A stretch of DNA of 64,000 nucleotides from Betaproteobacteria bacterium (lineage in GTDB: Bacteria; Pseudomonadota; Gammaproteobacteria; Burkholderiales; SG8-39). Below the pieces are notes generated by a model, which was not told where the DNA came from, did not search any database, and worked only from the letters and a program-made list of their open reading frames with translations. The position numbers were made by a program, and so were the translations under genes. Shown here piece after piece: positions 1 to 64,000 of the stretch; position 1 is the stretch's first letter, and every line of letters starts with the position of its first letter. Location of the stretch: positions 1,578 through 65,577 of the forward strand of contig JBBINV010000005.1 of NCBI GenBank assembly GCA_037443705.1, given 5' to 3'.

Positions 1-582
1 AAGGGCGGGCTCGTCCGGCCGCGGCCCTCGGCCTGGGATTCGGACGCGCGGCCCGAACGCCTGCGCGCGGCGGTGGACGGAAGCCTCAGGCGCCTGCGCC
101 TGGAGCGCATCGATCTCTATCAGTTGCACGCGCCCGACCCGAGGGTTCCGCTCGAGGAGTCGCTCGGCGCGCTCGCCGATTGCCAGAAGGCCGGCAAGAT
201 CCGGCATATCGGCGTCTCCAACGTCGACACCAGGGAGCTCGCGCGGGCGCGCCGAGTCGTGAAGGTCGTTTCGGTGCAGAACCGGTACAACCTCGGCGAT
301 CGCTCCTCCGAGGACGTGCTGCGGGCCTGCGAGCGTCTCGGAATCGCGTTCCTGCCCTGGTTCCCGCTGGGCGCGGGATCCGTTCTCAGGAGGGCGATCG
401 TGAAAGGAACCGCGGAAAGGCTGAAGGCGACTCCCGCCCAGGTGGCGCTGGCGTGGCTGCTCGCGAAATCGCCGGTGATGCTGCCGATCCCCGGGACCGC
501 GTCGCTCGCGCACCTCGCGGAGAACTCGGCGGCGGCGAAGCTGAAGCTGCCGGCGGAGGACCTCGCCCTCCTCTCGGCCTAG
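1..582 (+). CDS. aldo/keto reductase, C-terminal part (5' end outside the window)
   Basis: Frame 1 is open from base 1. The translation contains AKR core motifs (LERIDLYQLHAPDP, GKIRHIGVSNV, SVQNRYNL, FLPWFPLG). GC3 is high. Confidence 0.85.
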   Translation, partial: KGGLVRPRPSAWDSDARPERLRAAVDGSLRRLRLERIDLYQLHAPDPRVPLEESLGALADCQKAGKIRHIGVSNVDTRELARARRVVKVVSVQNRYNLGDRSSEDVLRACERLGIAFLPWFPLGAGSVLRRAIVKGTAERLKATPAQVALAWLLAKSPVMLPIPGTASLAHLAENSAAAKLKLPAEDLALLSA

Positions 583-696
583 CCAGCGCCCCTGGCATCG
601 TTCAGGCCGTCGAGCGCACCCGCGGGCGCTGTCTTCGGTGCTTCCTTCAGCTCGCTGATCGAGGAAGGCAGGTTGTAGAGAACCCAGTAGCGGCGG

Positions 697-1422
697 ATGG
701 AGCAGCGCAGGTACAACCGCAACCTTGGTCAATTTCATCCGGCTAATGTGAGCCTTCTGCCGCGCAACATCACCCCGGCCCGCGCCATCGCGCTTCAGCG
801 GGCGCTCGCGCGCCGCGTGGTGCGCCGCGACCGGCTCGGCGAGGTGCGGCACGTCTGCGGGATCGACGTGGGGTTCGAGCGCAACGGCGCGATCGCCCGC
901 GCCGCCGCCGTAGTGCTGAGGTATCCGTCTCTGGAGATGTCGGATTTCGCCGTGGTCCGAAGAAAAACCCGATTTCCCTATGTCCCCGGGCTGCTCTCCT
1001 TCAGGGAAATGCCGGTCGCGCTGTCGGCCCTGAAGAGGCTCAAGGTGAAGCCCGACCTGCTGCTTTGCGACGGCCAGGGGATCGCACACCCGCGCCGCTT
1101 CGGCCTCGCCTCACACATGGGCCTCGCGACGGGGATTCCTTCGATCGGCGTCGCCAAGAGCCTCTTCGTGGGAACGCACGGGCCGGTGCCCCGGCGCCGC
1201 GGCGGCTGGGCGCCGCTCGAGGACCGCGGCGAGCGAATCGGCGCGGCGCTGCGCACGCGCACGGGCGTGAAACCGCTCTACGTCTCGATCGGTCACCGCG
1301 TGAGCCTCGCGACTGCGATCCGGTTCGTGCTCGCCTGCGCGCCGCGCTACCGCCTTCCCGAGACTACGCGCCGGGCGCACCGCCTGGCATCCGGCCCCTC
1401 CGCGCCGCCACGCGCTCCATGA
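697..1422 (+). CDS. nfi: endonuclease V (deoxyinosine 3' endonuclease)
   Basis: GIDVGFE...[10 protein letters not shown]...[20 protein letters not shown]...IGVAK...[15 protein letters not shown] is colinear with E. coli Nfi as I remember it. The start is uncertain; GTG at 748 is an alternative. Confidence 0.85.
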
Positions 1423-2521
1423 ATTGCGGCGTATCCTGCCGCAGCCGCTCGTCGGTCATGCGGCCGCTGCGCGTCATGTAGTCGTACGCGAGCCCGAGCG
1501 CGTCGAGCTCGCGCATCTTCTCCGGAAACCGCTCGTACCAGTACGAGCTCCGGTTCGCGGCGGCGAAGAGCTTCTCGACCACCGGGCGGCGGTCGCGCTC
1601 GAACGCGGCGAGCGCGACCGGCACGTCCTCGCCCGCCGTCGCGAACGCGCGGTCAAGCGCGATCGCGTCCTCGAACGCGAGCCGCGTCCCCGAGCCGATC
1701 GAGAAGTGCATGGTGCGCAGCGCGTCGCCGATCAGCACCGCGTTGCGCGCAATCCAGCGGCGGTTGTGCAGGATGGGAAACTGGCGCCAGATCGACCGGT
1801 TCGACACGAGCGGGTGCCCGGCGAGGTCCGCGGCGAACACGCCTTCGCAGTAATCGCGCGATTCCTCGTCGCTCATCCGGTCGAGCCCCGCGCGCTTCCA
1901 CGTCGCCGCATCGCACTCCACGATGAACGTGCTCATCGCCGGCGCGTAGCGGTAATGGTGAGCCACGAACGCGCCGTGCTCGCTTTCGCGGAAGGTGAGC
2001 GTGAGGCACTCGAACGGGCGGGCCGTGCCGTACCACGCGAACTTGTTGCTCAGCCACACGATCCGGGGCTCGAACGAGCTTTCGAGCGATCGCCGCACCA
2101 GCGAGTTGAGCCCGTCGGCGCCGACGAGGAGATCCGGGGTGCCGAGCTCCTGCAACGACGCGACCGGCCTTTCGAACCGGAATCGAACCCCTTCGCGGCG
2201 GCACAGCTCCTGGAGAAACTGGTTCAGCTTCAGTCTCGCGATCGCCGAAAACCCGTTGCCGTCGATGTCCACCGCTTCGCCGCGATGGACGATCCGCTGG
2301 ATCGGCCAGCGCTCCATGCGCGGCAGGAGCTGCGCGTAGAGGTCCGGCGCGTCGCGCTCGAGGAACGCGAGCGCGCCTTCGGAGAACACCACGCCGAAGC
2401 CGAAGGTCGCGTCCGGCGGGTTCTGCTCGAACACCTCTACGTCCCAGCGCGCGAAGCGCCGCTTGATGAGGAGCGAGAACAGCAGCCCCGCCGGGCCCGC
2501 GCCGAGGACCGCGATCCGCAT
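1364..2521 (-). CDS. FAD-dependent (group A flavoprotein) monooxygenase
   Basis: N-terminal [13 protein letters not shown] dinucleotide fold, plus [11 protein letters not shown] and [24 protein letters not shown] motifs. The 3' end overlaps nfi convergently by 59 bp. Confidence 0.8.
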
Positions 2522-2700
2522 GCGGGCGATTCTAGCGTCGCGGCGGCAGAATCGTTCGCGGATCGAGGCGGGAGATATTGCCTATGCGGCGGGGAATATT
2601 GCCGGCCGGGCTGCTCGCGCTGTGCGCCACGGCGCCGGGACCAGCATCGCGAACGCGCACGTCGCGCGCGCGGCGCGCGATCCGGGGCTGCAAGTCGCGC

Positions 2701-2729
2701 GCCGGGGCGAGGTGGTAAAGGTCCCCGGC
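2701..2729 (-). terminator. candidate stem-loop downstream of the acyl-CoA dehydrogenase stop (weak, no U-tract)
   Basis: GCCGGGG (2701-2707) pairs with CCCCGGC (2723-2729) around a 15-nt loop, 12 nt after the stop at 2741. Confidence 0.25.
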
Positions 2730-2740
2730 GCGAGAATGGA

Positions 2741-3886
2741 TTAGGCGCGCTGCGGAAACGGGCGCCCGAACACGCCCTCGGCGATCCGGTTCTTGAGGAT
2801 CTCGACCGAGCCCCCGGCGATCATCCAGCCGCGGCAGCGGCGCACGCAGTATTCCACCAGCTCCTCGCGGCTGTAGCCGGCGCCGCCCATGACCTGGAGC
2901 GATTCGTTCGCCACCTCGAACCCGGCCTGGTTGCAGAACGCTTTCGCGATCGCGGTCTCCTCGGGCGAAGGTAGGCCGCGGTCGGCGTTCGCCGCCGCGC
3001 GGTAGAGGAGCAGCTGCGCGGCATCGAGCTTCATCTTCATGTCGGCGAACTTCCACTGCAGGCCCTGGAACTCGCACAGCAACCGGCCGAACTGCCGGCG
3101 CTCCATCGCCCAGGCGCGCGCGCGCTCGAAGGCGTAGCGCCCGAGCGCGAGCGAGCGCGCCGCGTTGCCGATGCGCTCCACGTTGAAGCCCGCGATCTGC
3201 TTCTTGAAGCCGCCCTCCTTCAGCAGCACCCGTTCCGGCGGAACAAAGACGTCGTCGAACGTGATCTGCGCCCATTCCTCGCCCGACATGAAGGCCGAGG
3301 GCCTGCCGAGGACGACGCCGGGCTGCGAACGCTCGATCAGCACCGAGCCGATGCCGTCCACGCCGGGGCCAAAGCGCACGTAGGCGAGATAGACCTCGGC
3401 GTACGCCGAATGCGTGACGAACACTTTCGTCCCGCTCACGCGGTAGCCTTCGCCGTCCGGCACCGCCTTCGTGCGCAGGTCGGTCACCGCCGATCCCGCC
3501 TCGGGTTCCGTCATGGCGACGGAAATGACGGATTCGCCGTTCAGGAGCTTTTTCAAATAGAGGTTCTTCTGAAAAGCGGATCCATATTCCGCCAGAACCC
3601 GTATCGGCCCGAAATTGCCCGCTTGCACCACGTCGGCGCTCCTCGGACAGGCGGATGCGACCGTCTCGATCGCGATCACGGCATCGATCAGGGTGCCGCC
3701 CTGCCCGCCGTCGGCCTCGGGAATCGTGATCCCGAGCAGCCCCTGCTCCGCCATCATCCTTGCCACGTCCCAGGGGTACGCGGCGTCGTGCGCCCGGCTG
3801 CGCGCGCCGGCGGCGAGGCGCTTCTCGGCGAAGCGCCGCACCGAATCCCTGAACTGCTCCTGCTCCGGGCTCAGGCGGAAGTCCAT
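2741..3886 (-). CDS. acyl-CoA dehydrogenase
   Basis: Starts MDFRLSPEQEQFRDSVRRFAE. Shows ACAD hallmarks (AMTEPEAGS, GYRVSGTKVFVT, NVERIG, QVMGGAGYSRE, RGWMIAGGSVEILKNRIA). The ORF-track N-terminal extension to 4759 is Arg/Ala-rich and judged spurious. Confidence 0.9.
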   Translation of the reverse strand: MDFRLSPEQEQFRDSVRRFAEKRLAAGARSRAHDAAYPWDVARMMAEQGLLGITIPEADGGQGGTLIDAVIAIETVASACPRSADVVQAGNFGPIRVLAEYGSAFQKNLYLKKLLNGESVISVAMTEPEAGSAVTDLRTKAVPDGEGYRVSGTKVFVTHSAYAEVYLAYVRFGPGVDGIGSVLIERSQPGVVLGRPSAFMSGEEWAQITFDDVFVPPERVLLKEGGFKKQIAGFNVERIGNAARSLALGRYAFERARAWAMERRQFGRLLCEFQGLQWKFADMKMKLDAAQLLLYRAAANADRGLPSPEETAIAKAFCNQAGFEVANESLQVMGGAGYSREELVEYCVRRCRGWMIAGGSVEILKNRIAEGVFGRPFPQRA

Positions 3887-5265
3887 GAGGCGGGATGGTA
3901 GCCGAGCGGCACCGGCGGGAGCGCCCAGCCGCCGGGAGTCTCCGAAAGACGGACCACCGGCCGAAGATGGCGGACGCGGCCAAAGGGTGACTCGGTCTCC
4001 GTGACGAGCGGATTGAGCTCCTCTTCGGGAAGTTCGGCGGGAACCCCCTTGAACACCTCCGATTCCAGCACCCCTCGATCCACGATCCATTTGCCGATGC
4101 GCGCGAGCGCCACGCGGACGAGCCAGCTCCCGCCTTCGCGCGCGCGCCGTGCGAGCGCGACCATCGCGCCGAACGCCATCAGGTAGCCGCTCACGTAGTC
4201 GATCGCCGACACCGGCAGGTAGCGCGGGCCGGCGCTGTCGCGCGAGGCGTGCGCCATGCCGCTCACGGCCTGCACGATGGTGTCGAAGCCGCGCCTCGCC
4301 CGCCACGGGCCCGTCGCGCCCCAGGCCGAGAGCGACACGCACACGATGCCGGGCCTGAGCCTCGCGAGCGCTTCGGGGGAGAACCCGCGCGCATCGAGCG
4401 CGCCGGGACGATAGGATTGCGAAAAGATATCCGTGCGGCGTGCGAGCTCCCGCAGCACGCAATTCTCCCCTTCGTTCCTCAAATCCAGCCGCGCGGACCG
4501 CTTGCCGATCCCGGTGTCGAGGTCCATGGGTCCCGAGTCCGGGAGGTGCGCCGCGGTGACCCGCAGCACCTCGGCGCCGTGCTCGGCGAGCGAGCGCGCG
4601 CAGGTAGGGCCCGCGAGCACGCGCGTGAGATCGAGCACCCGGATCCCGGAAAGCGGCCGCTCGCCCGCCGGGAGCGGCTCCGGCTCCGCATCGCCGATGC
4701 GGTGAATTTCGACCAAGGGTTGCGCAGCGACCGCCGCCGCGTGCGCATGCACGTTCCATTCAGGCTCGCTTCGCACGAAGCCGGCACAGCCGCCCGCGGC
4801 ATGGATCGCGTCTTCGAGCGCTTCGCCGTCCCATCGGCGCGTCGCCGCGGCCACGGCCTCGCGGTCGTCGTCCGACTGGAGCACCTCCAGCGCCGCGTCG
4901 CGATGATGCGGGAAATTGGTGTGAATGCTGATCCAGCGATCGCCACGCACCGGATAGAAGCCGAACAGCGGATCGCGCGGATCCGGGGGCACCTTTCCGT
5001 CGATTCGAAGATAGCGTGCGCTGCGAAGCGACGCAGCCGCGGCGCGCAAGTCGACGGCCACGCGCTGCGCGCGCCCGGCGCGCAGCTCCCACAGCCGCGC
5101 CGCGGCGAGCCCCACCGCCCCGAGCGCCGCCGCGCCCGCCGTGCCGACGCGGTAGCGCGTAGGGAAGACCGGGTCGGTTCCGGAGAAATCGACCGCGCCG
5201 GAGTCGAGATCGTCCTCTCCTGCAAGATCCAGAACTTCCCGCAAAGCCGCGTGCGGCACGTTCAC
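3871..5265 (-). CDS. family III (CaiB/BaiF-type) CoA-transferase
   Basis: The PLSGIRVLDLTRVLAGPTCARSLAEHGAEVLRV signature is present, though about 200 aa into the protein. The GTG start at 5265 forms a GTGA overlap with the upstream stop. The 3' end overlaps the ACAD start by 16 nt. Confidence 0.8.
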   Translation of the reverse strand: MNVPHAALREVLDLAGEDDLDSGAVDFSGTDPVFPTRYRVGTAGAAALGAVGLAAARLWELRAGRAQRVAVDLRAAAASLRSARYLRIDGKVPPDPRDPLFGFYPVRGDRWISIHTNFPHHRDAALEVLQSDDDREAVAAATRRWDGEALEDAIHAAGGCAGFVRSEPEWNVHAHAAAVAAQPLVEIHRIGDAEPEPLPAGERPLSGIRVLDLTRVLAGPTCARSLAEHGAEVLRVTAAHLPDSGPMDLDTGIGKRSARLDLRNEGENCVLRELARRTDIFSQSYRPGALDARGFSPEALARLRPGIVCVSLSAWGATGPWRARRGFDTIVQAVSGMAHASRDSAGPRYLPVSAIDYVSGYLMAFGAMVALARRAREGGSWLVRVALARIGKWIVDRGVLESEVFKGVPAELPEEELNPLVTETESPFGRVRHLRPVVRLSETPGGWALPPVPLGYHPASWTSA

Positions 5266-7232
5266 TCCTTGAGGACGACGAGCGCGTCCACGGCGACCGC
5301 TCCCTCGCGCTTGACGATCAGGGGGTTGATCTCGGCCTCGCGCACCGGGCGGCCCTTTGCGAGCGCGAGCCGCGAGAGCGCCGCCACTGCGCGCGCGAGC
5401 GCCGCGCAATCGCCTTTCGGAAGATTGCGATAGCCGCGCAGCGGCGCGAGCCCCTTCACCTCGCCGATCATCTCGAGCGCCTCGCTTTCCGTCACCGGCG
5501 CGAGGCGCAGCGAAAAGTCCGCGTAGATTTCCGCGAGCGTGCCACCCGCGCCCACCAGCACGACCGGGCCGACCACGGGATCGTCGCGATAGCCCACGAT
5601 CGCCTCGCCGAGCCCTTGCTCCATGCATTGAACGAGGATCCGGGGGGAACGCATTGCCTTCACGCGCTCCTCGAGCTCCTCCCGGTTCCCGATTTCGAGA
5701 GCAACCCCTCCAACTTCCGACTTGTGGGCGATCCCCGGAGAGAGGATCTTCGCGGCCACCGGATACGGCAGCGTGTGCGCGAACTCCGGTGCGCGCGCGA
5801 TCTGCGACTGGACGACAGGAATGCCGAGCGATGCGAACAGATCGAGGGCCTGCTTTTCGTCCGGCCTGCCTTCGGGAAGATCGAGCTTCCAATGCGGCGC
5901 TTCCCGGAATTCCTTCGGTTCCCTCCATGCAAAGAACGCCCGAAACGCATCCGCGCACGATTCGGGCGTCCGGTACGCGGCGACGCCGGCCTTCGCAAGC
6001 AGCGAAAGCGACCGCTCGGCGTGCGGGGTGAGGAACGCGGCGAGGGGCTTTTGCGCGCGCCTCGCGCCGAGGATCGGCTCTACCGCGAGCTGCGGGTGGA
6101 ACTGGGCGGACGACCCGACCACCGCGAGCACGCCGTCGCACTCGGCTGAGCCGAGCATCGCCTCGAGCGTTCGCGCGTACTGCTCCTTCGTGGCCGCCAT
6201 GGTGAGGTCGACGATCGGCGCATCCGACCCGGGCGCCACGGTCTCGATGCCGCAAAGGCCCAACCGGTCGACCACGCTCGCCGCGCCCCCGCCCGTGGTC
6301 GTGACGACCGCAATGCGCGGCGCGCGCCCGGGCGACGGCGGCGCGCGGCCGTCCACCAGCGGCGCGATCTCGATCAGCGTCTCCAGCAGGTCCACGCGAA
6401 GGATGCCGCAGTCGCGGAAAAACGCGTCGAGCGCGGCGTCGGTCCCCGCGAGCGCGCCGGTGTGCGAGCGCGCGAGCGCCGCGCCCGCGGCGGAGCGCCC
6501 GAGCTTGTAGGCGACGACCGGCTTGCCGGCGGCGTGCGCCTTGCGCGCCGCGGCCGCGAGCCGTTCGGCGTCGCGCACGGTTTCGAGGAAGAGCAGGATC
6601 ACGCGCGTGTGCGGGTCCTCGGCGAGCATCTCCACGAGCTCGCCCACGCCGAGATCGGCTTCGTTGCCCACCGAAACGAGCTTGGAGAATCCCAGGCCGC
6701 GCGCCGACCCGCGCGAGAGCATCGCGCCGAGCATGGTGCCGCTCTGCGACACCACGCTCGCGCCGCCCGCGGGCAGCGCCTCCATCTCGAGCACCGCGTT
6801 CACCGTGAGCGCGACGCACCCGGGCACGTCGAGCACGCCCATGCTGTTCGGCCCAAGGAGCCGTACGCCGAGCGCTTTCGCGCGCGCCACGAGCCTGCGC
6901 TGGCGCTCGGCGCCCGCCTCGCCCCGGTCGGCGAAGCCGTCGCTGAAGACGGTGGCCACCGGAACGCCGGCGCGGCCGCAGTCCTCGAGCGCGCCCTCGA
7001 CGTTCTCGATCATGATGAACGCGTGATCGACCGGGCCGGGGATGTCGGAGACGCTCCGATACGCTGCTTCCCCGAAGATTTCGCTTCGCGAGGGATTGAC
7101 GGGAAACACCCGCCCCGCATAGCGATGCCGCTTCAGATAACGCTGCGGGCGCGCGGTGTTCTTCGCGCCATCGCCCGAGGCGCCCACGAGGGCCACCGCG
7201 CGCGGCGCGAACAGCGCCTGCGCGAGCGTCAC
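5262..7232 (-). CDS. ADP/NDP-forming acyl-CoA synthetase (acetate--CoA ligase family, fused CoA-binding, ligase-CoA and ATP-grasp domains)
   Basis: N-terminal PRAVALVGASGD...VFPVNP CoA-binding motif and SQSGTMLGAM with a succinyl-CoA-synthetase-like flavodoxin domain. The C-terminal ATP-grasp contains VAAKILSPGIAHKSEVGGVAL. GTGA overlap with the upstream gene at 7229-7232. Confidence 0.85.
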   Translation of the reverse strand: MTLAQALFAPRAVALVGASGDGAKNTARPQRYLKRHRYAGRVFPVNPSRSEIFGEAAYRSVSDIPGPVDHAFIMIENVEGALEDCGRAGVPVATVFSDGFADRGEAGAERQRRLVARAKALGVRLLGPNSMGVLDVPGCVALTVNAVLEMEALPAGGASVVSQSGTMLGAMLSRGSARGLGFSKLVSVGNEADLGVGELVEMLAEDPHTRVILLFLETVRDAERLAAAARKAHAAGKPVVAYKLGRSAAGAALARSHTGALAGTDAALDAFFRDCGILRVDLLETLIEIAPLVDGRAPPSPGRAPRIAVVTTTGGGAASVVDRLGLCGIETVAPGSDAPIVDLTMAATKEQYARTLEAMLGSAECDGVLAVVGSSAQFHPQLAVEPILGARRAQKPLAAFLTPHAERSLSLLAKAGVAAYRTPESCADAFRAFFAWREPKEFREAPHWKLDLPEGRPDEKQALDLFASLGIPVVQSQIARAPEFAHTLPYPVAAKILSPGIAHKSEVGGVALEIGNREELEERVKAMRSPRILVQCMEQGLGEAIVGYRDDPVVGPVVLVGAGGTLAEIYADFSLRLAPVTESEALEMIGEVKGLAPLRGYRNLPKGDCAALARAVAALSRLALAKGRPVREAEINPLIVKREGAVAVDALVVLKE

Positions 7233-8563
7233 GCGGGCAATGCGGTCAGGGTCTCGAGTCTCCAGAGGTTTCCCAGCAGCGCTCGAGCGGCGGAGCCCCC
7301 GATCGCAGGCTCGGCCAGTTCAAGATACTTTTCTTCCAGCTGCTCGTCCGACAGCGGCGCGTCCGGGTCGCCGATGCGCGTGGGCTGCAGATGCTCCTGC
7401 ACGGCTCCCTGCCGGGTCGCGATCGCCACGCGCGCGGCGCGCTGCTTCGGAAACGCGGCGTCGAGCTCCGGGTCGACATGAACGGAGATTTTTTCCATCA
7501 GGGTGCGCGTTGCGGGATCCGACATTCTTCCGTTCTCGAACGCGGCCAGTCGCACGCTGCCGTGCGTGAGCGCGGTGGCGACGCAATACTTGAGCGAGAA
7601 GCGTGCCTCGGCGGCGGTGCGCGGTTCGTCGAACCCGGCGACCTCGAGCGCCGGACGGTAAGTCCCCACGCGCACGCTTTCGATGTCCTGCGCCGCCACG
7701 CCCATGCGCTGCTTCAGCGCGAGCGCGCCGTCGATCGCGGCGAAGGTGTGGCCGCAGCAGGCGTGGTTCTTGAAGGTCATGCGCGTAATGTGGAAATCGC
7801 CCCCGAGCGTGGCGAGCGCCGCCTCCCAGTCGGGGCCGTCGCCCATCGCGCGCCCGAAGCCGGCCTCGCCCTCGAGCACGTCGAGCGATCCGGTCACGCC
7901 CTCGGCGGCGGCGAGCGCCGCTACGAGCCCGCCTTCGGCCGCGCGGCCTCCGTGCAGGGGCTTGGACATCGAGTCGCCGCGCATCGCCTGCTGAAGCCCC
8001 GCGGCGAACGTCGCGGCGGTAGCGAGCGCGTGCGCGAAGCGCCCCGCCTCGAGCCCCAGGAGCAGCGACGCCGCCGCGCACGCGCCGAACGTGCCGACGG
8101 TCCCGGTATTGTGCCAGTAGCGGTAGTGCGCGCGCCCCATCGCCGCGCCGATGCGCGTGGAGATCTCGTAGCCCGCGATCACCGCGCGAAGAAAAGCGGC
8201 GCCCGACGCGTTGCGCGCCTGCGCGAGCGCGAGCGCCGCTGCGATCGTGGGCGCGCCCGGGTGGTAGATTCCGTCGCGGAAGATGTCGTCGACTTCCGCG
8301 GCGTGCGCCGCGGTGCCGTTGATCAGCGCCGCCACGCGCGCCGGGGCCTTGCGGCCCAGGGCGAGCTGCGCGCGGCCGCGATCGAGCTCCTCGGAAAGAG
8401 CCTTTTCAAGTTGAGCGGCAGGAGCGAGCCTGGCCCCCGCGTACAACGCCGCGTGCCAGTCGATCGCGGCGCGCTTGGCGTGGTGCAGCACCTTGGGGGC
8501 CACGCGCTCGCCGTGGAACCGCTCGGCCCAGGCCGCGAAGCGCTCCACGACCCGTGCCGTCAT
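7229..8563 (-). CDS. MmgE/PrpD family protein (2-methylcitrate dehydratase-like)
   Basis: Starts MTARVVERFAAW. Family motifs include NGTAAHAAEVDD, GYEISTRIG, WHNTGTVGTFGA and FKNHACCGHTFAAIDG. ATGA overlap with the upstream gene at 8560-8563. Confidence 0.9.
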   Translation of the reverse strand: MTARVVERFAAWAERFHGERVAPKVLHHAKRAAIDWHAALYAGARLAPAAQLEKALSEELDRGRAQLALGRKAPARVAALINGTAAHAAEVDDIFRDGIYHPGAPTIAAALALAQARNASGAAFLRAVIAGYEISTRIGAAMGRAHYRYWHNTGTVGTFGACAAASLLLGLEAGRFAHALATAATFAAGLQQAMRGDSMSKPLHGGRAAEGGLVAALAAAEGVTGSLDVLEGEAGFGRAMGDGPDWEAALATLGGDFHITRMTFKNHACCGHTFAAIDGALALKQRMGVAAQDIESVRVGTYRPALEVAGFDEPRTAAEARFSLKYCVATALTHGSVRLAAFENGRMSDPATRTLMEKISVHVDPELDAAFPKQRAARVAIATRQGAVQEHLQPTRIGDPDAPLSDEQLEEKYLELAEPAIGGSAARALLGNLWRLETLTALPA

Positions 8564-10050
8564 GAAGCCCGCTTCGCTGCGCCGGCACCGGCGATCTTCC
8601 CGAACACCGCGCCGTTCGTAAGACCAGTTCCGCCGGGATAGTTGAACCAGAAGATGCCGCCCACGAGCTCTCCGGCGGCGTACAGGCCCGGAATCGGCTC
8701 GCCGTCGGTGGAGATCACGCGCGCATCGGTGTCGATGCGCAGCCCGCCGAAGGTGAAGGTGATGCCGCAGGTGACGGCGTACGCCTCGAAAGGAGGCGTA
8801 TCGAGCGTGTTCGCCCAGTTGGATTTCGGAATCGCAAGCCCTTGCGTGCAGCGCCCGTCCTTCACGTTCGGATTGAAGGGGATGTCGGCGCGCACCGCGG
8901 CATTGTAGGCCTTCAGCTCCTCGAGCGCGGCCTTGCCGTCGGTGTCCTCCAGCTTCGCGCAGAGTTCTTCCAGCGTGTTTCCGGTGCGCTTCGTGACCTG
9001 GCGGATCCGGTATTCGTCGCGCAGCTGCGCCTTCACCTTGGCGTCGAACACCTGCCAGGCGAACTGGCCGGGCTGCGCGAGGATCACGCGCCCGTACTTC
9101 GCGTAGGTGTAGTTGCGGAAATCGGCGCCCTCGTCCACGAAGCGCTTGCCGAGCGCATTGACATAGACGCCCCACGGGTATGAATGCTTCTGGAACGCAT
9201 CGCCCACCGCGAGGTCGCCGAACTCGGGCGCATTGCGCTCCCACGCAACCGCGTGGCAGCCCGACCAGTTCCCGGCCGGCGCCGCGCCGATGTCGAGCGC
9301 CATTCGGATCACGTCCCCGGTGTTGAAGCGCGTGCCGCGCACCTTCGCCAGCTCCCAGCCCGGCCCGAGATAGCGCACGCGCCATTCCGGGTTCGCCTGG
9401 AAGCCGCCTGCGGCAAGGATGGTGCTTCTTGAGAAGACCTGGGTCGTCTTGCCGTTGTGTCTGACCAGGACCCCCTTGACCCCTTCATCATCGGCGATCA
9501 ACCCTGTCACGCGTGCCGAATACCAGATGTCGATCCCGTTCTTCCGGGCGATGCTCGTGAGCGACTCGACGAGCCCCGGCCCGCCTCCCACGGCTTCTAC
9601 CGTAAGCCCGCCCCAGAACTTGAACCTTCCGCCCACGTTGAACGCCTGCCGCCCCCACGCCGCGGTGAAGCGCACGCCCCTGGAACGCATCCACACCAGC
9701 GTGGCAAGGGAGTTTCTCACCAGGACTTCGGTCAAATCCGGATCGCACCGGTACTCGGTGACCCGCGCCATGTCGTCGAGAAACTGCTCCGCGGTGTAGG
9801 TGCCGAAATCCGTGCGCGCGATCTCCTCGGCCGTGAGATCCGGGATCACCTTCTTCAGGTCCTCCACGCCGTCGTACACCGTGCGCATGAGGCCCGCGGT
9901 GAAGCGCGAGTTGCCGCCCGCTTCCTCCAGCGGCGCGCGCTCGAGCACGAGCACGCGCGCGCCGCTCTCGCGCGCTGCGAGCGCCGCGCAAAATGCCGCG
10001 TTGCCCGCGCCCACCACCACAACGTCGTAACGATCCGTCACTGCACTCAC
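8560..10050 (-). CDS. FAD-binding dehydrogenase resembling tricarballylate dehydrogenase TcuA / fumarate-reductase flavoproteins
   Basis: YDVVVVGAGNAAFCAALAARESGARVLVLERAP..GGNSRFT at the N-terminus and GLYAAGELVGGIFWFNYPGGTGLTNGAVFG at the C-terminus. Confidence 0.85.
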   Translation of the reverse strand: MSAVTDRYDVVVVGAGNAAFCAALAARESGARVLVLERAPLEEAGGNSRFTAGLMRTVYDGVEDLKKVIPDLTAEEIARTDFGTYTAEQFLDDMARVTEYRCDPDLTEVLVRNSLATLVWMRSRGVRFTAAWGRQAFNVGGRFKFWGGLTVEAVGGGPGLVESLTSIARKNGIDIWYSARVTGLIADDEGVKGVLVRHNGKTTQVFSRSTILAAGGFQANPEWRVRYLGPGWELAKVRGTRFNTGDVIRMALDIGAAPAGNWSGCHAVAWERNAPEFGDLAVGDAFQKHSYPWGVYVNALGKRFVDEGADFRNYTYAKYGRVILAQPGQFAWQVFDAKVKAQLRDEYRIRQVTKRTGNTLEELCAKLEDTDGKAALEELKAYNAAVRADIPFNPNVKDGRCTQGLAIPKSNWANTLDTPPFEAYAVTCGITFTFGGLRIDTDARVISTDGEPIPGLYAAGELVGGIFWFNYPGGTGLTNGAVFGKIAGAGAAKRAS

Positions 10051-10059
10051 GCCTGCATT

Positions 10060-10803
10060 CTAGAACTGGTAGCGGCGCAGCCCGCCGTCCACCGGGATCA
10101 CGGCGCCCGTGATGTAGCGCGCGCGGGGTGAGGCAAGGAAACAGACCAGATTCGCGATGTCCTCGGGCCGGCCGTACTCGCCCACCGGGATCTCGTGCTC
10201 GGACTGCCATTGGCGGTACTCGGGCGTGTAGTTGCGCTCGATCTGCTCGCTCATGATCCGTCCGGGCGGGATCGAGTTGACGGTGATGCCGTAGCGTCCG
10301 ACCTCGCGCGACAATCCCTTCGCCCAGGCGTGCATCGCGGCCTTGGCGGCGAACGCGCCGTTCACGCCCTCGGGCTCGCTCTTTCCCGTGATGTTGACGA
10401 TGCGGCCCCATTTGCGCGCCATCATCTGCGGCAGGAGCGCGTGCGCGAGCTGGCGCTGGCGCGTGAAGTTGAGCGTGATCGCCTCCTCCCACTGCGCTTC
10501 GGTGGCGTCGAGCTTGAAGGGGCGCGAGCCGCCGGCGTTGTTGACGAGGATGTCGACGCTGCCGAGCGCCGCGAGCGCCGCGCTCGCGATCGCCTGCGGC
10601 GCGCCGGGCTGCATGAAATCCTGCTCGATGATGACGAGCTTCGCGCCGATTTCCTTCTCGAGCGCCTCGAGCCGCTCGCGCCGGCGCGCCGTCACCGCGA
10701 GGCGCACGCCCTCGACGGCGAGCGCCAGCGCGATGCCGCGACCGATGCCGGCCGATGCCCCGGTGACGAGCGCCGTCTTGCCGGCGATGCCCAGATCCAT
10801 CAC
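10060..10803 (-). CDS. SDR-family oxidoreductase
   Basis: TALVTGASAGIGRGIA (TGxxxGxG), NNAG, and a catalytic-region AAKAAMHAWAKGLS (YxxxK position). About 247 aa, classical SDR size. Confidence 0.9.
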   Translation of the reverse strand: MMDLGIAGKTALVTGASAGIGRGIALALAVEGVRLAVTARRRERLEALEKEIGAKLVIIEQDFMQPGAPQAIASAALAALGSVDILVNNAGGSRPFKLDATEAQWEEAITLNFTRQRQLAHALLPQMMARKWGRIVNITGKSEPEGVNGAFAAKAAMHAWAKGLSREVGRYGITVNSIPPGRIMSEQIERNYTPEYRQWQSEHEIPVGEYGRPEDIANLVCFLASPRARYITGAVIPVDGGLRRYQF

Positions 10804-11756
10804 TTCGCCTTGATGTTCGCCTTGCGCACCACCTCGCCCCAGCGCTTCTGCTCCGCCGCGATGAAAGCCGCATACTCTTCCGGGGTCGAGCCCACGGCTT
10901 CGGCGTCATCCACCGCGAAGCGCTCGGCGACCGAAGGCTGCTTCGCCGCCTTGGCCGCCTCGTCCGCCAGGCGCTTGATGATCGGAGCAGGCACCCTGGC
11001 GGGGGCGTTGAGGCCGTACCACTGCGTGGTCTCGAAGCCGGGGTAACCCTGCTCCGCCACCGAGGCCACGCCCGGAATCGAGGCGAGGCGCCTGGAGCCC
11101 ACGGCGATCACGCGCAGCTTTCCCGCCTTCACGTGCGGCATGAGCGGCGGCGTGCCCGCGGAGGTCGCCTGCGTGCGCCCGGCTACAAGATCGATCAGAT
11201 TCGGCCCGGTCCCCTTGTACGGGACGTGCACGATGTCGATGCCCGCCACGAGCTTGAGGTACTCCATCGCGAGATGCCCGGCGCTCCCGTTGCCCGCGGA
11301 GCCGTAGTAGAGCTGGCCGGGCTTCGATTTTGCGAGCGCGACGAACTCGCGCAGGTCCTTCGCCGGCACGCTCTCGTGCACCACGAAGATGTTCGGCACC
11401 TTGGCCAGCAGCGACACCGGCGCGAAGTCGGCGTTCGTGTCGAACGGGAGCTTGTCGAACATGAACGGGTTCACCGCGAGCGTGCCGATGTGGCCGATGA
11501 TCAGCGTGTAGCCGTCGGGCTCGGCGCGCGCCGCCTCCTGCATGGCGACGTTGCCGCCGCCGCCCGGGCGGTTGTCCACCACGATCGGCTGGCCGAGGCC
11601 CTTCTCCATCTCCGCCGCCACGGCGCGCGCCACGATCGAGCTCGTCCCGCCCGGCGCAAAAGGAACCAGCAGGCGAATCGGCCTGGTCGGCCAGGGCTGC
11701 GCCTGCGCTGCGCAGCAAAGCAATGCCGCAATTGCAGTGAGAATGAGTTTATGCAT
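10800..11756 (-). CDS. Bug-family (TctC-like) tripartite tricarboxylate transporter substrate-binding protein
   Basis: Signal peptide MHKLILTAIAALLCCAAQA followed by WPTRPIRLLVPFAPGGTSSIVAR...VVDNRPGGGGNVA. Start placed at ATG 11756 because AAGGA lies 6 nt upstream; a TTG at 11771 is an alternative. Confidence 0.9.
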   Translation of the reverse strand: MHKLILTAIAALLCCAAQAQPWPTRPIRLLVPFAPGGTSSIVARAVAAEMEKGLGQPIVVDNRPGGGGNVAMQEAARAEPDGYTLIIGHIGTLAVNPFMFDKLPFDTNADFAPVSLLAKVPNIFVVHESVPAKDLREFVALAKSKPGQLYYGSAGNGSAGHLAMEYLKLVAGIDIVHVPYKGTGPNLIDLVAGRTQATSAGTPPLMPHVKAGKLRVIAVGSRRLASIPGVASVAEQGYPGFETTQWYGLNAPARVPAPIIKRLADEAAKAAKQPSVAERFAVDDAEAVGSTPEEYAAFIAAEQKRWGEVVRKANIKAK

Positions 11757-11767
11757 TTTCGATCCTT

Positions 11768-13375
11768 TCAAAACTGCCTCTTGTACTGCGCGGGGTCGAT
11801 GTTCGCCCCGATCACCAGTGGCCGGTCCTTCGGGCGGCGCGCCGCGAGCACCTTCTGCAGCGCTTTCGTACTCGACACCGACGCGCCCTCACAATCCATC
11901 GAGCGAGCGAGGCACGGGATATCGACCGGGTCGATCCGCGTGCCCCAGCTCGGGTACCTGCGGTTCGCCTGCTTGATCTCGATGCGGTTGAGGCTCCCGT
12001 CGCAGAAGACGATGACGAGCAGTGGCAGCCCGAGGCTCGCCGCGAGCCGAAGCTCCCCCTGCACCATGGCCAGCCCGCCGTCGCCGACAAAGCAGACCAC
12101 CGGCCGTCCCGGGTTGAGCATCTGCGCGACGATCGCCGCCGGGAGCGAGTAGCCCATCGAGGAAAGCCCGTTGCTCATCAACACCGAGCGCGGCCCGAAG
12201 GCGCTCCAGCCCTGCCCCACGAGCAGCTTGTGCGAGCCGACGTCGGTGGTCGCGATCGCCTCGCGCGGAAGCGCTTCGCGCACCGCGTCGATCACGTCGG
12301 TGGGATTGAGCCTGCCCTTCACGCGTCCCGCGTAGTAGGCCGCGCGGAGCTTCGACCGATGTCTTTCGAGATCCCCCGGCCTCCAGCGGATTTCCCCCCT
12401 CCATCCGTCCGCAATGCCCGCCAGGATCGCCGCGATATCTCCCACGATCTCCGTGTCCGCCGAATAGATCTGGTCGGTGTTCGGCACCGCGTCGATATGC
12501 ACCGCGGGAACCGCGAGCGTCCACGGCTTGATCAGCTCTACGGCATCGAATCCGACCGCGAGCAGCAGGTCGCAGCCCTCGAGGAAATCCCGCATCAGGG
12601 CGTTGCACGCCATGTCGAGCGTGCCCGCGTAGTACGCGTGATCCTCGGCGAGCACGCCCTTCGCCATCGGCGCGACCACGACCGGGATCCCCGCCGCCTC
12701 CGCGAGCCGCGCGAGCGCCTCGTGCGCGTTCGCGCGCTGCGCCGCGATGCCCGCGACGATCACTGGTTTCTTCGACTTGCGCAGGCGAGCGGTCACGTCT
12801 GCAAGAGGCCCGCTGTCGGAGAAAACCCGGATTCCTTCAAGAATCGACTTCATGGGAGGCAGGCGTACCTCTGCATCCTTTGCTTCCGCTCCCACCACGT
12901 CGGCGTGCGTGGTGATGTGCACCGGCCCCGGGCGCTCGGCGACCGCGGTGCGCAGCGCGCGGCGCATGACGCCCGCCACGGTATCGGGCGCGATCTCGGT
13001 GGCCCACTTGCTCACGGGCGAGAAGAGGCGGTTGTGGTCGAGCACCTGGTGGGTGAAGGTCGGCGCGCGCTTGCGCTCGATCTGCCCCGAGAGCGCGATC
13101 ATCGGCACGCGATCGAGGTACGCGTTCGCCACCGCGCTGACGAGGTTCGACGATCCCGGCCCGAGCGTGGACAGGCACACGCCCGGCCGCCCGGTGAGAA
13201 AGCCGTAGGCCTCCGCCATCAGTCCCGCGGTGCCCTCGCGCCGGCCGAGCACGAACTGCATCCCCGCGCGGCGCGCGGCTTCCATGAGCTCGATGTTCGG
13301 GTCGCCAGGGTAGCCGAAGACGTGGCCGATGCCGGCCGCCTTCAGGTACCGAACCATCACCTCCGATACGTTCAC
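11768..13375 (-). CDS. thiamine-diphosphate-dependent enzyme (acetolactate-synthase-like)
   Basis: GIGHVFGYPGDPN at the N-terminus and CFVGDGGLAMVQGEL...FCDGSLN as the ThDP-binding GDG-X-N motif. GTG start preceded by GAGGGGG. Confidence 0.9.
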   Translation of the reverse strand: MNVSEVMVRYLKAAGIGHVFGYPGDPNIELMEAARRAGMQFVLGRREGTAGLMAEAYGFLTGRPGVCLSTLGPGSSNLVSAVANAYLDRVPMIALSGQIERKRAPTFTHQVLDHNRLFSPVSKWATEIAPDTVAGVMRRALRTAVAERPGPVHITTHADVVGAEAKDAEVRLPPMKSILEGIRVFSDSGPLADVTARLRKSKKPVIVAGIAAQRANAHEALARLAEAAGIPVVVAPMAKGVLAEDHAYYAGTLDMACNALMRDFLEGCDLLLAVGFDAVELIKPWTLAVPAVHIDAVPNTDQIYSADTEIVGDIAAILAGIADGWRGEIRWRPGDLERHRSKLRAAYYAGRVKGRLNPTDVIDAVREALPREAIATTDVGSHKLLVGQGWSAFGPRSVLMSNGLSSMGYSLPAAIVAQMLNPGRPVVCFVGDGGLAMVQGELRLAASLGLPLLVIVFCDGSLNRIEIKQANRRYPSWGTRIDPVDIPCLARSMDCEGASVSSTKALQKVLAARRPKDRPLVIGANIDPAQYKRQF

Positions 13376-13385
13376 GCCCCCTCGC

Positions 13386-14189
13386 TCAGAACTGCGCCGA
13401 TTCCCCGGGCTTGAGCGGCAGCACCCTGACCGGCGCGTCGCCCAGCGCCTTCATCAGCTCCTCGGGCGTTCCCTTGCCCAGGGGATTCGCGCCATAGTGC
13501 ATCGGAATCGCGTATTTGGGGCGGATCAGTTCGCGCAGCGCGTAGGCGGCGTCCGCCGGGTCCATCGTGAAATGGCCCCCGATCGGGATCAGCACGAGGT
13601 CCGGCTTGTAGTAGTCCGCGATCCACTTCATGTCGCCGAACACGCCCGTATCGCCCATGTGCCAGATGCGAAAGCCGTTCTCCAGCTCGATCAGGAACCC
13701 GGCCGGCTCGCCGCCGGGATGCGTCTCGTCCCTGTCCGTGGCCGGATTGCGCCAGACGTAGACCGAGGAGTGCTCGGCGCGCGTCATCGTCACCCTGATA
13801 CCGGGGGCGGGCTGGATGCGGCCGCTCTTGTTGAAGCGGGGCAACTGCGCCGGCGGCAGCACGCCGAGGGTGGTGAGCGTCATGTTGAGGTCGCCCGGCG
13901 CCCAGAGCCGAATGTCGTTTTTCTTCGCAAGCGCCGGCGCGTCGGCGATGTGATCGCCGTGGCCGTGCGTGACGAGCAGCACGTCCACTTTTCCGAGCGC
14001 GTCCAGGTCCTTGTACTTCGGGGGCGTCACCGGATTCCTGATCAGCCACGGATCGGTGACGATGACCTTTCCGCCCGGCGTCGCGATGCGGAACGCGGCC
14101 TGGCCGAGCCAGAGCACCTCGGTCTTGCCCGTCTGCGCGTGCGCGCCGAGCGACACCAGCGCGGCCGCCGCGAATGCGAAGATCTTCAT
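13386..14189 (-). CDS. secreted MBL-fold metallo-hydrolase
   Basis: Signal peptide MKIFAFAAAALVSLGAHA and an LLVTHGHGDH metallo-beta-lactamase motif. GGGAGGA RBS upstream. Confidence 0.8.
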   Translation of the reverse strand: MKIFAFAAAALVSLGAHAQTGKTEVLWLGQAAFRIATPGGKVIVTDPWLIRNPVTPPKYKDLDALGKVDVLLVTHGHGDHIADAPALAKKNDIRLWAPGDLNMTLTTLGVLPPAQLPRFNKSGRIQPAPGIRVTMTRAEHSSVYVWRNPATDRDETHPGGEPAGFLIELENGFRIWHMGDTGVFGDMKWIADYYKPDLVLIPIGGHFTMDPADAAYALRELIRPKYAIPMHYGANPLGKGTPEELMKALGDAPVRVLPLKPGESAQF

Positions 14190-14282
14190 GCGCGTATCCT
14201 CCCTGCGGGAACTCTACGCACCGCGGGGAGCCCGTTCCAATAGAATTACGGGACCCACCGATATCATTTCGAGCATCGCGCC

Positions 14283-15239
14283 TTGGCTGCCCGGATACTG
14301 CCGGACTGGTACCTCCGGTCCCGTCTCAAGATGCGCCAGGTGCTGCTGCTCGTGGCGCTCGACGAGCACCGCAACATGCACCGCGCCGCCGCCGCCGCGG
14401 CGATGACGCAGCCGGCGGCCACGCGCCTGCTCGGGGACCTCGAGCGGCTGCTCGGGATGCGGCTGTTCGAGCGAAGCGCGCGCGGCGTCGCCCCCAACGC
14501 GTACGGCGAGAGCCTGGTGCGGCACGCGCGCGCGATCCTCGCCACGCTCGACCATGCGCGCGAGGAGATCATCGCGCTTTCGGCGGGCGCGACCGGCAAG
14601 GTGGCACTGGGGGCGCTGCTCGTGGCGGCGCCGGTGCTGGTGCCGCGCGCCGTGGCGCGCTTCAAGGCGCGCCATCCGAACCATACCGTGCTCGTACGCG
14701 AAGGGACGGTCGCGGGGCTGCTGCCGATGCTGCGCCGCGGCGAGCTCGACCTGGTCGTCGGCCGCGTGAGCGGCGACGTTTCGGGCGAAGGCCTCAGGTT
14801 CGAGACGTTCTACGAGGAGCCCGTCTGCGTCGTCGCGAGGCACGGCCACCCGCTCGCGCGCCGGCGCAGGCTCCGGCTCGCGCAGCTCAACCGCTGGCAA
14901 TGGATCGTGCCGACGCCGGAGGCGCCGTACCGGCGGCGGCTCGACGCCGCGTTCCGGCAGGCCGGGGTCGAGCCGCCGCACCGGCTCGTGGAGTCGCTCT
15001 CGATCCTCGTCAACCGGATGCTCGTGCAGGAGACCGACATGCTCGCTGTAATGCCGCGCGAAGTGGCACGCAGTCATGCGGCGAGCGCGGCCGTGCGCAT
15101 CCTCCCGGTCGCGCTGCCGCCGCCCTCGGGACCGGTCGGCGTCATTACGGTCGCCGGCCGCGCGCTGCCGCCCGCCGCGATCGATTTCGTCCACTGCCTG
15201 CGCGAGGCGGCGCGCGAGCCGCGGCGCACCGCGCGATAA
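14283..15239 (+). CDS. LysR-family transcriptional regulator (PcaQ-like N-terminus)
   Basis: HTH region RLKMRQVLLLVALDEHRNMHRAAAAAAMTQPAATRLLGDLERLLGMRLFERSARG. Divergent from the 13386-14189 gene. Start is TTG 14283, which is uncertain. Confidence 0.85.
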   Translation: MAARILPDWYLRSRLKMRQVLLLVALDEHRNMHRAAAAAAMTQPAATRLLGDLERLLGMRLFERSARGVAPNAYGESLVRHARAILATLDHAREEIIALSAGATGKVALGALLVAAPVLVPRAVARFKARHPNHTVLVREGTVAGLLPMLRRGELDLVVGRVSGDVSGEGLRFETFYEEPVCVVARHGHPLARRRRLRLAQLNRWQWIVPTPEAPYRRRLDAAFRQAGVEPPHRLVESLSILVNRMLVQETDMLAVMPREVARSHAASAAVRILPVALPPPSGPVGVITVAGRALPPAAIDFVHCLREAAREPRRTAR

Positions 15240-15326
15240 CCGAACCGGCATCGCCCCTCGCGCAAAAGTCATTGGAGGGCGCGCCGCCGATGCCCTAGAG
15301 TGGCAGCCTCGAAAGGAGGAGCCGGC

Positions 15327-15938
15327 ATGCCGCGAGGGGTCGTCGATATCGAGGGAATGAAGAGCGCGCAGGCGCAGGCGCTGCGCGGCATGGCGCCGCC
15401 CGAAGGGCTGCCGTTCGGCATCCGCAAGCTCGGCCACGTGGTCCTGAAGGTGAAGGACCTGGAGCGCTCGGTCGCGTTCTACACGCAGGTGATGGGTTTC
15501 CGGGTATCGGATGTCTATCCGGACACGATGATGAAAGGCGGGATGGTGTTCCTGCGCTGCAATACCGATCACCACTGCCTCGCGCTCGTGGGCGGCGCGA
15601 AGGAAGACGCTTCGGCGCGCGAGCTGCACCATCTCGCGTTCGAAGTGGGGACGCTCGATGAGGTCGTGCGGGCGCGCGAGCACCTGCGCAGGCACGGGGT
15701 GAAGATCGACTTCGACGGCCGGCGCCGCGCCGGATGCCAGGTGGCGGTGGAGTTCCGCGACCCGGACAACCACTTCCTGGAGATCTATTGGGGCCTCGAC
15801 CAGGTCGGGTCGGACGGCTGCGTGCGCCCGCCCGAGCAATGGCGCGAGCACATGTCGCTCGAAGCCGCGATCGCCGACCCGCCGCCGGGACAGGACACCA
15901 CCTTGCACGACAAATGGCCGAGCGCATCTGCTTCATAG
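15327..15938 (+). CDS. VOC-family protein (glyoxalase / extradiol-dioxygenase fold)
   Basis: KLGHVVLKVKDLERSVAFYTQVMGF...HHLAFEV...FRDPDNHFLEIY. ATG 15327 is preceded by AGGAGG. Confidence 0.75.
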   Translation: MPRGVVDIEGMKSAQAQALRGMAPPEGLPFGIRKLGHVVLKVKDLERSVAFYTQVMGFRVSDVYPDTMMKGGMVFLRCNTDHHCLALVGGAKEDASARELHHLAFEVGTLDEVVRAREHLRRHGVKIDFDGRRRAGCQVAVEFRDPDNHFLEIYWGLDQVGSDGCVRPPEQWREHMSLEAAIADPPPGQDTTLHDKWPSASAS

Positions 15939-16801
15939 GCTTCGGCGAGGCGGGCCAGACGATCGGCCGCGGGTTGGGCGCCGAAAGCGTGGGTGGAATT
16001 TCCTGCTACGACTTGCTCTTCGACGATCCGGCAAATGAAGGTCGGCTCGAACGGATCGCGCGCGAGCTGCACGTCATTCCTTCAGGAAACCACGCCGATG
16101 CCGTTCGCGAAGCGGATCTCGTGTTCCTCGCGGTGACGGCGAGCTCGAGCCTGGAGGCGGCGCGCTCGTGCCTGCCGGGGCTGCGCAAGGGGCAGCTCTT
16201 TCTGGACATCAACTCGGTATCGCCCAGGCGCAAGATCGAGACTGCGGCGCTCGTGGCGCCGACCGGCGCCGCGTACGTGGATGTCGCCGTGATGGCGCCG
16301 GTCGCGCCCCATGCTCACAGGGTCCCCTGCCTCATCGGCGGCCCGGGGGCCGAGGCGCTCCTGCCGAGGGCGCGCGCGCTCGGCATGAGAATGGAAATCG
16401 TTGGCCGGGAAGTCGGCCAGGCGTCCGCGATCAAGATGTTCCGCTCGATCATGGTGAAGGGGCTGGAGGCGCTGTTCGCGGAGTCGATGCTCGCGGCGAG
16501 CGAGTATCGCGTGGAGGCGAAAGTCCTCGCCTCGCTCGAGGAGACTTTCCCGGGCCTGGACTGGGAGAAGCTCTCGGGCTACATGCTCGAGCGCGTGGTG
16601 AGCCATGGCGCGCGCCGTGCCGCCGAGATGCGCGAGGTGGCGGCGACGCTTGAGGACATCGGGCTCGAGCCGCTCATGGCCTCCGCCACAGCCGCGCGCC
16701 AGCAGTGGCTCGCGGACCTCGGCGTGAAGGGGCGCCTGGCCCGGAAGACCGAGGATCGCGGCGAGATCGTTCGTGCGATTCGCGAAGCATTGGGAAGATG
16801 A
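15914..16801 (+). CDS. NAD(P)-binding oxidoreductase (6-phosphogluconate-dehydrogenase-like N-domain with DUF1932-like C-domain)
   Basis: MAERICFIGFGEAGQTIGRGL Rossmann start and C-terminal KMFRSIMVKGLEAL. Overlaps the previous gene by 25 nt. Confidence 0.7.
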   Translation: MAERICFIGFGEAGQTIGRGLGAESVGGISCYDLLFDDPANEGRLERIARELHVIPSGNHADAVREADLVFLAVTASSSLEAARSCLPGLRKGQLFLDINSVSPRRKIETAALVAPTGAAYVDVAVMAPVAPHAHRVPCLIGGPGAEALLPRARALGMRMEIVGREVGQASAIKMFRSIMVKGLEALFAESMLAASEYRVEAKVLASLEETFPGLDWEKLSGYMLERVVSHGARRAAEMREVAATLEDIGLEPLMASATAARQQWLADLGVKGRLARKTEDRGEIVRAIREALGR

Positions 16802-17625
16802 AGGCGCTTCTCGGCGATTACCCGGTCACCGCCGCGCTCAAGAGCGGCAGAGTCGCTTCGGCAAAGCTCCCGCTCGAGTTCGCCGATATCCGCCCCCCGA
16901 GCGCGGGGTTCAAGCGCGTGGTACGCGATCTCGAGTTCGACCTCGCCGAGCTCGCGATCACCACGTTCCTCATCGCGAAAGCGTTCGGCAAGCCGCTCAG
17001 GCTCCTGCCCGCGGTGCTCGTGGGGCGGCTCCAGCATTCGTACCTGGTGCGCAACGCCGAGCGCGGGCCGCTCGCGCCGCAGGATCTCGCCGGCAAGCGC
17101 GTCGGCGTGCGCTCGTACTCGGTGACCACCGGCATGTGGATCCGCGGCATCCTCGCCGACGACTACGGCGTGGATCCGCGAAGCGTCACCTGGGTCACCT
17201 TCGAGGAAGCGCACGTCGCGGAATTCCGCGACCCGCCGAACGTGCAGCGCGCGCCGGCCGGAAAGGACCTCGTGGCGATGCTGCTCGCGGGCGAGATCGA
17301 CGCCGCGATCGTGGGCGACGGCAGGCCCGCCGATCCGCGCATCGTGCCGGTCATCCCCGACCCCGAGGCCGCCGCTCGCGCCTGGCGCGCGCGCACCGGC
17401 GCGATCCAGATCAATCACATGGTGGCGGTGCGAACAGGGTTTTCAGGTTCCGTGGTTGATGAGATTTACGATCTTCTTGTTCGAAGCCGGAAGGCTGCAG
17501 GAAACCCGGAGATGAACCCCTGCGGCCTCGAGGAGAACCGGCGCAACCTCGAGGTCGCGATCGACTACGTGCATCGCCAGGGCCTCATCCCGAAGCGCTA
17601 CGCGGTGGAGGATCTGTTCCGATGA
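16798..17625 (+). CDS. periplasmic-binding-fold protein resembling the 4,5-dihydroxyphthalate decarboxylase (PhtD) / NMT1 family
   Basis: MKALLGDYPVTAALKSG...EFDLAELAITTFLIAKAFG...VGVRSYSVTTGMWIRGIL. ATGA overlaps at both ends (16798-16801 and 17622-17625). The family call is from memory only. Confidence 0.55.
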   Translation: MKALLGDYPVTAALKSGRVASAKLPLEFADIRPPSAGFKRVVRDLEFDLAELAITTFLIAKAFGKPLRLLPAVLVGRLQHSYLVRNAERGPLAPQDLAGKRVGVRSYSVTTGMWIRGILADDYGVDPRSVTWVTFEEAHVAEFRDPPNVQRAPAGKDLVAMLLAGEIDAAIVGDGRPADPRIVPVIPDPEAAARAWRARTGAIQINHMVAVRTGFSGSVVDEIYDLLVRSRKAAGNPEMNPCGLEENRRNLEVAIDYVHRQGLIPKRYAVEDLFR

Positions 17626-18614
17626 TCGTGGACTGCCACGGCCACTACACCACTGCGCCGAAGACGCTGTGGGAGTGGCGCAAGCGCCAGGTCGCGGGCG
17701 GGAACCCCGGGTCTCCGCGGATCTCGGACGACGAGATCCGCGAGTCGCTCGAGGGCGCGCAGCTGAAGCTCCAGCGCGAGCGCGGCACCGACGTCACGTT
17801 TTTTTCGCCGCGCGCGGGCTCGATGGAGCACCACGTGGGCGATGCGAGGACGAGCGAGGCGTGGTCGCGCGTGTGCAACGACCTCATTCACCGCGTCTGC
17901 ACCCTCTACCCCGCGAATTTCGCGCCGGTGTGCCAGCTGCCGCAGTCGCCGGGGGTCCCGCCCGCCAACTGCATCCCCGAGCTCGAGCGCTGCGTGAAAC
18001 AGCTCGGCTTCATCGGCTGCAACCTGAACCCGGACCCTTCCGGCGGCTGGTGGAAATCGCCGCCGCTTTCCGATCGCTCGTGGTATCCGCTCTACGAGAA
18101 GATGGCGGAGCTCGACGTTCCGGCGATGGTGCACGTCAGCTCCTCGTGCAACCCGGCGTTCCACTTCACCGGCGCTCACTACATCAACGCCGACACCACC
18201 GCGTTCATGCAGTTCCTCACCTCCGATCTGTTCAAGGATTTCCCGACCCTGAAATTCGTCATCCCGCACGGCGGCGGCGCGGTCCCGTATCACTGGGGCC
18301 GCTACCGGGGACTCGCGCAGGACATGAAGCGCCCGCCGCTCGAGGAGCTGCTGCTCCGGAACGTCTTCTTCGATACCTGCGTCTATCACCAGCCCGGGAT
18401 CGACCTGCTGTTCAGAGTCGTCCCGATCGACAACATCCTCTTCGCCTCGGAGATGGTCGGCGCGGTGCGCAGCCTCGATCCGCGCACGGGCCACTACTTC
18501 GACGACACGAAGCGCTACATCGCCGCCGCGGGTCTGGGAGAAGGGGACCTCGAGAAAATCTACTTCCGCAACGCGGCGCGCGTGTATCCGAGGTTCGCGG
18601 CAAGAACGGCCTGA
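17622..18614 (+). CDS. amidohydrolase-2 family enzyme, strongly LigJ-like (4-oxalomesaconate hydratase)
   Basis: MIVDCHGHYTTAPK, NLNPDPSGGWW.SPPL.DR.WYP.YEKM.EL..PAMVHVS, KFVIPHGGGAVPYHWGRYRGLAQ, FFDTCVYHQPGIDLL and FASEM.GAVR..DPRTG.YFDDTKRYI match my recollection of Sphingobium LigJ. Confidence 0.8.
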   Translation: MIVDCHGHYTTAPKTLWEWRKRQVAGGNPGSPRISDDEIRESLEGAQLKLQRERGTDVTFFSPRAGSMEHHVGDARTSEAWSRVCNDLIHRVCTLYPANFAPVCQLPQSPGVPPANCIPELERCVKQLGFIGCNLNPDPSGGWWKSPPLSDRSWYPLYEKMAELDVPAMVHVSSSCNPAFHFTGAHYINADTTAFMQFLTSDLFKDFPTLKFVIPHGGGAVPYHWGRYRGLAQDMKRPPLEELLLRNVFFDTCVYHQPGIDLLFRVVPIDNILFASEMVGAVRSLDPRTGHYFDDTKRYIAAAGLGEGDLEKIYFRNAARVYPRFAARTA

Positions 18615-18706
18615 TTCATCCCGCCATCCATTCCGGGGCCGGGCGCACCTCGATCACGCCTTCCGGCGTCCGGATGCGGTCGCGCCGATCGAGGGTGAGG
18701 ATCCGC

Positions 18707-18733
18707 GGGCGGCGCGCGCCTTTCGTGCCGCCC
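18707..18733. terminator. candidate bidirectional stem-loop between convergent genes
   Basis: GGGCGGC (18707-18713) pairs with GCCGCCC (18727-18733) around a 13-nt loop. No clear U-tract. Confidence 0.25.
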
Positions 18734-18757
18734 CGGGATGGAGCGATCCGCCTTCCG

Positions 18758-20317
18758 CTACGAGCGGAGCTTGAACCGCTGGATCTTCCCGGTGGCGGTC
18801 TTCGGCAGCTCCTGGATGAACTCGATCCAGCGCGGGTACTTGTAGGGCGCGAGCTTGTCCTTGACGTGCTGCTGAAGCGCCGCCTTCAGCGCGTTGTCGC
18901 CGGTCTTGCCGGGTTTGAGCACGACGTAGGCCTTGGGCTTGACGAGCTTGTTCTCGTCCTCCGCGCCTACCACCGCCGCCTCGAGCACCGCCTCGTGCCC
19001 CACGAGCGCGGCTTCCACCTCGGCGGGCGAGACGTAGATCCCCGAAACTTTCAGCATGTCGTCCGAGCGCCCGCCGTAGACGTAGTAGCCGTCCTTGTCC
19101 TGCGAGTACTTGTCGCCGCTCCTGGTCCAGGTGCCGATGAAGGTGTTGCGGCTCTTTTCGCGATTGTTCCAGTAGCCGTTGGCCGCGGTGGGGCCGGCGA
19201 TCTGCAGTTCGCCCAGCTCGCCGGGCTTCACCGGGTTGCCCTGCTCGTCCACGAGCCGCAGCTCGTAGCCGGGCACCGCCTTGCCGGTGGTGCCGTAGCG
19301 GACGTCGCCGGGGCGGTTGGAGAGGAAGATGTGCAGCATCTCGGTAGAGCCGATGCCATCCAGGATGTCGATCCCGGTCTTTTCCCTGAAGCTCTGCGCG
19401 ATGCGCGGCGGCAGGGCCTCGCCCGCCGAAGTGCAGACGCGCAGCGCGAGCGCCTCCTTCTCCGGGAAGTTCGCGTCCGCCAGCATCGCGGCGTAGAGCG
19501 TGGGCACGCCGTAGAAGATGGTGGGCTTTTTCTCGGTGAGCCGCCTGAACACCGACGCGGGCGTAGGCCGCTCGGCCATGAGCACGGTGGTCGCGCCCAC
19601 CGCCATCGGGAAGGTGAGCGCGTTGCCGAGACCATAGGCGAAGAACAGCTTCGCCGCCGAAAAGACCGTGTCCTGCTCGCGGATGCCGAGGATCGGGCGC
19701 GCGTAGAGCTCGGCGGTAAGGATCGCGCTCGCGTGCACGTGCACGGTCCCCTTCGGCGTGCCGGTGGAGCCGGACGAATAGAGCCAGAAGCACGGATCGT
19801 CACGCGTGGTGGGCGCCGTTTCGAATTCCGGCTTGCCCTTCGAAAGAACTTCGTCGAACGAGGAGCCCGAAACAATGACATGCTTCAGGAACGGCAGCTT
19901 CCCGATCAGCGGCCTGAACTGGGGCAGGAGCGCCTCCGAGACGATCAGCGCGCGCGAGCGGCTGTCGGCGAGCATGAACTCGTAGTCCTTCGTCGTCAGC
20001 AGCGTGTTCACCGCGACCGGGACGATTCCCGCCTTGATCGCGCCGAGAAACGCGACCGGCCAGTCGATCGTGTCGTGCATCGCGATCAGCACGCGGCTCT
20101 CCATCTCGAGCCCGAGCGCACGCAGGCCCCCGGCGAAGCGGTTCACGCGCTCGGCGAGCTCGCCGTAGGTGTACCGCCCCGCATCGTCGATGCAGGCGGT
20201 CTTGCCGCCGCGCCCGGCAGCGAGATTGCGTCCGATCAGGTCTTCGGCGGCGTTGTAGTCTCGCGGAACCTCGACCCGCGGTGGACTGACCGAATGGTCG
20301 GCCTTCGAAAGGTTCAT
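18758..20317 (-). CDS. bclA: benzoate-CoA ligase family AMP-forming ligase
   Basis: YSSGSTGTPKGTVHVH AMP-binding box, GYWNNREKS and SGDKY...DGYYVYGGRSDDMLKVSGIYVSP. Adjacent to the box genes. Confidence 0.85.
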   Translation of the reverse strand: MNLSKADHSVSPPRVEVPRDYNAAEDLIGRNLAAGRGGKTACIDDAGRYTYGELAERVNRFAGGLRALGLEMESRVLIAMHDTIDWPVAFLGAIKAGIVPVAVNTLLTTKDYEFMLADSRSRALIVSEALLPQFRPLIGKLPFLKHVIVSGSSFDEVLSKGKPEFETAPTTRDDPCFWLYSSGSTGTPKGTVHVHASAILTAELYARPILGIREQDTVFSAAKLFFAYGLGNALTFPMAVGATTVLMAERPTPASVFRRLTEKKPTIFYGVPTLYAAMLADANFPEKEALALRVCTSAGEALPPRIAQSFREKTGIDILDGIGSTEMLHIFLSNRPGDVRYGTTGKAVPGYELRLVDEQGNPVKPGELGELQIAGPTAANGYWNNREKSRNTFIGTWTRSGDKYSQDKDGYYVYGGRSDDMLKVSGIYVSPAEVEAALVGHEAVLEAAVVGAEDENKLVKPKAYVVLKPGKTGDNALKAALQQHVKDKLAPYKYPRWIEFIQELPKTATGKIQRFKLRS

Positions 20318-20349
20318 TGGATCCCTCCCGCCATTGAACAGCGATACCT

Positions 20350-20826
20350 TCAGGAAACCCGCTCTGCCGCTTCCTTCGCCAGTTTAAGCCAGCCCGCGCC
20401 CCATTCCTCGGCCGTCTCCTCCGGCAGCACGCCCGAGGAGGCGTCGTGCTGGACGCGCTCGCCGATCCTCTGCGCGCCGAGCTCGGCGAGCAGCTCGTCG
20501 AAGCGCTTGCCGCCGAAATTGAAGGTTTCGGCGTAGGTGCGATCGCCCAGCCCGAACACCCCGTAGCGCACCCGGGAGAGATCCGGACGGCGCTCTTTCA
20601 GCTCCTGATAGAGCGCCTTCGCGTTGTCCGGAACGTCGCCCTGCCCGTAGGTCGAGGTGCACACGAGAAAGACGCCGCCGCGCGAGAACACCGACGCGTC
20701 GGCCCGGTCCATGAGCAGCGTCTCCACGGCGGTCTCGCCGTCGTCCCACGCGAGCTCGAGTTCCTGCGCGACGAGCTGCGCCGTGCCGGTCATCGTGCCG
20801 ACCAGAATCGTGATCCGTAGCCCCAT
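20350..20826 (-). CDS. flavodoxin-domain protein
   Basis: ITILVGTMTGTAQLVA...LVCTSTYGQGDVPDNA...YGVFGLGDRTY FMN-binding pattern. Start ATG 20826 with AAGGA upstream. Ends 32 nt before bclA. Confidence 0.8.
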   Translation of the reverse strand: MGLRITILVGTMTGTAQLVAQELELAWDDGETAVETLLMDRADASVFSRGGVFLVCTSTYGQGDVPDNAKALYQELKERRPDLSRVRYGVFGLGDRTYAETFNFGGKRFDELLAELGAQRIGERVQHDASSGVLPEETAEEWGAGWLKLAKEAAERVS

Positions 20827-20839
20827 GCGCGTTCCTTGA

Positions 20840-20868
20840 TTGACATCAACTATATTGCAGACTAGAAT
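20840..20868 (+). promoter_or_regulatory. sigma70-like promoter for boxR-boxCBA
   Basis: TTGACA (20840-20845), a 17-nt spacer, then TAGAAT (20863-20868), about 45 nt upstream of the boxR start. This is the only AT-rich patch in the area. Confidence 0.5.
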
Positions 20869-20877
20869 GCCGGTCAA
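20849..20877 (-). promoter_or_regulatory. sigma70-like promoter for flavodoxin-bclA, interdigitated with the boxR promoter
   Basis: On the minus strand: TTGACC (20877-20872), a 17-nt spacer, then TATAGT (20854-20849). Confidence 0.45.
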
Positions 20878-20882
20878 GCATT
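20866..20882. promoter_or_regulatory. palindrome AATGC-N7-GCATT, candidate BoxR operator
   Basis: AATGCCGGTCAAGCATT overlaps the -10 of the plus promoter and the -35 of the minus promoter. A TGCA core also lies at 20856-20859. Confidence 0.3.
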
Positions 20883-20912
20883 ATATTTCATTACCCGGCG
20901 TCAACATCTTCC

Positions 20913-21692
20913 ATGGGCGCGGCCCTCACCCCACCCCAGCGTGCGCACAACGGCGAAGCCGCCTACCTCGCGCGCCTGGGCGAGCGCGTGCGCGACTGGC
21001 GCCTCGGCCGCGGCGTGACGCGCAAGGCGCTCGCGCTCTCCTCGGGCGTATCGGAGCGCTACCTCGCCCAGCTCGAGGCGGGCGAAGGCAACATCTCGGT
21101 GCTGCTGCTCCGGCGCGTGGCGCAGGCGATGCAGGTGCCCGTGGAAGAGCTCGTGCGCGAGCAGGAGGCCGCCCCGCGCACCGCGCGCATCGCGCTCGTG
21201 GGCCTGCGCGGCGCGGGGAAATCGACGCTCGGCGAGCGGCTCGCGCAGAGCCTCCAGGTGCCTTTCGTGGAGCTCGACCGCGAGGTCGAGCGCGAGGCGG
21301 GCGCGGCGCTCGGCGAAGTGTTCGCGATGTACGGCCAGGACGCCTTCCGGCGCTTCGAGCATCGCGCGCTCGAGCGCGTGCTGAAAGGCAATCCGCGCTG
21401 CGTCATCGCCGCGGGCGGCAGTCTCGTCACCGACCCGGACACCTGGCGGCTGCTGCGCGAGAGCTGCTACTGCGTGTGGCTGAAAGCTTCGCCCGAGGAG
21501 CACATGCAGCGCGTCATCGCGCAGGGCGACCTGCGCCCGTTCCGCGGCCGGTCGGAAGCGCTCGACGAGATTCGCAAGCTTCTCGCCGACCGGGAAAGCC
21601 TCTACGCGCGCGCCGACGCGGTTCTGGACACCTCGGCGCGGCCCCTCAAGCAGACGATCGCCGAGCTGCGGCGAATCACGGAGAACCCATGA
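20913..21692 (+). CDS. boxR: BoxR/BzdR-type regulator (XRE HTH fused to a shikimate-kinase-like domain)
   Basis: HTH region RLGRGVTRKALALSSGVSERYLAQLEAGEGNISVLLLRRVAQAM, then Walker-A-like VGLRGAGKSTLG and a shikimate-kinase-like remainder. Confidence 0.85.
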   Translation: MGAALTPPQRAHNGEAAYLARLGERVRDWRLGRGVTRKALALSSGVSERYLAQLEAGEGNISVLLLRRVAQAMQVPVEELVREQEAAPRTARIALVGLRGAGKSTLGERLAQSLQVPFVELDREVEREAGAALGEVFAMYGQDAFRRFEHRALERVLKGNPRCVIAAGGSLVTDPDTWRLLRESCYCVWLKASPEEHMQRVIAQGDLRPFRGRSEALDEIRKLLADRESLYARADAVLDTSARPLKQTIAELRRITENP

Positions 21693-23317
21693 TCAGCTTC
21701 GACACACGGCCCGAAACCTACAATCACTGGAAGCTCGCCTTCGACGGCCCCGTCGCGACGCTCACGCTCGACGTGGCCGAGGACAAGGGCCTCGCGCCCG
21801 GCTACAAGCTGAAGCTCAACTCCTACGACCTCGGCGTCGACATCGAGCTGCACGATGCGCTCAACCGCATCCGCTTCGAGCACCCCGAGGTGAAGGCGGT
21901 GGTCCTCACGAGCGGCAAGAGCCGCATGTTCTGCTCCGGCGCGAACATCTACATGCTCGGGCTCTCCACGCACGCGTGGAAAGTGAACTTCTGCAAGTTC
22001 ACGAACGAGACCCGGAACGGCATCGAGGACTCGTCGAAACATTCCGGGCTCAAGTTCCTCGCGGCGCTGAACGGCGCGACCGCGGGCGGCGGCTACGAGC
22101 TCGCGCTCGCCTGCGACGAGATCGCGATGATCGACGACCGCTCGAGCGCGGTGAGCCTTCCCGAGGTGCCGCTCCTCGGCGTGCTGCCGGGTACCGGCGG
22201 GCTGACGAGGATTACCGACAAGAGAAAGGTCCGAAGGGATCTGGCCGACCTGTTCTGCACCACCGCCGAGGGCGTGCGCGCCGACCGCGCAAAGGAGTGG
22301 AAGCTCGTGGACCACACCGCGAAGCCGCAGCAGTTCGCCGAGGCCGTCAGGGCGCGCGCGCTCGAGCTCGCGAAGCTCTCGGACCGGCCCGGCGGAAAAG
22401 GGGTCGCCCTGACGCCCCTGAGCAGGGAATCCTCGGAAAGCGGATACCGCTATTCGACGGTCGAAGTCTCCCTCGATCCCCGGAACCGGACCGCGGAGAT
22501 CACGGCAAGAGCGCCCGAAGGAAAGCAGCCCGAAACCGCCGGGGAAGCGCTCGCGCTCGGCGCGGCGTGGTGGCCGCTCGCGCTGGCACGCGAGCTCGAC
22601 GACGCGATTCTGATGCTCAGGCACAACCATCTGGACACCGGATTGTGGGTGCTGAAGACGCGGGGAAGCATCGAGGAAGTTCTGAAAACCGATTCCTTTC
22701 TCGAAAACCACGCCTCTCACTGGTTCGTGCGCGAGACGACCGGGTATTTGCGCCGCACGCTCGCGCGGCTGGACGTCTCGTCGCGCTCCATCTTCGCGGT
22801 CGTGGACGCGGGCTCGTGCTTCGCCGGCACGCTCGCCGAGCTCCTGCTCGCCGCCGACCGCAGCTTCATGCTGAAGGTCGACGGCGGCCCCGCGATCGCG
22901 CTCTCCCCGCTCAACTTCGGCACCTATCCGATGGTCAGCGGCGTGACACGGATGGAATCAAGGTTCTGCGAACAGGCTCAACCCGTGGAGGCGGCAAGGC
23001 AGACCCTCGGCGAGAAGCTCGACGCGCACGACGCCGCGGAGCTGGGCCTCGTCACCTCGACGCCCGACGACCTCGACTGGAACGGCGAGCTGCGCCTCGC
23101 GATCGAGGAGCGCGCGAGCCTCTCGCCCGACGCGCTCACCGGCATGGAGGCGAGCCTGCGCTTTTCCGGGCGCGAGACGATGCTCACGCGCGTCTTCGGG
23201 CGGCTGTCGGCGTGGCAGAACTGGATCTTCAACCGGCCCAACGCGGCCGGCGAGCAGGGCGCGCTCAAGGTCTACGGCACCGGCGCGAAGGCGAAATTCA
23301 ACTGGGAGCGCGTGTAA
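21689..23317 (+). CDS. boxC: benzoyl-CoA-dihydrodiol lyase
   Basis: Starts MISFDTRPETYNHWKL. Crotonase-fold motif FCSGANIYML...ALNGATAGGGYELALACD; about 542 aa. ATGA overlap with boxR. Confidence 0.9.
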   Translation: MISFDTRPETYNHWKLAFDGPVATLTLDVAEDKGLAPGYKLKLNSYDLGVDIELHDALNRIRFEHPEVKAVVLTSGKSRMFCSGANIYMLGLSTHAWKVNFCKFTNETRNGIEDSSKHSGLKFLAALNGATAGGGYELALACDEIAMIDDRSSAVSLPEVPLLGVLPGTGGLTRITDKRKVRRDLADLFCTTAEGVRADRAKEWKLVDHTAKPQQFAEAVRARALELAKLSDRPGGKGVALTPLSRESSESGYRYSTVEVSLDPRNRTAEITARAPEGKQPETAGEALALGAAWWPLALARELDDAILMLRHNHLDTGLWVLKTRGSIEEVLKTDSFLENHASHWFVRETTGYLRRTLARLDVSSRSIFAVVDAGSCFAGTLAELLLAADRSFMLKVDGGPAIALSPLNFGTYPMVSGVTRMESRFCEQAQPVEAARQTLGEKLDAHDAAELGLVTSTPDDLDWNGELRLAIEERASLSPDALTGMEASLRFSGRETMLTRVFGRLSAWQNWIFNRPNAAGEQGALKVYGTGAKAKFNWERV

Positions 23318-23319
23318 TC

Positions 23320-24744
23320 ATGAGCATCAACTATTCCGAGAAGATTCCGAACAACGTCGATCTCGCGCAGAACCGGACGCTCCAGCGCGCGCTCGAGCAC
23401 TGGCAGCCGAACTACCTCAAGTGGTGGGCCGACATGGGCCCGGACAAGTCGTCCGCGTACGACGTGTACCTGCGCACCGCGGTGAGCGTGGACCCGAAGG
23501 GCTGGGCGCACTACGACTACGTGAAGATGCCGGACTACCGCTGGGGAATCTTTCTCGCGCCGGCCGAAAGCGACCGCAAGGTGAACTTCGGCGCGCACAA
23601 GGGCGAGCCCGCGTGGCAGGAGGTGCCGGGCGAGTACCGCTCGACGCTGCGGCGCATCATCGTCACGCAGGGCGACACCGAGCCCGCCTCGGTGGAGCAG
23701 CAGCGCCACCTCGGCCTCACCTGCCCTTCGCTCTACGACCTGCGGAACCTGTTTCAGGTGAACGTGGAGGAAGGCCGGCACCTCTGGGCGATGGTGTACC
23801 TGCTTCACGCGCACTTCGGCAAGGACGGCCGCGAGGAAGGCGAGGCGCTCCTCGAGCGGCGCTCGGGCGACGCCGACAACCCGCGCATCCTCACCGCGTT
23901 CAACGAGAAGACGCCCGACTGGCTCTCGTTCTTCATGTTCACCTTCATCACCGACCGCGACGGCAAGTACCAGCTCGCGGCGCTCGCGGAATCGGGCTTC
24001 GATCCCCTCTCGCGCACCTGCCGCTTCATGCTGACCGAGGAAGCGCACCACCTCTTCGTGGGCGAATCGGGCGTCGCGCGCATCGTCGAGCGCACCTGCG
24101 AGGCGATGGCCGCGCACAGGACCGACGACCCGGCGAAGCTTCGCGGCATGGGCGTGATCGACCTGCCAACGCTGCAGCGCTACCTCAACTTCCACTTCAG
24201 CGTGACGAGCGATCTCTACGGCGCGGAGATCTCCTCGAACGCAGCCTCTTTCTACGCCAACGGCCTCAAGGGCCGCTTCCAGGAGACGATGATCGAGGAC
24301 GACCACCGGCTCGAGGGAGCCGAATACCCGGTGCCGGAAGTCTCGGGCGACGCGATCGTCACGAAGCACGTCGCCGCGCTCACCGCGCTCAACGAGCGCC
24401 TGCGCGACGACTGGACGCACGACGTGCAGAACGCGATCGACCGCTGGAACCGCATTCCCGCGAACCACGGCATCCCGTTCCGCTTCCGCCTGCCGCACAA
24501 GGGCTTCCACCGCAGGATCGGCGTGTTCGCCGGGATCCACGTCAGCCCCGAGGGCAAGGTCCTGTCGGAGGCCGAATGGACGCATCGCCACAGGGAATGG
24601 CTGCCCTCGGAGGAGGACCGCGCGTTCGTGCAATCGCTCATGGGCCGCGTCACCGAGCCGGGCAAGTTCGCCAACTGGATCGCGCCGCCGAGGCAGGGCA
24701 TCAACAAGCAGCCGGTGAATTTCGAGTACGTGAGGTTCTCCTGA
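23320..24744 (+). CDS. boxB: benzoyl-CoA 2,3-epoxidase, diiron oxygenase component B
   Basis: Starts [15 protein letters not shown]. Diiron motifs [16 protein letters not shown] and [13 protein letters not shown]; 474 aa. Confidence 0.95.
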
Positions 24745-24748
24745 TTCG

Positions 24749-25933
24749 ATGATCGCCGCAGAGCTCATCCGCCAGCATCTGATCGACCCGGAGATCTGCA
24801 TCCGGTGCAACACCTGCGAGGAGACGTGCCCGATCGACGCGATCACGCACGACTCGCGCAACTACGTGGTGAAGCCCGAGATCTGCAACAACTGCGGCGA
24901 CTGCGTCGCGCCCTGCCCCACCGGCGCGATCGACTCGTGGCGGCGCGTGGCGAAGCCGTACCCGATCGACGAGCAGCTCCTGTGGGATGCCTTGCCAGCG
25001 GAAGAAGTGCAAGAAGGACAGGCGGGCGAGGTGCCCGAGGAAATCGCTCGCCTCACGGACATTTCCATTCAAGGCCAGGGCGGACAGGTGCCGCCCCCGT
25101 GGTCGGCGGCGCATCCGTACGTCGGGCTCTACAGCCTGACGAAGCCGGCGACCGCGATCTGCAGCGGCAATTACCGCCTGACCGCGGAGAACGCCGGGAG
25201 CGACGTCCGGCACATCGTGCTCGACTTCGGCAGCACGGCATTCCCGGTGCTCGAGGGCCAGTCGCTCGCGGTGATCGTCCCGGGCGCGGCGCCGCACGTG
25301 CGCATGTACTCGGTGGCGAGCCCCAGGAACGGCGAGCGCCCCGGCTACAACAACCTCTCGCTGACGGTCAAGCGCGTGACGCGCGACCGCGAAGGAAAGC
25401 CCGTGCGCGGCGTGGCCTCGAACTACCTGTGCGACCTGAAGAAGGGCGACAAGGTGAGCGTGGCGGGTCCGTTCGGTGCGAGCTTCCTGATGCCGAACCA
25501 CCCCGGCTCGAACCTCGTCATGATCTGCACCGGCACGGGCTCGGCGCCGATGCGCGCCATGACCGAGCGGCGCCGGCGCCGCCTGGCGCTCAGGGAGGGC
25601 GGCGAGCTGATGCTGTTCTTCGGCGCGCGAACGCCCGGAGAGCTGCCCTACTTCGGCCCGCTCATGAAGCTGCCGAAGGAGCTGATCGATGTCCAGCTCG
25701 CCTTCTCGCGCGTACCCGGAAAGCCGAAGGAGTACGTCCAGGACCGCATGCGCGCCTGCCGCGACAAGCTCGCGCGCCTGCTCGCCGACGACAACACCTT
25801 CGTCTATCTCTGCGGTCACAAGCAGATGGAGGAAGGCGTGGAGCGGGCTTTTTCCGAGATCTGCAGTTCCGACTGGGCAGGGCTCAAGGAAGCCCTTCGT
25901 ATGCAAGGCCGGTATCACGTGGAGACCTACTGA
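24749..25933 (+). CDS. boxA: benzoyl-CoA oxygenase reductase component A (2x[4Fe-4S] ferredoxin plus FNR-like domain)
   Basis: [12 protein letters not shown] and [12 protein letters not shown] clusters, [11 protein letters not shown] motif and [19 protein letters not shown] motif. Confidence 0.9.
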
Positions 25934-25934
25934 C

Positions 25935-27344
<1,410 letters not shown>

Positions 27345-27485
27345 GAGTTCGCGGTGAGAAGCCCGGCGAGGGCATGGAGCGTCTTCCGCGGAAATCGTTC
27401 CAGCGGGCAGTACCGCGTAACGATCTCGATCGCCCTCTCGCAAACGGGCTCTAAAGGCGCCGCGGTCCGCGCCGTTAACCGGGAC

Positions 27486-27692
27486 ATGAACTACCTGTGC
27501 TTCGACTGCTTCCTCAAGCCGTTCACCGGCGGCACGACCGACGCGCTGCAGCACGAGGACATGGCGCCTTGCACACCACGTCGCCCCGGCAGTGCGTACA
27601 CGGGGCTCGCCTGCGCGAAGTGCGGCGCGCCCGTAGAGATCGACACGCATTTCCGGCGCTGGTACGCAGACGCCGCGGCGCTGCCGCGCTGA
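27486..27692 (+). CDS. small (68 aa) Cys4 zinc-ribbon-like hypothetical protein
   Basis: MNYLCFDC...CAKCGAP gives a CxxC-N34-CxxC pattern. About 88 percent G/C at codon position 3 (60 of 68 codons counted by hand), as in the real genes here. Weak RBS. Confidence 0.5.
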   Translation: MNYLCFDCFLKPFTGGTTDALQHEDMAPCTPRRPGSAYTGLACAKCGAPVEIDTHFRRWYADAAALPR

Positions 27693-27696
27693 CGGG

Positions 27697-30183
27697 CTAC
27701 GTCTCCTTCCCTCGCGCCGGCTTGCGTGCGGTGCGCGAGGGCCGGATGCGCTCCGGCTCCGCCGGCTTTCCGAAAAGATACCCCTGCGCCAGCTCGCAGC
27801 CTTCGGCCGCGAGCATACGCGCCTGCGCGCGCGTTTCCACGCCCTCGGCCACGACCTCCGCGCCCATGCCGCGGCCGAGGGCGATCACCGCACGGCAGAT
27901 CGCGAGGCTGTCGCGGTCCCCCGGAAGGCCGCGCACGAAGCTGCGGTCGATCTTGAGCGTGTCGATCGGAAAGCTCTTGAGGTAGCCGAGCGACGAGTAG
28001 CCGGTGCCGAAGTCGTCCACCGAGAGCTTCACGCCCAGGTCTTTCAGCTCGTGCAGCAGGCGCGTGCCTTCCTCGAGGTTGTGCATGACCGCGCTCTCGG
28101 TGATCTCGAGCCGCAGGAGCGAGGGGTCGACCCCCGCACCCCCGGTCGCCGCCTGCACCGCCTCGCGAAGGCCGGGGTCGCGGAACTGGCGCGTCGAGAG
28201 ATTGATCGAGACGACGAACGGGGCGCGCCGGCCGCGGTTCCACTCGGCCGCCTGGTGCGCGGCCTGTGCGAGCACCCAGCGCCCGATCGGCACGATCAGC
28301 CCGGACTCCTCCGCCACGGGAATGAACTGCGCGGGACCGGTCACGCTGCCGTCGGCGCGCGGCCAGCGCAGCAGCGCTTCCGCCCCGACCGCCTCGCCCG
28401 AGCCGAGACGCACGATCGGCTGGTAGTGCAGCGTCAGCTCCCGCTCCTCGAGCGCGCGGCGCAGGTCCCGCTCCAGCGCGAGGAACCGCACCACGCGCTC
28501 GTTCATCTCGGGGGCGAAGAAGCGGAAGCACGCGCGGCCCGATTCCTTCGCGCGGTAGAGCGCCGTGTCGGCGTTGCGGAGCAGCGTCGCGGCGTCGGCA
28601 CCGTCCTTCGGGTGAACCGCGATACCCGCGCTCGCCGTGAGCACGAACTCGTGCGCCTCGATCCGCAGCGGCGCGCCGATCGCGTTCATGAGCTTCGAGG
28701 CGACCACCGAGGCATCGTCGTCGCGCTGCAGGTCGGCGAGCAGCGCGACGAACTCGCCGCCGCTCAGCCGCGCCACCGTGTCGCCCGCCCGCAGCGTGTC
28801 GGCGATCCGCCGCGCGACCGCCGCGATCACCTTGTCGCCCATCTCGTGGCCGAGGCTGTCGTTGATCCGCTTGAGATGGTCGACGTCGATGAACATGACG
28901 CCGAGCGCGCGCCCGGAGCGGGACGCCTGCAGCACCGCCTGCGCCGCGCGGTCGTTGAGCAGGTTCCGGTTCGGAAGCCCGGTGAGCGAGTCGTAGCTCG
29001 CCTGCCGCTCGATCTGCTCCTGGTAGCGGATGCGGTCGGTGACGTCGGTGGTGACGCCCACCATGTGCGTCACGCGCCCTGCGTCGTCGCGCACCGGCGC
29101 CACGCGCAGCTCGTTCCAGAAGACCGTGCCGTCCTTGCGGTAGTTGCGCAGCAGCACCGTCGCCTCGCGCTCCTCGCGCACCGCGGCGCGCAGCTCGTGC
29201 ACGCCGGGCTGGTCGCGGTCCTCGCCGTGGAGGAACCGCGGATCCCGGCCCATCACCTCGGCCGCCGCGTAGCCGGTCACGCGCTCGAACGCCGGGTTGA
29301 CGTACACGATGGCGTGGCCGGCGCGCGTCTGCTCGGTGATCATGACCGAGTTCACGCTCGACTCGAGCGCGCGGTTCCGCAAATGCAGCGCGGCCTCGGC
29401 GCGCTTCCTGTCCGTGATGTCCTGCGCCCCGCCTCGGTAGCCGATGAACCTTCCCTGCCGGTCGTGCAACGGTCCGCCGCTCACGCTCATGTAGCGGACC
29501 GAGCCGTCGGCCATGCGCCGGCGGAATTGCGCGTCGCGGAACGGCTCGTGCCGCTCGAGCTGCGCGCGGTGCGCCGACCAGTCGCCGGCCGCGGGCTCGA
29601 GGTCGGGAATCTCCCAGCGCGCCTTGCCGAGGTACACGCCCGGGTCTCCGCCGCGCGACATCGCCGCCGCCCCGGGGCCCGAGAGCACGGTGAACCGGAA
29701 CTGCGCGTCCTGCTCCCAGTACCAGTCGCTCGTGAGCTCGGTGAGGCTGCGGAAGCGCGCTTCGCTGTCGCGCAGCGCGCGGAAGGTGTTCGCCTGCATC
29801 GCCGCAAGGCGCACCAGGCGCTCCAGCCCCGCGCGGTCCAGCCGGTCCTTGCTCACCAGGTCGTAGGCGCCGCGCGCGAGCGCCTCCTCGGGCAGCCGCG
29901 GATCGGGCATGCCGGTGAGCACGATGATCAGCCGGTCGGTCGCGCCCGCGAGGCGCTCGAGCGTCGCCAGACCCGCGGAGTCGGGCAGCCCGAGGTCCGT
30001 GATGACGAGATCCACGCTGCTGCCGGCGAGCAGCGCGAGCGCCTCGCCGAGCGTCTTCGCCCACTCGACCGAAAGATCGGCCCAGGCGACCGCGCCGAGT
30101 TGCCGGCGCACGATTTCCGCGAAGTCGGCATCGTCCTCCACGAGGAGGATCCGCACCGAGGGGCGCGCGGGCACCGGGTCCAT
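27697..30183 (-). CDS. response regulator with REC-PAS-PAS-GGDEF-EAL architecture (c-di-GMP turnover)
   Basis: REC (ILLVEDD...DLVITDLGLPD), two PAS domains, GGDEF (RLSGGEFVAL) and EAL (EALLRW...EITES...DDFGTGYSSL). Confidence 0.9.
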   Translation of the reverse strand: MDPVPARPSVRILLVEDDADFAEIVRRQLGAVAWADLSVEWAKTLGEALALLAGSSVDLVITDLGLPDSAGLATLERLAGATDRLIIVLTGMPDPRLPEEALARGAYDLVSKDRLDRAGLERLVRLAAMQANTFRALRDSEARFRSLTELTSDWYWEQDAQFRFTVLSGPGAAAMSRGGDPGVYLGKARWEIPDLEPAAGDWSAHRAQLERHEPFRDAQFRRRMADGSVRYMSVSGGPLHDRQGRFIGYRGGAQDITDRKRAEAALHLRNRALESSVNSVMITEQTRAGHAIVYVNPAFERVTGYAAAEVMGRDPRFLHGEDRDQPGVHELRAAVREEREATVLLRNYRKDGTVFWNELRVAPVRDDAGRVTHMVGVTTDVTDRIRYQEQIERQASYDSLTGLPNRNLLNDRAAQAVLQASRSGRALGVMFIDVDHLKRINDSLGHEMGDKVIAAVARRIADTLRAGDTVARLSGGEFVALLADLQRDDDASVVASKLMNAIGAPLRIEAHEFVLTASAGIAVHPKDGADAATLLRNADTALYRAKESGRACFRFFAPEMNERVVRFLALERDLRRALEERELTLHYQPIVRLGSGEAVGAEALLRWPRADGSVTGPAQFIPVAEESGLIVPIGRWVLAQAAHQAAEWNRGRRAPFVVSINLSTRQFRDPGLREAVQAATGGAGVDPSLLRLEITESAVMHNLEEGTRLLHELKDLGVKLSVDDFGTGYSSLGYLKSFPIDTLKIDRSFVRGLPGDRDSLAICRAVIALGRGMGAEVVAEGVETRAQARMLAAEGCELAQGYLFGKPAEPERIRPSRTARKPARGKET

Positions 30184-30216
30184 GGCCGAAGGATAGCGGC
30201 GCCGGGCAAGGCGCGG

Positions 30217-31986
30217 CTAGCGCTCGAGCACGTACGTCCCGGGCGCGTCGGCGAGTCTGGGGAATTCCTTGGTCTCGAGGGGCGGCGGTGCCCCGAGCGG
30301 GCCGCAGTGCTCGGCGAGCCAGCCGGTCCAGTCTTCCCACCAGCTGCCCTGGCGCTCCTCGGCCTGCGCGCGCCAGTTGTCGGCGCTCTGGCCGCGGTGC
30401 GCGGCGCCGATCCAGTAGCGGCGCTTCGCCGGCTTCACCGGCGGGTTCACGATGCCGAGGATGTGGCCCGAGCTGGAAAGCACGAAGCGCTTGGGCGAGG
30501 TGACGTAGCCGTTGATCTTGAAGGTCTGGCGCCAGGGCGCGATGTGGTCGTCCTCGGCCGAGACGTCGTACAGCGGCTGATGGATGCGCGCGATGTCGAT
30601 CGGCTCGCCGGCCACGGTGAGCGCGTCGCGCTTCACCAGGTTGTTCTTGAGGTACATCTCGCGCAGGTAGTACTCGTGCATGCGCCAGGGCATGCGCGTC
30701 GTGTCCATGTTCCAGTAGAGCACGTCGAACGGCGCCGGGCGCTCGCCGTAGAGCCAGCCATGCACCACGTAGTGCCAGATGAGGCTGTTCGACCGGAGTA
30801 GCCGGAACGAGGCCGCCATCTCGCGCCCGTCGAGGTAGCCGCGCGCGCGCATCATGTCGGCGAGCCAGCGCACGGTGCCCTCGTCGAGGAACACTTCGAT
30901 GTCCCCCGGCGACTGGAAATCGGTGAGCGCCGCGAGCAGCGTCCAGCTCGAGACCGGAACGTCCTCGCGCGCGTGCCTGCGGTTGAGCCACGCGAGATAG
31001 GTGGCGAGGAGCGTGCCGCCGATGCAGTAGCCGGCCGCGTGCACCCTGTCCGACCCGCTCACGCCCTGCGCCACACGCACGGCTTCGGCGACGCCGTGCG
31101 TGAGATAGTCGTCGAAGCCGGTTTCGGCGAGTTCCGGGCCGGGGTTCTTCCAGCTCGTCACGTACACGTCGAAGCCCCTGTCGAGGAGGTGCCGCACCAT
31201 GCTCTTCCTCGGCGTGAGATCGAGCACGTAGTACTTGTTGATCCACGGCGTGACGAGCACGACCGGAACCTTCCGCACCTGGGCCGCGGCCGGCGCGTAA
31301 TGGATCACTTCGAGCAGGCGGTTGCGGTACACGACTGCGCCCGGCGTGGTCGCGAGGTTTCCGCCGACCTGGAAGTCCTCGGGCGAAGTCATGCGCACGG
31401 TGCCCGCGCGGAGGTCCTCCATGAAGATCTCGCAGCCGCGCCGCAGGCTCTCCCCGCGCGTCTCGACGGCCTTGCGCATCGCGACCGGATTGGTGAGGAG
31501 GAAGTTCGTGGGCGCCACCGCGTTCAGCCATTTCCGCCACCAGAACGCGGCCCGGCGCCGCTCGCGCGGCGAGATCCCGGGCGTGGCGAAGAGCGCGTCC
31601 TGCACCTGGCGCGTGATGAACAGATACCACTGCTTGAGCAGGTCCCAGCCCGGCTCGCGGGTCCAGACGGGATCCGCGAAGCGCGCATCGTCGGCCTGGG
31701 GAACCACGATGTCGGGACCGGGGCGGCCCGCGAGGCGCGCCGCGGTGTGCGCCTGCAGCGCGAGCAGGCTCCCGGCGAAGCGCGTCCACTGCTCGAAGAG
31801 CTCCTGCGGGTGCAGCATCCAGGCGAGGTGCGCGTGCGCGAGCGGCGCGATCATGCCGATCGGATCGGCGAACGACTCCACGCTGCCGCGCAGCGCGCGC
31901 AGCCGCTCGGCCGAAACCGCGAAGAGATGGGTCAGCTGCTCCTCGGCCTGGGGGACGGCTTCGGTCGGAAGGCCGGTGCGGTTCAT
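30217..31986 (-). CDS. phaC: class I poly(3-hydroxyalkanoate) synthase
   Basis: NKYYVLDL, lipase-box GYCIGGT and the WNMDTTRMP region; 589 aa. Confidence 0.9.
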   Translation of the reverse strand: MNRTGLPTEAVPQAEEQLTHLFAVSAERLRALRGSVESFADPIGMIAPLAHAHLAWMLHPQELFEQWTRFAGSLLALQAHTAARLAGRPGPDIVVPQADDARFADPVWTREPGWDLLKQWYLFITRQVQDALFATPGISPRERRRAAFWWRKWLNAVAPTNFLLTNPVAMRKAVETRGESLRRGCEIFMEDLRAGTVRMTSPEDFQVGGNLATTPGAVVYRNRLLEVIHYAPAAAQVRKVPVVLVTPWINKYYVLDLTPRKSMVRHLLDRGFDVYVTSWKNPGPELAETGFDDYLTHGVAEAVRVAQGVSGSDRVHAAGYCIGGTLLATYLAWLNRRHAREDVPVSSWTLLAALTDFQSPGDIEVFLDEGTVRWLADMMRARGYLDGREMAASFRLLRSNSLIWHYVVHGWLYGERPAPFDVLYWNMDTTRMPWRMHEYYLREMYLKNNLVKRDALTVAGEPIDIARIHQPLYDVSAEDDHIAPWRQTFKINGYVTSPKRFVLSSSGHILGIVNPPVKPAKRRYWIGAAHRGQSADNWRAQAEERQGSWWEDWTGWLAEHCGPLGAPPPLETKEFPRLADAPGTYVLER

Positions 31987-32073
31987 GCCGCCAGCCTAGG
32001 GGACCGGCCTCCCCGCCCGGTTGCGATAGATCAAGGTTCGAGAAGATTACAATCGCTCCCGAGGAGGGAAAGG

Positions 32074-33816
32074 ATGTCTGCACGCCTGCATACCGACCTG
32101 CGCTTCGCGAGCCCCCAGGTCACGATGGAAAGGCGCCCCGGCGGCGCGATCGTCCTGCGCTCGCCCGAGCCGCTCGGGCCTTACCCGCGCGCGATCGGCG
32201 AATGGCTCGAGCGCTGGGCGCGCGAGGCGCCGGATCGCGTGCTCGTCGCCGAGCGCGCGGGCGAGGGCTGGCGCAGGGTGACCTACCGCGAGGCGCTGGA
32301 TGCGGCGCGGCGCATCGGGCAGGCGCTGCTCGAGCGCGGGCTCGGAAAGGACAGGCCGGTCGCGATCCTTTCCGACAACGGCGTCGACCATGCGCTCCTC
32401 GCGCTCGGCGCGATGCACGTCGGCGTTCCGGTCGCGCCGATCTCGCCCGCGTACTCGCTCATGTCGAAGGACTTCGCAAAGCTCAGGGCGATCTTCGAGC
32501 TGCTGAAGCCGGGGCTCGTGTACGCGGCCGACCCGGCGAAGTTCGCTCCCGCCCTGCAGGCAGTCGGGGCGAGCGCGACGCCGATTGGCGCCCTGCTGGA
32601 AAAACCGGGATCGTCGAGAGTCGACGACGCCTTCGCCGCCGTCACCCCCGACACCGTCGCGAAGATCCTCTTCACCTCGGGGTCCACGGGCCTTCCGAAG
32701 GGCGTGATCAACACCCAGCGCATGCTGTGCTCGAACCAGCAGAGCTGGGCGCAGCTCTGGCCGTTCCTCGAGGCGCGCCCGCCGGTGATCGTCGAGTGGC
32801 TGCCGTGGAACCACACCTTCGGGGGCAACGCGACCTTCAACATGATCCTGCGCAACGGCGGCTCGATCTACGTCGACGGCGGAAAGCCGATGCCCGGTCT
32901 GGTCGAGACCACGGTCCGCAACCTCAAGGACGTGTCGCCCACGATGCACTTCAACGTGCCGCGCGGCTTCGACCTGCTGCTGCCCTTTCTCGAATCCGAC
33001 GCGGCGCTCCGGAAGAGCTTCTTCCGCGACCTCGATCTCGTGTTCTACGCCGGCGCGGCGCTGCCGCAGAACCTGTGGGAGCGCATCGAGCGCCTCGCGA
33101 TCGCGGAGAAGTCCGGCCGGCTCGCGATGCTCTCGGCCTGGGGCTCGACCGAGACCGCGCCGATGTCCACGTGCGTCCACATGCCCATCGAGCGCGCGGG
33201 CGTGATCGGGCTCCCGGCGCCCGGAAGCGAGATCAAGCTCGTGCCCTCGGGCGGAAAGCTCGAGGCGCGCGTGCGCGGCCCGAACGTGACGCCCGGCTAC
33301 TTCAAGCGCGACGACCTGACCCGGGCCGCGTTCGACGAGGAAGGCTTTTACCGGATCGGCGACGCGCTGAGGCTCGCAGATCCCGCGGCGCCGGAAAAAG
33401 GCCTCGTCTTCGACGGCCGCGTCGCGGAAGACTTCAAGCTGACCACCGGCACCTGGGTGCACGCGGGCGCGGTGCGCGTAAAGCTCATCGCTGCCGCCAA
33501 CCCCCTCGTCCAGGACGCCGTGATCACCGGCCACGACCGCGACGAGGTCGGGGCGCTGGTTTTCCTGAGCGCGGCGGCGAAGGATCTTTCGCCGGAAACG
33601 ATACGGGAAAGGCTTTCTGCCGCCCTCAAGGCCCTCCTCGCCGAAGGCGGAAGCTCGACCCACCCCGTGCGGCTCCTCGTGATGACCGAGCCGCCGTCGA
33701 TCGACGCCAACGAGATCACCGACAAGGGCTACATCAACCAGCGCGCCGTGCTCGAGCGGCGCGCGGCGCTGGTGGAGAAGCTCTACGCGGGAGCAGCCGA
33801 GGTCGTACGACCGTAA
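32074..33816 (+). CDS. feruloyl-CoA-synthase-like AMP-dependent ligase
   Basis: ATG 32074 follows GGAGGG. FTSGSTGLPKGVINT AMP box and an N-terminus (VLRSPEPLGPYPRAIGEWLERWAREAPDRV) like Fcs-type enzymes. Confidence 0.85.
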   Translation: MSARLHTDLRFASPQVTMERRPGGAIVLRSPEPLGPYPRAIGEWLERWAREAPDRVLVAERAGEGWRRVTYREALDAARRIGQALLERGLGKDRPVAILSDNGVDHALLALGAMHVGVPVAPISPAYSLMSKDFAKLRAIFELLKPGLVYAADPAKFAPALQAVGASATPIGALLEKPGSSRVDDAFAAVTPDTVAKILFTSGSTGLPKGVINTQRMLCSNQQSWAQLWPFLEARPPVIVEWLPWNHTFGGNATFNMILRNGGSIYVDGGKPMPGLVETTVRNLKDVSPTMHFNVPRGFDLLLPFLESDAALRKSFFRDLDLVFYAGAALPQNLWERIERLAIAEKSGRLAMLSAWGSTETAPMSTCVHMPIERAGVIGLPAPGSEIKLVPSGGKLEARVRGPNVTPGYFKRDDLTRAAFDEEGFYRIGDALRLADPAAPEKGLVFDGRVAEDFKLTTGTWVHAGAVRVKLIAAANPLVQDAVITGHDRDEVGALVFLSAAAKDLSPETIRERLSAALKALLAEGGSSTHPVRLLVMTEPPSIDANEITDKGYINQRAVLERRAALVEKLYAGAAEVVRP

Positions 33817-33839
33817 GTGCCGGTGCTATAGTCCCCCGC

Positions 33840-34247
33840 ATGACGCGGGCCGAAATCGTCGAGCAGTTGCGCGCCTTCTTCGCGGATCGCGCGCGTGCGA
33901 TCGCCTGCGCGTATCTTTACGGCAGCGCCGCCCGGGGCGAGGCGCGCACCGGAAGCGATATCGATGTCGCAGTGCTGCTCCGAGAGGCGCCTTCCGGAAC
34001 CCTGGAGGGTCTGGGGCTGGACATCGCCGGCGAGATCGAGCGACGCGTCGGCAAACCGGTGGACATCGTGGTGCTCAATCGGGCTTCGCCGGATCTCGTG
34101 CACCGCGTGCTGCGCGACGGCGTGCTCGTGCACGAAAGCGATCCGCGCGCGCGGGTAGCGTTCGAGACCCGCAAGCGCGCGGAGTACTTCGACGTCCTGC
34201 CCTGCCTGCGGGAGTATCGCCGCTCGGCCGAGAGGCACCGCTCGTGA
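33840..34247 (+). CDS. mntA: MNT-type nucleotidyltransferase antitoxin
   Basis: YLYGSAARGEARTGSDIDVAVLL (GSxxRG...DxD nucleotidyltransferase motif). 4-nt overlap with the downstream DUF86 gene. Confidence 0.85.
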   Translation: MTRAEIVEQLRAFFADRARAIACAYLYGSAARGEARTGSDIDVAVLLREAPSGTLEGLGLDIAGEIERRVGKPVDIVVLNRASPDLVHRVLRDGVLVHESDPRARVAFETRKRAEYFDVLPCLREYRRSAERHRS

Positions 34248-34672
34248 CGGACGTCGAGCTGATCGAAAAGAAGCTCGCGTTCATCGAGACGTGCGTGCGC
34301 GAGCTGCGCACGCTCGCCAGGCCCGCGGCGATCGCGACCGACCTGCGCGAAGAGCGGTTCGCGGCGTATACGCTTCAGATCGCGGTGCAGGCGGCACTCG
34401 ACGTCGCATCCCATATCGTTTCGGACGATCGCCTCGGAGAGCCCGACACCAATCGGCAGCTGTTCGATCTGCTGGCTCGCGCCGGCTGGCTGTCTGCGGA
34501 GATCACCGACACGATGCACAAGATGGCCGGCTTCCGGAATGTCGTGGTGCATGGCTATCAAGCTCTCGACAGGGCGATTCTTGCGGACGTCGTGGCGAAC
34601 CGGCTCGGCGATCTTCTTGACTTCGTTGCGGCGATCCGGCGCGGGCTGGCGGAACGAAAAGGCCGCACTTAG
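34244..34672 (+). CDS. hepT: HepT (DUF86) RNase toxin
   Basis: RX4HXY motif present as FRNVVVHGY; 142 aa. GTG start overlaps the MNT stop (GTGA). Confidence 0.85.
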   Translation: MTDVELIEKKLAFIETCVRELRTLARPAAIATDLREERFAAYTLQIAVQAALDVASHIVSDDRLGEPDTNRQLFDLLARAGWLSAEITDTMHKMAGFRNVVVHGYQALDRAILADVVANRLGDLLDFVAAIRRGLAERKGRT

Positions 34673-35124
34673 ACGCGCGGCGCGACCAGGCAAAGACCGA
34701 CGGCGCGTGCAAGTGGTCGCTGCCGTCCGTCGAAGGTCAGAAATGACCGAAAGCCGAGCTCGAGGGCGCTCGCCACGTGAAGCACGTCGAGCGAACGGCA
34801 ACCCACCGAGGCGGTGTACCGACGGCTGAGCTCGGCCGCCCGCCGCAACGCGGAGCGCCACAGGAGATCGGCCTGGACGTATCGACCTTCAGACCAGTCC
34901 TCGTCGAAGGATTCCAGGGCGTCGCGCATCGCCTGCGCGCTGATGTCGCCCCGAAAGGCAGCGAGACAAATCCCGTTGGCGATCTCGGCCCGGCCGTGCA
35001 GCGTGAGGACGAGAGCGCCACGGTTCCGGCCGCGCCACGCGTTCATCGCGGCCGACGCCCGCTGGTGGATGTAAAGCGTAAGCAACGCGCTGGGGTCGAC
35101 GTACGTCGACTCAGCGCTCGCCAC
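34669..35124 (-). CDS. vapC: PIN-domain toxin (VapC-like)
   Basis: N-terminal YVDPSALLTLY acidic residue, later DVLHVASAL and FLTFD; about 151 aa. Its stop overlaps the hepT stop by 4 nt (convergent). Confidence 0.8.
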   Translation of the reverse strand: MASAESTYVDPSALLTLYIHQRASAAMNAWRGRNRGALVLTLHGRAEIANGICLAAFRGDISAQAMRDALESFDEDWSEGRYVQADLLWRSALRRAAELSRRYTASVGCRSLDVLHVASALELGFRSFLTFDGRQRPLARAVGLCLVAPRV

Positions 35125-35377
35125 GATTCTCCTCAGTGAGCGCCTTGGCGGCCAGGGCGTCCAGCGGCACGGGCTGATGGCGCTTCAGGCGCGCAAGGTA
35201 GTCCTTGACCCGAGGTTCGCTTGCGCGCTTGCGGGACGTGTACAGCGTGAGCCGGTAGCGCGGCTCGCCCCGCTCCGTAACCAAAACCTCGCCCTCGCTT
35301 TCGACGAGCCTTCTGACTCTAGGAAAGCGATTGCGCAAGTCACGGACGGTAGCGGTGGACGCCATAACGTGAGACAT
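35111..35377 (-). CDS. Phd/YefM-type antitoxin
   Basis: ATVRDLRNRFPRVRRLVESEGEVLVTERGEPRYRL. Overlaps the vapC start by 14 nt. Start is either 35377 or 35365. Confidence 0.75.
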   Translation of the reverse strand: MSHVMASTATVRDLRNRFPRVRRLVESEGEVLVTERGEPRYRLTLYTSRKRASEPRVKDYLARLKRHQPVPLDALAAKALTEENRGER

Positions 35378-35397
35378 AAGTGTATCACTCTTTGCCC

Positions 35398-36294
35398 CTA
35401 GTGCCTCGACATGGCAAGCCCCGTGATCGCCCCGACCACCACGAAGGCGCCGAGCACCTGGGTGGCGCTCATCGCCTGCCCGAGCACCGCCCAGGCCATG
35501 ATCATCACCGCGATCGGCTCGGCGTTGAGCGCCACCGTGTTGCTCGGCGCGCCCACGCGCGGCAGGACGAGGAAGAACACGATCAGCGCCGAGGAGTAGA
35601 GCGCGGACAGAAGCGCGAGCGCGAGCCACCCGGCCGCGTCGGCCGGCAGTGCGAAGCCGCCCGTGGCGGCTCCCGCCGCGAGCATGACGGCGGCGACCGC
35701 CGCCATCGTGTAGAGCGTGCGCGCGCGGCCGTCGATCTCCTTCAGCCACCGGTTCGTGAGAAGGAGCACCAGCGCGAACGTCACCGCCGCGCCGAGCGCG
35801 TAGGCGACACCTGCGCCGATCCCGGTCCAGCGCCCCGCGATGTGCCGCGCGCCGCCGATCACGTCGAGCACGAGCGCGAGTCCCGCGAGCGCCGCCGGCA
35901 TCGCCAGCGCCGCGCGCGCGCCGAGCCGCTCGCCGCCCGTCCAGGCCGAGAGCAGCGTGAACAGCAGCGGAAACAGGTTGAACACGAGCAGCGCGAGCGC
36001 CACCGGGATGCGCGCCACCGCCGAATACAGGCAATAGCTCTGCACCGCGATCAGCGCGCCCACGGCGAAAGCGCGCAGCCGCAGCCGCGGCTCGAGACCG
36101 CGCGGCACGCCCTGCAGCGCCATCAGCGCGAGCACCAGCGCCGCAGCGACCGCCGAGCGCGTCGCCACCGCGGTGAGCACGTTGGCGCCGTGATCGAAAG
36201 CGATCCGGGCGCAGACGTGGTTGGCGCCGAAGGTGATCGCGATCCCCACGAGCATCGGGATCACCAGCGCGCGCGGCAGCGGGCCCTGCGGCAT
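35398..36294 (-). CDS. DMT-superfamily (EamA-like) transporter
   Basis: About 10 predicted hydrophobic helices and two EamA-like halves. Start MPQGPLPRALVIPML at 36294; the upstream ORF extension was rejected. Confidence 0.85.
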   Translation of the reverse strand: MPQGPLPRALVIPMLVGIAITFGANHVCARIAFDHGANVLTAVATRSAVAAALVLALMALQGVPRGLEPRLRLRAFAVGALIAVQSYCLYSAVARIPVALALLVFNLFPLLFTLLSAWTGGERLGARAALAMPAALAGLALVLDVIGGARHIAGRWTGIGAGVAYALGAAVTFALVLLLTNRWLKEIDGRARTLYTMAAVAAVMLAAGAATGGFALPADAAGWLALALLSALYSSALIVFFLVLPRVGAPSNTVALNAEPIAVMIMAWAVLGQAMSATQVLGAFVVVGAITGLAMSRH

Positions 36295-36327
36295 TTGGGC
36301 GATAATAAGGGCAACCGCAGTCCCCCC

Positions 36328-36915
36328 ATGCACGGTCTCGCCCGGTTTCGCACTTTCATTCAGGACATGACGCGCCTCGCGGAGCGCCACGGCGGCGACG
36401 AGGCCGCGATGCTCGCGCAGGGCGAAGCGCTGCTGCGCGAGCTGATCGCGCACGACGACTGGCTGCCCGCGGAGTTCGCGCGGCCCTCTGCGGACTCTTA
36501 CCGCCAGTACCTGCTCCATTGCGATCCGCTCGAGCGCTTCTCGGTGGTGAGCTTCGTCTGGCAGCCGGGGCAGCGCACGCCGATCCACGACCACACCGTC
36601 TGGGGCCTCGTCGGCGTCATGCGTGGCGAGGAACTGTGCCGCGAATACTCGAACGACATCAAGCCGACGGGGGAGCATCTCGTCCTTCCCGGCCAGGTCG
36701 ACCGCGTCTCGCCCACGATCGGAGACGTGCACGTCGTATCGAACGCGACGGAAGACCGCACCGCGGTCAGCATCCACGTGTACGGCGCGAATATCGGCGC
36801 GGTGCGCCGGCACACGTTCGATCCGGCGACCGGCGCGCGGCGCGAGTTCGTCTCCGGCTACTCGAACGCCACGATCCCGAACCCGTGGGACCGCTCGCGC
36901 GAGCGCTCGCGCTGA
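36328..36915 (+). CDS. cysteine-dioxygenase-type-I-like cupin (thiol dioxygenase homolog)
   Basis: VVSFVWQPGQRTPIHDHTVWGLVGV...IHVYG cupin metal-site pattern. ATG 36328 lies 33 nt from the divergent transporter start. Confidence 0.8.
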   Translation: MHGLARFRTFIQDMTRLAERHGGDEAAMLAQGEALLRELIAHDDWLPAEFARPSADSYRQYLLHCDPLERFSVVSFVWQPGQRTPIHDHTVWGLVGVMRGEELCREYSNDIKPTGEHLVLPGQVDRVSPTIGDVHVVSNATEDRTAVSIHVYGANIGAVRRHTFDPATGARREFVSGYSNATIPNPWDRSRERSR

Positions 36916-37196
36916 TCCTCGCCGCGCCATCGGCGGCACTCGCCTGCGACGTGCCCCCGGACGAGGGCAGCATGCCGCTCAGGCGCCTGATCGCGCGCGT
37001 CAGGTTCCTGCCGGAGACCGAAAGCTGGCAGAAGTCGCTCCCGGAGGGCGTGATTGCACAATACGTGCTGCTCGTCGATTCGCCGCGGAAGATCCGCGGC
37101 CGCTGCTATTGGCCGGTAGAGATTCGAGCCGGCGGCGAGCTCTGGAAGCGCTACCTCGTGGCCGCCGACGGCGGACGCGTCATCGAGCGCCGCTGA
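36885..37196 (+). CDS. hypothetical small lipoprotein/exported protein
   Basis: High GC3. The N-terminus ...LILAAPSAALAC has a lipobox-like ALAC. GTG start overlaps the upstream gene by 31 nt. No family recognised. Confidence 0.4.
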   Translation: MGPLARALALILAAPSAALACDVPPDEGSMPLRRLIARVRFLPETESWQKSLPEGVIAQYVLLVDSPRKIRGRCYWPVEIRAGGELWKRYLVAADGGRVIERR

Positions 37197-37203
37197 GAAA
37201 CGC

Positions 37204-37848
37204 CTATTTCGCGCCGCGCGCGCGCAGCAGGTCCGCGAGCTCGCGCCGCCTTGCGGCGGACGCAAGCGCAAGCGCCGTCGTGCCGCTCGCGCTCGCGGCA
37301 TTGACGTCGGCGCCGCGCTCGAGGAGCTGCTGCGCCACCTCGTAACGGTTGTAGAGAACCGCGGTGTGAAGCGGTGTGGTGCCGTTCTTCGTGCGGCTGT
37401 TCACATCGGCGCCGCGCGCAAGCAGCATCGCGACGATCGCGCGGTTGCCGCGCATCACCGCGTAGTGCAGCACCGACGCCCCCGTTCCCGGATCCTTCGC
37501 CTCGATGTCCGCGCCCGAATCGATCAGCTTCCGGGCCGCGGCCTCGTCGCCCTTCGCGACCGCCGCGTGCAGGCTCTGCGGTGCCGCCTGCGCGCTCGGG
37601 GTAGCCGCCACCGGCTCGGGCGCGGGTTGCGGCCGCGCGGCCGGCTTCCCGGGCTCCTCTGCCGGTTCCGGCTTTGCAGGTTCCGGCGCGGGCGCTTCCT
37701 CGCTGCCGCCAAAGATGCTCCGGAAGAGCCCCTTCAGGCCTTCGATAATCGCTTCGTGCGGCGGCCGCTCGTCCGCCTGCGCGCGAGCGCCCGGCATGGC
37801 CACGATCCATGCGGCAAAGAACGCCGCGACGACCCCTCGAAACCTCAT
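37204..37848 (-). CDS. secreted ankyrin-repeat protein
   Basis: Signal peptide, a Pro/Ala/Glu-rich linker, then three ANK repeats (LHYAVMRGNRAIVAMLLARGADVN, TPLHTAVLYNRYEVAQQLLERGADVN...). Confidence 0.85.
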   Translation of the reverse strand: MRFRGVVAAFFAAWIVAMPGARAQADERPPHEAIIEGLKGLFRSIFGGSEEAPAPEPAKPEPAEEPGKPAARPQPAPEPVAATPSAQAAPQSLHAAVAKGDEAAARKLIDSGADIEAKDPGTGASVLHYAVMRGNRAIVAMLLARGADVNSRTKNGTTPLHTAVLYNRYEVAQQLLERGADVNAASASGTTALALASAARRRELADLLRARGAK

Positions 37849-37872
37849 GACACCCCCCTGCAGGGTGCAGCG

Positions 37873-38505
37873 CTACTCGATCACCCCGAGCTTGCCATTA
37901 TGGCTGCCCATGTACCAGACGCGCCCGTCGGCGTCGACGATCGCCTTGCGGATCCCCGCGCCGCCCGACGGAAGCTTGAACACGCGGAACTTCTCCGTCT
38001 TCGGATCGAGCATCGCGACGGTGTCGGTGTCGATCTCGTTCGCCCACACGCGTCCCGCGCCGTCCACCGTCGCCGCGTAGGGGCCGGCGCGCGAGCCCGC
38101 GGGCATCGGGTACTCCTTCACCACTTTCATCGCCGCCGGATCGACCCTGGCGAGCCGGCCGTTGCCGTAGTACGTGACCCAGATCGAGCCGTCGCCGCTG
38201 CCGGTATAGAAGATCGTGCCGTCCTTCGCCACCACCGGCCCGTGCGGCCGCGCGCCCTCGGGCAGATCCCACTCCCTGAAGGTCTACGATCGCGTGTCGA
38301 AGCGCGCGATGCGGTTGCCGGTCATCACCGCGATGTAGATGTTGCCGTCCGGTCCCGGCGCGGGATCGCGCGCAAAGCGCGGGGTGGGTACGCTCCACTC
38401 GGTGACGTTGCCGGCGATGTCGCGGCTTCCCGGCGCAACGCCGTAGTTGGACCCGCCCGCAACCGCGACCGCAGGAAGAAACAGGGTGAGAAAACCGGAT
38501 CTCAC
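37873..38505 (-). pseudogene. Vgb-like / NHL-type beta-propeller repeat protein interrupted by one in-frame TAG
   Basis: ORFs 38284-38505 (signal peptide plus first blades) and 37873-38235 are in the same frame. They are separated only by a TAG at 38284-38286: ...IARFDTRS*TFREWDLPEGARPHGPVVAKDG.... Blade motifs recur across the stop. The GTG start overlaps the upstream stop. Confidence 0.7.
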
Positions 38506-38894
38506 TTGAACGCGTCGTCCACCGGGATGCGCAGGCCATTGGCCAGCCGGTTGGTCTCGTTTGCCAGGCCCACCACCGCCATCAGCTCCATGAGCATCGC
38601 CTCGCTCATGCCCTTCCTGCGCGCCGCCGCGGTGTGCGAATGGGTGCAGTACTCGCAGCCATTGGTCGCGCTCACCGCGACATAGACCATCTCCTTCACC
38701 AGGGGATCGAGCGCGCCCGGCGCCATCACCTGCTTCACGTTCTCCCAGACGCGGCGCAGCAGCGCCGGGTCGTTGGCGAGCGCCTTCCAGAAGTTGTTCA
38801 CCCAGTCGACGTTGCGGGTTTTCATGATGTCGTCGTACACCGCCCGCACCTCGGGCGGGGCCGCGGCGTACTCGACCAGACTCACCAGCGCCAT
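38502..38894 (-). CDS. carboxymuconolactone-decarboxylase (AhpD-like) family protein
   Basis: The GCEYCTHSH CxxC motif is typical of the CMD/AhpD family. ATG 38894 is preceded by GGAGGAA. Confidence 0.85.
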   Translation of the reverse strand: MALVSLVEYAAAPPEVRAVYDDIMKTRNVDWVNNFWKALANDPALLRRVWENVKQVMAPGALDPLVKEMVYVAVSATNGCEYCTHSHTAAARRKGMSEAMLMELMAVVGLANETNRLANGLRIPVDDAFK

Positions 38895-38936
38895 GCGAAG
38901 TTCCTCCGGCCGCAATGATAGCGCCGGGTCCGGCGC

Positions 38937-39971
38937 TCAGTGCGCGAGTATCACCTCGGGCACGGCATGCAGCGGCACCACCCGGTCGGCGGCGCCCAGC
39001 TTCACCGCCTCCTTGGGCATGCCGTACACGACACAGGTGGCCTCGTCCTGCGCGCAGGTGTGCGCGCCGGCATCGTGCATCTCCTTCAGCCCTCGCGCGC
39101 CGTCATCGCCCATTCCCGTCAGGATGATGCCGAGCGCGTTGCGCCCGGCATATCTGGCCACCGAGCGGAACAGCACGTCGACTGAGGGCCGGTGGCGGTT
39201 GACGGGCGGGCCGTCGAGCACCTCGACGAAGTATTGCGCTCCGCTGCGGTTGAGCTGCATTTGGCGGCCGCCGGGCGCAATCAGCGCTCGCCCGGGCACC
39301 ACGCGGTCTCCGTTCCGGGCCTCGCGCACCTCGAGCTGGCAGAGCTGGTCCAGCCGTGCGGCGAACGAGGCGGTGAATTTCTCCGGCATGTGCTGCACGA
39401 TCACGATCCCCGGGCATACGCGCGGCAGCCTCGAGAGCACCTGCTCAAGGGCCTGCGTACCGCCCGTCGAGGTTCCGATCGCGACGACCCGGTCGGTTGT
39501 CTGCGCCAGCGCGGCCGCAGGTCCGGGGGCAAGGGATGGGAGACGCTTCCCGGAAGATACTCCTCCCAGGTTTGCGCCTGCGGCGCTCTTGACAGCCCGG
39601 ATCAGCTCTTCTCCGGCCTGAGGCAGCGCCGCCTTCAGCAGTGCCTTCGGCTTCGTGACGAAGGTCACCGCGCCGGCGGCCAAGGCCTGAAGCGTGGTTT
39701 CCGCCCCCTTCTCGGTGAGCGTCGAGCACACCACCACCGGGGTCGGACGCGCGGCCATGAGCTTGTGCAGGAACGTGATCCCGTCCATGCGCGGCATCTC
39801 GATGTCGAGGACGATCACGTCCGGCCACTCCACGCTCATGCGCTGCATGGCGATGATCGGATCGGCGGCGGTTCCGATCACGCGAATCTGCGGGTCCGCT
39901 GCGAGCAGCGCGCCGAGCACCTGGCGCACCACCGCGGAGTCATCGACGATCAGGATGCGGATCTGCTGCAT
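38937..39971 (-). CDS. cheB: protein-glutamate methylesterase/deamidase
   Basis: REC domain (ILIVDDS...[13 protein letters not shown]) plus methylesterase domain (IGTSTGG..., GMGDDGA). Confidence 0.95.
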
Positions 39972-39984
39972 GGGGCGGGCGCCG

Positions 39985-40470
39985 CTATCGCGCGCGGACG
40001 TGTCGCGCGAACACTTCGCCGGTGGCGAGGTCGAGAAGGATGTTGCGATACCCGGAGCCTCCTACGCTTTCGGCATGGACATCGATCCCGATCGAGCCGA
40101 GCAGTGCTCGCGCCTGGCCCACATTGCGCTCGCCGACGCCGCTCTCGATCGCGCCGGCGGCGCCGGCAAACCGGCTCGATCCGCCGAATATCTTGGCTAC
40201 GTACTCCTTCGGCCGCGTGCCCCGCCTCAGCATGTGCTGCACAAGGATCTGGAGCGCCTCGTCGGCATAGCGGGCATCCAGCGGGACGCCATCGGCGCGG
40301 CTGCGGCCCGGCAGGAGGTAATGGCACATGCCGCCGACCCGGACCCCGGGATGCCACAGCGTGATCGCGACGCATGTCCCGAGGAGCGTGCGCAGGCGCG
40401 TCGGCGCCGCGTCGAACCAGAGCTCCCCGGGCCGGAGGTAGTGCTCGACGCCGGCGGCGAGCGCGTTCAC
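39985..40470 (-). CDS. cheD: chemoreceptor glutamine deamidase
   Basis: [12 protein letters not shown]...GGMCHYLLP...KIFGG. GTGA overlap with the cheR stop. Confidence 0.9.
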
Positions 40471-41279
40471 GGCTTCCGGTAGACCGCGGGTCCGTCGGCC
40501 GGGAGGCCGCCGTACACGCCGCTCAGGCTCTCGGAATGCCCTACGAACAGAAAGCCCCCGCGCCGGATGCGCGATTCCACGCGCTCGATCACCGCACGCT
40601 TGGTCGGCACGTCGAAGTAGATCAGGACGTTTCGCAGGAACACGACGTCGAACTCTCCCAGCGGCGGAAGCGGTTCCATGAGATTCACCTGCCTGAACGA
40701 CACCCGCTCGCGGAGCGAGCGCTCGACGAGCAGGGTCCCGCTCTGGCGCCCGACACCCTTCAGGCAATAGCGCGCCAGATAGGCGCGCGGGATGCCATCC
40801 GTGCGAGCGAGCGAATAGTGACCGGCCGCGGCGCGCTCGAGCACGCGGCTGCTGAGGTCGGTCGCGACAACCTCCCACGGCGAGCCGCTGCGGCAGTCGT
40901 CCAACACCATAGCGACGCTGTAGGGCTCCTCTCCGCTCGAGCAGGCGGCGCTCCAGACGCGGAACGGGCGCGCGGCAGAGGCCTCCCGCGCGAGGCGCTC
41001 GAGCCGGGCGAAGTGCCTCGGCTCGCGAAAGAAATACGTCTCGTTGGTGGTCAGCAGGTCGATAGCGGTCGCGAGCTCGCCGTCCCTGCCGCCCGCCTCC
41101 AGCAGCCTCACATAGGAGCGGAAATCGGGAAGTTGCAGCGCGCGCACCCGCTTGCCGAGCCGCGCGCAGACCAGGGGTTTCTTCTCGGCGCCGAGCCGGA
41201 TCCCGGCGATGCGCTGGCAGGCCTCGCGGATCCACGCAAATTCACGATCGCCGATGAGCGTGCCTGCCGCGGCGTCCAT
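40467..41279 (-). CDS. cheR: chemotaxis protein methyltransferase
   Basis: TTNETYFFREPRHF, VWSAACSSGEEPYS and VFLRNVLIYF. Confidence 0.95.
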   Translation of the reverse strand: MDAAAGTLIGDREFAWIREACQRIAGIRLGAEKKPLVCARLGKRVRALQLPDFRSYVRLLEAGGRDGELATAIDLLTTNETYFFREPRHFARLERLAREASAARPFRVWSAACSSGEEPYSVAMVLDDCRSGSPWEVVATDLSSRVLERAAAGHYSLARTDGIPRAYLARYCLKGVGRQSGTLLVERSLRERVSFRQVNLMEPLPPLGEFDVVFLRNVLIYFDVPTKRAVIERVESRIRRGGFLFVGHSESLSGVYGGLPADGPAVYRKP

Positions 41280-41288
41280 GATGTCGCC

Positions 41289-43268
41289 TCAGGCCTGCCG
41301 GGGCTCGAAGGCAAGGGGTACGGCAGTCGACGCGGAGGGTTTTTTCACGGACGCCTTTCGCTCCTTCGCCGGTGCGGCGGCGGACCCGTGTGCCTCGAGC
41401 TTGAAGAAGCCCATCAGGCGCTGCAGCTGCTCGGCCTGACCGCTCATCTCCTCGGCGGTCGCCGCCAGTTCCTCCGAGGCCGAGGCGTTCTGCTGCGTGG
41501 CCTGGTTGAGCTGCGTCACCGCGGTGTTGATCTGCTTGACCCCCGAGGACTGCTCCTCCGAGGCCGCCGTGATCTCCTGCACCAGGTCCGAGGTCTTGGC
41601 GATCGAGGGCACCATCTCCTCCAGGAGCTTGCCCGCTTTTTCCGCGAGCTTGACGCTCGAGCCCGCAAGCTCGCCGATCTCCTGCGCCGCCACCTGGCTG
41701 CGCTCGGCCAGCTTTCTCACCTCCGCGGCCACCACCGCGAAGCCCTTGCCGTGCTCGCCCGCCCTCGCCGCCTCGATCGCGGCATTGAGCGCCAGCAGGT
41801 TCGTCTGGTAAGCGATGTCGTCCACGATCCCGATCCGCTCGGCGATCGACTTCATCGCCGTCACCGTCTCGCGCACCGCCTCGCCCCCCTCTTTCGCCTC
41901 CTTGGCCGCCTTTGCGGCCATGCCGTCGGTCACCTTCGCGTTCTCGGCGTTCTGCGCGATCGAGCTGGTCATCTGCTCCACCGAACTCGAGGTCTCCTCG
42001 ACGCTGGAGGCCTGCTCGGTCGCCGCCTGGCTGATCGACTGCGCGGTGGCGCTCACCTCCTCCGAGGCCGAGGCCAGCGCGTCCGCCGAGCCCCTCACCT
42101 CCGCAATGATCTGCGTCAGCTGCTCGTTCATCGTCTTCATCGCCGAAAGCAGCTGACCCGTCTCGTCGCGTCCCGCCGCCTCGATCTGCACGCTCAAATC
42201 GCCCTTTGCCAGCCGGCCGGCCGCTTCGACCGCCTGCCCCAGCGGGCGCGTCACCGAGCGGGTGATCGCCCAGCCGAGGAACGCCGCGAGCAGCGCTACC
42301 GCAATCACCCCGCCGATGACCCAGCGCTGCGCGGCCTGGAAGCGCGCGACGCGTCCCTGCAGCATCGTGTCGAGCGCCTCCATCGCCATCCCGTTCAGCC
42401 GGAACTGCGCATCGATCACCTGCGTGAACGTGGCGAAATAGCGGTCGGGCGCGAAGTCGAGCGTTTCCCGCTCGACGATTTCCTCGGTCGCGAGCTTCAT
42501 CGCACGGCCGGCCTGCGCGATGCTCTCCTTCGCGATCCCTCCGAGCCTGTCGCCCAGCCATGCGTCCGAGGCGAGCGATTTCCCGAGCGCGAGGTCCATC
42601 TGGGCGAAGTGGTAGCGCGTCCGGCCCACCAGCGCAGCCATCCCCGCGCGCTCCTCCGACGTGACCGCCTTCGCCGCCAGGAACCCGGTCCCGCGGGCAC
42701 GCATCTGCCCGAGGGTTTCCGTGAGCCACGGCATGTGAAAGACCGTCGCCATGATCAGGTGGTATCCGGTGAATTCCGGATCGAGGGACAGCCCATAGTG
42801 ATCGGCGATCCGGTCAAGCACCAGGAGCTGGTCGTTCACCAGCTCGGTATGGCGAGCCGTGCTTTCCGCGCTCGAGATAGATCCCCCGGCGACGCGCGCG
42901 GCGAGGTCCTTCCATTTTGCCGCCGCCGCGTCCCACGCACCGAGGAGCGCGGTGTCGGCGATATCGCGGCGGAACAGCGCGCCGGCGTCCTGCAGCGCGG
43001 TTTCCACCTCCGCCTGCTTCGCAGGGCGCTGCGCCTTGAGTGCGCCGTTCCCGCCGAGCGCACCGGCCGCCATGCCGCGGTGCTGCTGTGTGAGTTGCAC
43101 CACCCTGAGCAGCTTCTGCGACGGCAGCACGCCGCGCGCCTCGAGCTGCGCTGCGGCGATGCTTTCGTTGGTGCTGCGCACGTAGAGCGCGAGCGGTATG
43201 CCGGCCAGCAATGCGCCGAGCACCCCCAGGATCGCGAATTTCTGCCAGAGCAGGAGATTGCGGACCAT
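41289..43268 (-). CDS. methyl-accepting chemotaxis protein with a large periplasmic NIT-like sensor domain
   Basis: TM1, then a roughly 300-aa periplasmic helical domain containing [13 protein letters not shown] (NIT-like QxxRG motif), then TM2, HAMP and the MCP signalling hairpin ([25 protein letters not shown]). Confidence 0.9.
41363..42170. repeat. 808-bp perfect direct repeat, copy 1 (3' part of the MCP gene)
   Basis: Checked block by block against 43947-44754 at an offset of 2584 bp; no mismatches seen. The flanks diverge immediately. Confidence 0.95.
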
Positions 43269-43304
43269 CGTACCTCCTTCGGAATGTGAAATCCAGTGCC
43301 GCCC

Positions 43305-43850
43305 TCAGGCGGCCGCCGCGGCGGTCTCGCCTCCGGCGCCGGCTCCTGCCGCGGCCACGATGCCCGCAAGCTCCTCCATCGACAGCACGCGCGAGAGGTC
43401 GAGCACGATCACGAACCGGTCGTCGATCTTGCCCATCGCCTCGACGAAATCTGTCCGGATCGAGGCGCCGAAGTCCGGCGCCGGCTCGATGCTCTCGGGC
43501 GGGATCTCGAGAACCTCGTTCACCGCGTCGACCACGATCCCCATCTGCTGCACCTCCTCCCCGGGAACCTCGGCGATCACGATGCAGGTGCGCTTCGAAA
43601 CCGGCTGTGCGGTGCGGCCGAACCGGACCATCAGGTCGATCACCGGCACGACCGCGCCGCGCAGGTTGATCACGCCGCGGATGTAAGGCGGAGTCATCGG
43701 CATCCGGGTCACCTGGCCGTACTCGATGATCTCGCGGATTGCGAGGATCCCGATCGCGAAGGTCTCACCTCCGAGCTGGAAGGTGAGGTACTGCCCGGCG
43801 TGCGCCGCCTGCTGCGATTCACGCTCCTGAGTGCTGACGGGTGCGTTCAT
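43305..43850 (-). CDS. cheW: chemotaxis coupling protein
   Basis: YLTFQLGGETFAIGILAIREI...IRGVINLRGAVVPVIDL. Confidence 0.95.
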   Translation of the reverse strand: MNAPVSTQERESQQAAHAGQYLTFQLGGETFAIGILAIREIIEYGQVTRMPMTPPYIRGVINLRGAVVPVIDLMVRFGRTAQPVSKRTCIVIAEVPGEEVQQMGIVVDAVNEVLEIPPESIEPAPDFGASIRTDFVEAMGKIDDRFVIVLDLSRVLSMEELAGIVAAAGAGAGGETAAAAA

Positions 43851-43860
43851 GGGGCCGGCC

Positions 43861-45474
43861 TCAGAATCGCTGGAATTCGGGCTCGAGCGCGAGCGGCGCG
43901 GCCGGCTCTTTCGCCGAGGGTTCGGGTTTGGACAGCTTCGCCTTGGCCTTCGCCGGTGCGGCGGCGGACCCGTGTGCCTCGAGCTTGAAGAAGCCCATCA
44001 GGCGCTGCAGCTGCTCGGCCTGACCGCTCATCTCCTCGGCGGTCGCCGCCAGTTCCTCCGAGGCCGAGGCGTTCTGCTGCGTGGCCTGGTTGAGCTGCGT
44101 CACCGCGGTGTTGATCTGCTTGACCCCCGAGGACTGCTCCTCCGAGGCCGCCGTGATCTCCTGCACCAGGTCCGAGGTCTTGGCGATCGAGGGCACCATC
44201 TCCTCCAGGAGCTTGCCCGCTTTTTCCGCGAGCTTGACGCTCGAGCCCGCAAGCTCGCCGATCTCCTGCGCCGCCACCTGGCTGCGCTCGGCCAGCTTTC
44301 TCACCTCCGCGGCCACCACCGCGAAGCCCTTGCCGTGCTCGCCCGCCCTCGCCGCCTCGATCGCGGCATTGAGCGCCAGCAGGTTCGTCTGGTAAGCGAT
44401 GTCGTCCACGATCCCGATCCGCTCGGCGATCGACTTCATCGCCGTCACCGTCTCGCGCACCGCCTCGCCCCCCTCTTTCGCCTCCTTGGCCGCCTTTGCG
44501 GCCATGCCGTCGGTCACCTTCGCGTTCTCGGCGTTCTGCGCGATCGAGCTGGTCATCTGCTCCACCGAACTCGAGGTCTCCTCGACGCTGGAGGCCTGCT
44601 CGGTCGCCGCCTGGCTGATCGACTGCGCGGTGGCGCTCACCTCCTCCGAGGCCGAGGCCAGCGCGTCCGCCGAGCCCCTCACCTCCGCAATGATCTGCGT
44701 CAGCTGCTCGTTCATCGTCTTCATCGCCGAAAGCAGCTGACCCGTCTCGTCGCGCCGGTCCACCTCGACCGTTGCCGTCAGGTCACCCTTGGCGAGCGTC
44801 TCGGCGACGTGCATCGCCCGGGAGACCGGACGGGTGATCGACAGCGTCACCCACACCGCGAATCCGACCGAGAGGATCAGCGCGGCCACGCCGAGCGCGG
44901 CCATCATGTTGCGCGCCGCCTCGTACTCGGCGCGCGCCTCCGCCGCGCTCTTCTCGACGATCTTCTTCTGCAGGTCGAGGAACGCGTTGACGTTCTCCAT
45001 GAACGTGTCGAGCGCAGGAAGCGTACGTTCCCTCATCACGCGCGCCGCCTCCCCGCGGTCGCCTTCCGCGAGCAGCCGGGCAACCTCGCCGAAGGACTGG
45101 ACGTACGGCGTCCGCGACTCCTTGATCTTGGCGATCGCCGCCTTGCCCTCGGGCAGGCGCACGAGCTTCTCGGCCTTGTCGATCGCGTGCGTGATCGCGT
45201 TCTTGTTTTGTTCGATGCGCTCCTTGATGCGCGCGACGTGCGCCGGATCGGTGGTGACGAAGAACTCCAGGTTACGGCGCGCGTTGTTGCGCGCGCCGCT
45301 GCTCACCTGCATCGCGAGCTCGGCCTTTACCCAGTCCTGCTCGGTGATGCGGGTCGTGATGCGGTCCATGTTCCGCATCGAAAGCAAGGCAACGGCGAGC
45401 AGCCCGCAGAACAGCAGCACCACCGTGCCGAAGCCGATGCCGAGCCGCACGCCAATCTTGAGGTTCTTGAACAT
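43861..45474 (-). CDS. methyl-accepting chemotaxis protein with a 4-helix-bundle (4HB_MCP-like) sensor
   Basis: [16 protein letters not shown]... TM1, a roughly 160-aa helical periplasmic domain, TM2, HAMP and the signalling domain. The C-terminus ends EFQRF. The start shares one nucleotide with the cheA stop (TAATG). Confidence 0.9.
43947..44754. repeat. 808-bp perfect direct repeat, copy 2
   Basis: Identical to 41363-42170. Confidence 0.95.
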
Positions 45475-47558
45475 TACTGCTCTCCTTTCGCAAACCGTTG
45501 ATTTCCCGAAACCAGTTTCACCAGCGCAGCCACGTCGAGAATCAGGGCGACCTCCCCGGTGCCGAGCACCGTGGAGCCCGCAATGCCGCGCAGCTGCCGG
45601 AAGAGGCTGCAGAGGGGCTTGATTACCGTCTGCTGCTCGCCCACGAGCGAGTCGACCACGAGCCCCGCCTTGCGTGCACCGCAGCGCACCACGACGACGC
45701 TTTCGCGCTTCGGTGGCGCGCCCTCGATCTCGAAGAGCTCCCGCAGCCGGATGTAAGGAAGCACTTCGCCGCGCAGGTCGAAGTGGCGGTGCGCGCCCCC
45801 GCGCGCCGCCGGGGGAAGCTCCACGCACTCGATCATCTGGTCGAGCGGCACCACGAACGTCGCGCCGCCGACCGCTACCATGAAGCCGTCGATGATCGCG
45901 AGCGTGAGCGGCAGTCGTATCGACATCGTCGCGCCCGCGCCTCGGCGCGAGGCGACCGCAACCGAACCGCGCAGCGCCTCGATGCTCTTTCTGACCGCGT
46001 CCATTCCGACGCCGCGGCCGGAAACGTTGGTCACGGTTTCGGCGGTCGAAAAGCCCGGCGCGAAGATCAGGTCGAGGATTTCCGCCTCCGTGAGGGTGGC
46101 TCCTGCCGCGACCAGACCCGCCGCATGCGCCTTGGCGAGGATTCGTTCAGGATCGATTCCGCGTCCGTCGTCGCTCACCTCGATCACGATCGCGCCGGAA
46201 TCGTGGCGCGCCGCCAGCCGCAGCGTGCCCCGCGCCGGCTTGCCGGCGGCCCGGCGTGCCCCCGGGCTCTCGATGCCATGATCGACCGCGTTGCGCACGA
46301 GATGCATCAGGGGATCGGCGATGCGCTCGACCACCGACTTGTCGAGCTCGGTTTCGCCGCCTTCGATCACGAGATCGATCTCCTTGCCGAGCTCGCGCCC
46401 GAGCTCGCGGGCAACGCGCCGAAAGCGCGCGAACGTCTCGCCGATCTGCACCATGCGGAGCTGCAGCGCGCCGTTGCGGATTTCCTCGACCAACGCCGAC
46501 ACCCCCGCTGCCGCCTCCTGAAGCTCGCCACGGCCCTCGCGCGCGAGCGCGTTCACGCCGGCGCCCGCGATCACGAGCTCGCCGACGAGGTCGATCAGCC
46601 GGTCGAGCCGGTCGGCAGCCACACGGATGAAGCGTCCGTCGTCGCTCCTGCGCTCTCTCGCGCGCGTCTGCTTGTCGAGCGCGGCGTCCACTACCGGCGC
46701 CTTGACCAGTCCTTCGCCGACGAGCGCCTCGCCGAGCAGCGCGCGTCCCTGGGTCGCGAGCGCCGCCTCCAGTTCGCCTTTGGTGAGCGCCCCGCAAGCG
46801 ACCAGGATCTCGCCGAGGCGCGTGCGCTCCTCGGGGAGCTGCTCGATCAGCGCGATGTAATCGGCGGTGCGGCTGTCGGGAGGCAGGATGCGGACGCTGC
46901 AATCGTCGCGCACGAACTTGAACGCGCTCTCGATCTGGCCGCGCTCGGCCGGGCTTTTCAGCCGCAGCTCGAAGCCGAGATAGCAGGCTTCCGGATCCAT
47001 TTCCGCGAAGCCCGGCATGGCGTCGGTGAGGACGACGAGATGGCGGACTTCGCCCAGCGTCTCCAGGTAGCCGATCACGGAGGCCGGTTCGAAGCCGTTG
47101 CGCAGTGCGTCGCGCTGGAAGCGCAGCGAGATGTGCCATTCGTCGCCCGCGCGTGTGCCACCGCGGAGCAGCGCCTCGAGCCGTGCGCGCAGCACGGATT
47201 CGCGTTCCGTCGAAACGCCGCCGTTCTCGTGCAGCAGGCCCTCGATATGGTCGCGGCACTCGACCAGCAGCGCGCTGGCCGCGGCGTCGAACGAAAGCCG
47301 TCCGCCGCGCATCGCGTCGAGCACGCTCTCCACGACATGGGTGAAGGAGACGACGCGCTCGTGCCCGAACAGGCCCGCCGAACCCTTGATCGTGTGCGCG
47401 GCGCGAAACAGCGCGTTGAGCGCGTCGGCGTTCGCGGGGTCCGCCTCGAGCCGCTGCAGGCAGCTCTCCATCTGCTGCAGCATGTCGCGACTCTCCTCGA
47501 GGAATACCTCGGCCGCGGCCTCGATCGAGAACTTCGTGGCTTCTCCGTGCTCGCCCAT
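45474..47558 (-). CDS. cheA: chemotaxis histidine kinase
   Basis: Hpt domain ([16 protein letters not shown]), dimerisation domain, HATPase (DDGRGID, GRGVGMD) and a CheW-like C-terminal domain. Confidence 0.95.
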
Positions 47559-47561
47559 GGC

Positions 47562-47858
47562 TTACTCCTTCGGGGCCGTCCAGCGGTCCTCGCAGCGGTA
47601 GGCGCGGAGCAGCGCCGCGACGGGTGCGCTCTTCGCGCCGATGACCGCACCTGCGCCGAGCGAAGCGAGCTCGCGCCGGACCAGTTCGAGGAGCTGGAAC
47701 CCCGAGCTGTCGAACTCGGTCGCCTGCGACAGATCGAACCGAACCGGAGCGCCGCCTTCTACGACGCTGGCGAGCGCTTCCTTCATTCTCGCCGCGTGGT
47801 AGATGTCGGCCGAGCCGCTCACGCGCACAGTGTCTCCATCCCGGGTGATCTCGATCAT
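47562..47858 (-). CDS. STAS-domain (anti-sigma-factor-antagonist-like) protein
   Basis: 98 aa: MIEITRDGDTVRVSGSADIYHAARMKEAL...FDLSQATEFDSSGFQLL. Sits between cheY and cheA. Confidence 0.8.
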   Translation of the reverse strand: MIEITRDGDTVRVSGSADIYHAARMKEALASVVEGGAPVRFDLSQATEFDSSGFQLLELVRRELASLGAGAVIGAKSAPVAALLRAYRCEDRWTAPKE

Positions 47859-47869
47859 GTCGTTCTCCT

Positions 47870-48238
47870 TCAGGGCAGCACCAGCCGCGACACCGCATCC
47901 AGCATCTGCGGGGGCTGGAACGGCTTCACCATCCACGCCTTCGCTCCGGCCGATCTTCCTTCGGCCATCTTCGCTTCCTGCGACTCGGTGGTGAGCATAA
48001 TGATCGGCGTGAACTTGTAGGCGGGCATTCCTTTCAGCGCGCGCACCAGGGCGATGCCGTCCATGTTCGGCATGTTTACGTCGCTGATGACCAGGTGCAC
48101 CTTGCGCCCATCGAGCTTCGCGACCGCGTCCTTGCCGTCGCAGGCTTCGAGCACGTCGTAGCCCGCGCCGCGCAGCGTGAGCGCCACCACCTGCCGCAGC
48201 GACGCCGAGTCGTCCACCACCAGAATCGTCTTCGCCAT
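47870..48238 (-). CDS. cheY: single-domain chemotaxis response regulator
   Basis: ILVVDDS...LVISDVNMPNMDG...KAWMVKPF. Confidence 0.95.
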   Translation of the reverse strand: MAKTILVVDDSASLRQVVALTLRGAGYDVLEACDGKDAVAKLDGRKVHLVISDVNMPNMDGIALVRALKGMPAYKFTPIIMLTTESQEAKMAEGRSAGAKAWMVKPFQPPQMLDAVSRLVLP

Positions 48239-48247
48239 CGCGCCTCC

Positions 48248-49306
48248 TCAGAAAAAGGTGACAGCGGAGCCGGCGCCGGCGCTCGCCGGTGCCGCGACGG
48301 AAGCGGCGTGGTTGCGATGCTGCTCCTCGGTCGTGTAGCCGACCCGCATCTCGGCCAACCACGCCTCTGCCGACACCTGCTCGCCGGGGCGCCCGAGCGC
48401 GCCGGTCACGCGCTCGGCGAGGCGCGCGATGTCGTCGCGCGCCTGCGCCAGGATCTGGCTGGTGCGATCCTGGAACTGGAGCTGCACAATGACCTGCTCG
48501 ATCGCCTCGCGAATGCCGCGGCTCTCCGCGAGGAGCGCCTGTCCGGAGCTCTTGAGCCCCTCGACTCCGTTCTTGAAGCGCTCGAGCACCGCGCGGATGG
48601 TCGCTTCCGCGCCGCCGAGCGCGCGATGGTCCTCGCCCGCCGCATGCGCAGCTGCCGCTTTCGCCGCGAGCATCGCGGCGCCGATCGTCTCGGCCTTCTC
48701 GCGCATGCGTGCGCCAGTCTGCGCCGAGCGCCCCGAGAGCGTGCGCACCGCGTCGGCAACCACCGCGAAGCCACGCCCGGACTCGCCGGCGCGGGCCGCC
48801 TCGATCGCGGCGTTGAGCGCAAGCAGGTTCGTCTGGCTGGCAATGCTCGAGACCTCTATTGCCATTTCCTTCAGCTCCCCGGCGTAGTCGCCCAGGCGCT
48901 GCACGTCCGCGGCGATCGCGTCGCGCGCGCGCATCGCCTCCTGCAGCGTCCGCGTGAGCGCGGCCAGGTCCTGCTCGCAGGCGCCGAGCAGCGCGACGAC
49001 TCCCGCGCCGTCGCCGTGCATCGCACCTGCGGTCCGCTCGGAGGCACGCGCCGTCGCTTCGATCCGGCCGATCAGTTGCGTGAGGTTCGCGACGAGCTCG
49101 CCGATGGCGCGTTCGGTCTGGCTGCGCGAGGATTCGATGTTTCGCGCCCACACGGGGAGCACGTGGGCGCAGAGCCGGTCGAGCCCCTCGATCCCGGGCC
49201 GCGGCGAGGGCGCCGGGGCCTCCTGCGCCGGAGCGTTTCGCGGCGCATCGAAGAACAGCGACACCAGAGGCGTCCAGAAACCCGATCCCGCGTCACTTGC
49301 CTTCAT
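48248..49306 (-). CDS. soluble (no TM helix) MCP-signalling-domain protein
   Basis: [36 protein letters not shown] hairpin tip with no hydrophobic segments. ATG 49306 has GAGG 5 nt upstream; the ORF-track start at 49360 is less likely. Confidence 0.8.
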
Positions 49307-49511
49307 TCTTGCCTCGTACGTTCTTCGTCCGGCGCGGCGGTATGCCGCGCTGCCGGTCATCGTCTTCGGGGCCAGGCGGAATCAGGGCCTGGTGTGCTCG
49401 CCGCGGTGTCAGAGCGGCGACGGGAGATCCGCTCCCGGTGATGGGCAGACTAGCAGCCGGGAACGAGTCGCAGTATGGGGGTTAGCGGCAGGAATCCGCC
49501 GCTGTTAAGGG

Positions 49512-52056
49512 TCAGGCGGCCAGCGCGCGAACGGCCGGGGGCCGAAGCTCGAGCTCCGCCCGCACCACGCCTCCTGCGCCGCGAACCTCCAGGCGACCGC
49601 CCGCGCCCGGCAGCAGCGTGCGCGCGAGCGCGAGACCCGCACCCTGCCCGCCTGCGGGCGCGAACGCACCCGGGTTCTCGACGACGAGGCGCACACCCTC
49701 GCGCCATGCCTGCAGGCCCACGGCGACGCCTGCGTCGGCGCGCGCGCGGTGCTTGACCGCGTTCCACACCAGCTCGTTGATGACGAGCGCGACCGGCACC
49801 GCCTCGCCTTCGGCGAGCGCCCAGCGAGCTTCGCCTTGCGGCTCGTAGCGGATGTCCGCCGCGGAGATCGTGCGCAGCGTGAACAGGATTTCGAGCAGCA
49901 GCGGCTCGAGGCGCACATCGTCCGCGCCGCGCCCGTGCAGGCCGTGTACCTTGGCGATCACCTGGATCTGGCTGATCGCCGCGCGCAGCGCCTCCTCGAG
50001 CTCGGGACTGCGGGCGATGCGCGTCTGCAGCAGCCCGGTCACGCCCTGCAGGCTGTTCTTGATGCGGTGGTGCACCTCGCGCACCAGCGCGTCTCGCTGG
50101 CGACGGGCTTCCTCCAGCCGAACTGCCTCGCCGCGCTTGGTCGCGGTGATGTCGTGGCCGACCGTGATGATCCCGCCGTCGCCCAGACGTCGCTCGTGGA
50201 TCAGGATCCAGCGGCCGTCCGCGTAGCGGATCTCGAACGGTCCCGAAAGCTTGCGCCTGCGCTCGAGACGTTCCGCGACCCATTCCGCCTCGCGGCCGAT
50301 CGCATCGGCGATGTAGCCGGCGGCCACGGCGGCCCGGAGATGGTCCTCGAAGCGCCGCCCCGGCTCGAGCGTCTCTGCGATCCCTGCGTTGCAGGCGATC
50401 ACGTGCCGATTGGCCAGCACGATGCGATCGCCGGCGTCGCAGATCACCACCGTCTCGGCCAGATCGTCGATCGCTGCCCGCAGCCGCTCGTCGGCTTCGC
50501 GCGCCCGTTGCTCATTCCGCACCTGCTCGGTGACGTCGGATCCCAGGTTGCGGTAGCCCAGGAAGTTGCCGCGCTCATCAAAAAACGGCATGCCGCTCAC
50601 GTTGATCCAGGCCTCGCCGCCGGGATCCCTTCTCAGGAAGCGGAAATTGCGAAACGGCTCGCGCCGCGCCAGCTTCTCGAGGTGCGACTTCCACGGCTCC
50701 TGAGTGAAATCGGCTCCCGGGGGCGGCAAGGTCGAGCCGGTTCTTGCCGATGTACCAGCCGGGGGACACGCCGCGCGCCGCCGCGATCGAGTCCGAAACC
50801 CAGGTATAGCGGCCCTCGGCGTCCTGCTCCGAGAGCATGTCGCCGCTCGCAAGCGTGAAGTCCCGGAACCGGGCTTCGCTCTGCGCCAGAGCGAGCTCCG
50901 CTTGCTTGCGCTGCGTGATGTTGACCCCCACGAAGAGCGTGCCCCCGTCGGGCAGGCGCTGCTCGGTGACCATCAGCCAGATCCCGTCCTGGCGCCGCAC
51001 CTCGTATGGGCCTGTGGGCGCGCGCCTCGCCGCCATCCGCCGCTCGAGCCAGCCCTCCTCGTTGCCCACCGCATCGGGGAACAGGCCGTGCGTCACCGCG
51101 GCGCGCAGGAACTCCTCGAACCGGCGACCCGGCGTGATCGATTCCGCGACCGGCGCGTTCAGCTCGGCAAACCACCGGTTGACCAGGATGAAGCGGTCGT
51201 CCGCATCGCACAGCGCCACCGCCTCCGAGAAATGCTCGATCGCGGCCCGCAGCCGCTCGTCGGCCTCGCGCGCGCGCTGCTCGCTCCGGATGCGCTCGGT
51301 AATGTCGGTGCTGCTGTTCCGGTAGCCGAGGAACCGCCCCGCCTCGTCGAAGAACGGCACGCCGTTCACCGAGATCACCGCGCCTCCGTCCGGCCCCGCC
51401 GTCACGTAGCGGAAATCCCGGAACGGCTCGTGCCTCTCGAGTGCCTCGAGGTGCGACTTCCACGGCTCGCGCGCGAGGTCGGCGCGCGGCGCGATCACTT
51501 CCACGCGCCTGCGCCCGACGTACCATTCCGGAGGCACCCCGCGGCGGCGCGCGCCGACCGATTCCGAGACCCACGTGTAGCGGCCGTCGGCGTCGATCTC
51601 CGCGAAGAAGTCCCCGTTGGCGCGCGCGAAATCGCGAAAGCGCGCTTCGCTTTGCGCAAGGGCGCGCTCGGCGCGCTTGAGCTGTGTCACGTCGCGCCCC
51701 ACGCCGCTGTAGCCGCGGAAGCGGCCCGCGCGATCGAAGATGGGCACTCCGCTCACGTTGACCCATCGGACCGTGGCGTCGTCGGCCGGGTACGGCGCCT
51801 CGAAGTCCCTGAATGGCTCGTGCCGCTCGAGGGTCTCGCGGTGCGCGCGCCAATGCGGATCGTCCGGGTCGGCGCGCGCCACTTCCCAGCGCGTCTTGCC
51901 GATCAGCGAGGCAAGCGAGCGCCCTATCCTCTCGGGCGCGCCGTCCGAGTACCAGACGAAGCGAAAATGCCCGTCCTGCTCCCAGAACCAGTCCGCGCTC
52001 AGCGCCAGCAGCTCGCGCAGGCGCCCGGCTTCGAGCGCCGGGTCTTCCTTCCTCAA
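49512..52056 (-). pseudogene. multi-PAS HisKA_2 sensor histidine kinase, reading frame broken by 1 nt in a homopolymer (or sequencing error)
   Basis: ORFs 50578-52056 and 49512-50852 overlap. Deleting one G from the G5 run at 50719-50723 joins them into ...KNRLDLAAPGADFTQEPWKSHLEKLARREPF.... This parallels ...RRRVEVIAPRADLAREPWKSHLEALERHEPF... in the preceding repeat unit. The C-terminus has HHRIKNSLQ (HisKA_2) and an HATPase domain. TTG start overlaps the upstream stop. Confidence 0.75.
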
Positions 52057-52664
52057 CCGCGGTTCCCGGGCGAGTTGAGCGTGTCCGCGGCGCGCAGCAG
52101 GTCCTCGGCGACCTCGCTCACGCGCCGGCGCTGGGCGCGCGCGCTGTCGCGCAGGCGCGCGAACGCGGCGTCGCGGTCGATGCGAAGGCGCTCCATGAGG
52201 ATCCCGATCGCCATGCTCGTCTCGCGGCCCTGGCGCAGCGCGGTGCTCAGCTGGTCGCGCGTGCTGCGAAGCTCGAGCAGCTCCTTGGCCCGTGCGAGCG
52301 CGGACTCGAGCGCCGGCACGAGGCTGGCCACGTCGATCGGCTTGATGAGGTAGCCGAGCGCGCCGTGGCTCGCGGCCTCGCGCACGATATCGAGGTCGCC
52401 GTAGGCCGACAGGATCAGAGTGCAGCAGGCGAACTCGTCGAGCAGCCGGCGCGAGAGCTCCGCCCCCGACATCCCCGACATGCGCATGTCTACGAGCGCG
52501 AGGTCGAACGGCTGCTCGCGCGCGCGCTCTATCGCCTCCTCGGCGCTCGAGGCGCTGGTCACGCGGTAGCCGGCGCGGCTCAGGCCCTCGCCCAGGGTGG
52601 CGAGAACCAGCCGGTCGTCGTCGACCAGCAGCAGGTTCGCTATGACGGCGGCCTTCGAGTTCAT
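52053..52664 (-). CDS. REC-ANTAR response regulator (RNA-binding antiterminator type, PdtaR/AmiR-like)
   Basis: REC domain (LLLVDDD...LALVDMRMSGMSG...LIKP) followed by ANTAR (LRSTRDQLSTALRQGRETSMAIGILMERLRIDRDAAFARLRDSARAQRRRVSEVAEDLL). ATGA overlap with the upstream kinase. Confidence 0.9.
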   Translation of the reverse strand: MNSKAAVIANLLLVDDDRLVLATLGEGLSRAGYRVTSASSAEEAIERAREQPFDLALVDMRMSGMSGAELSRRLLDEFACCTLILSAYGDLDIVREAASHGALGYLIKPIDVASLVPALESALARAKELLELRSTRDQLSTALRQGRETSMAIGILMERLRIDRDAAFARLRDSARAQRRRVSEVAEDLLRAADTLNSPGNRG

Positions 52665-53623
52665 GTCCGTGCGAGAACGGGCGCGTGCAGTTCGAGCGTC
52701 GCCACGATATCGGCCCCGCGCTGCCCGATATTGAGGGATGCGCCCTCGAGCGGCAGCAGCGACCGGACCAGCCCGAGACCGGCGCCGTTGCCGACGCCGG
52801 AGGCGAAGTCGAACCCCTCCGGCACGCGCCCGGGGTTCGTCACGCGCAGCGTAGCGGCTTCCCCTTCGCGCGACAAGTGTGCGCGCACCGGGGCGCGCGC
52901 GGCGCGGTCGCGGTGCTTCACCGCGTTGGTGAGCAATTCGTGGATGACGAGGGCGATCGCCACCGCCTCGCCCTCCGAGAGCACGATCCTGCGCTCCGGC
53001 GGCACGCGCACCTCGATCCCGGCGCCGTGCAGCTCCTGCACCGAGCGCGCGACCGCCTCGAGCACTTCGCACAGTTGGACGTTCACCTTGCCGGGCTGCG
53101 CGTGAAGCCCATGGATCGTCGCGATCGCGCTCACCTGCCCGATCGCCTCGCGCAGGTACGGCGCGCACTCGGGCGAGCGGCTCGCGTGCATCGCAAGGAG
53201 CCCCACCACACCCTGGAGATTGTTCTTTATCCGGTGGTGCACCTCGCGGATCAGGGTGCTGCGCTGCATCGCCTCGCCGAGGCGCTGTTCGGTGACGTCT
53301 TCGCACAGCCCGAGCATCAGCTCGGCGCCGGCGCGGCGCGCAACGCGGAAGCCCCGAGTCCGGATCCAGCGGACCTCGCCGTCGGCGCGCCGGATCGGGT
53401 ACTCGACCTCCCAGCCGCCGTTCGGCGCTTGCGGCCGCTCGATAGCCGCGCGCACTCGTTCGAGATGCTCGGGCAGCACCTGCTTCGTCCAGGACAGCGG
53501 GTCGGCGTAGAGCGTATCGGGCGGCACGCCCCACATGCGCGCATAGGCGGGACTGACGTAGTAGAAGCGCATGCCGTCCACTGAGCGGATCCAGACCACG
53601 TCGCGCATCCGATCGGCGACCAT
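52661..53623 (-). CDS. PAS-HisKA_2 sensor histidine kinase
   Basis: PAS domain (DVVWIRSVDGMRFYYVSPAYARMWG), H-box REVHHRIKNNLQGVVGLL and an HATPase domain. ATG 53623 is the first ATG; an upstream non-ATG start is possible. Confidence 0.8.
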   Translation of the reverse strand: MVADRMRDVVWIRSVDGMRFYYVSPAYARMWGVPPDTLYADPLSWTKQVLPEHLERVRAAIERPQAPNGGWEVEYPIRRADGEVRWIRTRGFRVARRAGAELMLGLCEDVTEQRLGEAMQRSTLIREVHHRIKNNLQGVVGLLAMHASRSPECAPYLREAIGQVSAIATIHGLHAQPGKVNVQLCEVLEAVARSVQELHGAGIEVRVPPERRIVLSEGEAVAIALVIHELLTNAVKHRDRAARAPVRAHLSREGEAATLRVTNPGRVPEGFDFASGVGNGAGLGLVRSLLPLEGASLNIGQRGADIVATLELHAPVLART

Positions 53624-53673
53624 GCGGAACCATTCGCCGATCTGCGCGTCGTCCTCCGCGGGGAAGGCGGGGC

Positions 53674-56178
53674 TCAGGCCCCCCTCCTCGGCAGCGCGAA
53701 GCAGAAGGCCGCACCTTTGTCGCGCGCCGCGCTCGCCCACACGCGGCCGCCGTGGCGCTCGATGACGCGCCGCACGATCGCGAGGCCCAGGCCGTTCCCG
53801 GGGAACTCCTTCTCGCTGTGCAGCCGCTGGCAAAGGCCGAAGAGCTTGGGCGCGAACGCCATGTCGAACCCGACCCCGTTGTCCTGCACGCAGACCACGG
53901 TCTCGTGCGGCCCGGAGCCCCGCGGCTCGAGCGCGATCTCCGCCGGATCGCGCGGCGCGGAGTACTTCCAGGCGTTGTCGAAAAGGTTCGCGAGCACGAT
54001 GCGCATCAGCCCGGGATCGGCGAACGCGCGGATGCCGGGCTCGATTTTCCAGACGACGTTCCTCGCCGGCTCTCGCGCGCGCAGCTCCTCGGCGAGCTGG
54101 CGCGCGAGCGCCGAAAGGTCGATCTCGCGCGGCCGCAGCTCCTCGCGCCCCAGGCGAAACAGCTTCAGCATGTCGCCGATCAGCGCCCCTACGCGCTCGC
54201 TCGAAGCCGCGATCCGCTCGAGGTAATGGCGCGCCTCGGCCGGCATGGCTTCGGCGTGCTCGCGCGCGAGCAGCGTGCTGAAGCCCGCGATCGCGCGAAG
54301 CGGCGCGCGCAGGTCGTGCGACAGCGAGTACGAGAACGATTCGAGCTCCCGGTTGGCGGCCTCGAGCTCGCGGGTGCGCTCGGCGATCCGCGAGCCGAGC
54401 TCGGCGCGCGCGGCGGCGGTTTCCTGCTGCAGCCGCCAGCGCTCGATCGCCATCTCGGCGAGCGAGCCGCAGCGCCGGATCGCCGCCCATTCGGATTCGC
54501 TCGGCGCGCGCGCTTCCGGCAGGTAGAGCTCGATCACGCCGAGCGCGCGGCCGCTTCCGTTCAGGATCGGGACCGACCAGCAGGCGCGCACCTGCTCGAG
54601 CGCGGCGAGCCCGGGATTGCCGCGCCACAGCGGGTCCTCCGGCCCCTCGAGCGAGATCACCGGCTTCATCCCGTAGAGGGCCCAGCCGCAGGTCCCGGTC
54701 TCCGGCCCGAGCGCAAGCCCCACCATGCGGCGGCGGTAGTCCTCGGGCAGGCTCGGCGCGGCGAGAAGTCCCACCTGAGGCCCTTCGGCGCCCGTGGCGA
54801 GGATCGCGCAATGCGCGTCCCGGCACGCGGATTCGAGAAACGCGGCGATCCGGCTGAGGACATTGTCCAGGCGCGTGCCGTGCGCCACGGCGGCGAGCAG
54901 CGCGTCGAGCTCATGCGCACCGCCCTGGCCGCGCCCATCCGGCTCGCGCGCGACGACGACCATGAAATCCTTGCCGAGCCAGCGCGAGGCCGACACCTTG
55001 AGCGCGACGCGGACCTCGCTGCCGTCCTTGCGCCGCCAGGCCGCCTCGCCGGGATAGCTTTCGGTTTCGCCGCGCACCACTCGCTCGTAGCGCTTGCGGC
55101 GCTCCTCGTCGCCGAGCGCGGGATGGATGTCGCGCGGGCCGAGCATCAGCAGCTCCTCCCGCGTGTAGCCGAGCAGGCCGCAGGCGCTCGCGTTGACGTC
55201 GACGAACCGCAGCGTGCGCACGTCGACGAGGAACACCGCCTCGTCGATCGTGTCCACCGCCTGGCGCAGCCGGCTCTGCGATTCCTGCGCCGCGACGCGC
55301 TGCGTCGCCTCGTTGAGCGCGACCATCAGGCGGCTCGCGCCGTGGTAGCGCAGCTTCTCGATCGAGACCTCGAAATGGCGGGGGCCGGCGCCGGTTTCCG
55401 CGCGCAGCAACCAGTCGCGCACCGCGAGACCCTCGTCGCGCACCTGCGCGGCGAGGCGCGCGAGCCCCGGCACCGGCACCAGGTCGTCGGCGAGCTCAAG
55501 GCCGACCAGGTCCTCCGGAAGCACGCCGAACAGGTTGCAGAAGGCGCGATTCGCGGACTCGATCGCGAGCCGCTCGTCGAGCACCACGATTCCGAGCGGG
55601 CGCGTGGCGACGATCTGCGCCGCGTAGGCGTGCGCCTCGTCGAGCGCCCGGCGGTCCTCGTAGTGGTACGCCTCGAGCGCGATCTCCATGTCGAACAGCA
55701 CCATCTTGAGCAGCGCATCGAGAACCAGGATGAACCTTTCACCGGTGCCGATCTCGCGGGGAAGCCACCGGATCAGGCACGCGAGATATTTCCGGTACGC
55801 GCCGATGTACCACTTAGGCTCGACTCCCATCCGGTAGTGGATCAGTCCGATCCGGAGGCGACTTTCGACGTAGGCGCGGTCGATTCGGCCCTCCACAAGC
55901 GCGTCGAAATAGGCGCGGCGAGTCCGGCGCAACTCGGCCTTGCCCTCGGGGTCCTGCGGCAGACGGGCGCTCGTCTGAGGAAACGAGTAGAGGAAGTCGT
56001 AGAACTCGCCGATCATGGCGTCCCGCAATCCGTGCAAGACGTCCCGCTCCGCGCGCAAGCGCGCGAGATCGTCGTCCGTCAACTCCAGGTATGCAAGCCG
56101 CGCGGCAAGCTCCGCCTCGTCCAACCCGATCTCGTCCCGCACCCTGTACGCCGCCACATCGCGAATCGGCTCGTCCAC
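53674..56178 (-). CDS. globin-coupled sensor histidine kinase (globin-PAS-PAS-GAF-HisKA-HATPase)
   Basis: N-terminal globin-sensor signature (IGEFYDFLYSFP...AYFDALVEG..DRAYVESRLRIGLIHYRMGVEPKWYIGAY). H-box FSYSLSHDLRAPL and G-boxes DNGVGFD, GNGLGLA. The GTG at 56178 lies 7 nt after AGGAGG; the ORF-track TTG at 56184 is too close to the SD. Confidence 0.85.
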   Translation of the reverse strand: MDEPIRDVAAYRVRDEIGLDEAELAARLAYLELTDDDLARLRAERDVLHGLRDAMIGEFYDFLYSFPQTSARLPQDPEGKAELRRTRRAYFDALVEGRIDRAYVESRLRIGLIHYRMGVEPKWYIGAYRKYLACLIRWLPREIGTGERFILVLDALLKMVLFDMEIALEAYHYEDRRALDEAHAYAAQIVATRPLGIVVLDERLAIESANRAFCNLFGVLPEDLVGLELADDLVPVPGLARLAAQVRDEGLAVRDWLLRAETGAGPRHFEVSIEKLRYHGASRLMVALNEATQRVAAQESQSRLRQAVDTIDEAVFLVDVRTLRFVDVNASACGLLGYTREELLMLGPRDIHPALGDEERRKRYERVVRGETESYPGEAAWRRKDGSEVRVALKVSASRWLGKDFMVVVAREPDGRGQGGAHELDALLAAVAHGTRLDNVLSRIAAFLESACRDAHCAILATGAEGPQVGLLAAPSLPEDYRRRMVGLALGPETGTCGWALYGMKPVISLEGPEDPLWRGNPGLAALEQVRACWSVPILNGSGRALGVIELYLPEARAPSESEWAAIRRCGSLAEMAIERWRLQQETAAARAELGSRIAERTRELEAANRELESFSYSLSHDLRAPLRAIAGFSTLLAREHAEAMPAEARHYLERIAASSERVGALIGDMLKLFRLGREELRPREIDLSALARQLAEELRAREPARNVVWKIEPGIRAFADPGLMRIVLANLFDNAWKYSAPRDPAEIALEPRGSGPHETVVCVQDNGVGFDMAFAPKLFGLCQRLHSEKEFPGNGLGLAIVRRVIERHGGRVWASAARDKGAAFCFALPRRGA

Positions 56179-56349
56179 GCGCAACCCTCCTCCCGGCCGG
56201 TGCCGGCTCCTTCGTCTGCATCAAGCGGGGACAGGGCCTGACTCAAGGATCGGCGGCCGGCTGGTTCGGGGCGGCCGCCGTACGTGCTCCTTCTGGGTAC
56301 CATAATGCTAGAGGAAACCCGCTTGATCAACGTCAAGAACTGCACGCAA

Positions 56350-57834
56350 ATGCGACCTCTTTTCATCCTATGGGTCGCCTTGCTCGGCGCGCTCGGCGGC
56401 TGCGCGGGGACCGGAGAGTTCTTCCGCGATGCCGGAGCGCCGCCCGCGCCGCAGCCGCGCGCGCTCGCCGGCTGGCCCTATCGCGAGCTCTGGAACGGCG
56501 TCGTGTTCAACGGCGCGAAGGTCGGGTTCACGCGCCTGGCGCTCGCGCCCGCTGCGGACGCGCCCGGGCGCTGGGATATCGAGTCCGAGGCGGCGCTCAG
56601 GATCCGCTTCCTCGGCATCGACAAGCGGGTGAGCCTGCGCGCGCGCGACCGCGTGCGCGACGATCTCACGCTCGAGCGCTTCGACTACGCCTACGAGCTC
56701 GACGGCAGCCCGCTCGCGGTGTCGGGCGAGTCCGATGGACGAATCATGGACATGAATGTCGCCGCCAGCGGAGTGCGAGAGGAGAAACGGCTTTTTCTCC
56801 AGTCCCCCGTCTATCCGCAAAGCGCGCTCGCGCTGCTCCCGGTGGCGAAGGGGCTCGCGGTGGGGCGCACGGACCGGTTCACGGTGCTCCAGGGCGAGAC
56901 GCAGGCGCTCGTGGAGACGACCCAGAGCACGCTCGCGTACGAGACCAGCACCCTGTTCGAGGGTCCGGCGTTCAGGATCGAGACCCGGTTGCTGGGCCTC
57001 GAGACCACGACCTGGATCGCGCCGGACGGACGGCCGGTGTTCGAGCTCGCGCTCCACGGCACCCTGATCTCGGCGCTCGAGCCCGAGGACGAGGCGAAGC
57101 GATACCTGGTGGCGGCGAGCCTCAACAAGGACGAGGCGCTCGTCGAATTCAGCCTCCTGCGGACGCCGCCCCTCGAGAATCCACGGGCGATCTCGCGGCT
57201 GGAGATCGAGCTTTCGGGCCTGCCGCCGGGGCTCGCGGTGCCAAGCGAGCCGGGCCAGGAATGCCGGCGCGAGGATTCGCGGGTGAGCTGTATCGTCGAC
57301 CGTCAAGCCCCGACCCTTTCCCGACCCGACGGCAGGCGGGCCAGGTATCTCGAGCCCACCTTGTCGGTCCCGAGCACCCACGGCGAGATCGCCTCGCTCG
57401 CGCGGAGCATTGCCGGCAGCGCGTCCGACGGCGAGGAACGGCTCGCAAGGCTGCTCGCGTGGATTGACGCCAACATCGCCAAGGAGGCGGTCGACGTGTT
57501 CACCGCGGCCGACGTGCTGCGCGAGCGCCGCGCCGAATGCCAGGGAAACGCCTACCTGCTCGCGGCATTCGCGCGCGCGCTCGGGCTTCCCGCGCGCGTG
57601 GTGAACGGCATCGTGTACTCCGGGACGCACGGCGGGTTCCTCTACCACACCTGGAACGAGATCTGGCTGGAGGGCAAGGGCTGGCGCGCCGCCGACCCTA
57701 CCTTCGGCCAGGCGCGAGCGGACGCCACGCACCTCAAGCTCCTGGAGGGGGAGTCGCCGCTCGAGCTCGCGCCGCTCGTCGGCATGGTCGGGAAAGCGCG
57801 CATCGACTCGGTCCGCGCCCTCTCGCGCTGGTAG
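56350..57834 (+). CDS. transglutaminase-like domain lipoprotein
   Basis: Lipobox LGALGGC, plus a C-terminal transglutaminase core (RRAECQGNAYLLAAFARALGLPARVVNG...HTWNEIWL...ADPT = Cys-His-Asp). Confidence 0.8.
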   Translation: MRPLFILWVALLGALGGCAGTGEFFRDAGAPPAPQPRALAGWPYRELWNGVVFNGAKVGFTRLALAPAADAPGRWDIESEAALRIRFLGIDKRVSLRARDRVRDDLTLERFDYAYELDGSPLAVSGESDGRIMDMNVAASGVREEKRLFLQSPVYPQSALALLPVAKGLAVGRTDRFTVLQGETQALVETTQSTLAYETSTLFEGPAFRIETRLLGLETTTWIAPDGRPVFELALHGTLISALEPEDEAKRYLVAASLNKDEALVEFSLLRTPPLENPRAISRLEIELSGLPPGLAVPSEPGQECRREDSRVSCIVDRQAPTLSRPDGRRARYLEPTLSVPSTHGEIASLARSIAGSASDGEERLARLLAWIDANIAKEAVDVFTAADVLRERRAECQGNAYLLAAFARALGLPARVVNGIVYSGTHGGFLYHTWNEIWLEGKGWRAADPTFGQARADATHLKLLEGESPLELAPLVGMVGKARIDSVRALSRW

Positions 57835-57849
57835 AATGCGCCGCTCGGC

Positions 57850-58386
57850 ATGAAGTTCCTGTTCGACCTCTTCCCGGTCATCCTCTTTTTCGTCGCCTTC
57901 AAGCTGGCCGGCATCTACGTCGCCACCGCAGTCGCGATCGCCGCCACGTTCCTGCAGATCGGCTGGCTGGCGATCCGGAAGAAGAAGATCGACATGATGC
58001 TCTGGGCGAGCCTCGGGATCATCGTGGTGTTCGGCGGGGCGACCCTGCTGCTCCGGGACGAGACCTTCATCAAGTGGAAGCCCACGGTGCTTTACTGGCT
58101 CTTCGGCGCGGTGCTTGCGATCGCCGAGCTCGCGTTCCGGCGCAACCTCATCCGCGCCATGCTCTCGGAGCAGGTGCGGCTGCCCGGCCCGGTGTGGGCC
58201 CGGCTCAACTGGAGCTGGATCGGGTTCTTCGCCGCGATGGGAGGCCTGAACCTCTACGTCGCCTACAATTTCTCCACCGACCTGTGGGTGAGCTTCAAGC
58301 TGTTCGGCGGCGTGGGGCTGATGCTGCTGTTCGTCATTGCGCAGGCGGTGTTCCTCGCGCGCCATCTCGAGGAGCCCAGGCCGTGA
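57850..58386 (+). CDS. yciB: intracellular septation protein A
   Basis: [18 protein letters not shown]..., five hydrophobic segments, about 178 aa. Conserved YciB N-terminus. Confidence 0.9.
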
Positions 58387-58655
58387 GCTTCGCCGACGAG
58401 ATGCGCCGCAGGCTCCAGGCGCTCGCGCCGGAAAGGCTCGAGCTCCTCGACGAGAGCGCGCAGCACGCGGGCCACGCGGGCTCCCGCCCCGGCGGCAATA
58501 CCCACTGGCGGCTCCTGATCGTGTCGAGCGCGTTCTCCGGCAAGCCCACGGTGGCGCGCCACCGCATGGTCTACGCGGCGCTCGGCGAGCTGATGAACGA
58601 TCCGATCCATGCGCTCGCGATCACGGCCCGCGCGCCGGGCGAACCTGGCGCATAA
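58383..58655 (+). CDS. BolA-family protein
   Basis: [10 protein letters not shown]...[28 protein letters not shown]...IHALAI. GTGA overlap with yciB. Confidence 0.85.
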
Positions 58656-58696
58656 TGCCCCGGATTTCTTCGAAGAATTCTTCTGAAAGGCAAACG

Positions 58697-59485
58697 ATGA
58701 AACTGCCGATCCTCGCCGCGGCGCTCGCCGCCCTGCCCACCCTCGCGGCGGCGCAGGCCCCCGCGCCCGAGAAAGGGCCGCTCGCGACCGTCAACGGCGT
58801 CGCGGTGCCGCGCGAGCGCATGGAGTTCATGATCAAGCAGCAGGCCGCGCGCGGAACGCCGGACAACCCGCAGATCCGGACCCAGCTGCGCGAGGAGCTG
58901 ATCAACCGCGAGGTGCTCCTGCAGGAGGCGACCCGCACCGGCATCGCCAGGAGCCGCGACGTACAGACGCAGCTCGAGCTCGCGCGCCAGGAGGTCATCG
59001 TACAGGCGTACCTGCGCAGCTACCTCGAGAAGAACCCGGTGAGCGACGCCGAGATCCAGTCCGAGTACGACCGCGCCAAGGCCCAGACCGGCACCACCGA
59101 GTACAAGGCGCGCCACATCCTGGTGGAGACCGAGGACGAGGCGAAACGCCTGATCGCGGAGCTGAAGAAAGGGGCCAAGTTCGAGGAGCTGGCGCAGAAG
59201 CACTCCAGGGACTCGAACAAGGACCGCGGCGGGGACCTCGGCTGGAACGTGCCCGGGATCTACGACAAGACCTTCGCGGAGGCGATGGTCAAGCTCGAGA
59301 AGGGCAGGATGACGGAAGCGCCGGTGCAGACCCGCTTCGGTTTCCACGTGATCCGCCTGGACGACGTGCGCCCGGTCAAGTTCCCCGCGCTCGCCGAGGT
59401 AAAGGGCCGCATCCAGCAGCGCCTGACGCAGATCAGAATCGAGAAGCTGGTGTCGGACCTGCGCGGAAAGGCGAAGGTCGAGTAG
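58697..59485 (+). CDS. periplasmic parvulin-type peptidyl-prolyl cis-trans isomerase
   Basis: Signal peptide, then the rotamase core (YKARHILVETEDEAKRLIAELKKGAKFEELAQKHS.D......GGDLGW...FGFHVI). Confidence 0.9.
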   Translation: MKLPILAAALAALPTLAAAQAPAPEKGPLATVNGVAVPRERMEFMIKQQAARGTPDNPQIRTQLREELINREVLLQEATRTGIARSRDVQTQLELARQEVIVQAYLRSYLEKNPVSDAEIQSEYDRAKAQTGTTEYKARHILVETEDEAKRLIAELKKGAKFEELAQKHSRDSNKDRGGDLGWNVPGIYDKTFAEAMVKLEKGRMTEAPVQTRFGFHVIRLDDVRPVKFPALAEVKGRIQQRLTQIRIEKLVSDLRGKAKVE

Positions 59486-59489
59486 CCGC

Positions 59490-60368
59490 TCAGCGCTTCG
59501 CGAGCGCGAGGAGCACCGCGCCGAGCGCGCCGCTCGCGACGAGCGCGGCGCCCAGCGCGAGGTACGCCACCGCGCCCAGCACGAAGCCGCTCTCGGGCGA
59601 ATAACCCGAAAGCCCGAAGAGCGCGGCGTACGCCGCCTCGCGCACCCCGATGCCCTGGACCGTGGCGGGCACCGCCCGGGCGATCTCGGCCGCCGTCGCT
59701 ACGGCGAGCAGCGTGTACCACGGGATCTCGATCCCGAGGCGCAGCGCCGCGAATTGCACGACCGCGAGCCAGAGCGCGAGCGCCGCGAGCGACAGCGCGA
59801 GCGGCCCGGCGTTGCCGCGCGCCGTGCCGTCCTCGATCGCTTCACGAAGCCGTTCGTTCCAGTTCCCCGGGAGGGGGATGCGTCGAATCAGGGACGGAAG
59901 CAGACCCATCCCCGCGAGACCCAGCACCGCGGCGGCCCCGAGAGCGCGCCACGACGCGGAGCCCGCGCCGGCGAGCTCCATCGCCGCGACGCCGAGCGCG
60001 AGCCCGGCGAGCATCGAGGCGAGGCCGAGCAGCCGCTCGCGCACCAGGATCGCGACGAGCGCGAGGTCGCCGGTCCGGCCGCCACGCAAGGCAAAGAACC
60101 GGTAGACGTCGCCGCCGATGTTGCCCGGCGAGACCGCGTTGGCAAGGTTGGCGTAGAGGTAGCGCGCGGTGCCCGCGCGGCCGCCGCCCGAAAGGAGATG
60201 CCAGCGCGCCGCGAGCGGCGCGAACGTCGTGCACGCGAGCAGCACCGCCGCAGCCACCGCCCCCGGCGTGAGCCGCGCCGCGGCTTCGGCGAGCCTGGGC
60301 CAGTCGAGGAGCCAGAGCGCGGCCGCGAGGAGCGCGATGCCCGCGAGCCACCTGGCGAGCGTCTTCAC
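59490..60368 (-). CDS. flippase-like / lysylphosphatidylglycerol-synthase-TM-region family membrane protein
   Basis: Multi-pass membrane protein with the SPGNIGGDVYRFFAL motif. GTGA overlap with the upstream gene. Confidence 0.8.
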   Translation of the reverse strand: MKTLARWLAGIALLAAALWLLDWPRLAEAAARLTPGAVAAAVLLACTTFAPLAARWHLLSGGGRAGTARYLYANLANAVSPGNIGGDVYRFFALRGGRTGDLALVAILVRERLLGLASMLAGLALGVAAMELAGAGSASWRALGAAAVLGLAGMGLLPSLIRRIPLPGNWNERLREAIEDGTARGNAGPLALSLAALALWLAVVQFAALRLGIEIPWYTLLAVATAAEIARAVPATVQGIGVREAAYAALFGLSGYSPESGFVLGAVAYLALGAALVASGALGAVLLALAKR

Positions 60369-61075
60369 GCCGCGCGTCCGTAGACCGTCAGCAGGTGCCG
60401 CGGCTGCATGAAGCTCGCGTGCGGCGCGGGCTCGCCTTCGCGCCACGCGAGGCCGTGGGCGCGCGCTTGCTCGCGCAATCCCGGCCCCTCGCAGCGTCTC
60501 GGCAGGAGATAAAGGTACGGAACGCGCTCCCTGAGAAATGCCTCGTCTGTCTCTCCGTGGATCAGAAGAGCGATTCTCAACGCGATCGCATCCAGCCACC
60601 GGCCCCGGATCGACGCGAGCACGCGCCGCACGAGCCAGAGCATCCGGTTGCAGGGACCGCAGTCCGGGAGCGAGGCGATGAGCAGCCCGCCCGGCGCAAG
60701 ATCGGCCGCGAGCTTCGCGAGGAGCATCCCGGTCGGCGCTTCGATCAGGTGCAGCGCCGAGTCGCTCACGATGACATCGAAGGGTCCGGCGTCGAAGCGC
60801 AGGTAGTCGGCGCACGAGAATTCGATCCGTTTCGCGTCGAACCGTCCGGCGCGCGCGCGCTCGATGTTCGCCGCCGACAGATCGATTCCGCGAAAGCTCG
60901 CCTGCGGCATTCTTTCGGCGAGCGCGAAGACATGCGCGCCGGTGCCGCAGCCGATGTCGAGAACCCGCAGGCTCGCGCCGGCGTCGACCCGGCGCACGAC
61001 CGCATCCGCGAACCACGCCGCGCGCGCGGCGGGCGCGCCGAAGGTCGATCCGGCGAAGGGCGCGGCGCCGCTCAC
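60365..61075 (-). CDS. class I SAM-dependent methyltransferase
   Basis: VLDIGCGTGAHVF motif I, plus DVIVSDSALHL and LAPGGLL. GTGA overlaps at both ends. Confidence 0.8.
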   Translation of the reverse strand: MSGAAPFAGSTFGAPAARAAWFADAVVRRVDAGASLRVLDIGCGTGAHVFALAERMPQASFRGIDLSAANIERARAGRFDAKRIEFSCADYLRFDAGPFDVIVSDSALHLIEAPTGMLLAKLAADLAPGGLLIASLPDCGPCNRMLWLVRRVLASIRGRWLDAIALRIALLIHGETDEAFLRERVPYLYLLPRRCEGPGLREQARAHGLAWREGEPAPHASFMQPRHLLTVYGRAA

Positions 61076-62091
61076 AGCCCGGCGCGCTCGAGCACCTGCG
61101 CCGGGCTCGAGAACGCGAGATGGCCGGACGCGCGCACGTGCGAGAGGAAGTCGCGGTAGGCCGCGCGCATGTCCGGATTGCCCGAGAAGCGCGCCTCGCA
61201 GTGCGTGAGCAGCACCACCACGCCGCCCGAGCGCGCGATCGCGTCCGCGCACTCGATCCACAGGCGCGCGATCTCGCTCGCGCGGTAGCCGAGGAACAGG
61301 AGCGATCCGTCGCGCGGCAGGCTCACCGGGATCTCGGGCATCCCTTCCGCGAGGAACGGGCGCGCGCTCGCGCAGCCGTTGTTCGGCACCGGGAACAGCC
61401 CGCCCGAGGTCGGGATGCTGCTGTCGTAGCGGTACAGCCCCTGCAGGTCCGCGAGCAGCGCGCGCGTGCGAAGCAGCGAGGGCGCGCGATAGCCCGCGAC
61501 GCCGTAGCGGGTGATCATCTCGCGCGCGGCGTTCAGGCGCTGCGCGCGCGCGGCGGGCGCGGCGAAGGGCGTGCGGTTCGCGTGATCGTAGCCGTGCACG
61601 CCGATCTCGTGGCCGCGCGCGCGCGCCTCCGTCAGCAGCGCGTGCTCGAGCGGCCAGGCGCAAGGCACCACGAAGTTCACCGAGCGGGCGCCTGCCGCCT
61701 CCTCCATCGGCAGGAAATCGCGCGCGAGATTTTGCAGTCCCTCCGGGGAATCGAGGTCGTGGGACAGGATCACCGGCGCCGCGCCGCCCGCGAAGGGCGA
61801 GCGGGCCCCGAGCGCGTCGGCAAGGAAGTCCGCGCTCAGGTCGAGCGGCCAGACCGGAAATCGCGCCCAGGTGCCGCTGCGGCGCCGCTGCAGCCGGCCG
61901 AGCGCGCTCGCGAGAACCGATCGAAACCTCCCTGGAATCCGCTGGTACGAAAACGGCAGGCGGGAGGACGCGGGGGGCGATTCCGTGAACGCGGCGAGCG
62001 AACGAAGGTTCTGAACGATTTCCCGGTCCCCCCCTGGGACCGAACCTTCCGCAAGTGCATCCCAGACCGATTCCGGCAATGAAATGCGCAT
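61072..62091 (-). CDS. polysaccharide-deacetylase (NodB/ArnD-like) family protein
   Basis: VILSHDLD (Asp motif), IGVHGYDH (His-His metal motif) and AGYRAPSL. Confidence 0.8.
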   Translation of the reverse strand: MRISLPESVWDALAEGSVPGGDREIVQNLRSLAAFTESPPASSRLPFSYQRIPGRFRSVLASALGRLQRRRSGTWARFPVWPLDLSADFLADALGARSPFAGGAAPVILSHDLDSPEGLQNLARDFLPMEEAAGARSVNFVVPCAWPLEHALLTEARARGHEIGVHGYDHANRTPFAAPAARAQRLNAAREMITRYGVAGYRAPSLLRTRALLADLQGLYRYDSSIPTSGGLFPVPNNGCASARPFLAEGMPEIPVSLPRDGSLLFLGYRASEIARLWIECADAIARSGGVVVLLTHCEARFSGNPDMRAAYRDFLSHVRASGHLAFSSPAQVLERAGL

Positions 62092-62137
62092 GCCGCGGGC
62101 CCATTCGGGGCCGGGGCCCGCCTCGATTCGCCGGCAG

Positions 62138-63106
62138 CTAAGCGGCGCGCCCGCCGGCACGGGGGTCGATGGCGGGGCCGCACTCGGCGGCCACGAAATA
62201 GAGCGGCCGGCGCACGGCCTCGAGGTATATCCGGTAGAGGTATTCGCCGACCATCCCCATCAGCAGGAACTGGATGCCGAAGAACACCGTGAGCACCAGC
62301 ATCACGCTCGTATAGCCCGGGACCGGGTCGCCGAGCAGCCAGCTCGCGAAGATGTAGGCGGCGAGCGGAACGTTGAGCACCGAGATCACGATGCCGAGCG
62401 TCGTGGTGAGCCGGATAGGCAGCGCCGAGAATCCCACGAAGGCGTCGTACATCGTGCGCAGCATCCGGCCGAAGGTCCAGCCCGAGGCCCCGGCACGGCG
62501 GCGCGCGCGGTCGTATTCCACCGTCTCCTGCCGGAACCCCGTCCAGCCCACGAGCGCGAAGGTGATCCGGCTGTGCTCGCGCATCGCCTGCACCGCCTCG
62601 ATCACCTTGCGGTCGGCGAGAAGGAAGCTGCCGGTCGTGAAGCGCGAACCCCGCGGCATCGCGTAGCGGCGCATCAGGGCGGCGAAACCGCGGCTCGCGA
62701 GGCGCCGCCAGAGGCTGTCGTCGCGCTGGCGGCGGTGCCCCCACACGATGTCGGCGCCCGCCTTCCACTTCTCGGCGAACGCGAGCACGGCCGCGGGCGG
62801 GTCCTGCAGGTCGCAGGCGAGGACGGCGGCGGCGTCGCCCTGCGCGCGGTCGAGCCCCGCGCAGATGGCGATGTGCGAGCCGAAGTTGCGCGAAAGCCGC
62901 AAGCCCCGGAAGCGCGCGTCCTCCGCGCAGATCGCCTCGATCACCGGCCAGCTGCGGTCGGTGCTGCCGTCATCCACCAGCAGCACGTCATAGGCGATGT
63001 CCTCGCGCGCGAGGAGCACCTGGCGCACCGCCGCGGCGTAATGCGGCAGGCTCGCCTCCTCGTTGTACACGGGCGTGACCACGGTGATGCGGCGGCGCCC
63101 GGTCAT
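62138..63106 (-). CDS. GT2 polyprenyl-phosphate glycosyltransferase (ArnC/GtrB/DPM1-like)
   Basis: ITVVTPVYNEE...VDDGSTD...LSRNFG...CDLQDPP, plus two C-terminal TM helices. ATGA overlap with the upstream gene. Confidence 0.9.
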   Translation of the reverse strand: MTGRRRITVVTPVYNEEASLPHYAAAVRQVLLAREDIAYDVLLVDDGSTDRSWPVIEAICAEDARFRGLRLSRNFGSHIAICAGLDRAQGDAAAVLACDLQDPPAAVLAFAEKWKAGADIVWGHRRQRDDSLWRRLASRGFAALMRRYAMPRGSRFTTGSFLLADRKVIEAVQAMREHSRITFALVGWTGFRQETVEYDRARRRAGASGWTFGRMLRTMYDAFVGFSALPIRLTTTLGIVISVLNVPLAAYIFASWLLGDPVPGYTSVMLVLTVFFGIQFLLMGMVGEYLYRIYLEAVRRPLYFVAAECGPAIDPRAGGRAA

Positions 63107-63978
63107 GGCCTGCTCTCGGGCTTCACCACGTGCACGAAGATCGAGGGCGCGAACGGCAGCATCGCGCGCCGGCCGATGAACGGCGCATCGAGGAACTTGA
63201 GGGGGAACAGCAAAGCGCAGCAGGCGAGGTACGCGAGCGCCTTGATCCGGGGCATCCCCAGCGAAACGGCGGTCGCGGCGAGCTCCGCGAAGAGGACCAG
63301 GAACAGCGTGAACGGCCCGGCGGCGTTTATCAGCTCGCGCACCGTCCATCCGGAGAACAGCCGCCGCACCCCCATGTGCGTGAAGCGGCGGTAGTCGTGC
63401 GGCGAGGCGTGGAACGGATAGAGAAACGGGATCTGGTGCAGCCCCGCGCCGCCCGCGCGCGTGCAGCGCCGGAAACCCTCCACCACGCGGCCGGCATCGG
63501 GCACGTGCTCGAGCACGCTGCGCGTGACGAACGCGTCCACCGACGCGGGCTTGAAGGGCAGACTCTCCAGGTCGCACACCAGGTCCACGGCGGCGTAATC
63601 GTACAGGTCGAGGCCGATCGCGTCAGGATTGCAGCGCTCGCTCCCGCAGCCGGCGTCCACCACGATTCCGCGCGCGCAATCCAGCGTCCGTCGCACGCGC
63701 GCGCCAAAAGGAAAGGGATACGTGGGCCCAAGGATGCGCACGCCCACCGCGTAGTACCAGCGCCCGAACAGGCGCTTGAGACGCCCCTTGAGCGCGTCCA
63801 TCGCGTCGCCGGCCGACGCCGGCTCGCGGAAATACACCCGGCCGTCACGCACCGGATACGCGGCGCCGCAGTTCGCGCAACCCAAGCCGGATTCCATGGC
63901 CTGCAGACCGCCGCCGCAACCCGGGCACGCGAGCGCAGGGAGGATGCGCGCGATGCGCGGCGCCAGGCTCACCGCCAT
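63103..63978 (-). CDS. methyltransferase-domain protein with N-terminal Trm112-like Cys4 zinc ribbon and hydrophobic C-terminus
   Basis: CPGCGG...CANCG..YPVRDGRVYF, then VVDAGCGS...RSVLEHVPD (type 11 methyltransferase), then two hydrophobic segments. Confidence 0.8.
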   Translation of the reverse strand: MAVSLAPRIARILPALACPGCGGGLQAMESGLGCANCGAAYPVRDGRVYFREPASAGDAMDALKGRLKRLFGRWYYAVGVRILGPTYPFPFGARVRRTLDCARGIVVDAGCGSERCNPDAIGLDLYDYAAVDLVCDLESLPFKPASVDAFVTRSVLEHVPDAGRVVEGFRRCTRAGGAGLHQIPFLYPFHASPHDYRRFTHMGVRRLFSGWTVRELINAAGPFTLFLVLFAELAATAVSLGMPRIKALAYLACCALLFPLKFLDAPFIGRRAMLPFAPSIFVHVVKPESRP

Positions 63979-64000
63979 GTCCCGAACTCCGGGCCGAGCA

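Follow-up and report, generated by a model that had tools for sequence, protein, structure and literature searches.

An identical 808-bp signalling module in two chemoreceptor genes of a betaproteobacterial che operon, probably the product of recent gene conversion

Two chemoreceptor genes that flank cheW in a betaproteobacterial chemotaxis operon pose a plain question: how do receptors whose sensor domains differ in fold come to carry signalling domains that are the same base for base, and what would follow for the pathway that they feed? The locus lies within a stretch of 64,000 nucleotides, referred to here as the window, and its features are collected in Table 1.

The operon is tightly packed in the order mcp3-cheY-STAS-cheA-mcp2-cheW-mcp1-cheR-cheD-cheB on the minus strand, with cheW as its only stand-alone coupling-protein gene. 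No promoter-like sites were found within it, terminator-like sites are no commoner there than in shuffled sequence, and the window has no tRNA or Rfam matches. [quoted passage not shown] An earlier note on this DNA, made from the letters alone, had called their sensors NIT-like and 4HB, with cheW between the genes, and Pfam upholds both calls: NIT (PF08376) covers residues 56-288 of MCP1 (E 3.3e-10; 41.2 bits, above the gathering threshold of 24.9), between hydrophobic stretches placed by eye at about 5-30 and 315-335, and 4HB_MCP_1 matches MCP2 with E 1e-22. Several homologs of the NIT sensor are annotated as nitrate/nitrite-sensing-domain proteins. The start ATG of MCP2 overlaps the cheA stop codon (ATGA) and the 4HB domain begins at residue 5 of the form that starts with MFKNLK, and on these grounds an extended form of 655 aa is rejected. 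The GC content of 69% also gives rise to long antisense open reading frames on the plus strand throughout this region, 40374-43289 among them, which are artefacts.

Table 1. Features of the che operon and of the repeat within it, in window positions
Feature	Position	Strand	Description
cheB	38937..39971	-	receiver domain and methylesterase
cheD	39985..40470	-	
cheR	40467..41279	-	adjoins the MCP1 gene
MCP1	41289..43268	-	659-aa transmembrane chemoreceptor: periplasmic NIT sensor, HAMP, MCPsignal (Pfam)
Repeat copy A	41363..42170	-	inside MCP1, R367-K635; HAMP AS2, methylation helices with EE/QE sites, hairpin tip
cheW	43305..43850	-	181 aa, Pfam CheW E 1e-39; between both repeat copies
MCP2	43861..45477	-	538-aa chemoreceptor counted from MFKNLK: periplasmic 4HB_MCP_1/TarH sensor, HAMP, MCPsignal (Pfam)
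EFQRF codons	43864..43878	-	C-terminal pentapeptide of MCP2, putative CheR/CheB tether; outside the repeat
Repeat copy B	43947..44754	-	inside MCP2, R242-K510 counted from MFKNLK; same 269 residues as copy A
cheA	45474..47558	-	Hpt, dimerisation, HATPase_c and CheW-like P5 domains
Small STAS-domain protein gene	47562..47858	-	
cheY-type response regulator	47870..48238	-	
MCP3	48248..49360	-	upstream chemoreceptor, no sensor domain recognised

Compared base by base at an offset of 2584, the two copies of the repeat agree at 808 of 808 bases in a single unbroken run, an exactness that rests on short-read assemblies of about 10x able to pop SNP bubbles between copies; between 40900 and 43200 no other identical run of at least 15 bases occurs at that offset. 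A repeat search and a self-blastn of the window, the latter a check that the earlier note had proposed, return the same pair as the sole near-identical repeat there, and the perfect direct repeat with sharp ends that it described is thereby recovered, with identity of about 55% beyond both ends. Both edges are abrupt, with no shoulder of intermediate identity beside the tract. In the coding sense, identity falls to about 53-57% at 30-150 nt upstream, in HAMP AS1; downstream the tails have diverged, and the edge falls 11 codons beyond FFKL, within a linker that is poorly conserved. The repeat comprises 269 whole codons plus 1 nt, in keeping with the roughly 269 residues first estimated, and the translations of both copies agree; its product, R-DETGQ...APAK, is made up of HAMP AS2, the methylation helices and the hairpin. 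The helices contain EE/QE pairs that are putative methylation sites, their match to the consensus being judged by eye. GC3 is 0.94 in the repeat and 0.92 in the 4HB sensor, and slightly lower, 0.87, in the NIT sensor. By self-blastn of the window, MCP3 shares with the repeat only an 83-nt stretch of the hairpin at 84% nucleotide identity, and no other nucleotide similarity between the two is detectable. The boxB paralogs within the same window are 80% identical.

An independent check is offered by the Logan assembly of X1, one public metagenome run that holds this DNA, in short-read contigs; X1 alone holds the locus, which is in neither X2 nor X3, other runs of the same study. In that assembly the repeat is a contig of its own, 808 nt long at depth 18, and four distinct single-copy contigs (depths 9.29, 11.1, 7.4 and 10.6) each share an overlap of exactly 30 nt with it. 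The breaks in this assembly coincide exactly with the four boundaries of the repeat copies, as could be expected from a warning already given that short reads might collapse or mis-join here. The depth of the repeat contig is about twice that of its flanks and inside the range of 16.7-21.7 expected from the summed neighbours, which with the four distinct flanks argues for two real copies. Since the segment that bears cheW (42141-43976) joins the repeat at both its ends, the order is repeat-cheW-repeat, with two copies in any linear genome. It is clear that both 808-bp copies are real in the genome, and the assembled window and the Logan assembly agree. Inner and outer contigs are equally deep (about 10.35 versus 9.92). 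A further idea in the earlier note, that RecA-mediated deletion between the copies might make the population heterogeneous, has fared less evenly: the predicted product (4HB sensor, repeat and MCP1 tail, with cheW lost) follows from the geometry and could conceivably arise, but no deletion subpopulation is visible in the contig depths of X1 at about 10x coverage.

Past the repeat, MCP1 continues for 24 residues and MCP2 for 28. The tails had been described as completely different, and they are indeed diverged, but they share PLAFEP versus PLALEP; the evidence for specific homology of the tails and HAMP AS1, namely 40% identity at the amino acid level over 57 residues and this PLAxEP motif in low-complexity sequence, is weak. 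In MCP2 a linker of 23 residues leads to a terminal EFQRF, an xFxxF sequence that matches the pentapeptide xZxxZ (Z being F, W or Y); MCP1 ends in EPRQA, which does not match. The MCP nearest cheA has D/E-F-x-R/K-F at its C-terminus in nearly every related locus. The CheR of the window aligns without gaps through the beta-subdomain to Salmonella CheR in its pentapeptide complex (1BC5), whereas a 4-residue gap is needed against P. aeruginosa CheR1 (5XLX); the loop of that subdomain is presumably diagnostic of pentapeptide binding. The conserved xFxxF of cheA-proximal MCPs, the CheR alignment and the precedents from E. coli and P. aeruginosa, for which the xZxxZ pentapeptide has been defined (PMC7390727), together suggest that EFQRF is a putative tether for CheR and CheB, carried only by MCP2 of the pair.

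The pattern recurs among 59 loci with this type of MCP signalling domain, comprising the window and related cheA-linked and NIT-MCP loci. Within multi-MCP loci the closest nucleotide relative of a signalling domain lies in its own locus in 41 of 51 cases. Across related betaproteobacterial che operons, paralogous signalling domains are 79-100% identical, and their sensors either reach 25-55% or cannot be aligned. The paralogs are 100% identical over 774 nt in a Gallionella MAG and over 750 nt in a Thauera MAG, values to which the caveat about SNP bubbles applies equally, 99.6% in the isolate Thauera sp. 2A1 and 98.9% in the complete genome of Ca. Accumulibacter phosphatis (NC_013194). The points at which the plateaus of identity start and stop vary among genomes, as in conversion tracts. 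The comparison of orthologous loci called for by the earlier note is furnished by two Thauera genomes (L051 and L063), in related lineages only: between them, identity is 82% over 655 aa for the MCP-2 sensors and 61% over 557 aa for the MCP-1 sensors, and the signalling domains are 99.6-100% identical within each genome versus 85.6-85.8% between genomes. Signalling domains here cluster by genome although the sensors joined to them are orthologous, which amounts to concerted evolution by gene conversion. A further locus (L064) has the same 4HB-cheW-NIT order with paralogs at 85% identity, so that the arrangement is probably older than the identity seen in the window; in three others (L016, L013 and L012) NIT receptors adjoining cheW are 80-98% identical to their neighbours. 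A Burkholderiales MAG locus (L099; cheA-cheW-4HB MCP-NIT MCP), considered as a contig broken by a repeat, has no internal nucleotide repeat and is therefore uninformative; the contig ends inside the NIT receptor. Searches for a close relative of the genome itself reached at best 38% aa by the NIT sensor and 58% aa by CheA in GTDB genomes, and 64% aa by the NIT sensor in a set of 5.8 billion proteins, on a contig of 3.7 kb and not within a che cluster. Neither JGI metagenome contigs nor GTDB genomes contain an exact 64-nt stretch taken from the repeat, and exact-protein look-ups of MCP1 and CheW returned none. None of these matches is near enough to date the conversion or to name its donor, and the evidence of concerted evolution accordingly comes from related lineages.

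The reading that best accommodates these data is recent non-reciprocal homologous recombination, that is, gene conversion, between the two paralogous receptor genes of the operon, to which we give a probability of about 0.78. The earlier note had arrived at the same reading, and it is strengthened by the tract of complete identity between receptors with sensors of different fold, by the varying endpoints elsewhere and by the grouping of the Thauera domains; the 100% over 808 nt contrasts with about 55% in HAMP AS1 next to it and with the diverged tails of the very same genes. Purifying selection on the signalling domain alone, with no recombination, is scarcely credible. Such domains are highly conserved, and the hairpin is 84% identical in nucleotides even to that of MCP3, but selection at the protein level cannot erase synonymous differences over 269 codons, and their absence already refutes it; MCP3 is also dissimilar beyond the hairpin and the boxB paralogs reach only 80%. 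Nearly as improbable is an assembly duplication, in which a single receptor gene, or flanks from different strains, had been written out with the repeat twice. The source is a metagenome and 808 bp exceeds typical short-read lengths, yet the doubled depth, the four distinct flanks and the cheW segment that abuts the repeat on both sides speak against it, and the equal flank depths argue against a strain mixture.

Two further explanations are unlikely to about the same degree, and deserve more weight. One is that the two copies are real but not strictly identical, a few differences having been lost as bubbles were popped in the de Bruijn graph and one edge was traversed twice. Coverage is only about 10x per copy, in short-read contigs of one run, a depth of 18 leaves room, by our own estimate, for about 0-6 SNP sites at half depth, and finished or isolate genomes of related operons stand at 98.9-99.6%, not 100%. 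The zero divergence first claimed accordingly describes the assembled sequence, with the proviso that assemblers of this kind can collapse a few SNPs. However, X1 contains no variant contig that covers the repeat at 95-99% identity (other MCP genes give short matches in the hairpin only), two assemblies agree, and lost differences, if any, would leave at least about 99% identity and the same biological interpretation. The other is that part of a gene was duplicated or a domain shuffled very recently: illegitimate or micro-homology recombination would have joined a copy of the signalling module of the 4HB receptor to a NIT sensor, or the reverse, too lately for the copies to diverge. Sharp edges without a shoulder, a downstream edge in a non-conserved linker and the slightly lower GC3 of the NIT sensor (0.87) would all suit such an event. 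It would nevertheless require two precise junctions at homologous positions, since neither gene is truncated or out of frame and each has its own HAMP AS1, TM2 and tail; the same gene order at 85% identity in L064, and the 80-98% in L016, L013 and L012, point to an old pairing that is re-homogenised at times, and the Thauera comparison to homogenisation after speciation within the operon family.

Under gene conversion, the module of HAMP AS2, methylation helices and hairpin of one gene would have overwritten that of the other, leaving the sensors (NIT versus 4HB), TM2 with HAMP AS1, and the C-terminal tails untouched. The outcome would be two receptors that differ in input but present CheA, CheW, CheR, CheB and CheD with one and the same surface, identical methylation sites included. 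With identical modules, MCP1 and MCP2 should combine without restriction in shared trimers-of-dimers and arrays, and the NIT receptor would depend on tethered receptors nearby to be methylated and demethylated efficiently. The data demonstrate the identity with its edges, the presence of two copies, the domain content and the recurrence in related operons; for this particular genome we infer the conversion, as well as array mixing and adaptational assistance. That the receptors are kept equipped with an identical module, as once proposed, is real as an outcome, though not necessarily one that selection favours. A wider proposal, that homogenisation is no neutral accident but a systematic trait under selection in this family of betaproteobacterial che operons, with the 4HB gene as master copy, we consider rather doubtful. 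On that proposal the conserved cheA-proximal 4HB receptor with its xFxxF tether would repeatedly overwrite the signalling domains of accessory receptors inserted behind cheW (NIT and others), and these receptors would stay addressed to the CheA, CheW, CheR and CheB of the operon and insulated from the other pathways of the cell, and conversion would regularly halt before the tether so that one receptor alone recruits the adaptation enzymes.

As judged from their sequences, the NIT and 4HB receptors almost certainly feed one and the same array, with kinase coupling and adaptation sites in common, and their inputs should thus be integrated and not insulated. In the clustered MCP genes of many betaproteobacterial che operons (Thauera, Accumulibacter, Gallionella, Burkholderiaceae) the signalling module is, by this survey, repeatedly homogenised as the sensors diverge, a way for bacteria to wire different sensors to the same signalling machinery. 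Trees of MCP signalling domains will in such cases cluster receptors by genome and mislead on orthology, and short-read assemblies will break or collapse at these genes. We found no open-access paper that links the term concerted evolution to methyl-accepting chemotaxis proteins, although identical modules are well known in Campylobacter; Treponema papers that pair gene conversion with MCPs concern tprK, not chemoreceptors.

Parallels with known systems are instructive. The tufA/tufB genes and the rRNA operons are paralogs kept identical by RecA-dependent non-reciprocal exchange, in tracts that end where homology ends. There, whole genes of the same function are homogenised, whereas in the window it is one module of a two-module protein, and the receptors, unlike those paralogs, diverge on the input side with the output identical. 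The tether recalls E. coli, where Tar and Tsr end in NWETF and Trg and Tap are without it: in both cases one receptor bears an aromatic C-terminal pentapeptide on a flexible linker and a co-clustered one lacks it. The motif of the window has F and not W at its second position (EFQRF), and the E. coli signalling domains have diverged and are not identical. By analogy, the NIT receptor may be assisted in adaptation in the way that Tar and Tsr help Trg and Tap. In the Che2 system of P. aeruginosa the pentapeptide of McpB/Aer2 is targeted by CheR2, and a matching of receptor and enzyme has been proposed (PMC7390727). Here, too, a pentapeptide receptor is encoded in a cluster that includes its own cheR, cheD and cheB, but Che2 has, according to that paper, a single dedicated soluble receptor and the window has two transmembrane receptors with one shared module and one putative tether. 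The closest known case is that of the group A receptors Tlp2, Tlp3 and Tlp4 of Campylobacter jejuni; the phenomenon is real but already familiar. Their signalling domains are identical and their sensory domains only about 30% identical, and the tree of the former largely mirrors the genome tree while that of the latter differs in topology (PMC9769880); the conserved C-terminal DNA is a substrate for homologous recombination (PMC6433261). Both systems consist of transmembrane receptor paralogs of one genome with identical signalling modules and divergent sensors. In C. jejuni, however, the sensors are all dCache_1 paralogs and the tlp genes are dispersed, some of them inverted, with large inversions seen, whereas the sensors in the window differ in fold and the repeats are direct, 2.6 kb apart and on either side of cheW, so that the rearrangement to be expected is a deletion that removes cheW.

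The two copies of the repeat, one in each receptor gene, are identical at 808 of 808 bases in a single unbroken run when the window is compared with itself at an offset of 2584; the same comparison found no further identical run of at least 15 bases in the surrounding 2.3 kb. A repeat search and self-blastn of the whole window returned the same pair, and the identical direct repeat with abrupt ends reported in the earlier note is therefore borne out exactly. The repeat comprises 269 whole codons plus one base. The encoded stretch opens with R-DETGQLL, where HAMP AS2 begins, takes in the hairpin and the two methylation helices, which contain EE/QE pairs, and closes with HGSAAAPAK, 11 codons beyond the end of the helical bundle. 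Each receptor retains its own TM2, HAMP AS1 and tail; on the HAMP side identity is 53-57% across the adjacent 30-150 nt, and the C-terminal tails of MCP1 and MCP2 are diverged beyond the repeat. Each copy also contains two 45-nt segments, 76% identical to one another, that code for the site regions of the two methylation helices ([15 protein letters not shown] and [15 protein letters not shown]); the receptor's coiled coil is antiparallel and pseudo-symmetric, and the resemblance reflects this.

By self-blastn this is the sole near-identical repeat in the 64-kb window, the runners-up being boxB paralogs (80%) and PAS repeats (72%). With the divergence usual for paralogs, the boxB duplicate contrasts usefully with the 100% receptor repeat; its boxB-like member lies upstream of boxA and the full BoxB downstream, beside a benzoate-CoA ligase and a regulator gene. 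The second pair is an internal direct repeat in a PAS-rich sensor region and probably represents duplicated PAS modules. The interval from the box genes to the che operon contains genes for a response-regulator-PAS-GGDEF-EAL protein and a PhaC-type PHA synthase.

Coordinates of the che operon, the repeat, the independent short-read contigs that meet it and other features of the window
Feature	Coordinates	Strand	Remarks
mcp3	48248-49360	-	no recognised sensor domain
cheY	47870-48238	-	
STAS gene	47562-47858	-	
cheA	45474-47558	-	
mcp2	43861-45477	-	4HB sensor
cheW	43305-43850	-	
mcp1	41289-43268	-	NIT sensor
cheR	40467-41279	-	
cheD	39985-40470	-	
cheB	38937-39971	-	
Repeat copy A	41363-42170		in mcp1
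Repeat copy B	43947-44754		in mcp2
45-nt segments, copy A	41442-41486, 42030-42074		
45-nt segments, copy B	44026-44070, 44614-44658		
Flanking contig	...41392		depth 9.29
Flanking contig	42141-43622		depth 11.1
Flanking contig	43600-43976		depth 7.4
Flanking contig	44725...		depth 10.6
Contig break in cheW	43600-43622		23-nt overlap only
box gene context	18758-27344		
Benzoate-CoA ligase	18758-20317		
Regulator	20913-21692		HTH + shikimate-kinase type
boxB paralogous segments	23326-24192, 25941-26807		80% over 879 nt, offset ~2615
boxA	24749-25933		TIGR03224
Full BoxB	~25941-27344		TIGR03225, 769 bits
Response-regulator-PAS-GGDEF-EAL protein	27697-30183		
PhaC-type PHA synthase	30217-31986		
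PAS repeat	50406-50932, 51175-51703	-	72% over ~530 nt
PAS-region ORFs	49512-50852, 50578-52056		PAS_4, PAS_7, HisKA_2, HWE_HK; approximate boundaries

The ten genes of the che operon are tightly packed, with gaps of 9-36 nt or ATGA overlaps, and are transcribed in the direction of falling coordinates; a search of the operon for promoter-like sites returned none, and shuffled sequence had terminator-like sites at least as often. MCP2 (538 aa counted from MFKNLK) carries a 4HB_MCP_1/TarH sensor (E 1e-22). In MCP1 (659 aa) a NIT domain (PF08376), flanked by two hydrophobic segments, scored above the gathering score at E 3.3e-10 in a Pfam scan of the N-terminal 336 residues alone. The full-length scan at E <= 0.001 did not report it, a case in which a whole-protein scan can mask a genuine sensor domain. 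The gene heading the operon, mcp3, shares with the repeat only an 83-nt hairpin stretch (84%); because in many related loci an MCP of the same kind, with weak similarity to the repeat module (35-40% identity in amino acids), lies about 1 kb upstream of cheA, mcp3 is a conserved, unhomogenised member of the operon.

Only one public sequencing run, X1 (a subsurface metagenome of 2020, kept as Logan contigs), contains DNA of the window. In its independent Logan assembly the repeat is a contig of its own, exactly 808 nt long at depth 18, with which four different single-copy contigs each share exactly 30 nt, as expected at k = 31; contigs thus break at all four repeat boundaries, as the earlier note had warned of short-read assemblies. 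The segment with the MCP1 sensor, cheW and the MCP2 tail abuts the repeat at both ends, so that any linear genome holding it has the repeat twice, in the order of the window, and the doubled depth agrees with two copies. An assembly duplication is effectively excluded by these joins and this depth. At about 10x per copy, SNP bubbles between the copies can be popped by either assembler, so that a single consensus is written twice. The depth of 18 lies within the 16.7-21.7 expected from neighbour sums and leaves room, by our inference, for some 0-6 hidden differences; the X1 Logan contigs include no variant that covers the repeat. The safe statement is that the copies are identical as assembled and at least about 99% identical in reality. 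Inside cheW, contigs also break at what is probably a coverage gap at this depth, the next contig being shallower (7.4 vs 11.1), which shows thin read support for the locus.

How the identity arose is best judged against related loci. Protein-level selection cannot erase synonymous differences over 269 codons, so recombination is required, and gene conversion between pre-existing paralogs is the reading we favour, at a probability of about 0.78. The collections searched contain no close relative of the window genome (CheA at most 58% and NIT sensor at most 64% identical in amino acids), although the operon type is common in Betaproteobacteria. A survey of 59 loci with this type of MCP signalling domain took in the window together with cheA-linked and NIT-MCP loci related to it. 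In many of them one to three more mcp genes come after cheA-mcp-cheW. Signalling domains of paralogs within a locus are 79% to 100% identical in nucleotides, their sensors 25-55% or unalignable, and for 41 of 51 signalling domains in multi-MCP loci the nearest nucleotide relative lies in the same locus. Paralog identity is, for example, 100% over 774 nt in a Gallionella MAG (L050), 100% over 750 nt in a Thauera MAG (L063), 99.6% in the isolate Thauera sp. 2A1 (L051), 98.9% in the complete genome of Ca. Accumulibacter phosphatis (L026, NC_013194), 98.5% in a Pseudomonadota MAG (L046) and 98% in a Burkholderiaceae MAG (L012). The cleanest test is the Thauera pair, in which the sensors are orthologous between genomes (MCP-2, 82% over 655 aa; MCP-1, 61% over 557 aa), so both mcp genes predate the split, and the signalling domains are 85.6-85.8% identical between genomes in all four comparisons, against 99.6% and 100% inside each genome. 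Their grouping by genome despite the older duplication is concerted evolution. At L064, with the 4HB-cheW-NIT order of the window, paralog identity is 85%, and NIT receptors adjoining cheW elsewhere are 80% (L016), 90% (L013) and 98% (L012) identical to their neighbours, which fits an old 4HB/NIT pairing re-homogenised at different times in each lineage.

We consider the main rival unlikely, namely that a module was duplicated or a sensor swapped very recently. Its only points in favour are that no shoulder of intermediate identity is seen and that the downstream boundary falls in non-conserved linker. Sliding-window profiles of related loci show the same plateau and cliff at differing positions: the plateau starts about 180 nt later than in the window in L046 and about 220 nt earlier in L063, and in L026 and L050 it continues through tail and cheW. 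Such varying end points argue for conversion tracts and not a fixed module junction. With gene conversion as the preferred origin, we place the window at the most recent extreme of the range of homogenisation seen in related loci; the earlier note had correctly observed a real feature and interpreted it correctly in the main. In L026 (11966-19568) and L050 (11917-19634) the repeated unit includes cheW, giving tandem [mcp-cheW] arrays of three to four receptors, 92-100% identical through signalling domain, pentapeptide tail and cheW.

The conversion tract does not reach the C-terminal tails. The receptor next to cheA, whose 4HB sensor is conserved in 41 loci, has in almost every related locus a long linker rich in Ala, Pro and Lys that leads to a terminal D/E-F-x-R/K-F, an ending that second receptors often lack. 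MCP2 ends in EFQRF, which fits the xZxxZ definition of the CheR/CheB-binding pentapeptide (PMC7390727), and 4HB_MCP_1 is listed as one of the sensor families in which a high proportion of receptors bear a pentapeptide (PMC7390727). The MCP1 tail (…PLAFEPRQA) is similar to that of MCP2 (…[11 protein letters not shown]) and lacks the motif. Features of the beta-subdomain separate pentapeptide-dependent from pentapeptide-independent CheRs (PMC7390727). The operon CheR is most similar to Salmonella CheR, aligning gap-free in this subdomain (1BC5, with bound pentapeptide), whereas P. aeruginosa CheR1 requires a 4-residue gap. The loop with this gap is, we presume, the feature that discriminates between the classes. 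With identical CheA/CheW interfaces and methylation sites, MCP1 and MCP2 should mix in shared arrays, in which MCP2, on sequence grounds, would recruit CheR and CheB, and the tether-less MCP1 might be adapted by enzymes held on neighbours, like E. coli Trg/Tap. A speculative possibility is that accessory receptors are overwritten time and again by a tethered master receptor, which would keep them addressed to the pathway they belong to. The deletion between repeats proposed earlier follows from geometry, its product joining the 4HB sensor, the repeat and the MCP1 tail with loss of tether, cheW and NIT sensor, and would probably disable the pathway; inner and outer contigs are equal in length-weighted depth (10.35 and 9.92), and no deletion subpopulation is therefore visible in the X1 contigs at about 10x.

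An open-access full-text search returned no paper combining 'concerted evolution' with 'methyl-accepting chemotaxis', so the betaproteobacterial pattern may be undescribed as such; in practice it matters for MCP phylogenies and for assembling che loci. The principle of a shared signalling module with differing sensors is already known. The nearest precedent described is that of Tlp2, Tlp3 and Tlp4 in Campylobacter jejuni, whose signalling domains are identical and whose sensors share about 30% identity; the tree of the signalling domains follows the genome tree in large part, and that of the sensors has another topology (PMC9769880). Large inversions are proposed to use the conserved C-terminal halves of tlp genes as substrates (PMC6433261). 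The window pair differs from these in that a single operon contains both genes, directly repeated on either side of cheW, that their sensors differ in fold, and that only one copy has kept the tether.

Follow-up and report, generated by a model that had tools for sequence, protein, structure and literature searches.

Analysis of a 64,000-nt window (the whole stretch of DNA that was analysed; G+C 70%, betaproteobacterium-like genome) revealed a signalling operon in which the gene of a globin-coupled histidine kinase (K1) is followed by those of a HisKA_2 kinase (K2), a REC-ANTAR response regulator (RR) and a frame-broken HisKA_2 kinase (K3). The leader before K1 contains a hairpin with a C-rich loop, which belongs to what is likely a previously undescribed hairpin family and a likely site of RR action. 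The reading we prefer, and to which we give about an even chance, is that the locus is a PdtaS/PdtaR-like module acting through such hairpins to control its own operon and probably also the adjoining chemosensory cluster. All genes of the locus, the chemosensory cluster included, were on the minus strand. The first three genes were assigned as follows.

53674-56178, minus strand: K1, globin-coupled sensor histidine kinase, 834 aa (Pfam, HemAT/AfGcHK alignment, start codon, homologues P0002 and P0003)
About 55654-56121, minus strand: Protoglobin domain of K1 (Pfam)
55297-55599 and 54964-55272, minus strand: two PAS domains of K1 (Pfam)
54442-54870, minus strand: GAF domain of K1 (Pfam)
54148-54342, minus strand: HisKA domain of K1, His621 (Pfam)
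53686-54018, minus strand: HATPase domain of K1 (Pfam)
52661-53623, minus strand: K2, PAS-HisKA_2-HATPase kinase, 320 aa, His130 (Pfam)
52053-52664, minus strand: RR, REC-ANTAR response regulator, 203 aa (Pfam, solved relatives, residues)
52308-52631, minus strand: REC domain of RR (Pfam)
52095-52256, minus strand: ANTAR domain of RR (Pfam)

Pfam analysis showed that K1 had the domain order Protoglobin-PAS-PAS-GAF-HisKA-HATPase_c. Its start codon was GTG, preceded by GGGAGGAGGG. The Protoglobin match (PF11563, E 1.7e-34) covered residues 22-177 of an 836-aa ORF, and the globin domain was related to the solved structures of HemAT (1or4, E 4e-10), AfGcHK (5ohe, E 1.5e-6) and GsGCS. Alignment placed Tyr60 and His114 of K1 on Tyr70 and His123 of HemAT, which we take to be the distal Tyr (B10) and the proximal His (F8), respectively; both residues were invariant in the two closest K1 homologues, P0002 and P0003. 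In the kinase core (HisKA, 2.1e-12; HATPase_c, 2.8e-20), the H, N, G1 and G2 boxes were intact and all conserved (SHDLRAPL with His621, NAWKY, DNGVGF and GNGLGL). Judged from its sequence, K1 is likely a haem-globin sensor kinase for O2, NO or CO. K1 shares the sensor globin, the proximal His, the distal Tyr and the fused signalling output with HemAT and with AfGcHK of Anaeromyxobacter, but it differs from them in the PAS-PAS-GAF segment between globin and kinase and in its operon partners, an ANTAR regulator and a HisKA_2 kinase. The nearest globin domains (41-46% identity) came from globin-PAS-GGDEF-EAL proteins. A cognate regulator was sought in the neighbourhood of P0003, itself a globin kinase; only a DUF8198 gene was found there.

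K2 consisted of PAS_3, HisKA_2 (5.9e-13) and HATPase, with a single PAS domain and without GAF; its solved relatives were LOV-HK and EL346, and the 320-aa gene call was repeated in locus L163. The RR gene overlapped that of K2 by ATGA at 52661-52664. Both RR domains were matched by Pfam (Response_reg, 7.7e-23; ANTAR, 7.4e-13), the phospho-acceptor residues D15/D16, D59, S86 and K108 were all present, and the best solved relatives were 6wsh (E 9e-26) and Rv1626 (1s8n, E 2e-20). No transmembrane segments were evident by eye in the K2 or K3 sequence, as in cytoplasmic HisKA_2 kinases. The degenerate G1 box of K2 and K3 (xNPGx, not DxGxG) was considered as a pseudokinase sign; it was family-wide and HWE-type-like, and no conclusion was drawn. 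The first-pass annotation had described K1 as a globin-coupled kinase with two PAS domains, a GAF domain and a HisKA/HATPase core, K2 as a PAS-HisKA_2 kinase and RR as a REC-ANTAR regulator; all of these domain calls were correct by Pfam, and its reading of the locus as a signalling operon, a globin-coupled kinase with a PdtaS/PdtaR-like HisKA_2/REC-ANTAR core, proved real.

PdtaS/PdtaR of M. tuberculosis (Rv3220c/Rv1626) likewise pairs a cytoplasmic kinase of the HisKA_2 type with an RNA-binding REC-ANTAR regulator; it integrates NO and copper, and PdtaR binds RNA (PMC8131098). An ANTAR regulator under NO-responsive control is thus already known from that system (PMC8131098). PdtaS has GAF and PAS, whereas K2 has a single PAS without GAF, K3 has five PAS, and the only GAF here is in K1. 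Unlike in PdtaS/PdtaR, the genes here were adjacent and co-oriented, with a haem-globin HisKA kinase first in the operon, the host was proteobacterial-looking, and the candidate RNA site was a hairpin whose 9-nt loop is C-rich. A proteobacterial histidine kinase with a REC-ANTAR regulator has been characterised in GnfK/GnfR of Geobacter sulfurreducens, where the kinase phosphorylates a regulator that binds leader RNA (PMC2995071). GnfK differs in having no sensor domain and a gene unlinked to gnfR, and the GnfR targets are nitrogen-fixation leaders with CAGGCAANGGCGCC beside terminators (PMC2995071).

The fourth gene was found in two frames, as follows.

50578-52056, minus strand: 5' ORF of K3, 492 aa, PAS domains only, TTG start overlapping the RR stop codon
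49512-50727, minus strand: 3' part of K3 in the +1 frame, with the rest of PAS_4, PAS_7, HisKA_2 and HATPase
50719-50723, minus strand: C5 run breaking the K3 frame (one extra C)

The 3' ORF in full spanned 49512-50852, in a frame different from that of the 5' ORF, which overlapped RR by TTGA at 52053-52056. Removal of one C from the C5 run gave an 847-aa K3 with five PAS domains, HisKA_2 (7.7e-10; histidine at His663) and HATPase, and an intact K3 homologue in L004 aligned straight across the break. The same split was present in L163, an independent Logan assembly of SRR11582173 that was 100% identical over 4263 nt; an assembler artefact was therefore ruled out. A read-level homopolymer error or true pseudogenisation may equally account for the split, and K3 is regarded as a K2 paralogue that is either a pseudogene or a split gene. 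The first-pass annotation had listed four co-directional genes, the last a five-PAS HisKA_2 kinase. The shared strand and both overlaps stood, as did the five-PAS architecture after removal of the C; the single ORF did not, and its count of three kinases was overstated because K3 is frameshifted in both assemblies. K1 and K2 were intact and co-operonic.

Comparative analysis of related loci (L numbers) showed that the closest relatives keep K1-K2-RR together as an operon. In L164 the order was K1 kinase (88%), K2 (81%), regulator (91% identical) and K3 (57%); L001 and L167 together carried globin-K1 (57%), K2 and the regulator (71%); and L171 carried the GAF and kinase parts of K1 (47/65%), K2 and the regulator (68%). 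The K1 and K2 genes overlapped by 4 nt in L164 and in L001/L167, and the gene order was the same in L171. In 10 of 11 proteobacterial loci the gene immediately 5' of the regulator encoded a HisKA_2 kinase, and the same was true of L164, L165, L167, L171 and L173. Because this adjacency is conserved, K2 is taken as the kinase of RR, probably its cognate one. At E <= 1e-30 the regulator family exceeded 2000 members, and HisKA_2/REC-ANTAR pairs are common among beta/gamma-proteobacteria; the earlier view of the pair as unusual for proteobacteria did not hold, since it was present in 10 of the 11 proteobacterial relatives. In the literature searched, no studied member of this proteobacterial HisKA_2/ANTAR family was found.

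GGDEF-EAL proteins of the globin clade of K1 adjoined a HisKA_2/ANTAR pair in five more distantly related loci, L083, L085, L091, L092 and L104. A GGDEF-EAL enzyme is unable to transfer phosphate to a regulator, and therefore the conserved link between globin and pair is not simply phosphotransfer. Among globin-coupled diguanylate cyclases and phosphodiesterases (DosC-like), several that adjoined the pair carried the same leader hairpin as K1, whose own output is a histidine kinase and not a c-di-GMP enzyme. In L165, K1 was deleted, with the leader hairpin and a 63-codon remnant ORF ('MDKLVRDP...') kept; the stop codon of the remnant overlapped the K2 start (ATGA), and the hairpin lay 42 nt before the start codon of the remnant.

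The hairpin before K1 was located as follows.

56220-56242, minus strand: leader hairpin GUCAGGC-CCUGUCCCC-GCUUGAU (models R1/R2, covariation, homologues)

It had 7 bp including 2 G.U pairs and a 9-nt C-rich loop, ended 41 nt before the K1 start codon, and, at 27 bits, outscored every other site in the window under models R1 and R2. Homologous hairpins with the same spacing were found in L001 and L165. Family members shared a covarying stem of 6 bp and a C-rich loop of 9 nt (CCnGnCCCC): the arms varied (GCAAC/GUUGC, CAGGC/GCUUG, CGCAGC/GCUGCG), the loop sequence was preserved, and in every instance the C-rich loop lay on the strand that is sense for the gene downstream. Covariation analysis of 13 sequences showed that 96% of cells were paired, a percentage biased upward for the first nine hairpins, which came from the hairpin search; both sides changed in 5 of 6 pairs, and the covariation score was 0.80 against 0.31 +/- 0.06 in shuffles. 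The arm pattern CAGGC-N8-9-GCYTG was frequent by chance in G+C-rich DNA and was rejected as a marker, so that only the covariance model including the loop is specific.

Matches outside the training set were found in regulator-adjacent leaders of L091 (81-103, 25 bits), L002 (21 bits), L006 (19.4 bits), L009 (17.7 bits), L008 (14 bits), L165 (4313-4335, 20.5 bits; 9638-9660, 17.8 bits) and L173 (7849-7871, 17.6 bits; 7928-7950, 19.0 bits), against a background of just 3 matches scoring 19 bits or more in about 0.85 Mb of other loci. The hairpin was present at 7/7 globin genes adjoining a HisKA_2 kinase, the ANTAR regulator being in view for six of them, as the L001 contig ends inside K2; among the remaining globin loci it was found only in L082 (contig edge) and L095. 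The orphan regulator homologues L172, L174 and L175 had no hairpin nearby. Many of the hairpin sites were single, not tandem.

These hairpins depart from the defined ANTAR target, two stem-loops whose hexaloops carry A1 and G4 (PMC8164766). The dual-hexaloop scan gave 3 matches in the window against 2.65 +/- 1.8 expected, none in a leader, and 10 against 5.1 expected in 16 related loci, none in regulator-adjacent spacers; the canonical AxxGxx target, for which a genome search had been proposed, was rejected here. Rfam gave no match for the whole window at gathering thresholds or for 49250-56450 at E <= 1. No terminator was found after the hairpins in either leader, a prediction that is weak at 70% G+C. 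RR shares the ANTAR output domain with EutW/EutV, NasR and AmiR-type systems (6wsh being its best solved match), and tandem stem-loops occur in regulator-adjacent leaders at some sites here, but the dual hexaloops overlapping a terminator are absent. Minimum-energy folds paired the C-run with a G-run in the leaders of the window, L082, L083, L085 and L092; an anti-Shine-Dalgarno switch, in which the loop CCCC pairs with the G-rich ribosome-binding site, was examined, and the forced hairpin freed the site inconsistently.

The chemosensory cluster lay directly downstream of the operon on the same strand, where the first-pass annotation had placed it, and encoded, by Pfam, MCP, CheY, STAS, CheA, MCP, CheW, MCP, CheD and CheB. 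Its start and the spacer between K3 and the first MCP contained the following features.

45474-49360, minus strand: start of the chemosensory cluster, candidate regulated output (Pfam)
48248-49360, minus strand: soluble MCP (Pfam; a later start near 49306 is possible)
47870-48238, minus strand: CheY (Pfam)
47562-47870, minus strand: STAS protein (Pfam)
45474-47558, minus strand: CheA (Pfam)
49398-49420, minus strand: spacer hairpin CGCCGC-UCUGACACC-GCGGCG (R2 match)
49371-49393, minus strand: spacer hairpin CCAGGC-CCUGAUUCC-GCCUGG (R2 match)

The two spacer hairpins were separated by a 4-nt gap and ranked second and third for R2 in the window, with 14.5 and 13.5 bits (E 0.4-0.8; individually not significant). 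L165 had the same tandem pair (about 9611-9660) in front of a CheA-type gene, one base pair being changed in a compensatory manner. Chemosensory genes also adjoined related regulators in L005, L007, L165, L174 and L175. The spacer (49361-49511) was rejected as an unusually stable structure or a terminator: its fold was no more stable than those of shuffled sequence (z = -1.3), and it contained nothing resembling a terminator. The first-pass annotation had dismissed these two hairpins and seen no target in the window; this was right for the canonical AxxGxx motif, but the candidate hairpins at 56220-56242 and 49371-49420 exist, and the latter two fall in the conserved family tied to the RR family.

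In the proposed module, K2 would phosphorylate RR, as the conserved adjacency suggests, and K1, as the first gene product of the operon, would sense O2, NO or CO by its haem globin and probably provide a second input to RR; the HisKA-type DHp domain of K1 counts against this input. Phosphorylated RR would most likely act on the 6-bp-stem, C-rich 9-nt-loop hairpin on the sense strand of the leader; we infer binding of RR to this hairpin, with control by termination or by translation. Through the hairpin 41 nt ahead of the K1 start codon, RR would autoregulate the entire operon, and through the weaker tandem pair before MCP-CheY-STAS-CheA it would control the chemosensory pathway.

The first-pass annotation had proposed that K1, K2 and K3 all phosphorylate the single RR, with gas and PAS signals leading to antitermination at dual hexaloops elsewhere. 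The presence of a single REC-ANTAR gene next to three kinase genes whose stop and start codons overlap, the order K1-K2-RR kept in L164, L001/L167 and L171, and the intact K1 boxes and RR phospho-acceptor residues are consistent with this scheme. It is nevertheless unlikely, as K3 is frameshifted in two assemblies, the globin neighbour of the pair can be a GGDEF-EAL enzyme (the five loci named above), the conserved kinase family beside RR is HisKA_2 and not HisKA, and dual hexaloops in the window are at chance level.

Alternatively, K1 may be a regulated product: the HisKA_2/ANTAR pair would control neighbouring sensor genes via the hairpin (globin kinases, globin-GGDEF-EAL enzymes, other kinases and chemosensory genes), and K1 would signal to an unlinked regulator. 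The hairpin was always immediately 5' of the globin gene, and neither the output domain nor the orientation to the regulator (upstream or downstream on the same strand, or divergent) made a difference; other genes after hairpins were unrelated to RR phosphotransfer (a hybrid kinase in L002, a GAF-PAS kinase in L006, a TonB-dependent receptor in L173), and P0003 had no adjoining regulator. However, the 4-nt K1/K2 overlaps of L164 and L001/L167 suggest that the two proteins are made in a coupled manner and work together, and CheY and CheB were the only receiver domains in the window besides RR; K1 as a regulated product is considered unlikely.

Perfect or near-perfect inverted repeats close to likely promoters, with neither a terminator nor canonical ANTAR features beside them and with several of the loci related, could also be a DNA operator for another transcription factor or another structural element that co-occurs with RR by shared ancestry; this is improbable, since the arms covary and the 'spacer' is conserved (the reverse of a dimeric operator pattern), the exceptions in the inner five stem pairs are all G.U on the sense strand, the C-rich loop is always on that strand, no other gene is common to the hairpin loci, and loci retrieved via the regulator alone also have the hairpin in the adjacent leader.

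The first-pass annotation knew of no characterised globin kinase feeding an ANTAR regulator, and the literature searched likewise contained no paper tying a haem globin-coupled sensor to ANTAR. To our knowledge, ANTAR regulators are widespread, RNA targets are known for few systems, all of them dual-hexaloop, and a defined downstream partner is known for very few globin-coupled kinases. The covarying leader hairpin that tracks the RR family is a concrete candidate RNA target. We tentatively suggest, with more doubt than confidence, that the C-rich-loop hairpin is a new RNA class for a large beta/gamma-proteobacterial REC-ANTAR family, through which globin and PAS kinases would control their own operon and its neighbours. 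If so, neighbouring genes for chemosensory, c-di-GMP and sensor-kinase functions would be switched through the hairpin as well, and the globin sensor would be a conserved circuit member whose output was swapped in evolution. c-di-GMP binding has been reported for PdtaS (bioRxiv 10.1101/615575). The GGDEF-EAL output of some lineages could feed the PdtaS-like kinase through c-di-GMP, and the HisKA kinase output of K1 could feed RR directly. At this locus a haem gas sensor would then be tied to the post-transcriptional regulation of genes for chemosensory and c-di-GMP signalling, and globin-coupled kinases would gain a defined downstream partner.

The window had 70% G+C, and every gene reported was on the minus strand. 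The genes of the operon were as follows:

53674-56178 (-), K1, globin-coupled sensor kinase of 834 aa, GTG start six bases past GGGAGGAGGG
52661-53623 (-), K2, kinase of 320 aa with PAS_3, HisKA_2 and HATPase domains
52053-52664 (-), regulator of 203 aa
50578-52056 (-), 5' ORF of K3, PAS only
49512-50852 (-), 3' ORF of K3, in a different frame from the 5' ORF

Pfam analysis of K1 revealed Protoglobin (E 1.7e-34), two PAS, GAF, HisKA and HATPase_c domains, and its globin domain matched the solved sensor globins HemAT (1or4, E 4e-10), GsGCS (2w31) and AfGcHK (5ohe). In the alignment, Tyr70 and His123 of HemAT corresponded to Tyr60 and His114 of K1, which were invariant in both closest homologues. 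The domain architecture proposed in the first-pass annotation was thus borne out by Pfam and by the HemAT/AfGcHK alignment. K1 was rare, with only one full-length homologue (P0002, 57% identity). It is well supported as a haem sensor kinase belonging to the same operon as K2 and the regulator.

The solved kinases closest to K2 were LOV-HK and EL346. The regulator possessed D15/D16, D59, S86 and K108, and its top solved matches were 6wsh and Rv1626/PdtaR (1s8n). Pfam agreed with the earlier description of K2 as a PAS-HisKA_2 kinase and of the regulator as a REC-ANTAR protein (Response_reg and ANTAR), and the reported overlaps, ATGA at 52661-52664 and TTGA at 52053-52056, were confirmed. K2 and the regulator are well supported as a PdtaS/R-like pair. 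Across ANTAR-linked HisKA_2 kinases (K2, at about 52750-52800; K3; L002-L012, L083, L085 and L091), the G1-box Asp was missing, xNPGxl-P.GFDF replacing DxGxG; the N box and G2 box were kept, in an HWE-type-like manner.

K3 had been read as a single five-PAS HisKA_2 kinase; it was found to be two ORFs separated by a frameshift at the C5 run 50719-50723. Deleting one C of this run gave an 847-aa K3 with five PAS, HisKA_2 and HATPase domains, and intact homologues aligned across the break without interruption (L004 spans residues 237-847). An assembler artefact was ruled out, because the Logan assembly of SRR11582173 (L163) was 100% identical over 4263 nt and K3 was split likewise. The gene (49512-52056, -) also contained a tandem duplication of a two-PAS module (PAS_4 and PAS_7), gene nt 354-1012 versus 1125-1781, whose copies share 70% nucleotide identity across 662 nt; it is the second of them that carries the frameshift.

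Comparison with related loci showed that K1, K2 and the regulator form a conserved unit. In L164 (regulator 91% identical), the order was K1 (kinase part 88%), K2 (81%), the regulator and K3 (57%). L001 and L167, joined through a 99.7% overlap, carried globin-K1 (57%), K2 (about 60%) and the regulator (71%), followed by an enoyl-CoA hydratase gene and no K3, and L171 carried K1 (GAF/kinase 47/65%), K2 (46%) and the regulator (68%). A 4-nt overlap between K1 and K2 was present in both L164 and L001. In L165/L166 (regulator 76%), K1 was lost and a 63-codon ORF was left (L165 4378-4569), which begins MDKLVRDP (MDKLVRDPTLRVV...), resembling the K1 N-terminus VDEPIRDV; it ends in a stop codon that overlaps with the start of K2 (ATGA), and the leader hairpin is kept 42 nt upstream. 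This ORF looks like a K1 remnant that may have been retained for translational coupling.

The HisKA_2 and ANTAR pair had been considered unusual in a proteobacterial genome. A genome scan with the regulator as query contradicted this, recovering beta/gamma-proteobacterial relatives of 45-57% identity (Burkholderiales, Sulfuricella, Nitrosomonadales, Thiobaca and Thiorhodococcus, among others) with a HisKA_2 kinase directly upstream in 10 of 11 loci. The regulator family had 2107 members at E <= 1e-30, and the pair is therefore ordinary in proteobacteria. Geobacter GnfK/GnfR is a characterised kinase to REC-ANTAR system (PMC2995071), and PdtaS/R already provides an example of an ANTAR regulator controlled in response to NO and Cu (PMC8131098). 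In line with the first-pass annotation, the literature searched gave no paper linking a haem globin-coupled sensor with ANTAR. In the Legionellaceae genome bin L005 (4235-10600), a REC-ANTAR homologue without an adjacent kinase followed flhA-flhF-fleN-fliA, the usual place of cheY.

A metagenome scan with the K1 globin domain gave 80 loci. A globin-PAS-PAS-GGDEF-EAL gene followed the kinase and regulator on the same strand in L083, L085 and L092; in L091 and L104 such a gene was oriented divergently from an operon of a REC-PAS(n)-HisKA_2 kinase and the regulator. The association of this globin clade with the HisKA_2/ANTAR pair thus persists across different output domains. Proteins of the GGDEF-EAL type are unable to phosphorylate a receiver, so the conserved relation is not simply a globin kinase feeding the regulator, and phosphotransfer from K1 to the regulator is a candidate link. 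Elsewhere, the gene following the pair was often a signalling gene (hybrid kinase, EAL, GAF-PAS-HisKA kinase, MCP, REC-GGDEF-EAL or PAS-GGDEF-EAL-CZB). About 50-65 nt upstream of many globin-coupled sensor starts lay a (GCAA)n tract (context ATATTGCGCAAGCAAGC...GCCTGA; L098, L103, L106, L107, L113-L115, L119-L121, L123, L126-L128, L131, L133, L134, L136, L139, L142 and L161), absent from the window. Its copy number varied from 2 to 9 among otherwise similar leaders, giving it the look of a simple-sequence repeat subject to phase variation.

Globin genes adjoining the pair were preceded, about 40-75 nt upstream of the start codon, by an inverted repeat whose 9-nt C-rich centre was conserved. 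In the window this was:

56220-56242 (-), K1 leader hairpin, GUCAGGC-CCUGUCCCC-GCUUGAU, ending 41 nt before the K1 start

In an alignment of 13 sequences, 96% of cells were paired, a percentage biased for the first nine hairpins because these were found via a hairpin search, the later matches being free of this bias. Both sides had changed in five of six pairs. The covariation score was 0.80, versus 0.31 +/- 0.06 for shuffles, and collapsed when the partners were slid. The arms were variable and the loop was kept, the reverse of a dimeric DNA operator; among the five inner pairs, departures from Watson-Crick pairing were all G.U on the sense strand, and in every instance the C-rich loop lay on the sense strand relative to the downstream gene. 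There is evidence, at the level of sequence, that the hairpin would act as RNA. Covariance models of it (R1 and R2) were used to search for copies outside the model-building set, and the matches fell exactly in regulator-adjacent leaders:

L091 81-103, directly past the regulator gene, 25 bits
L002 2747-2769, 21 bits
L006 10751-10773, 19.4 bits
L009 10880-10902, 17.7 bits
L008 10875-10897, 14.0 bits
L165 4313-4335, 42 nt before the start of the putative K1 remnant, 20.5 bits
L165 9638-9660, 17.8 bits
L173 7849-7871 and 7928-7950, in tandem, 17.6 and 19.0 bits

Other loci, totalling about 0.85 Mb, contained three matches scoring 19 bits or more, and no match was found near three orphan regulator homologues (without adjacent kinase). 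Another G+C-rich hairpin could form immediately upstream of the one in the K1 leader, at 56253-56285 (-) (CGGCGGCC...GGCCGCCG, C-rich loop containing CCCCGAACC), spotted by eye and carrying no R2 score; the K1 leader may therefore also carry a tandem pair.

Pfam analysis confirmed the chemosensory cluster reported downstream of the operon on the same strand, comprising a soluble MCP, CheY, a STAS protein, CheA, two further MCPs, CheW, CheD and CheB. The STAS (anti-sigma antagonist-like) gene, 47562-47870 (-), lies between cheY and cheA, and in a 416-aa ORF, 39985-41235 (-), the CheD match was confined to the last 105 residues. The gene content hints at a non-flagellar pathway with partner-switching output. 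The spacer between K3 and the MCP gene showed no unusual stability and contained two adjacent hairpins, which ranked second and third among the R2 matches in the window, neither significant alone:

49398-49420 (-), CGCCGC-UCUGACACC-GCGGCG, R2 14.5 bits
49371-49393 (-), CCAGGC-CCUGAUUCC-GCCUGG, R2 13.5 bits

Both are among the hairpins that had been dismissed for lacking AxxGxx loops; they recur in L165 as the same tandem pair, CGCCGU-CCGGACACC-ACGGCG then CCAGGC-CCUGAUCCU-GCCUGG, upstream of a gene starting with a CheA-type Hpt domain. Relative to the window, the first L165 hairpin showed a compensatory change in the pair that closes its loop. Related regulators also adjoined chemosensory or flagellar genes in L005, L007, L174 and L175.

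Canonical ANTAR dual hexaloops were at chance level in the window and related loci, and Rfam gave no match here. One such chance-level AxxGxx match (one of three in the window), 36897-36935 (-), lies at the extreme 5' end of ORF 35398-36939 (-) and could fall in a 5' leader given a true start codon further downstream. No terminator was found, and an anti-Shine-Dalgarno switch had no consistent support.

Overall, the initial observation largely stood apart from the frameshifted K3. Its reading of three kinases for one regulator had only partial support: K1, K2 and the regulator held as a conserved operon; K3 did not, and the globin neighbours in L083, L085, L091, L092 and L104 are of GGDEF-EAL type. 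Action of the regulator family via the C-rich-loop hairpin, which it is predicted to bind, is moderately supported. This route would make the K1 operon autoregulated and would probably place the chemosensory cluster under the same control. Of greatest interest is the conserved non-canonical leader hairpin tied to the ANTAR regulator family, which the first-pass annotation had missed.
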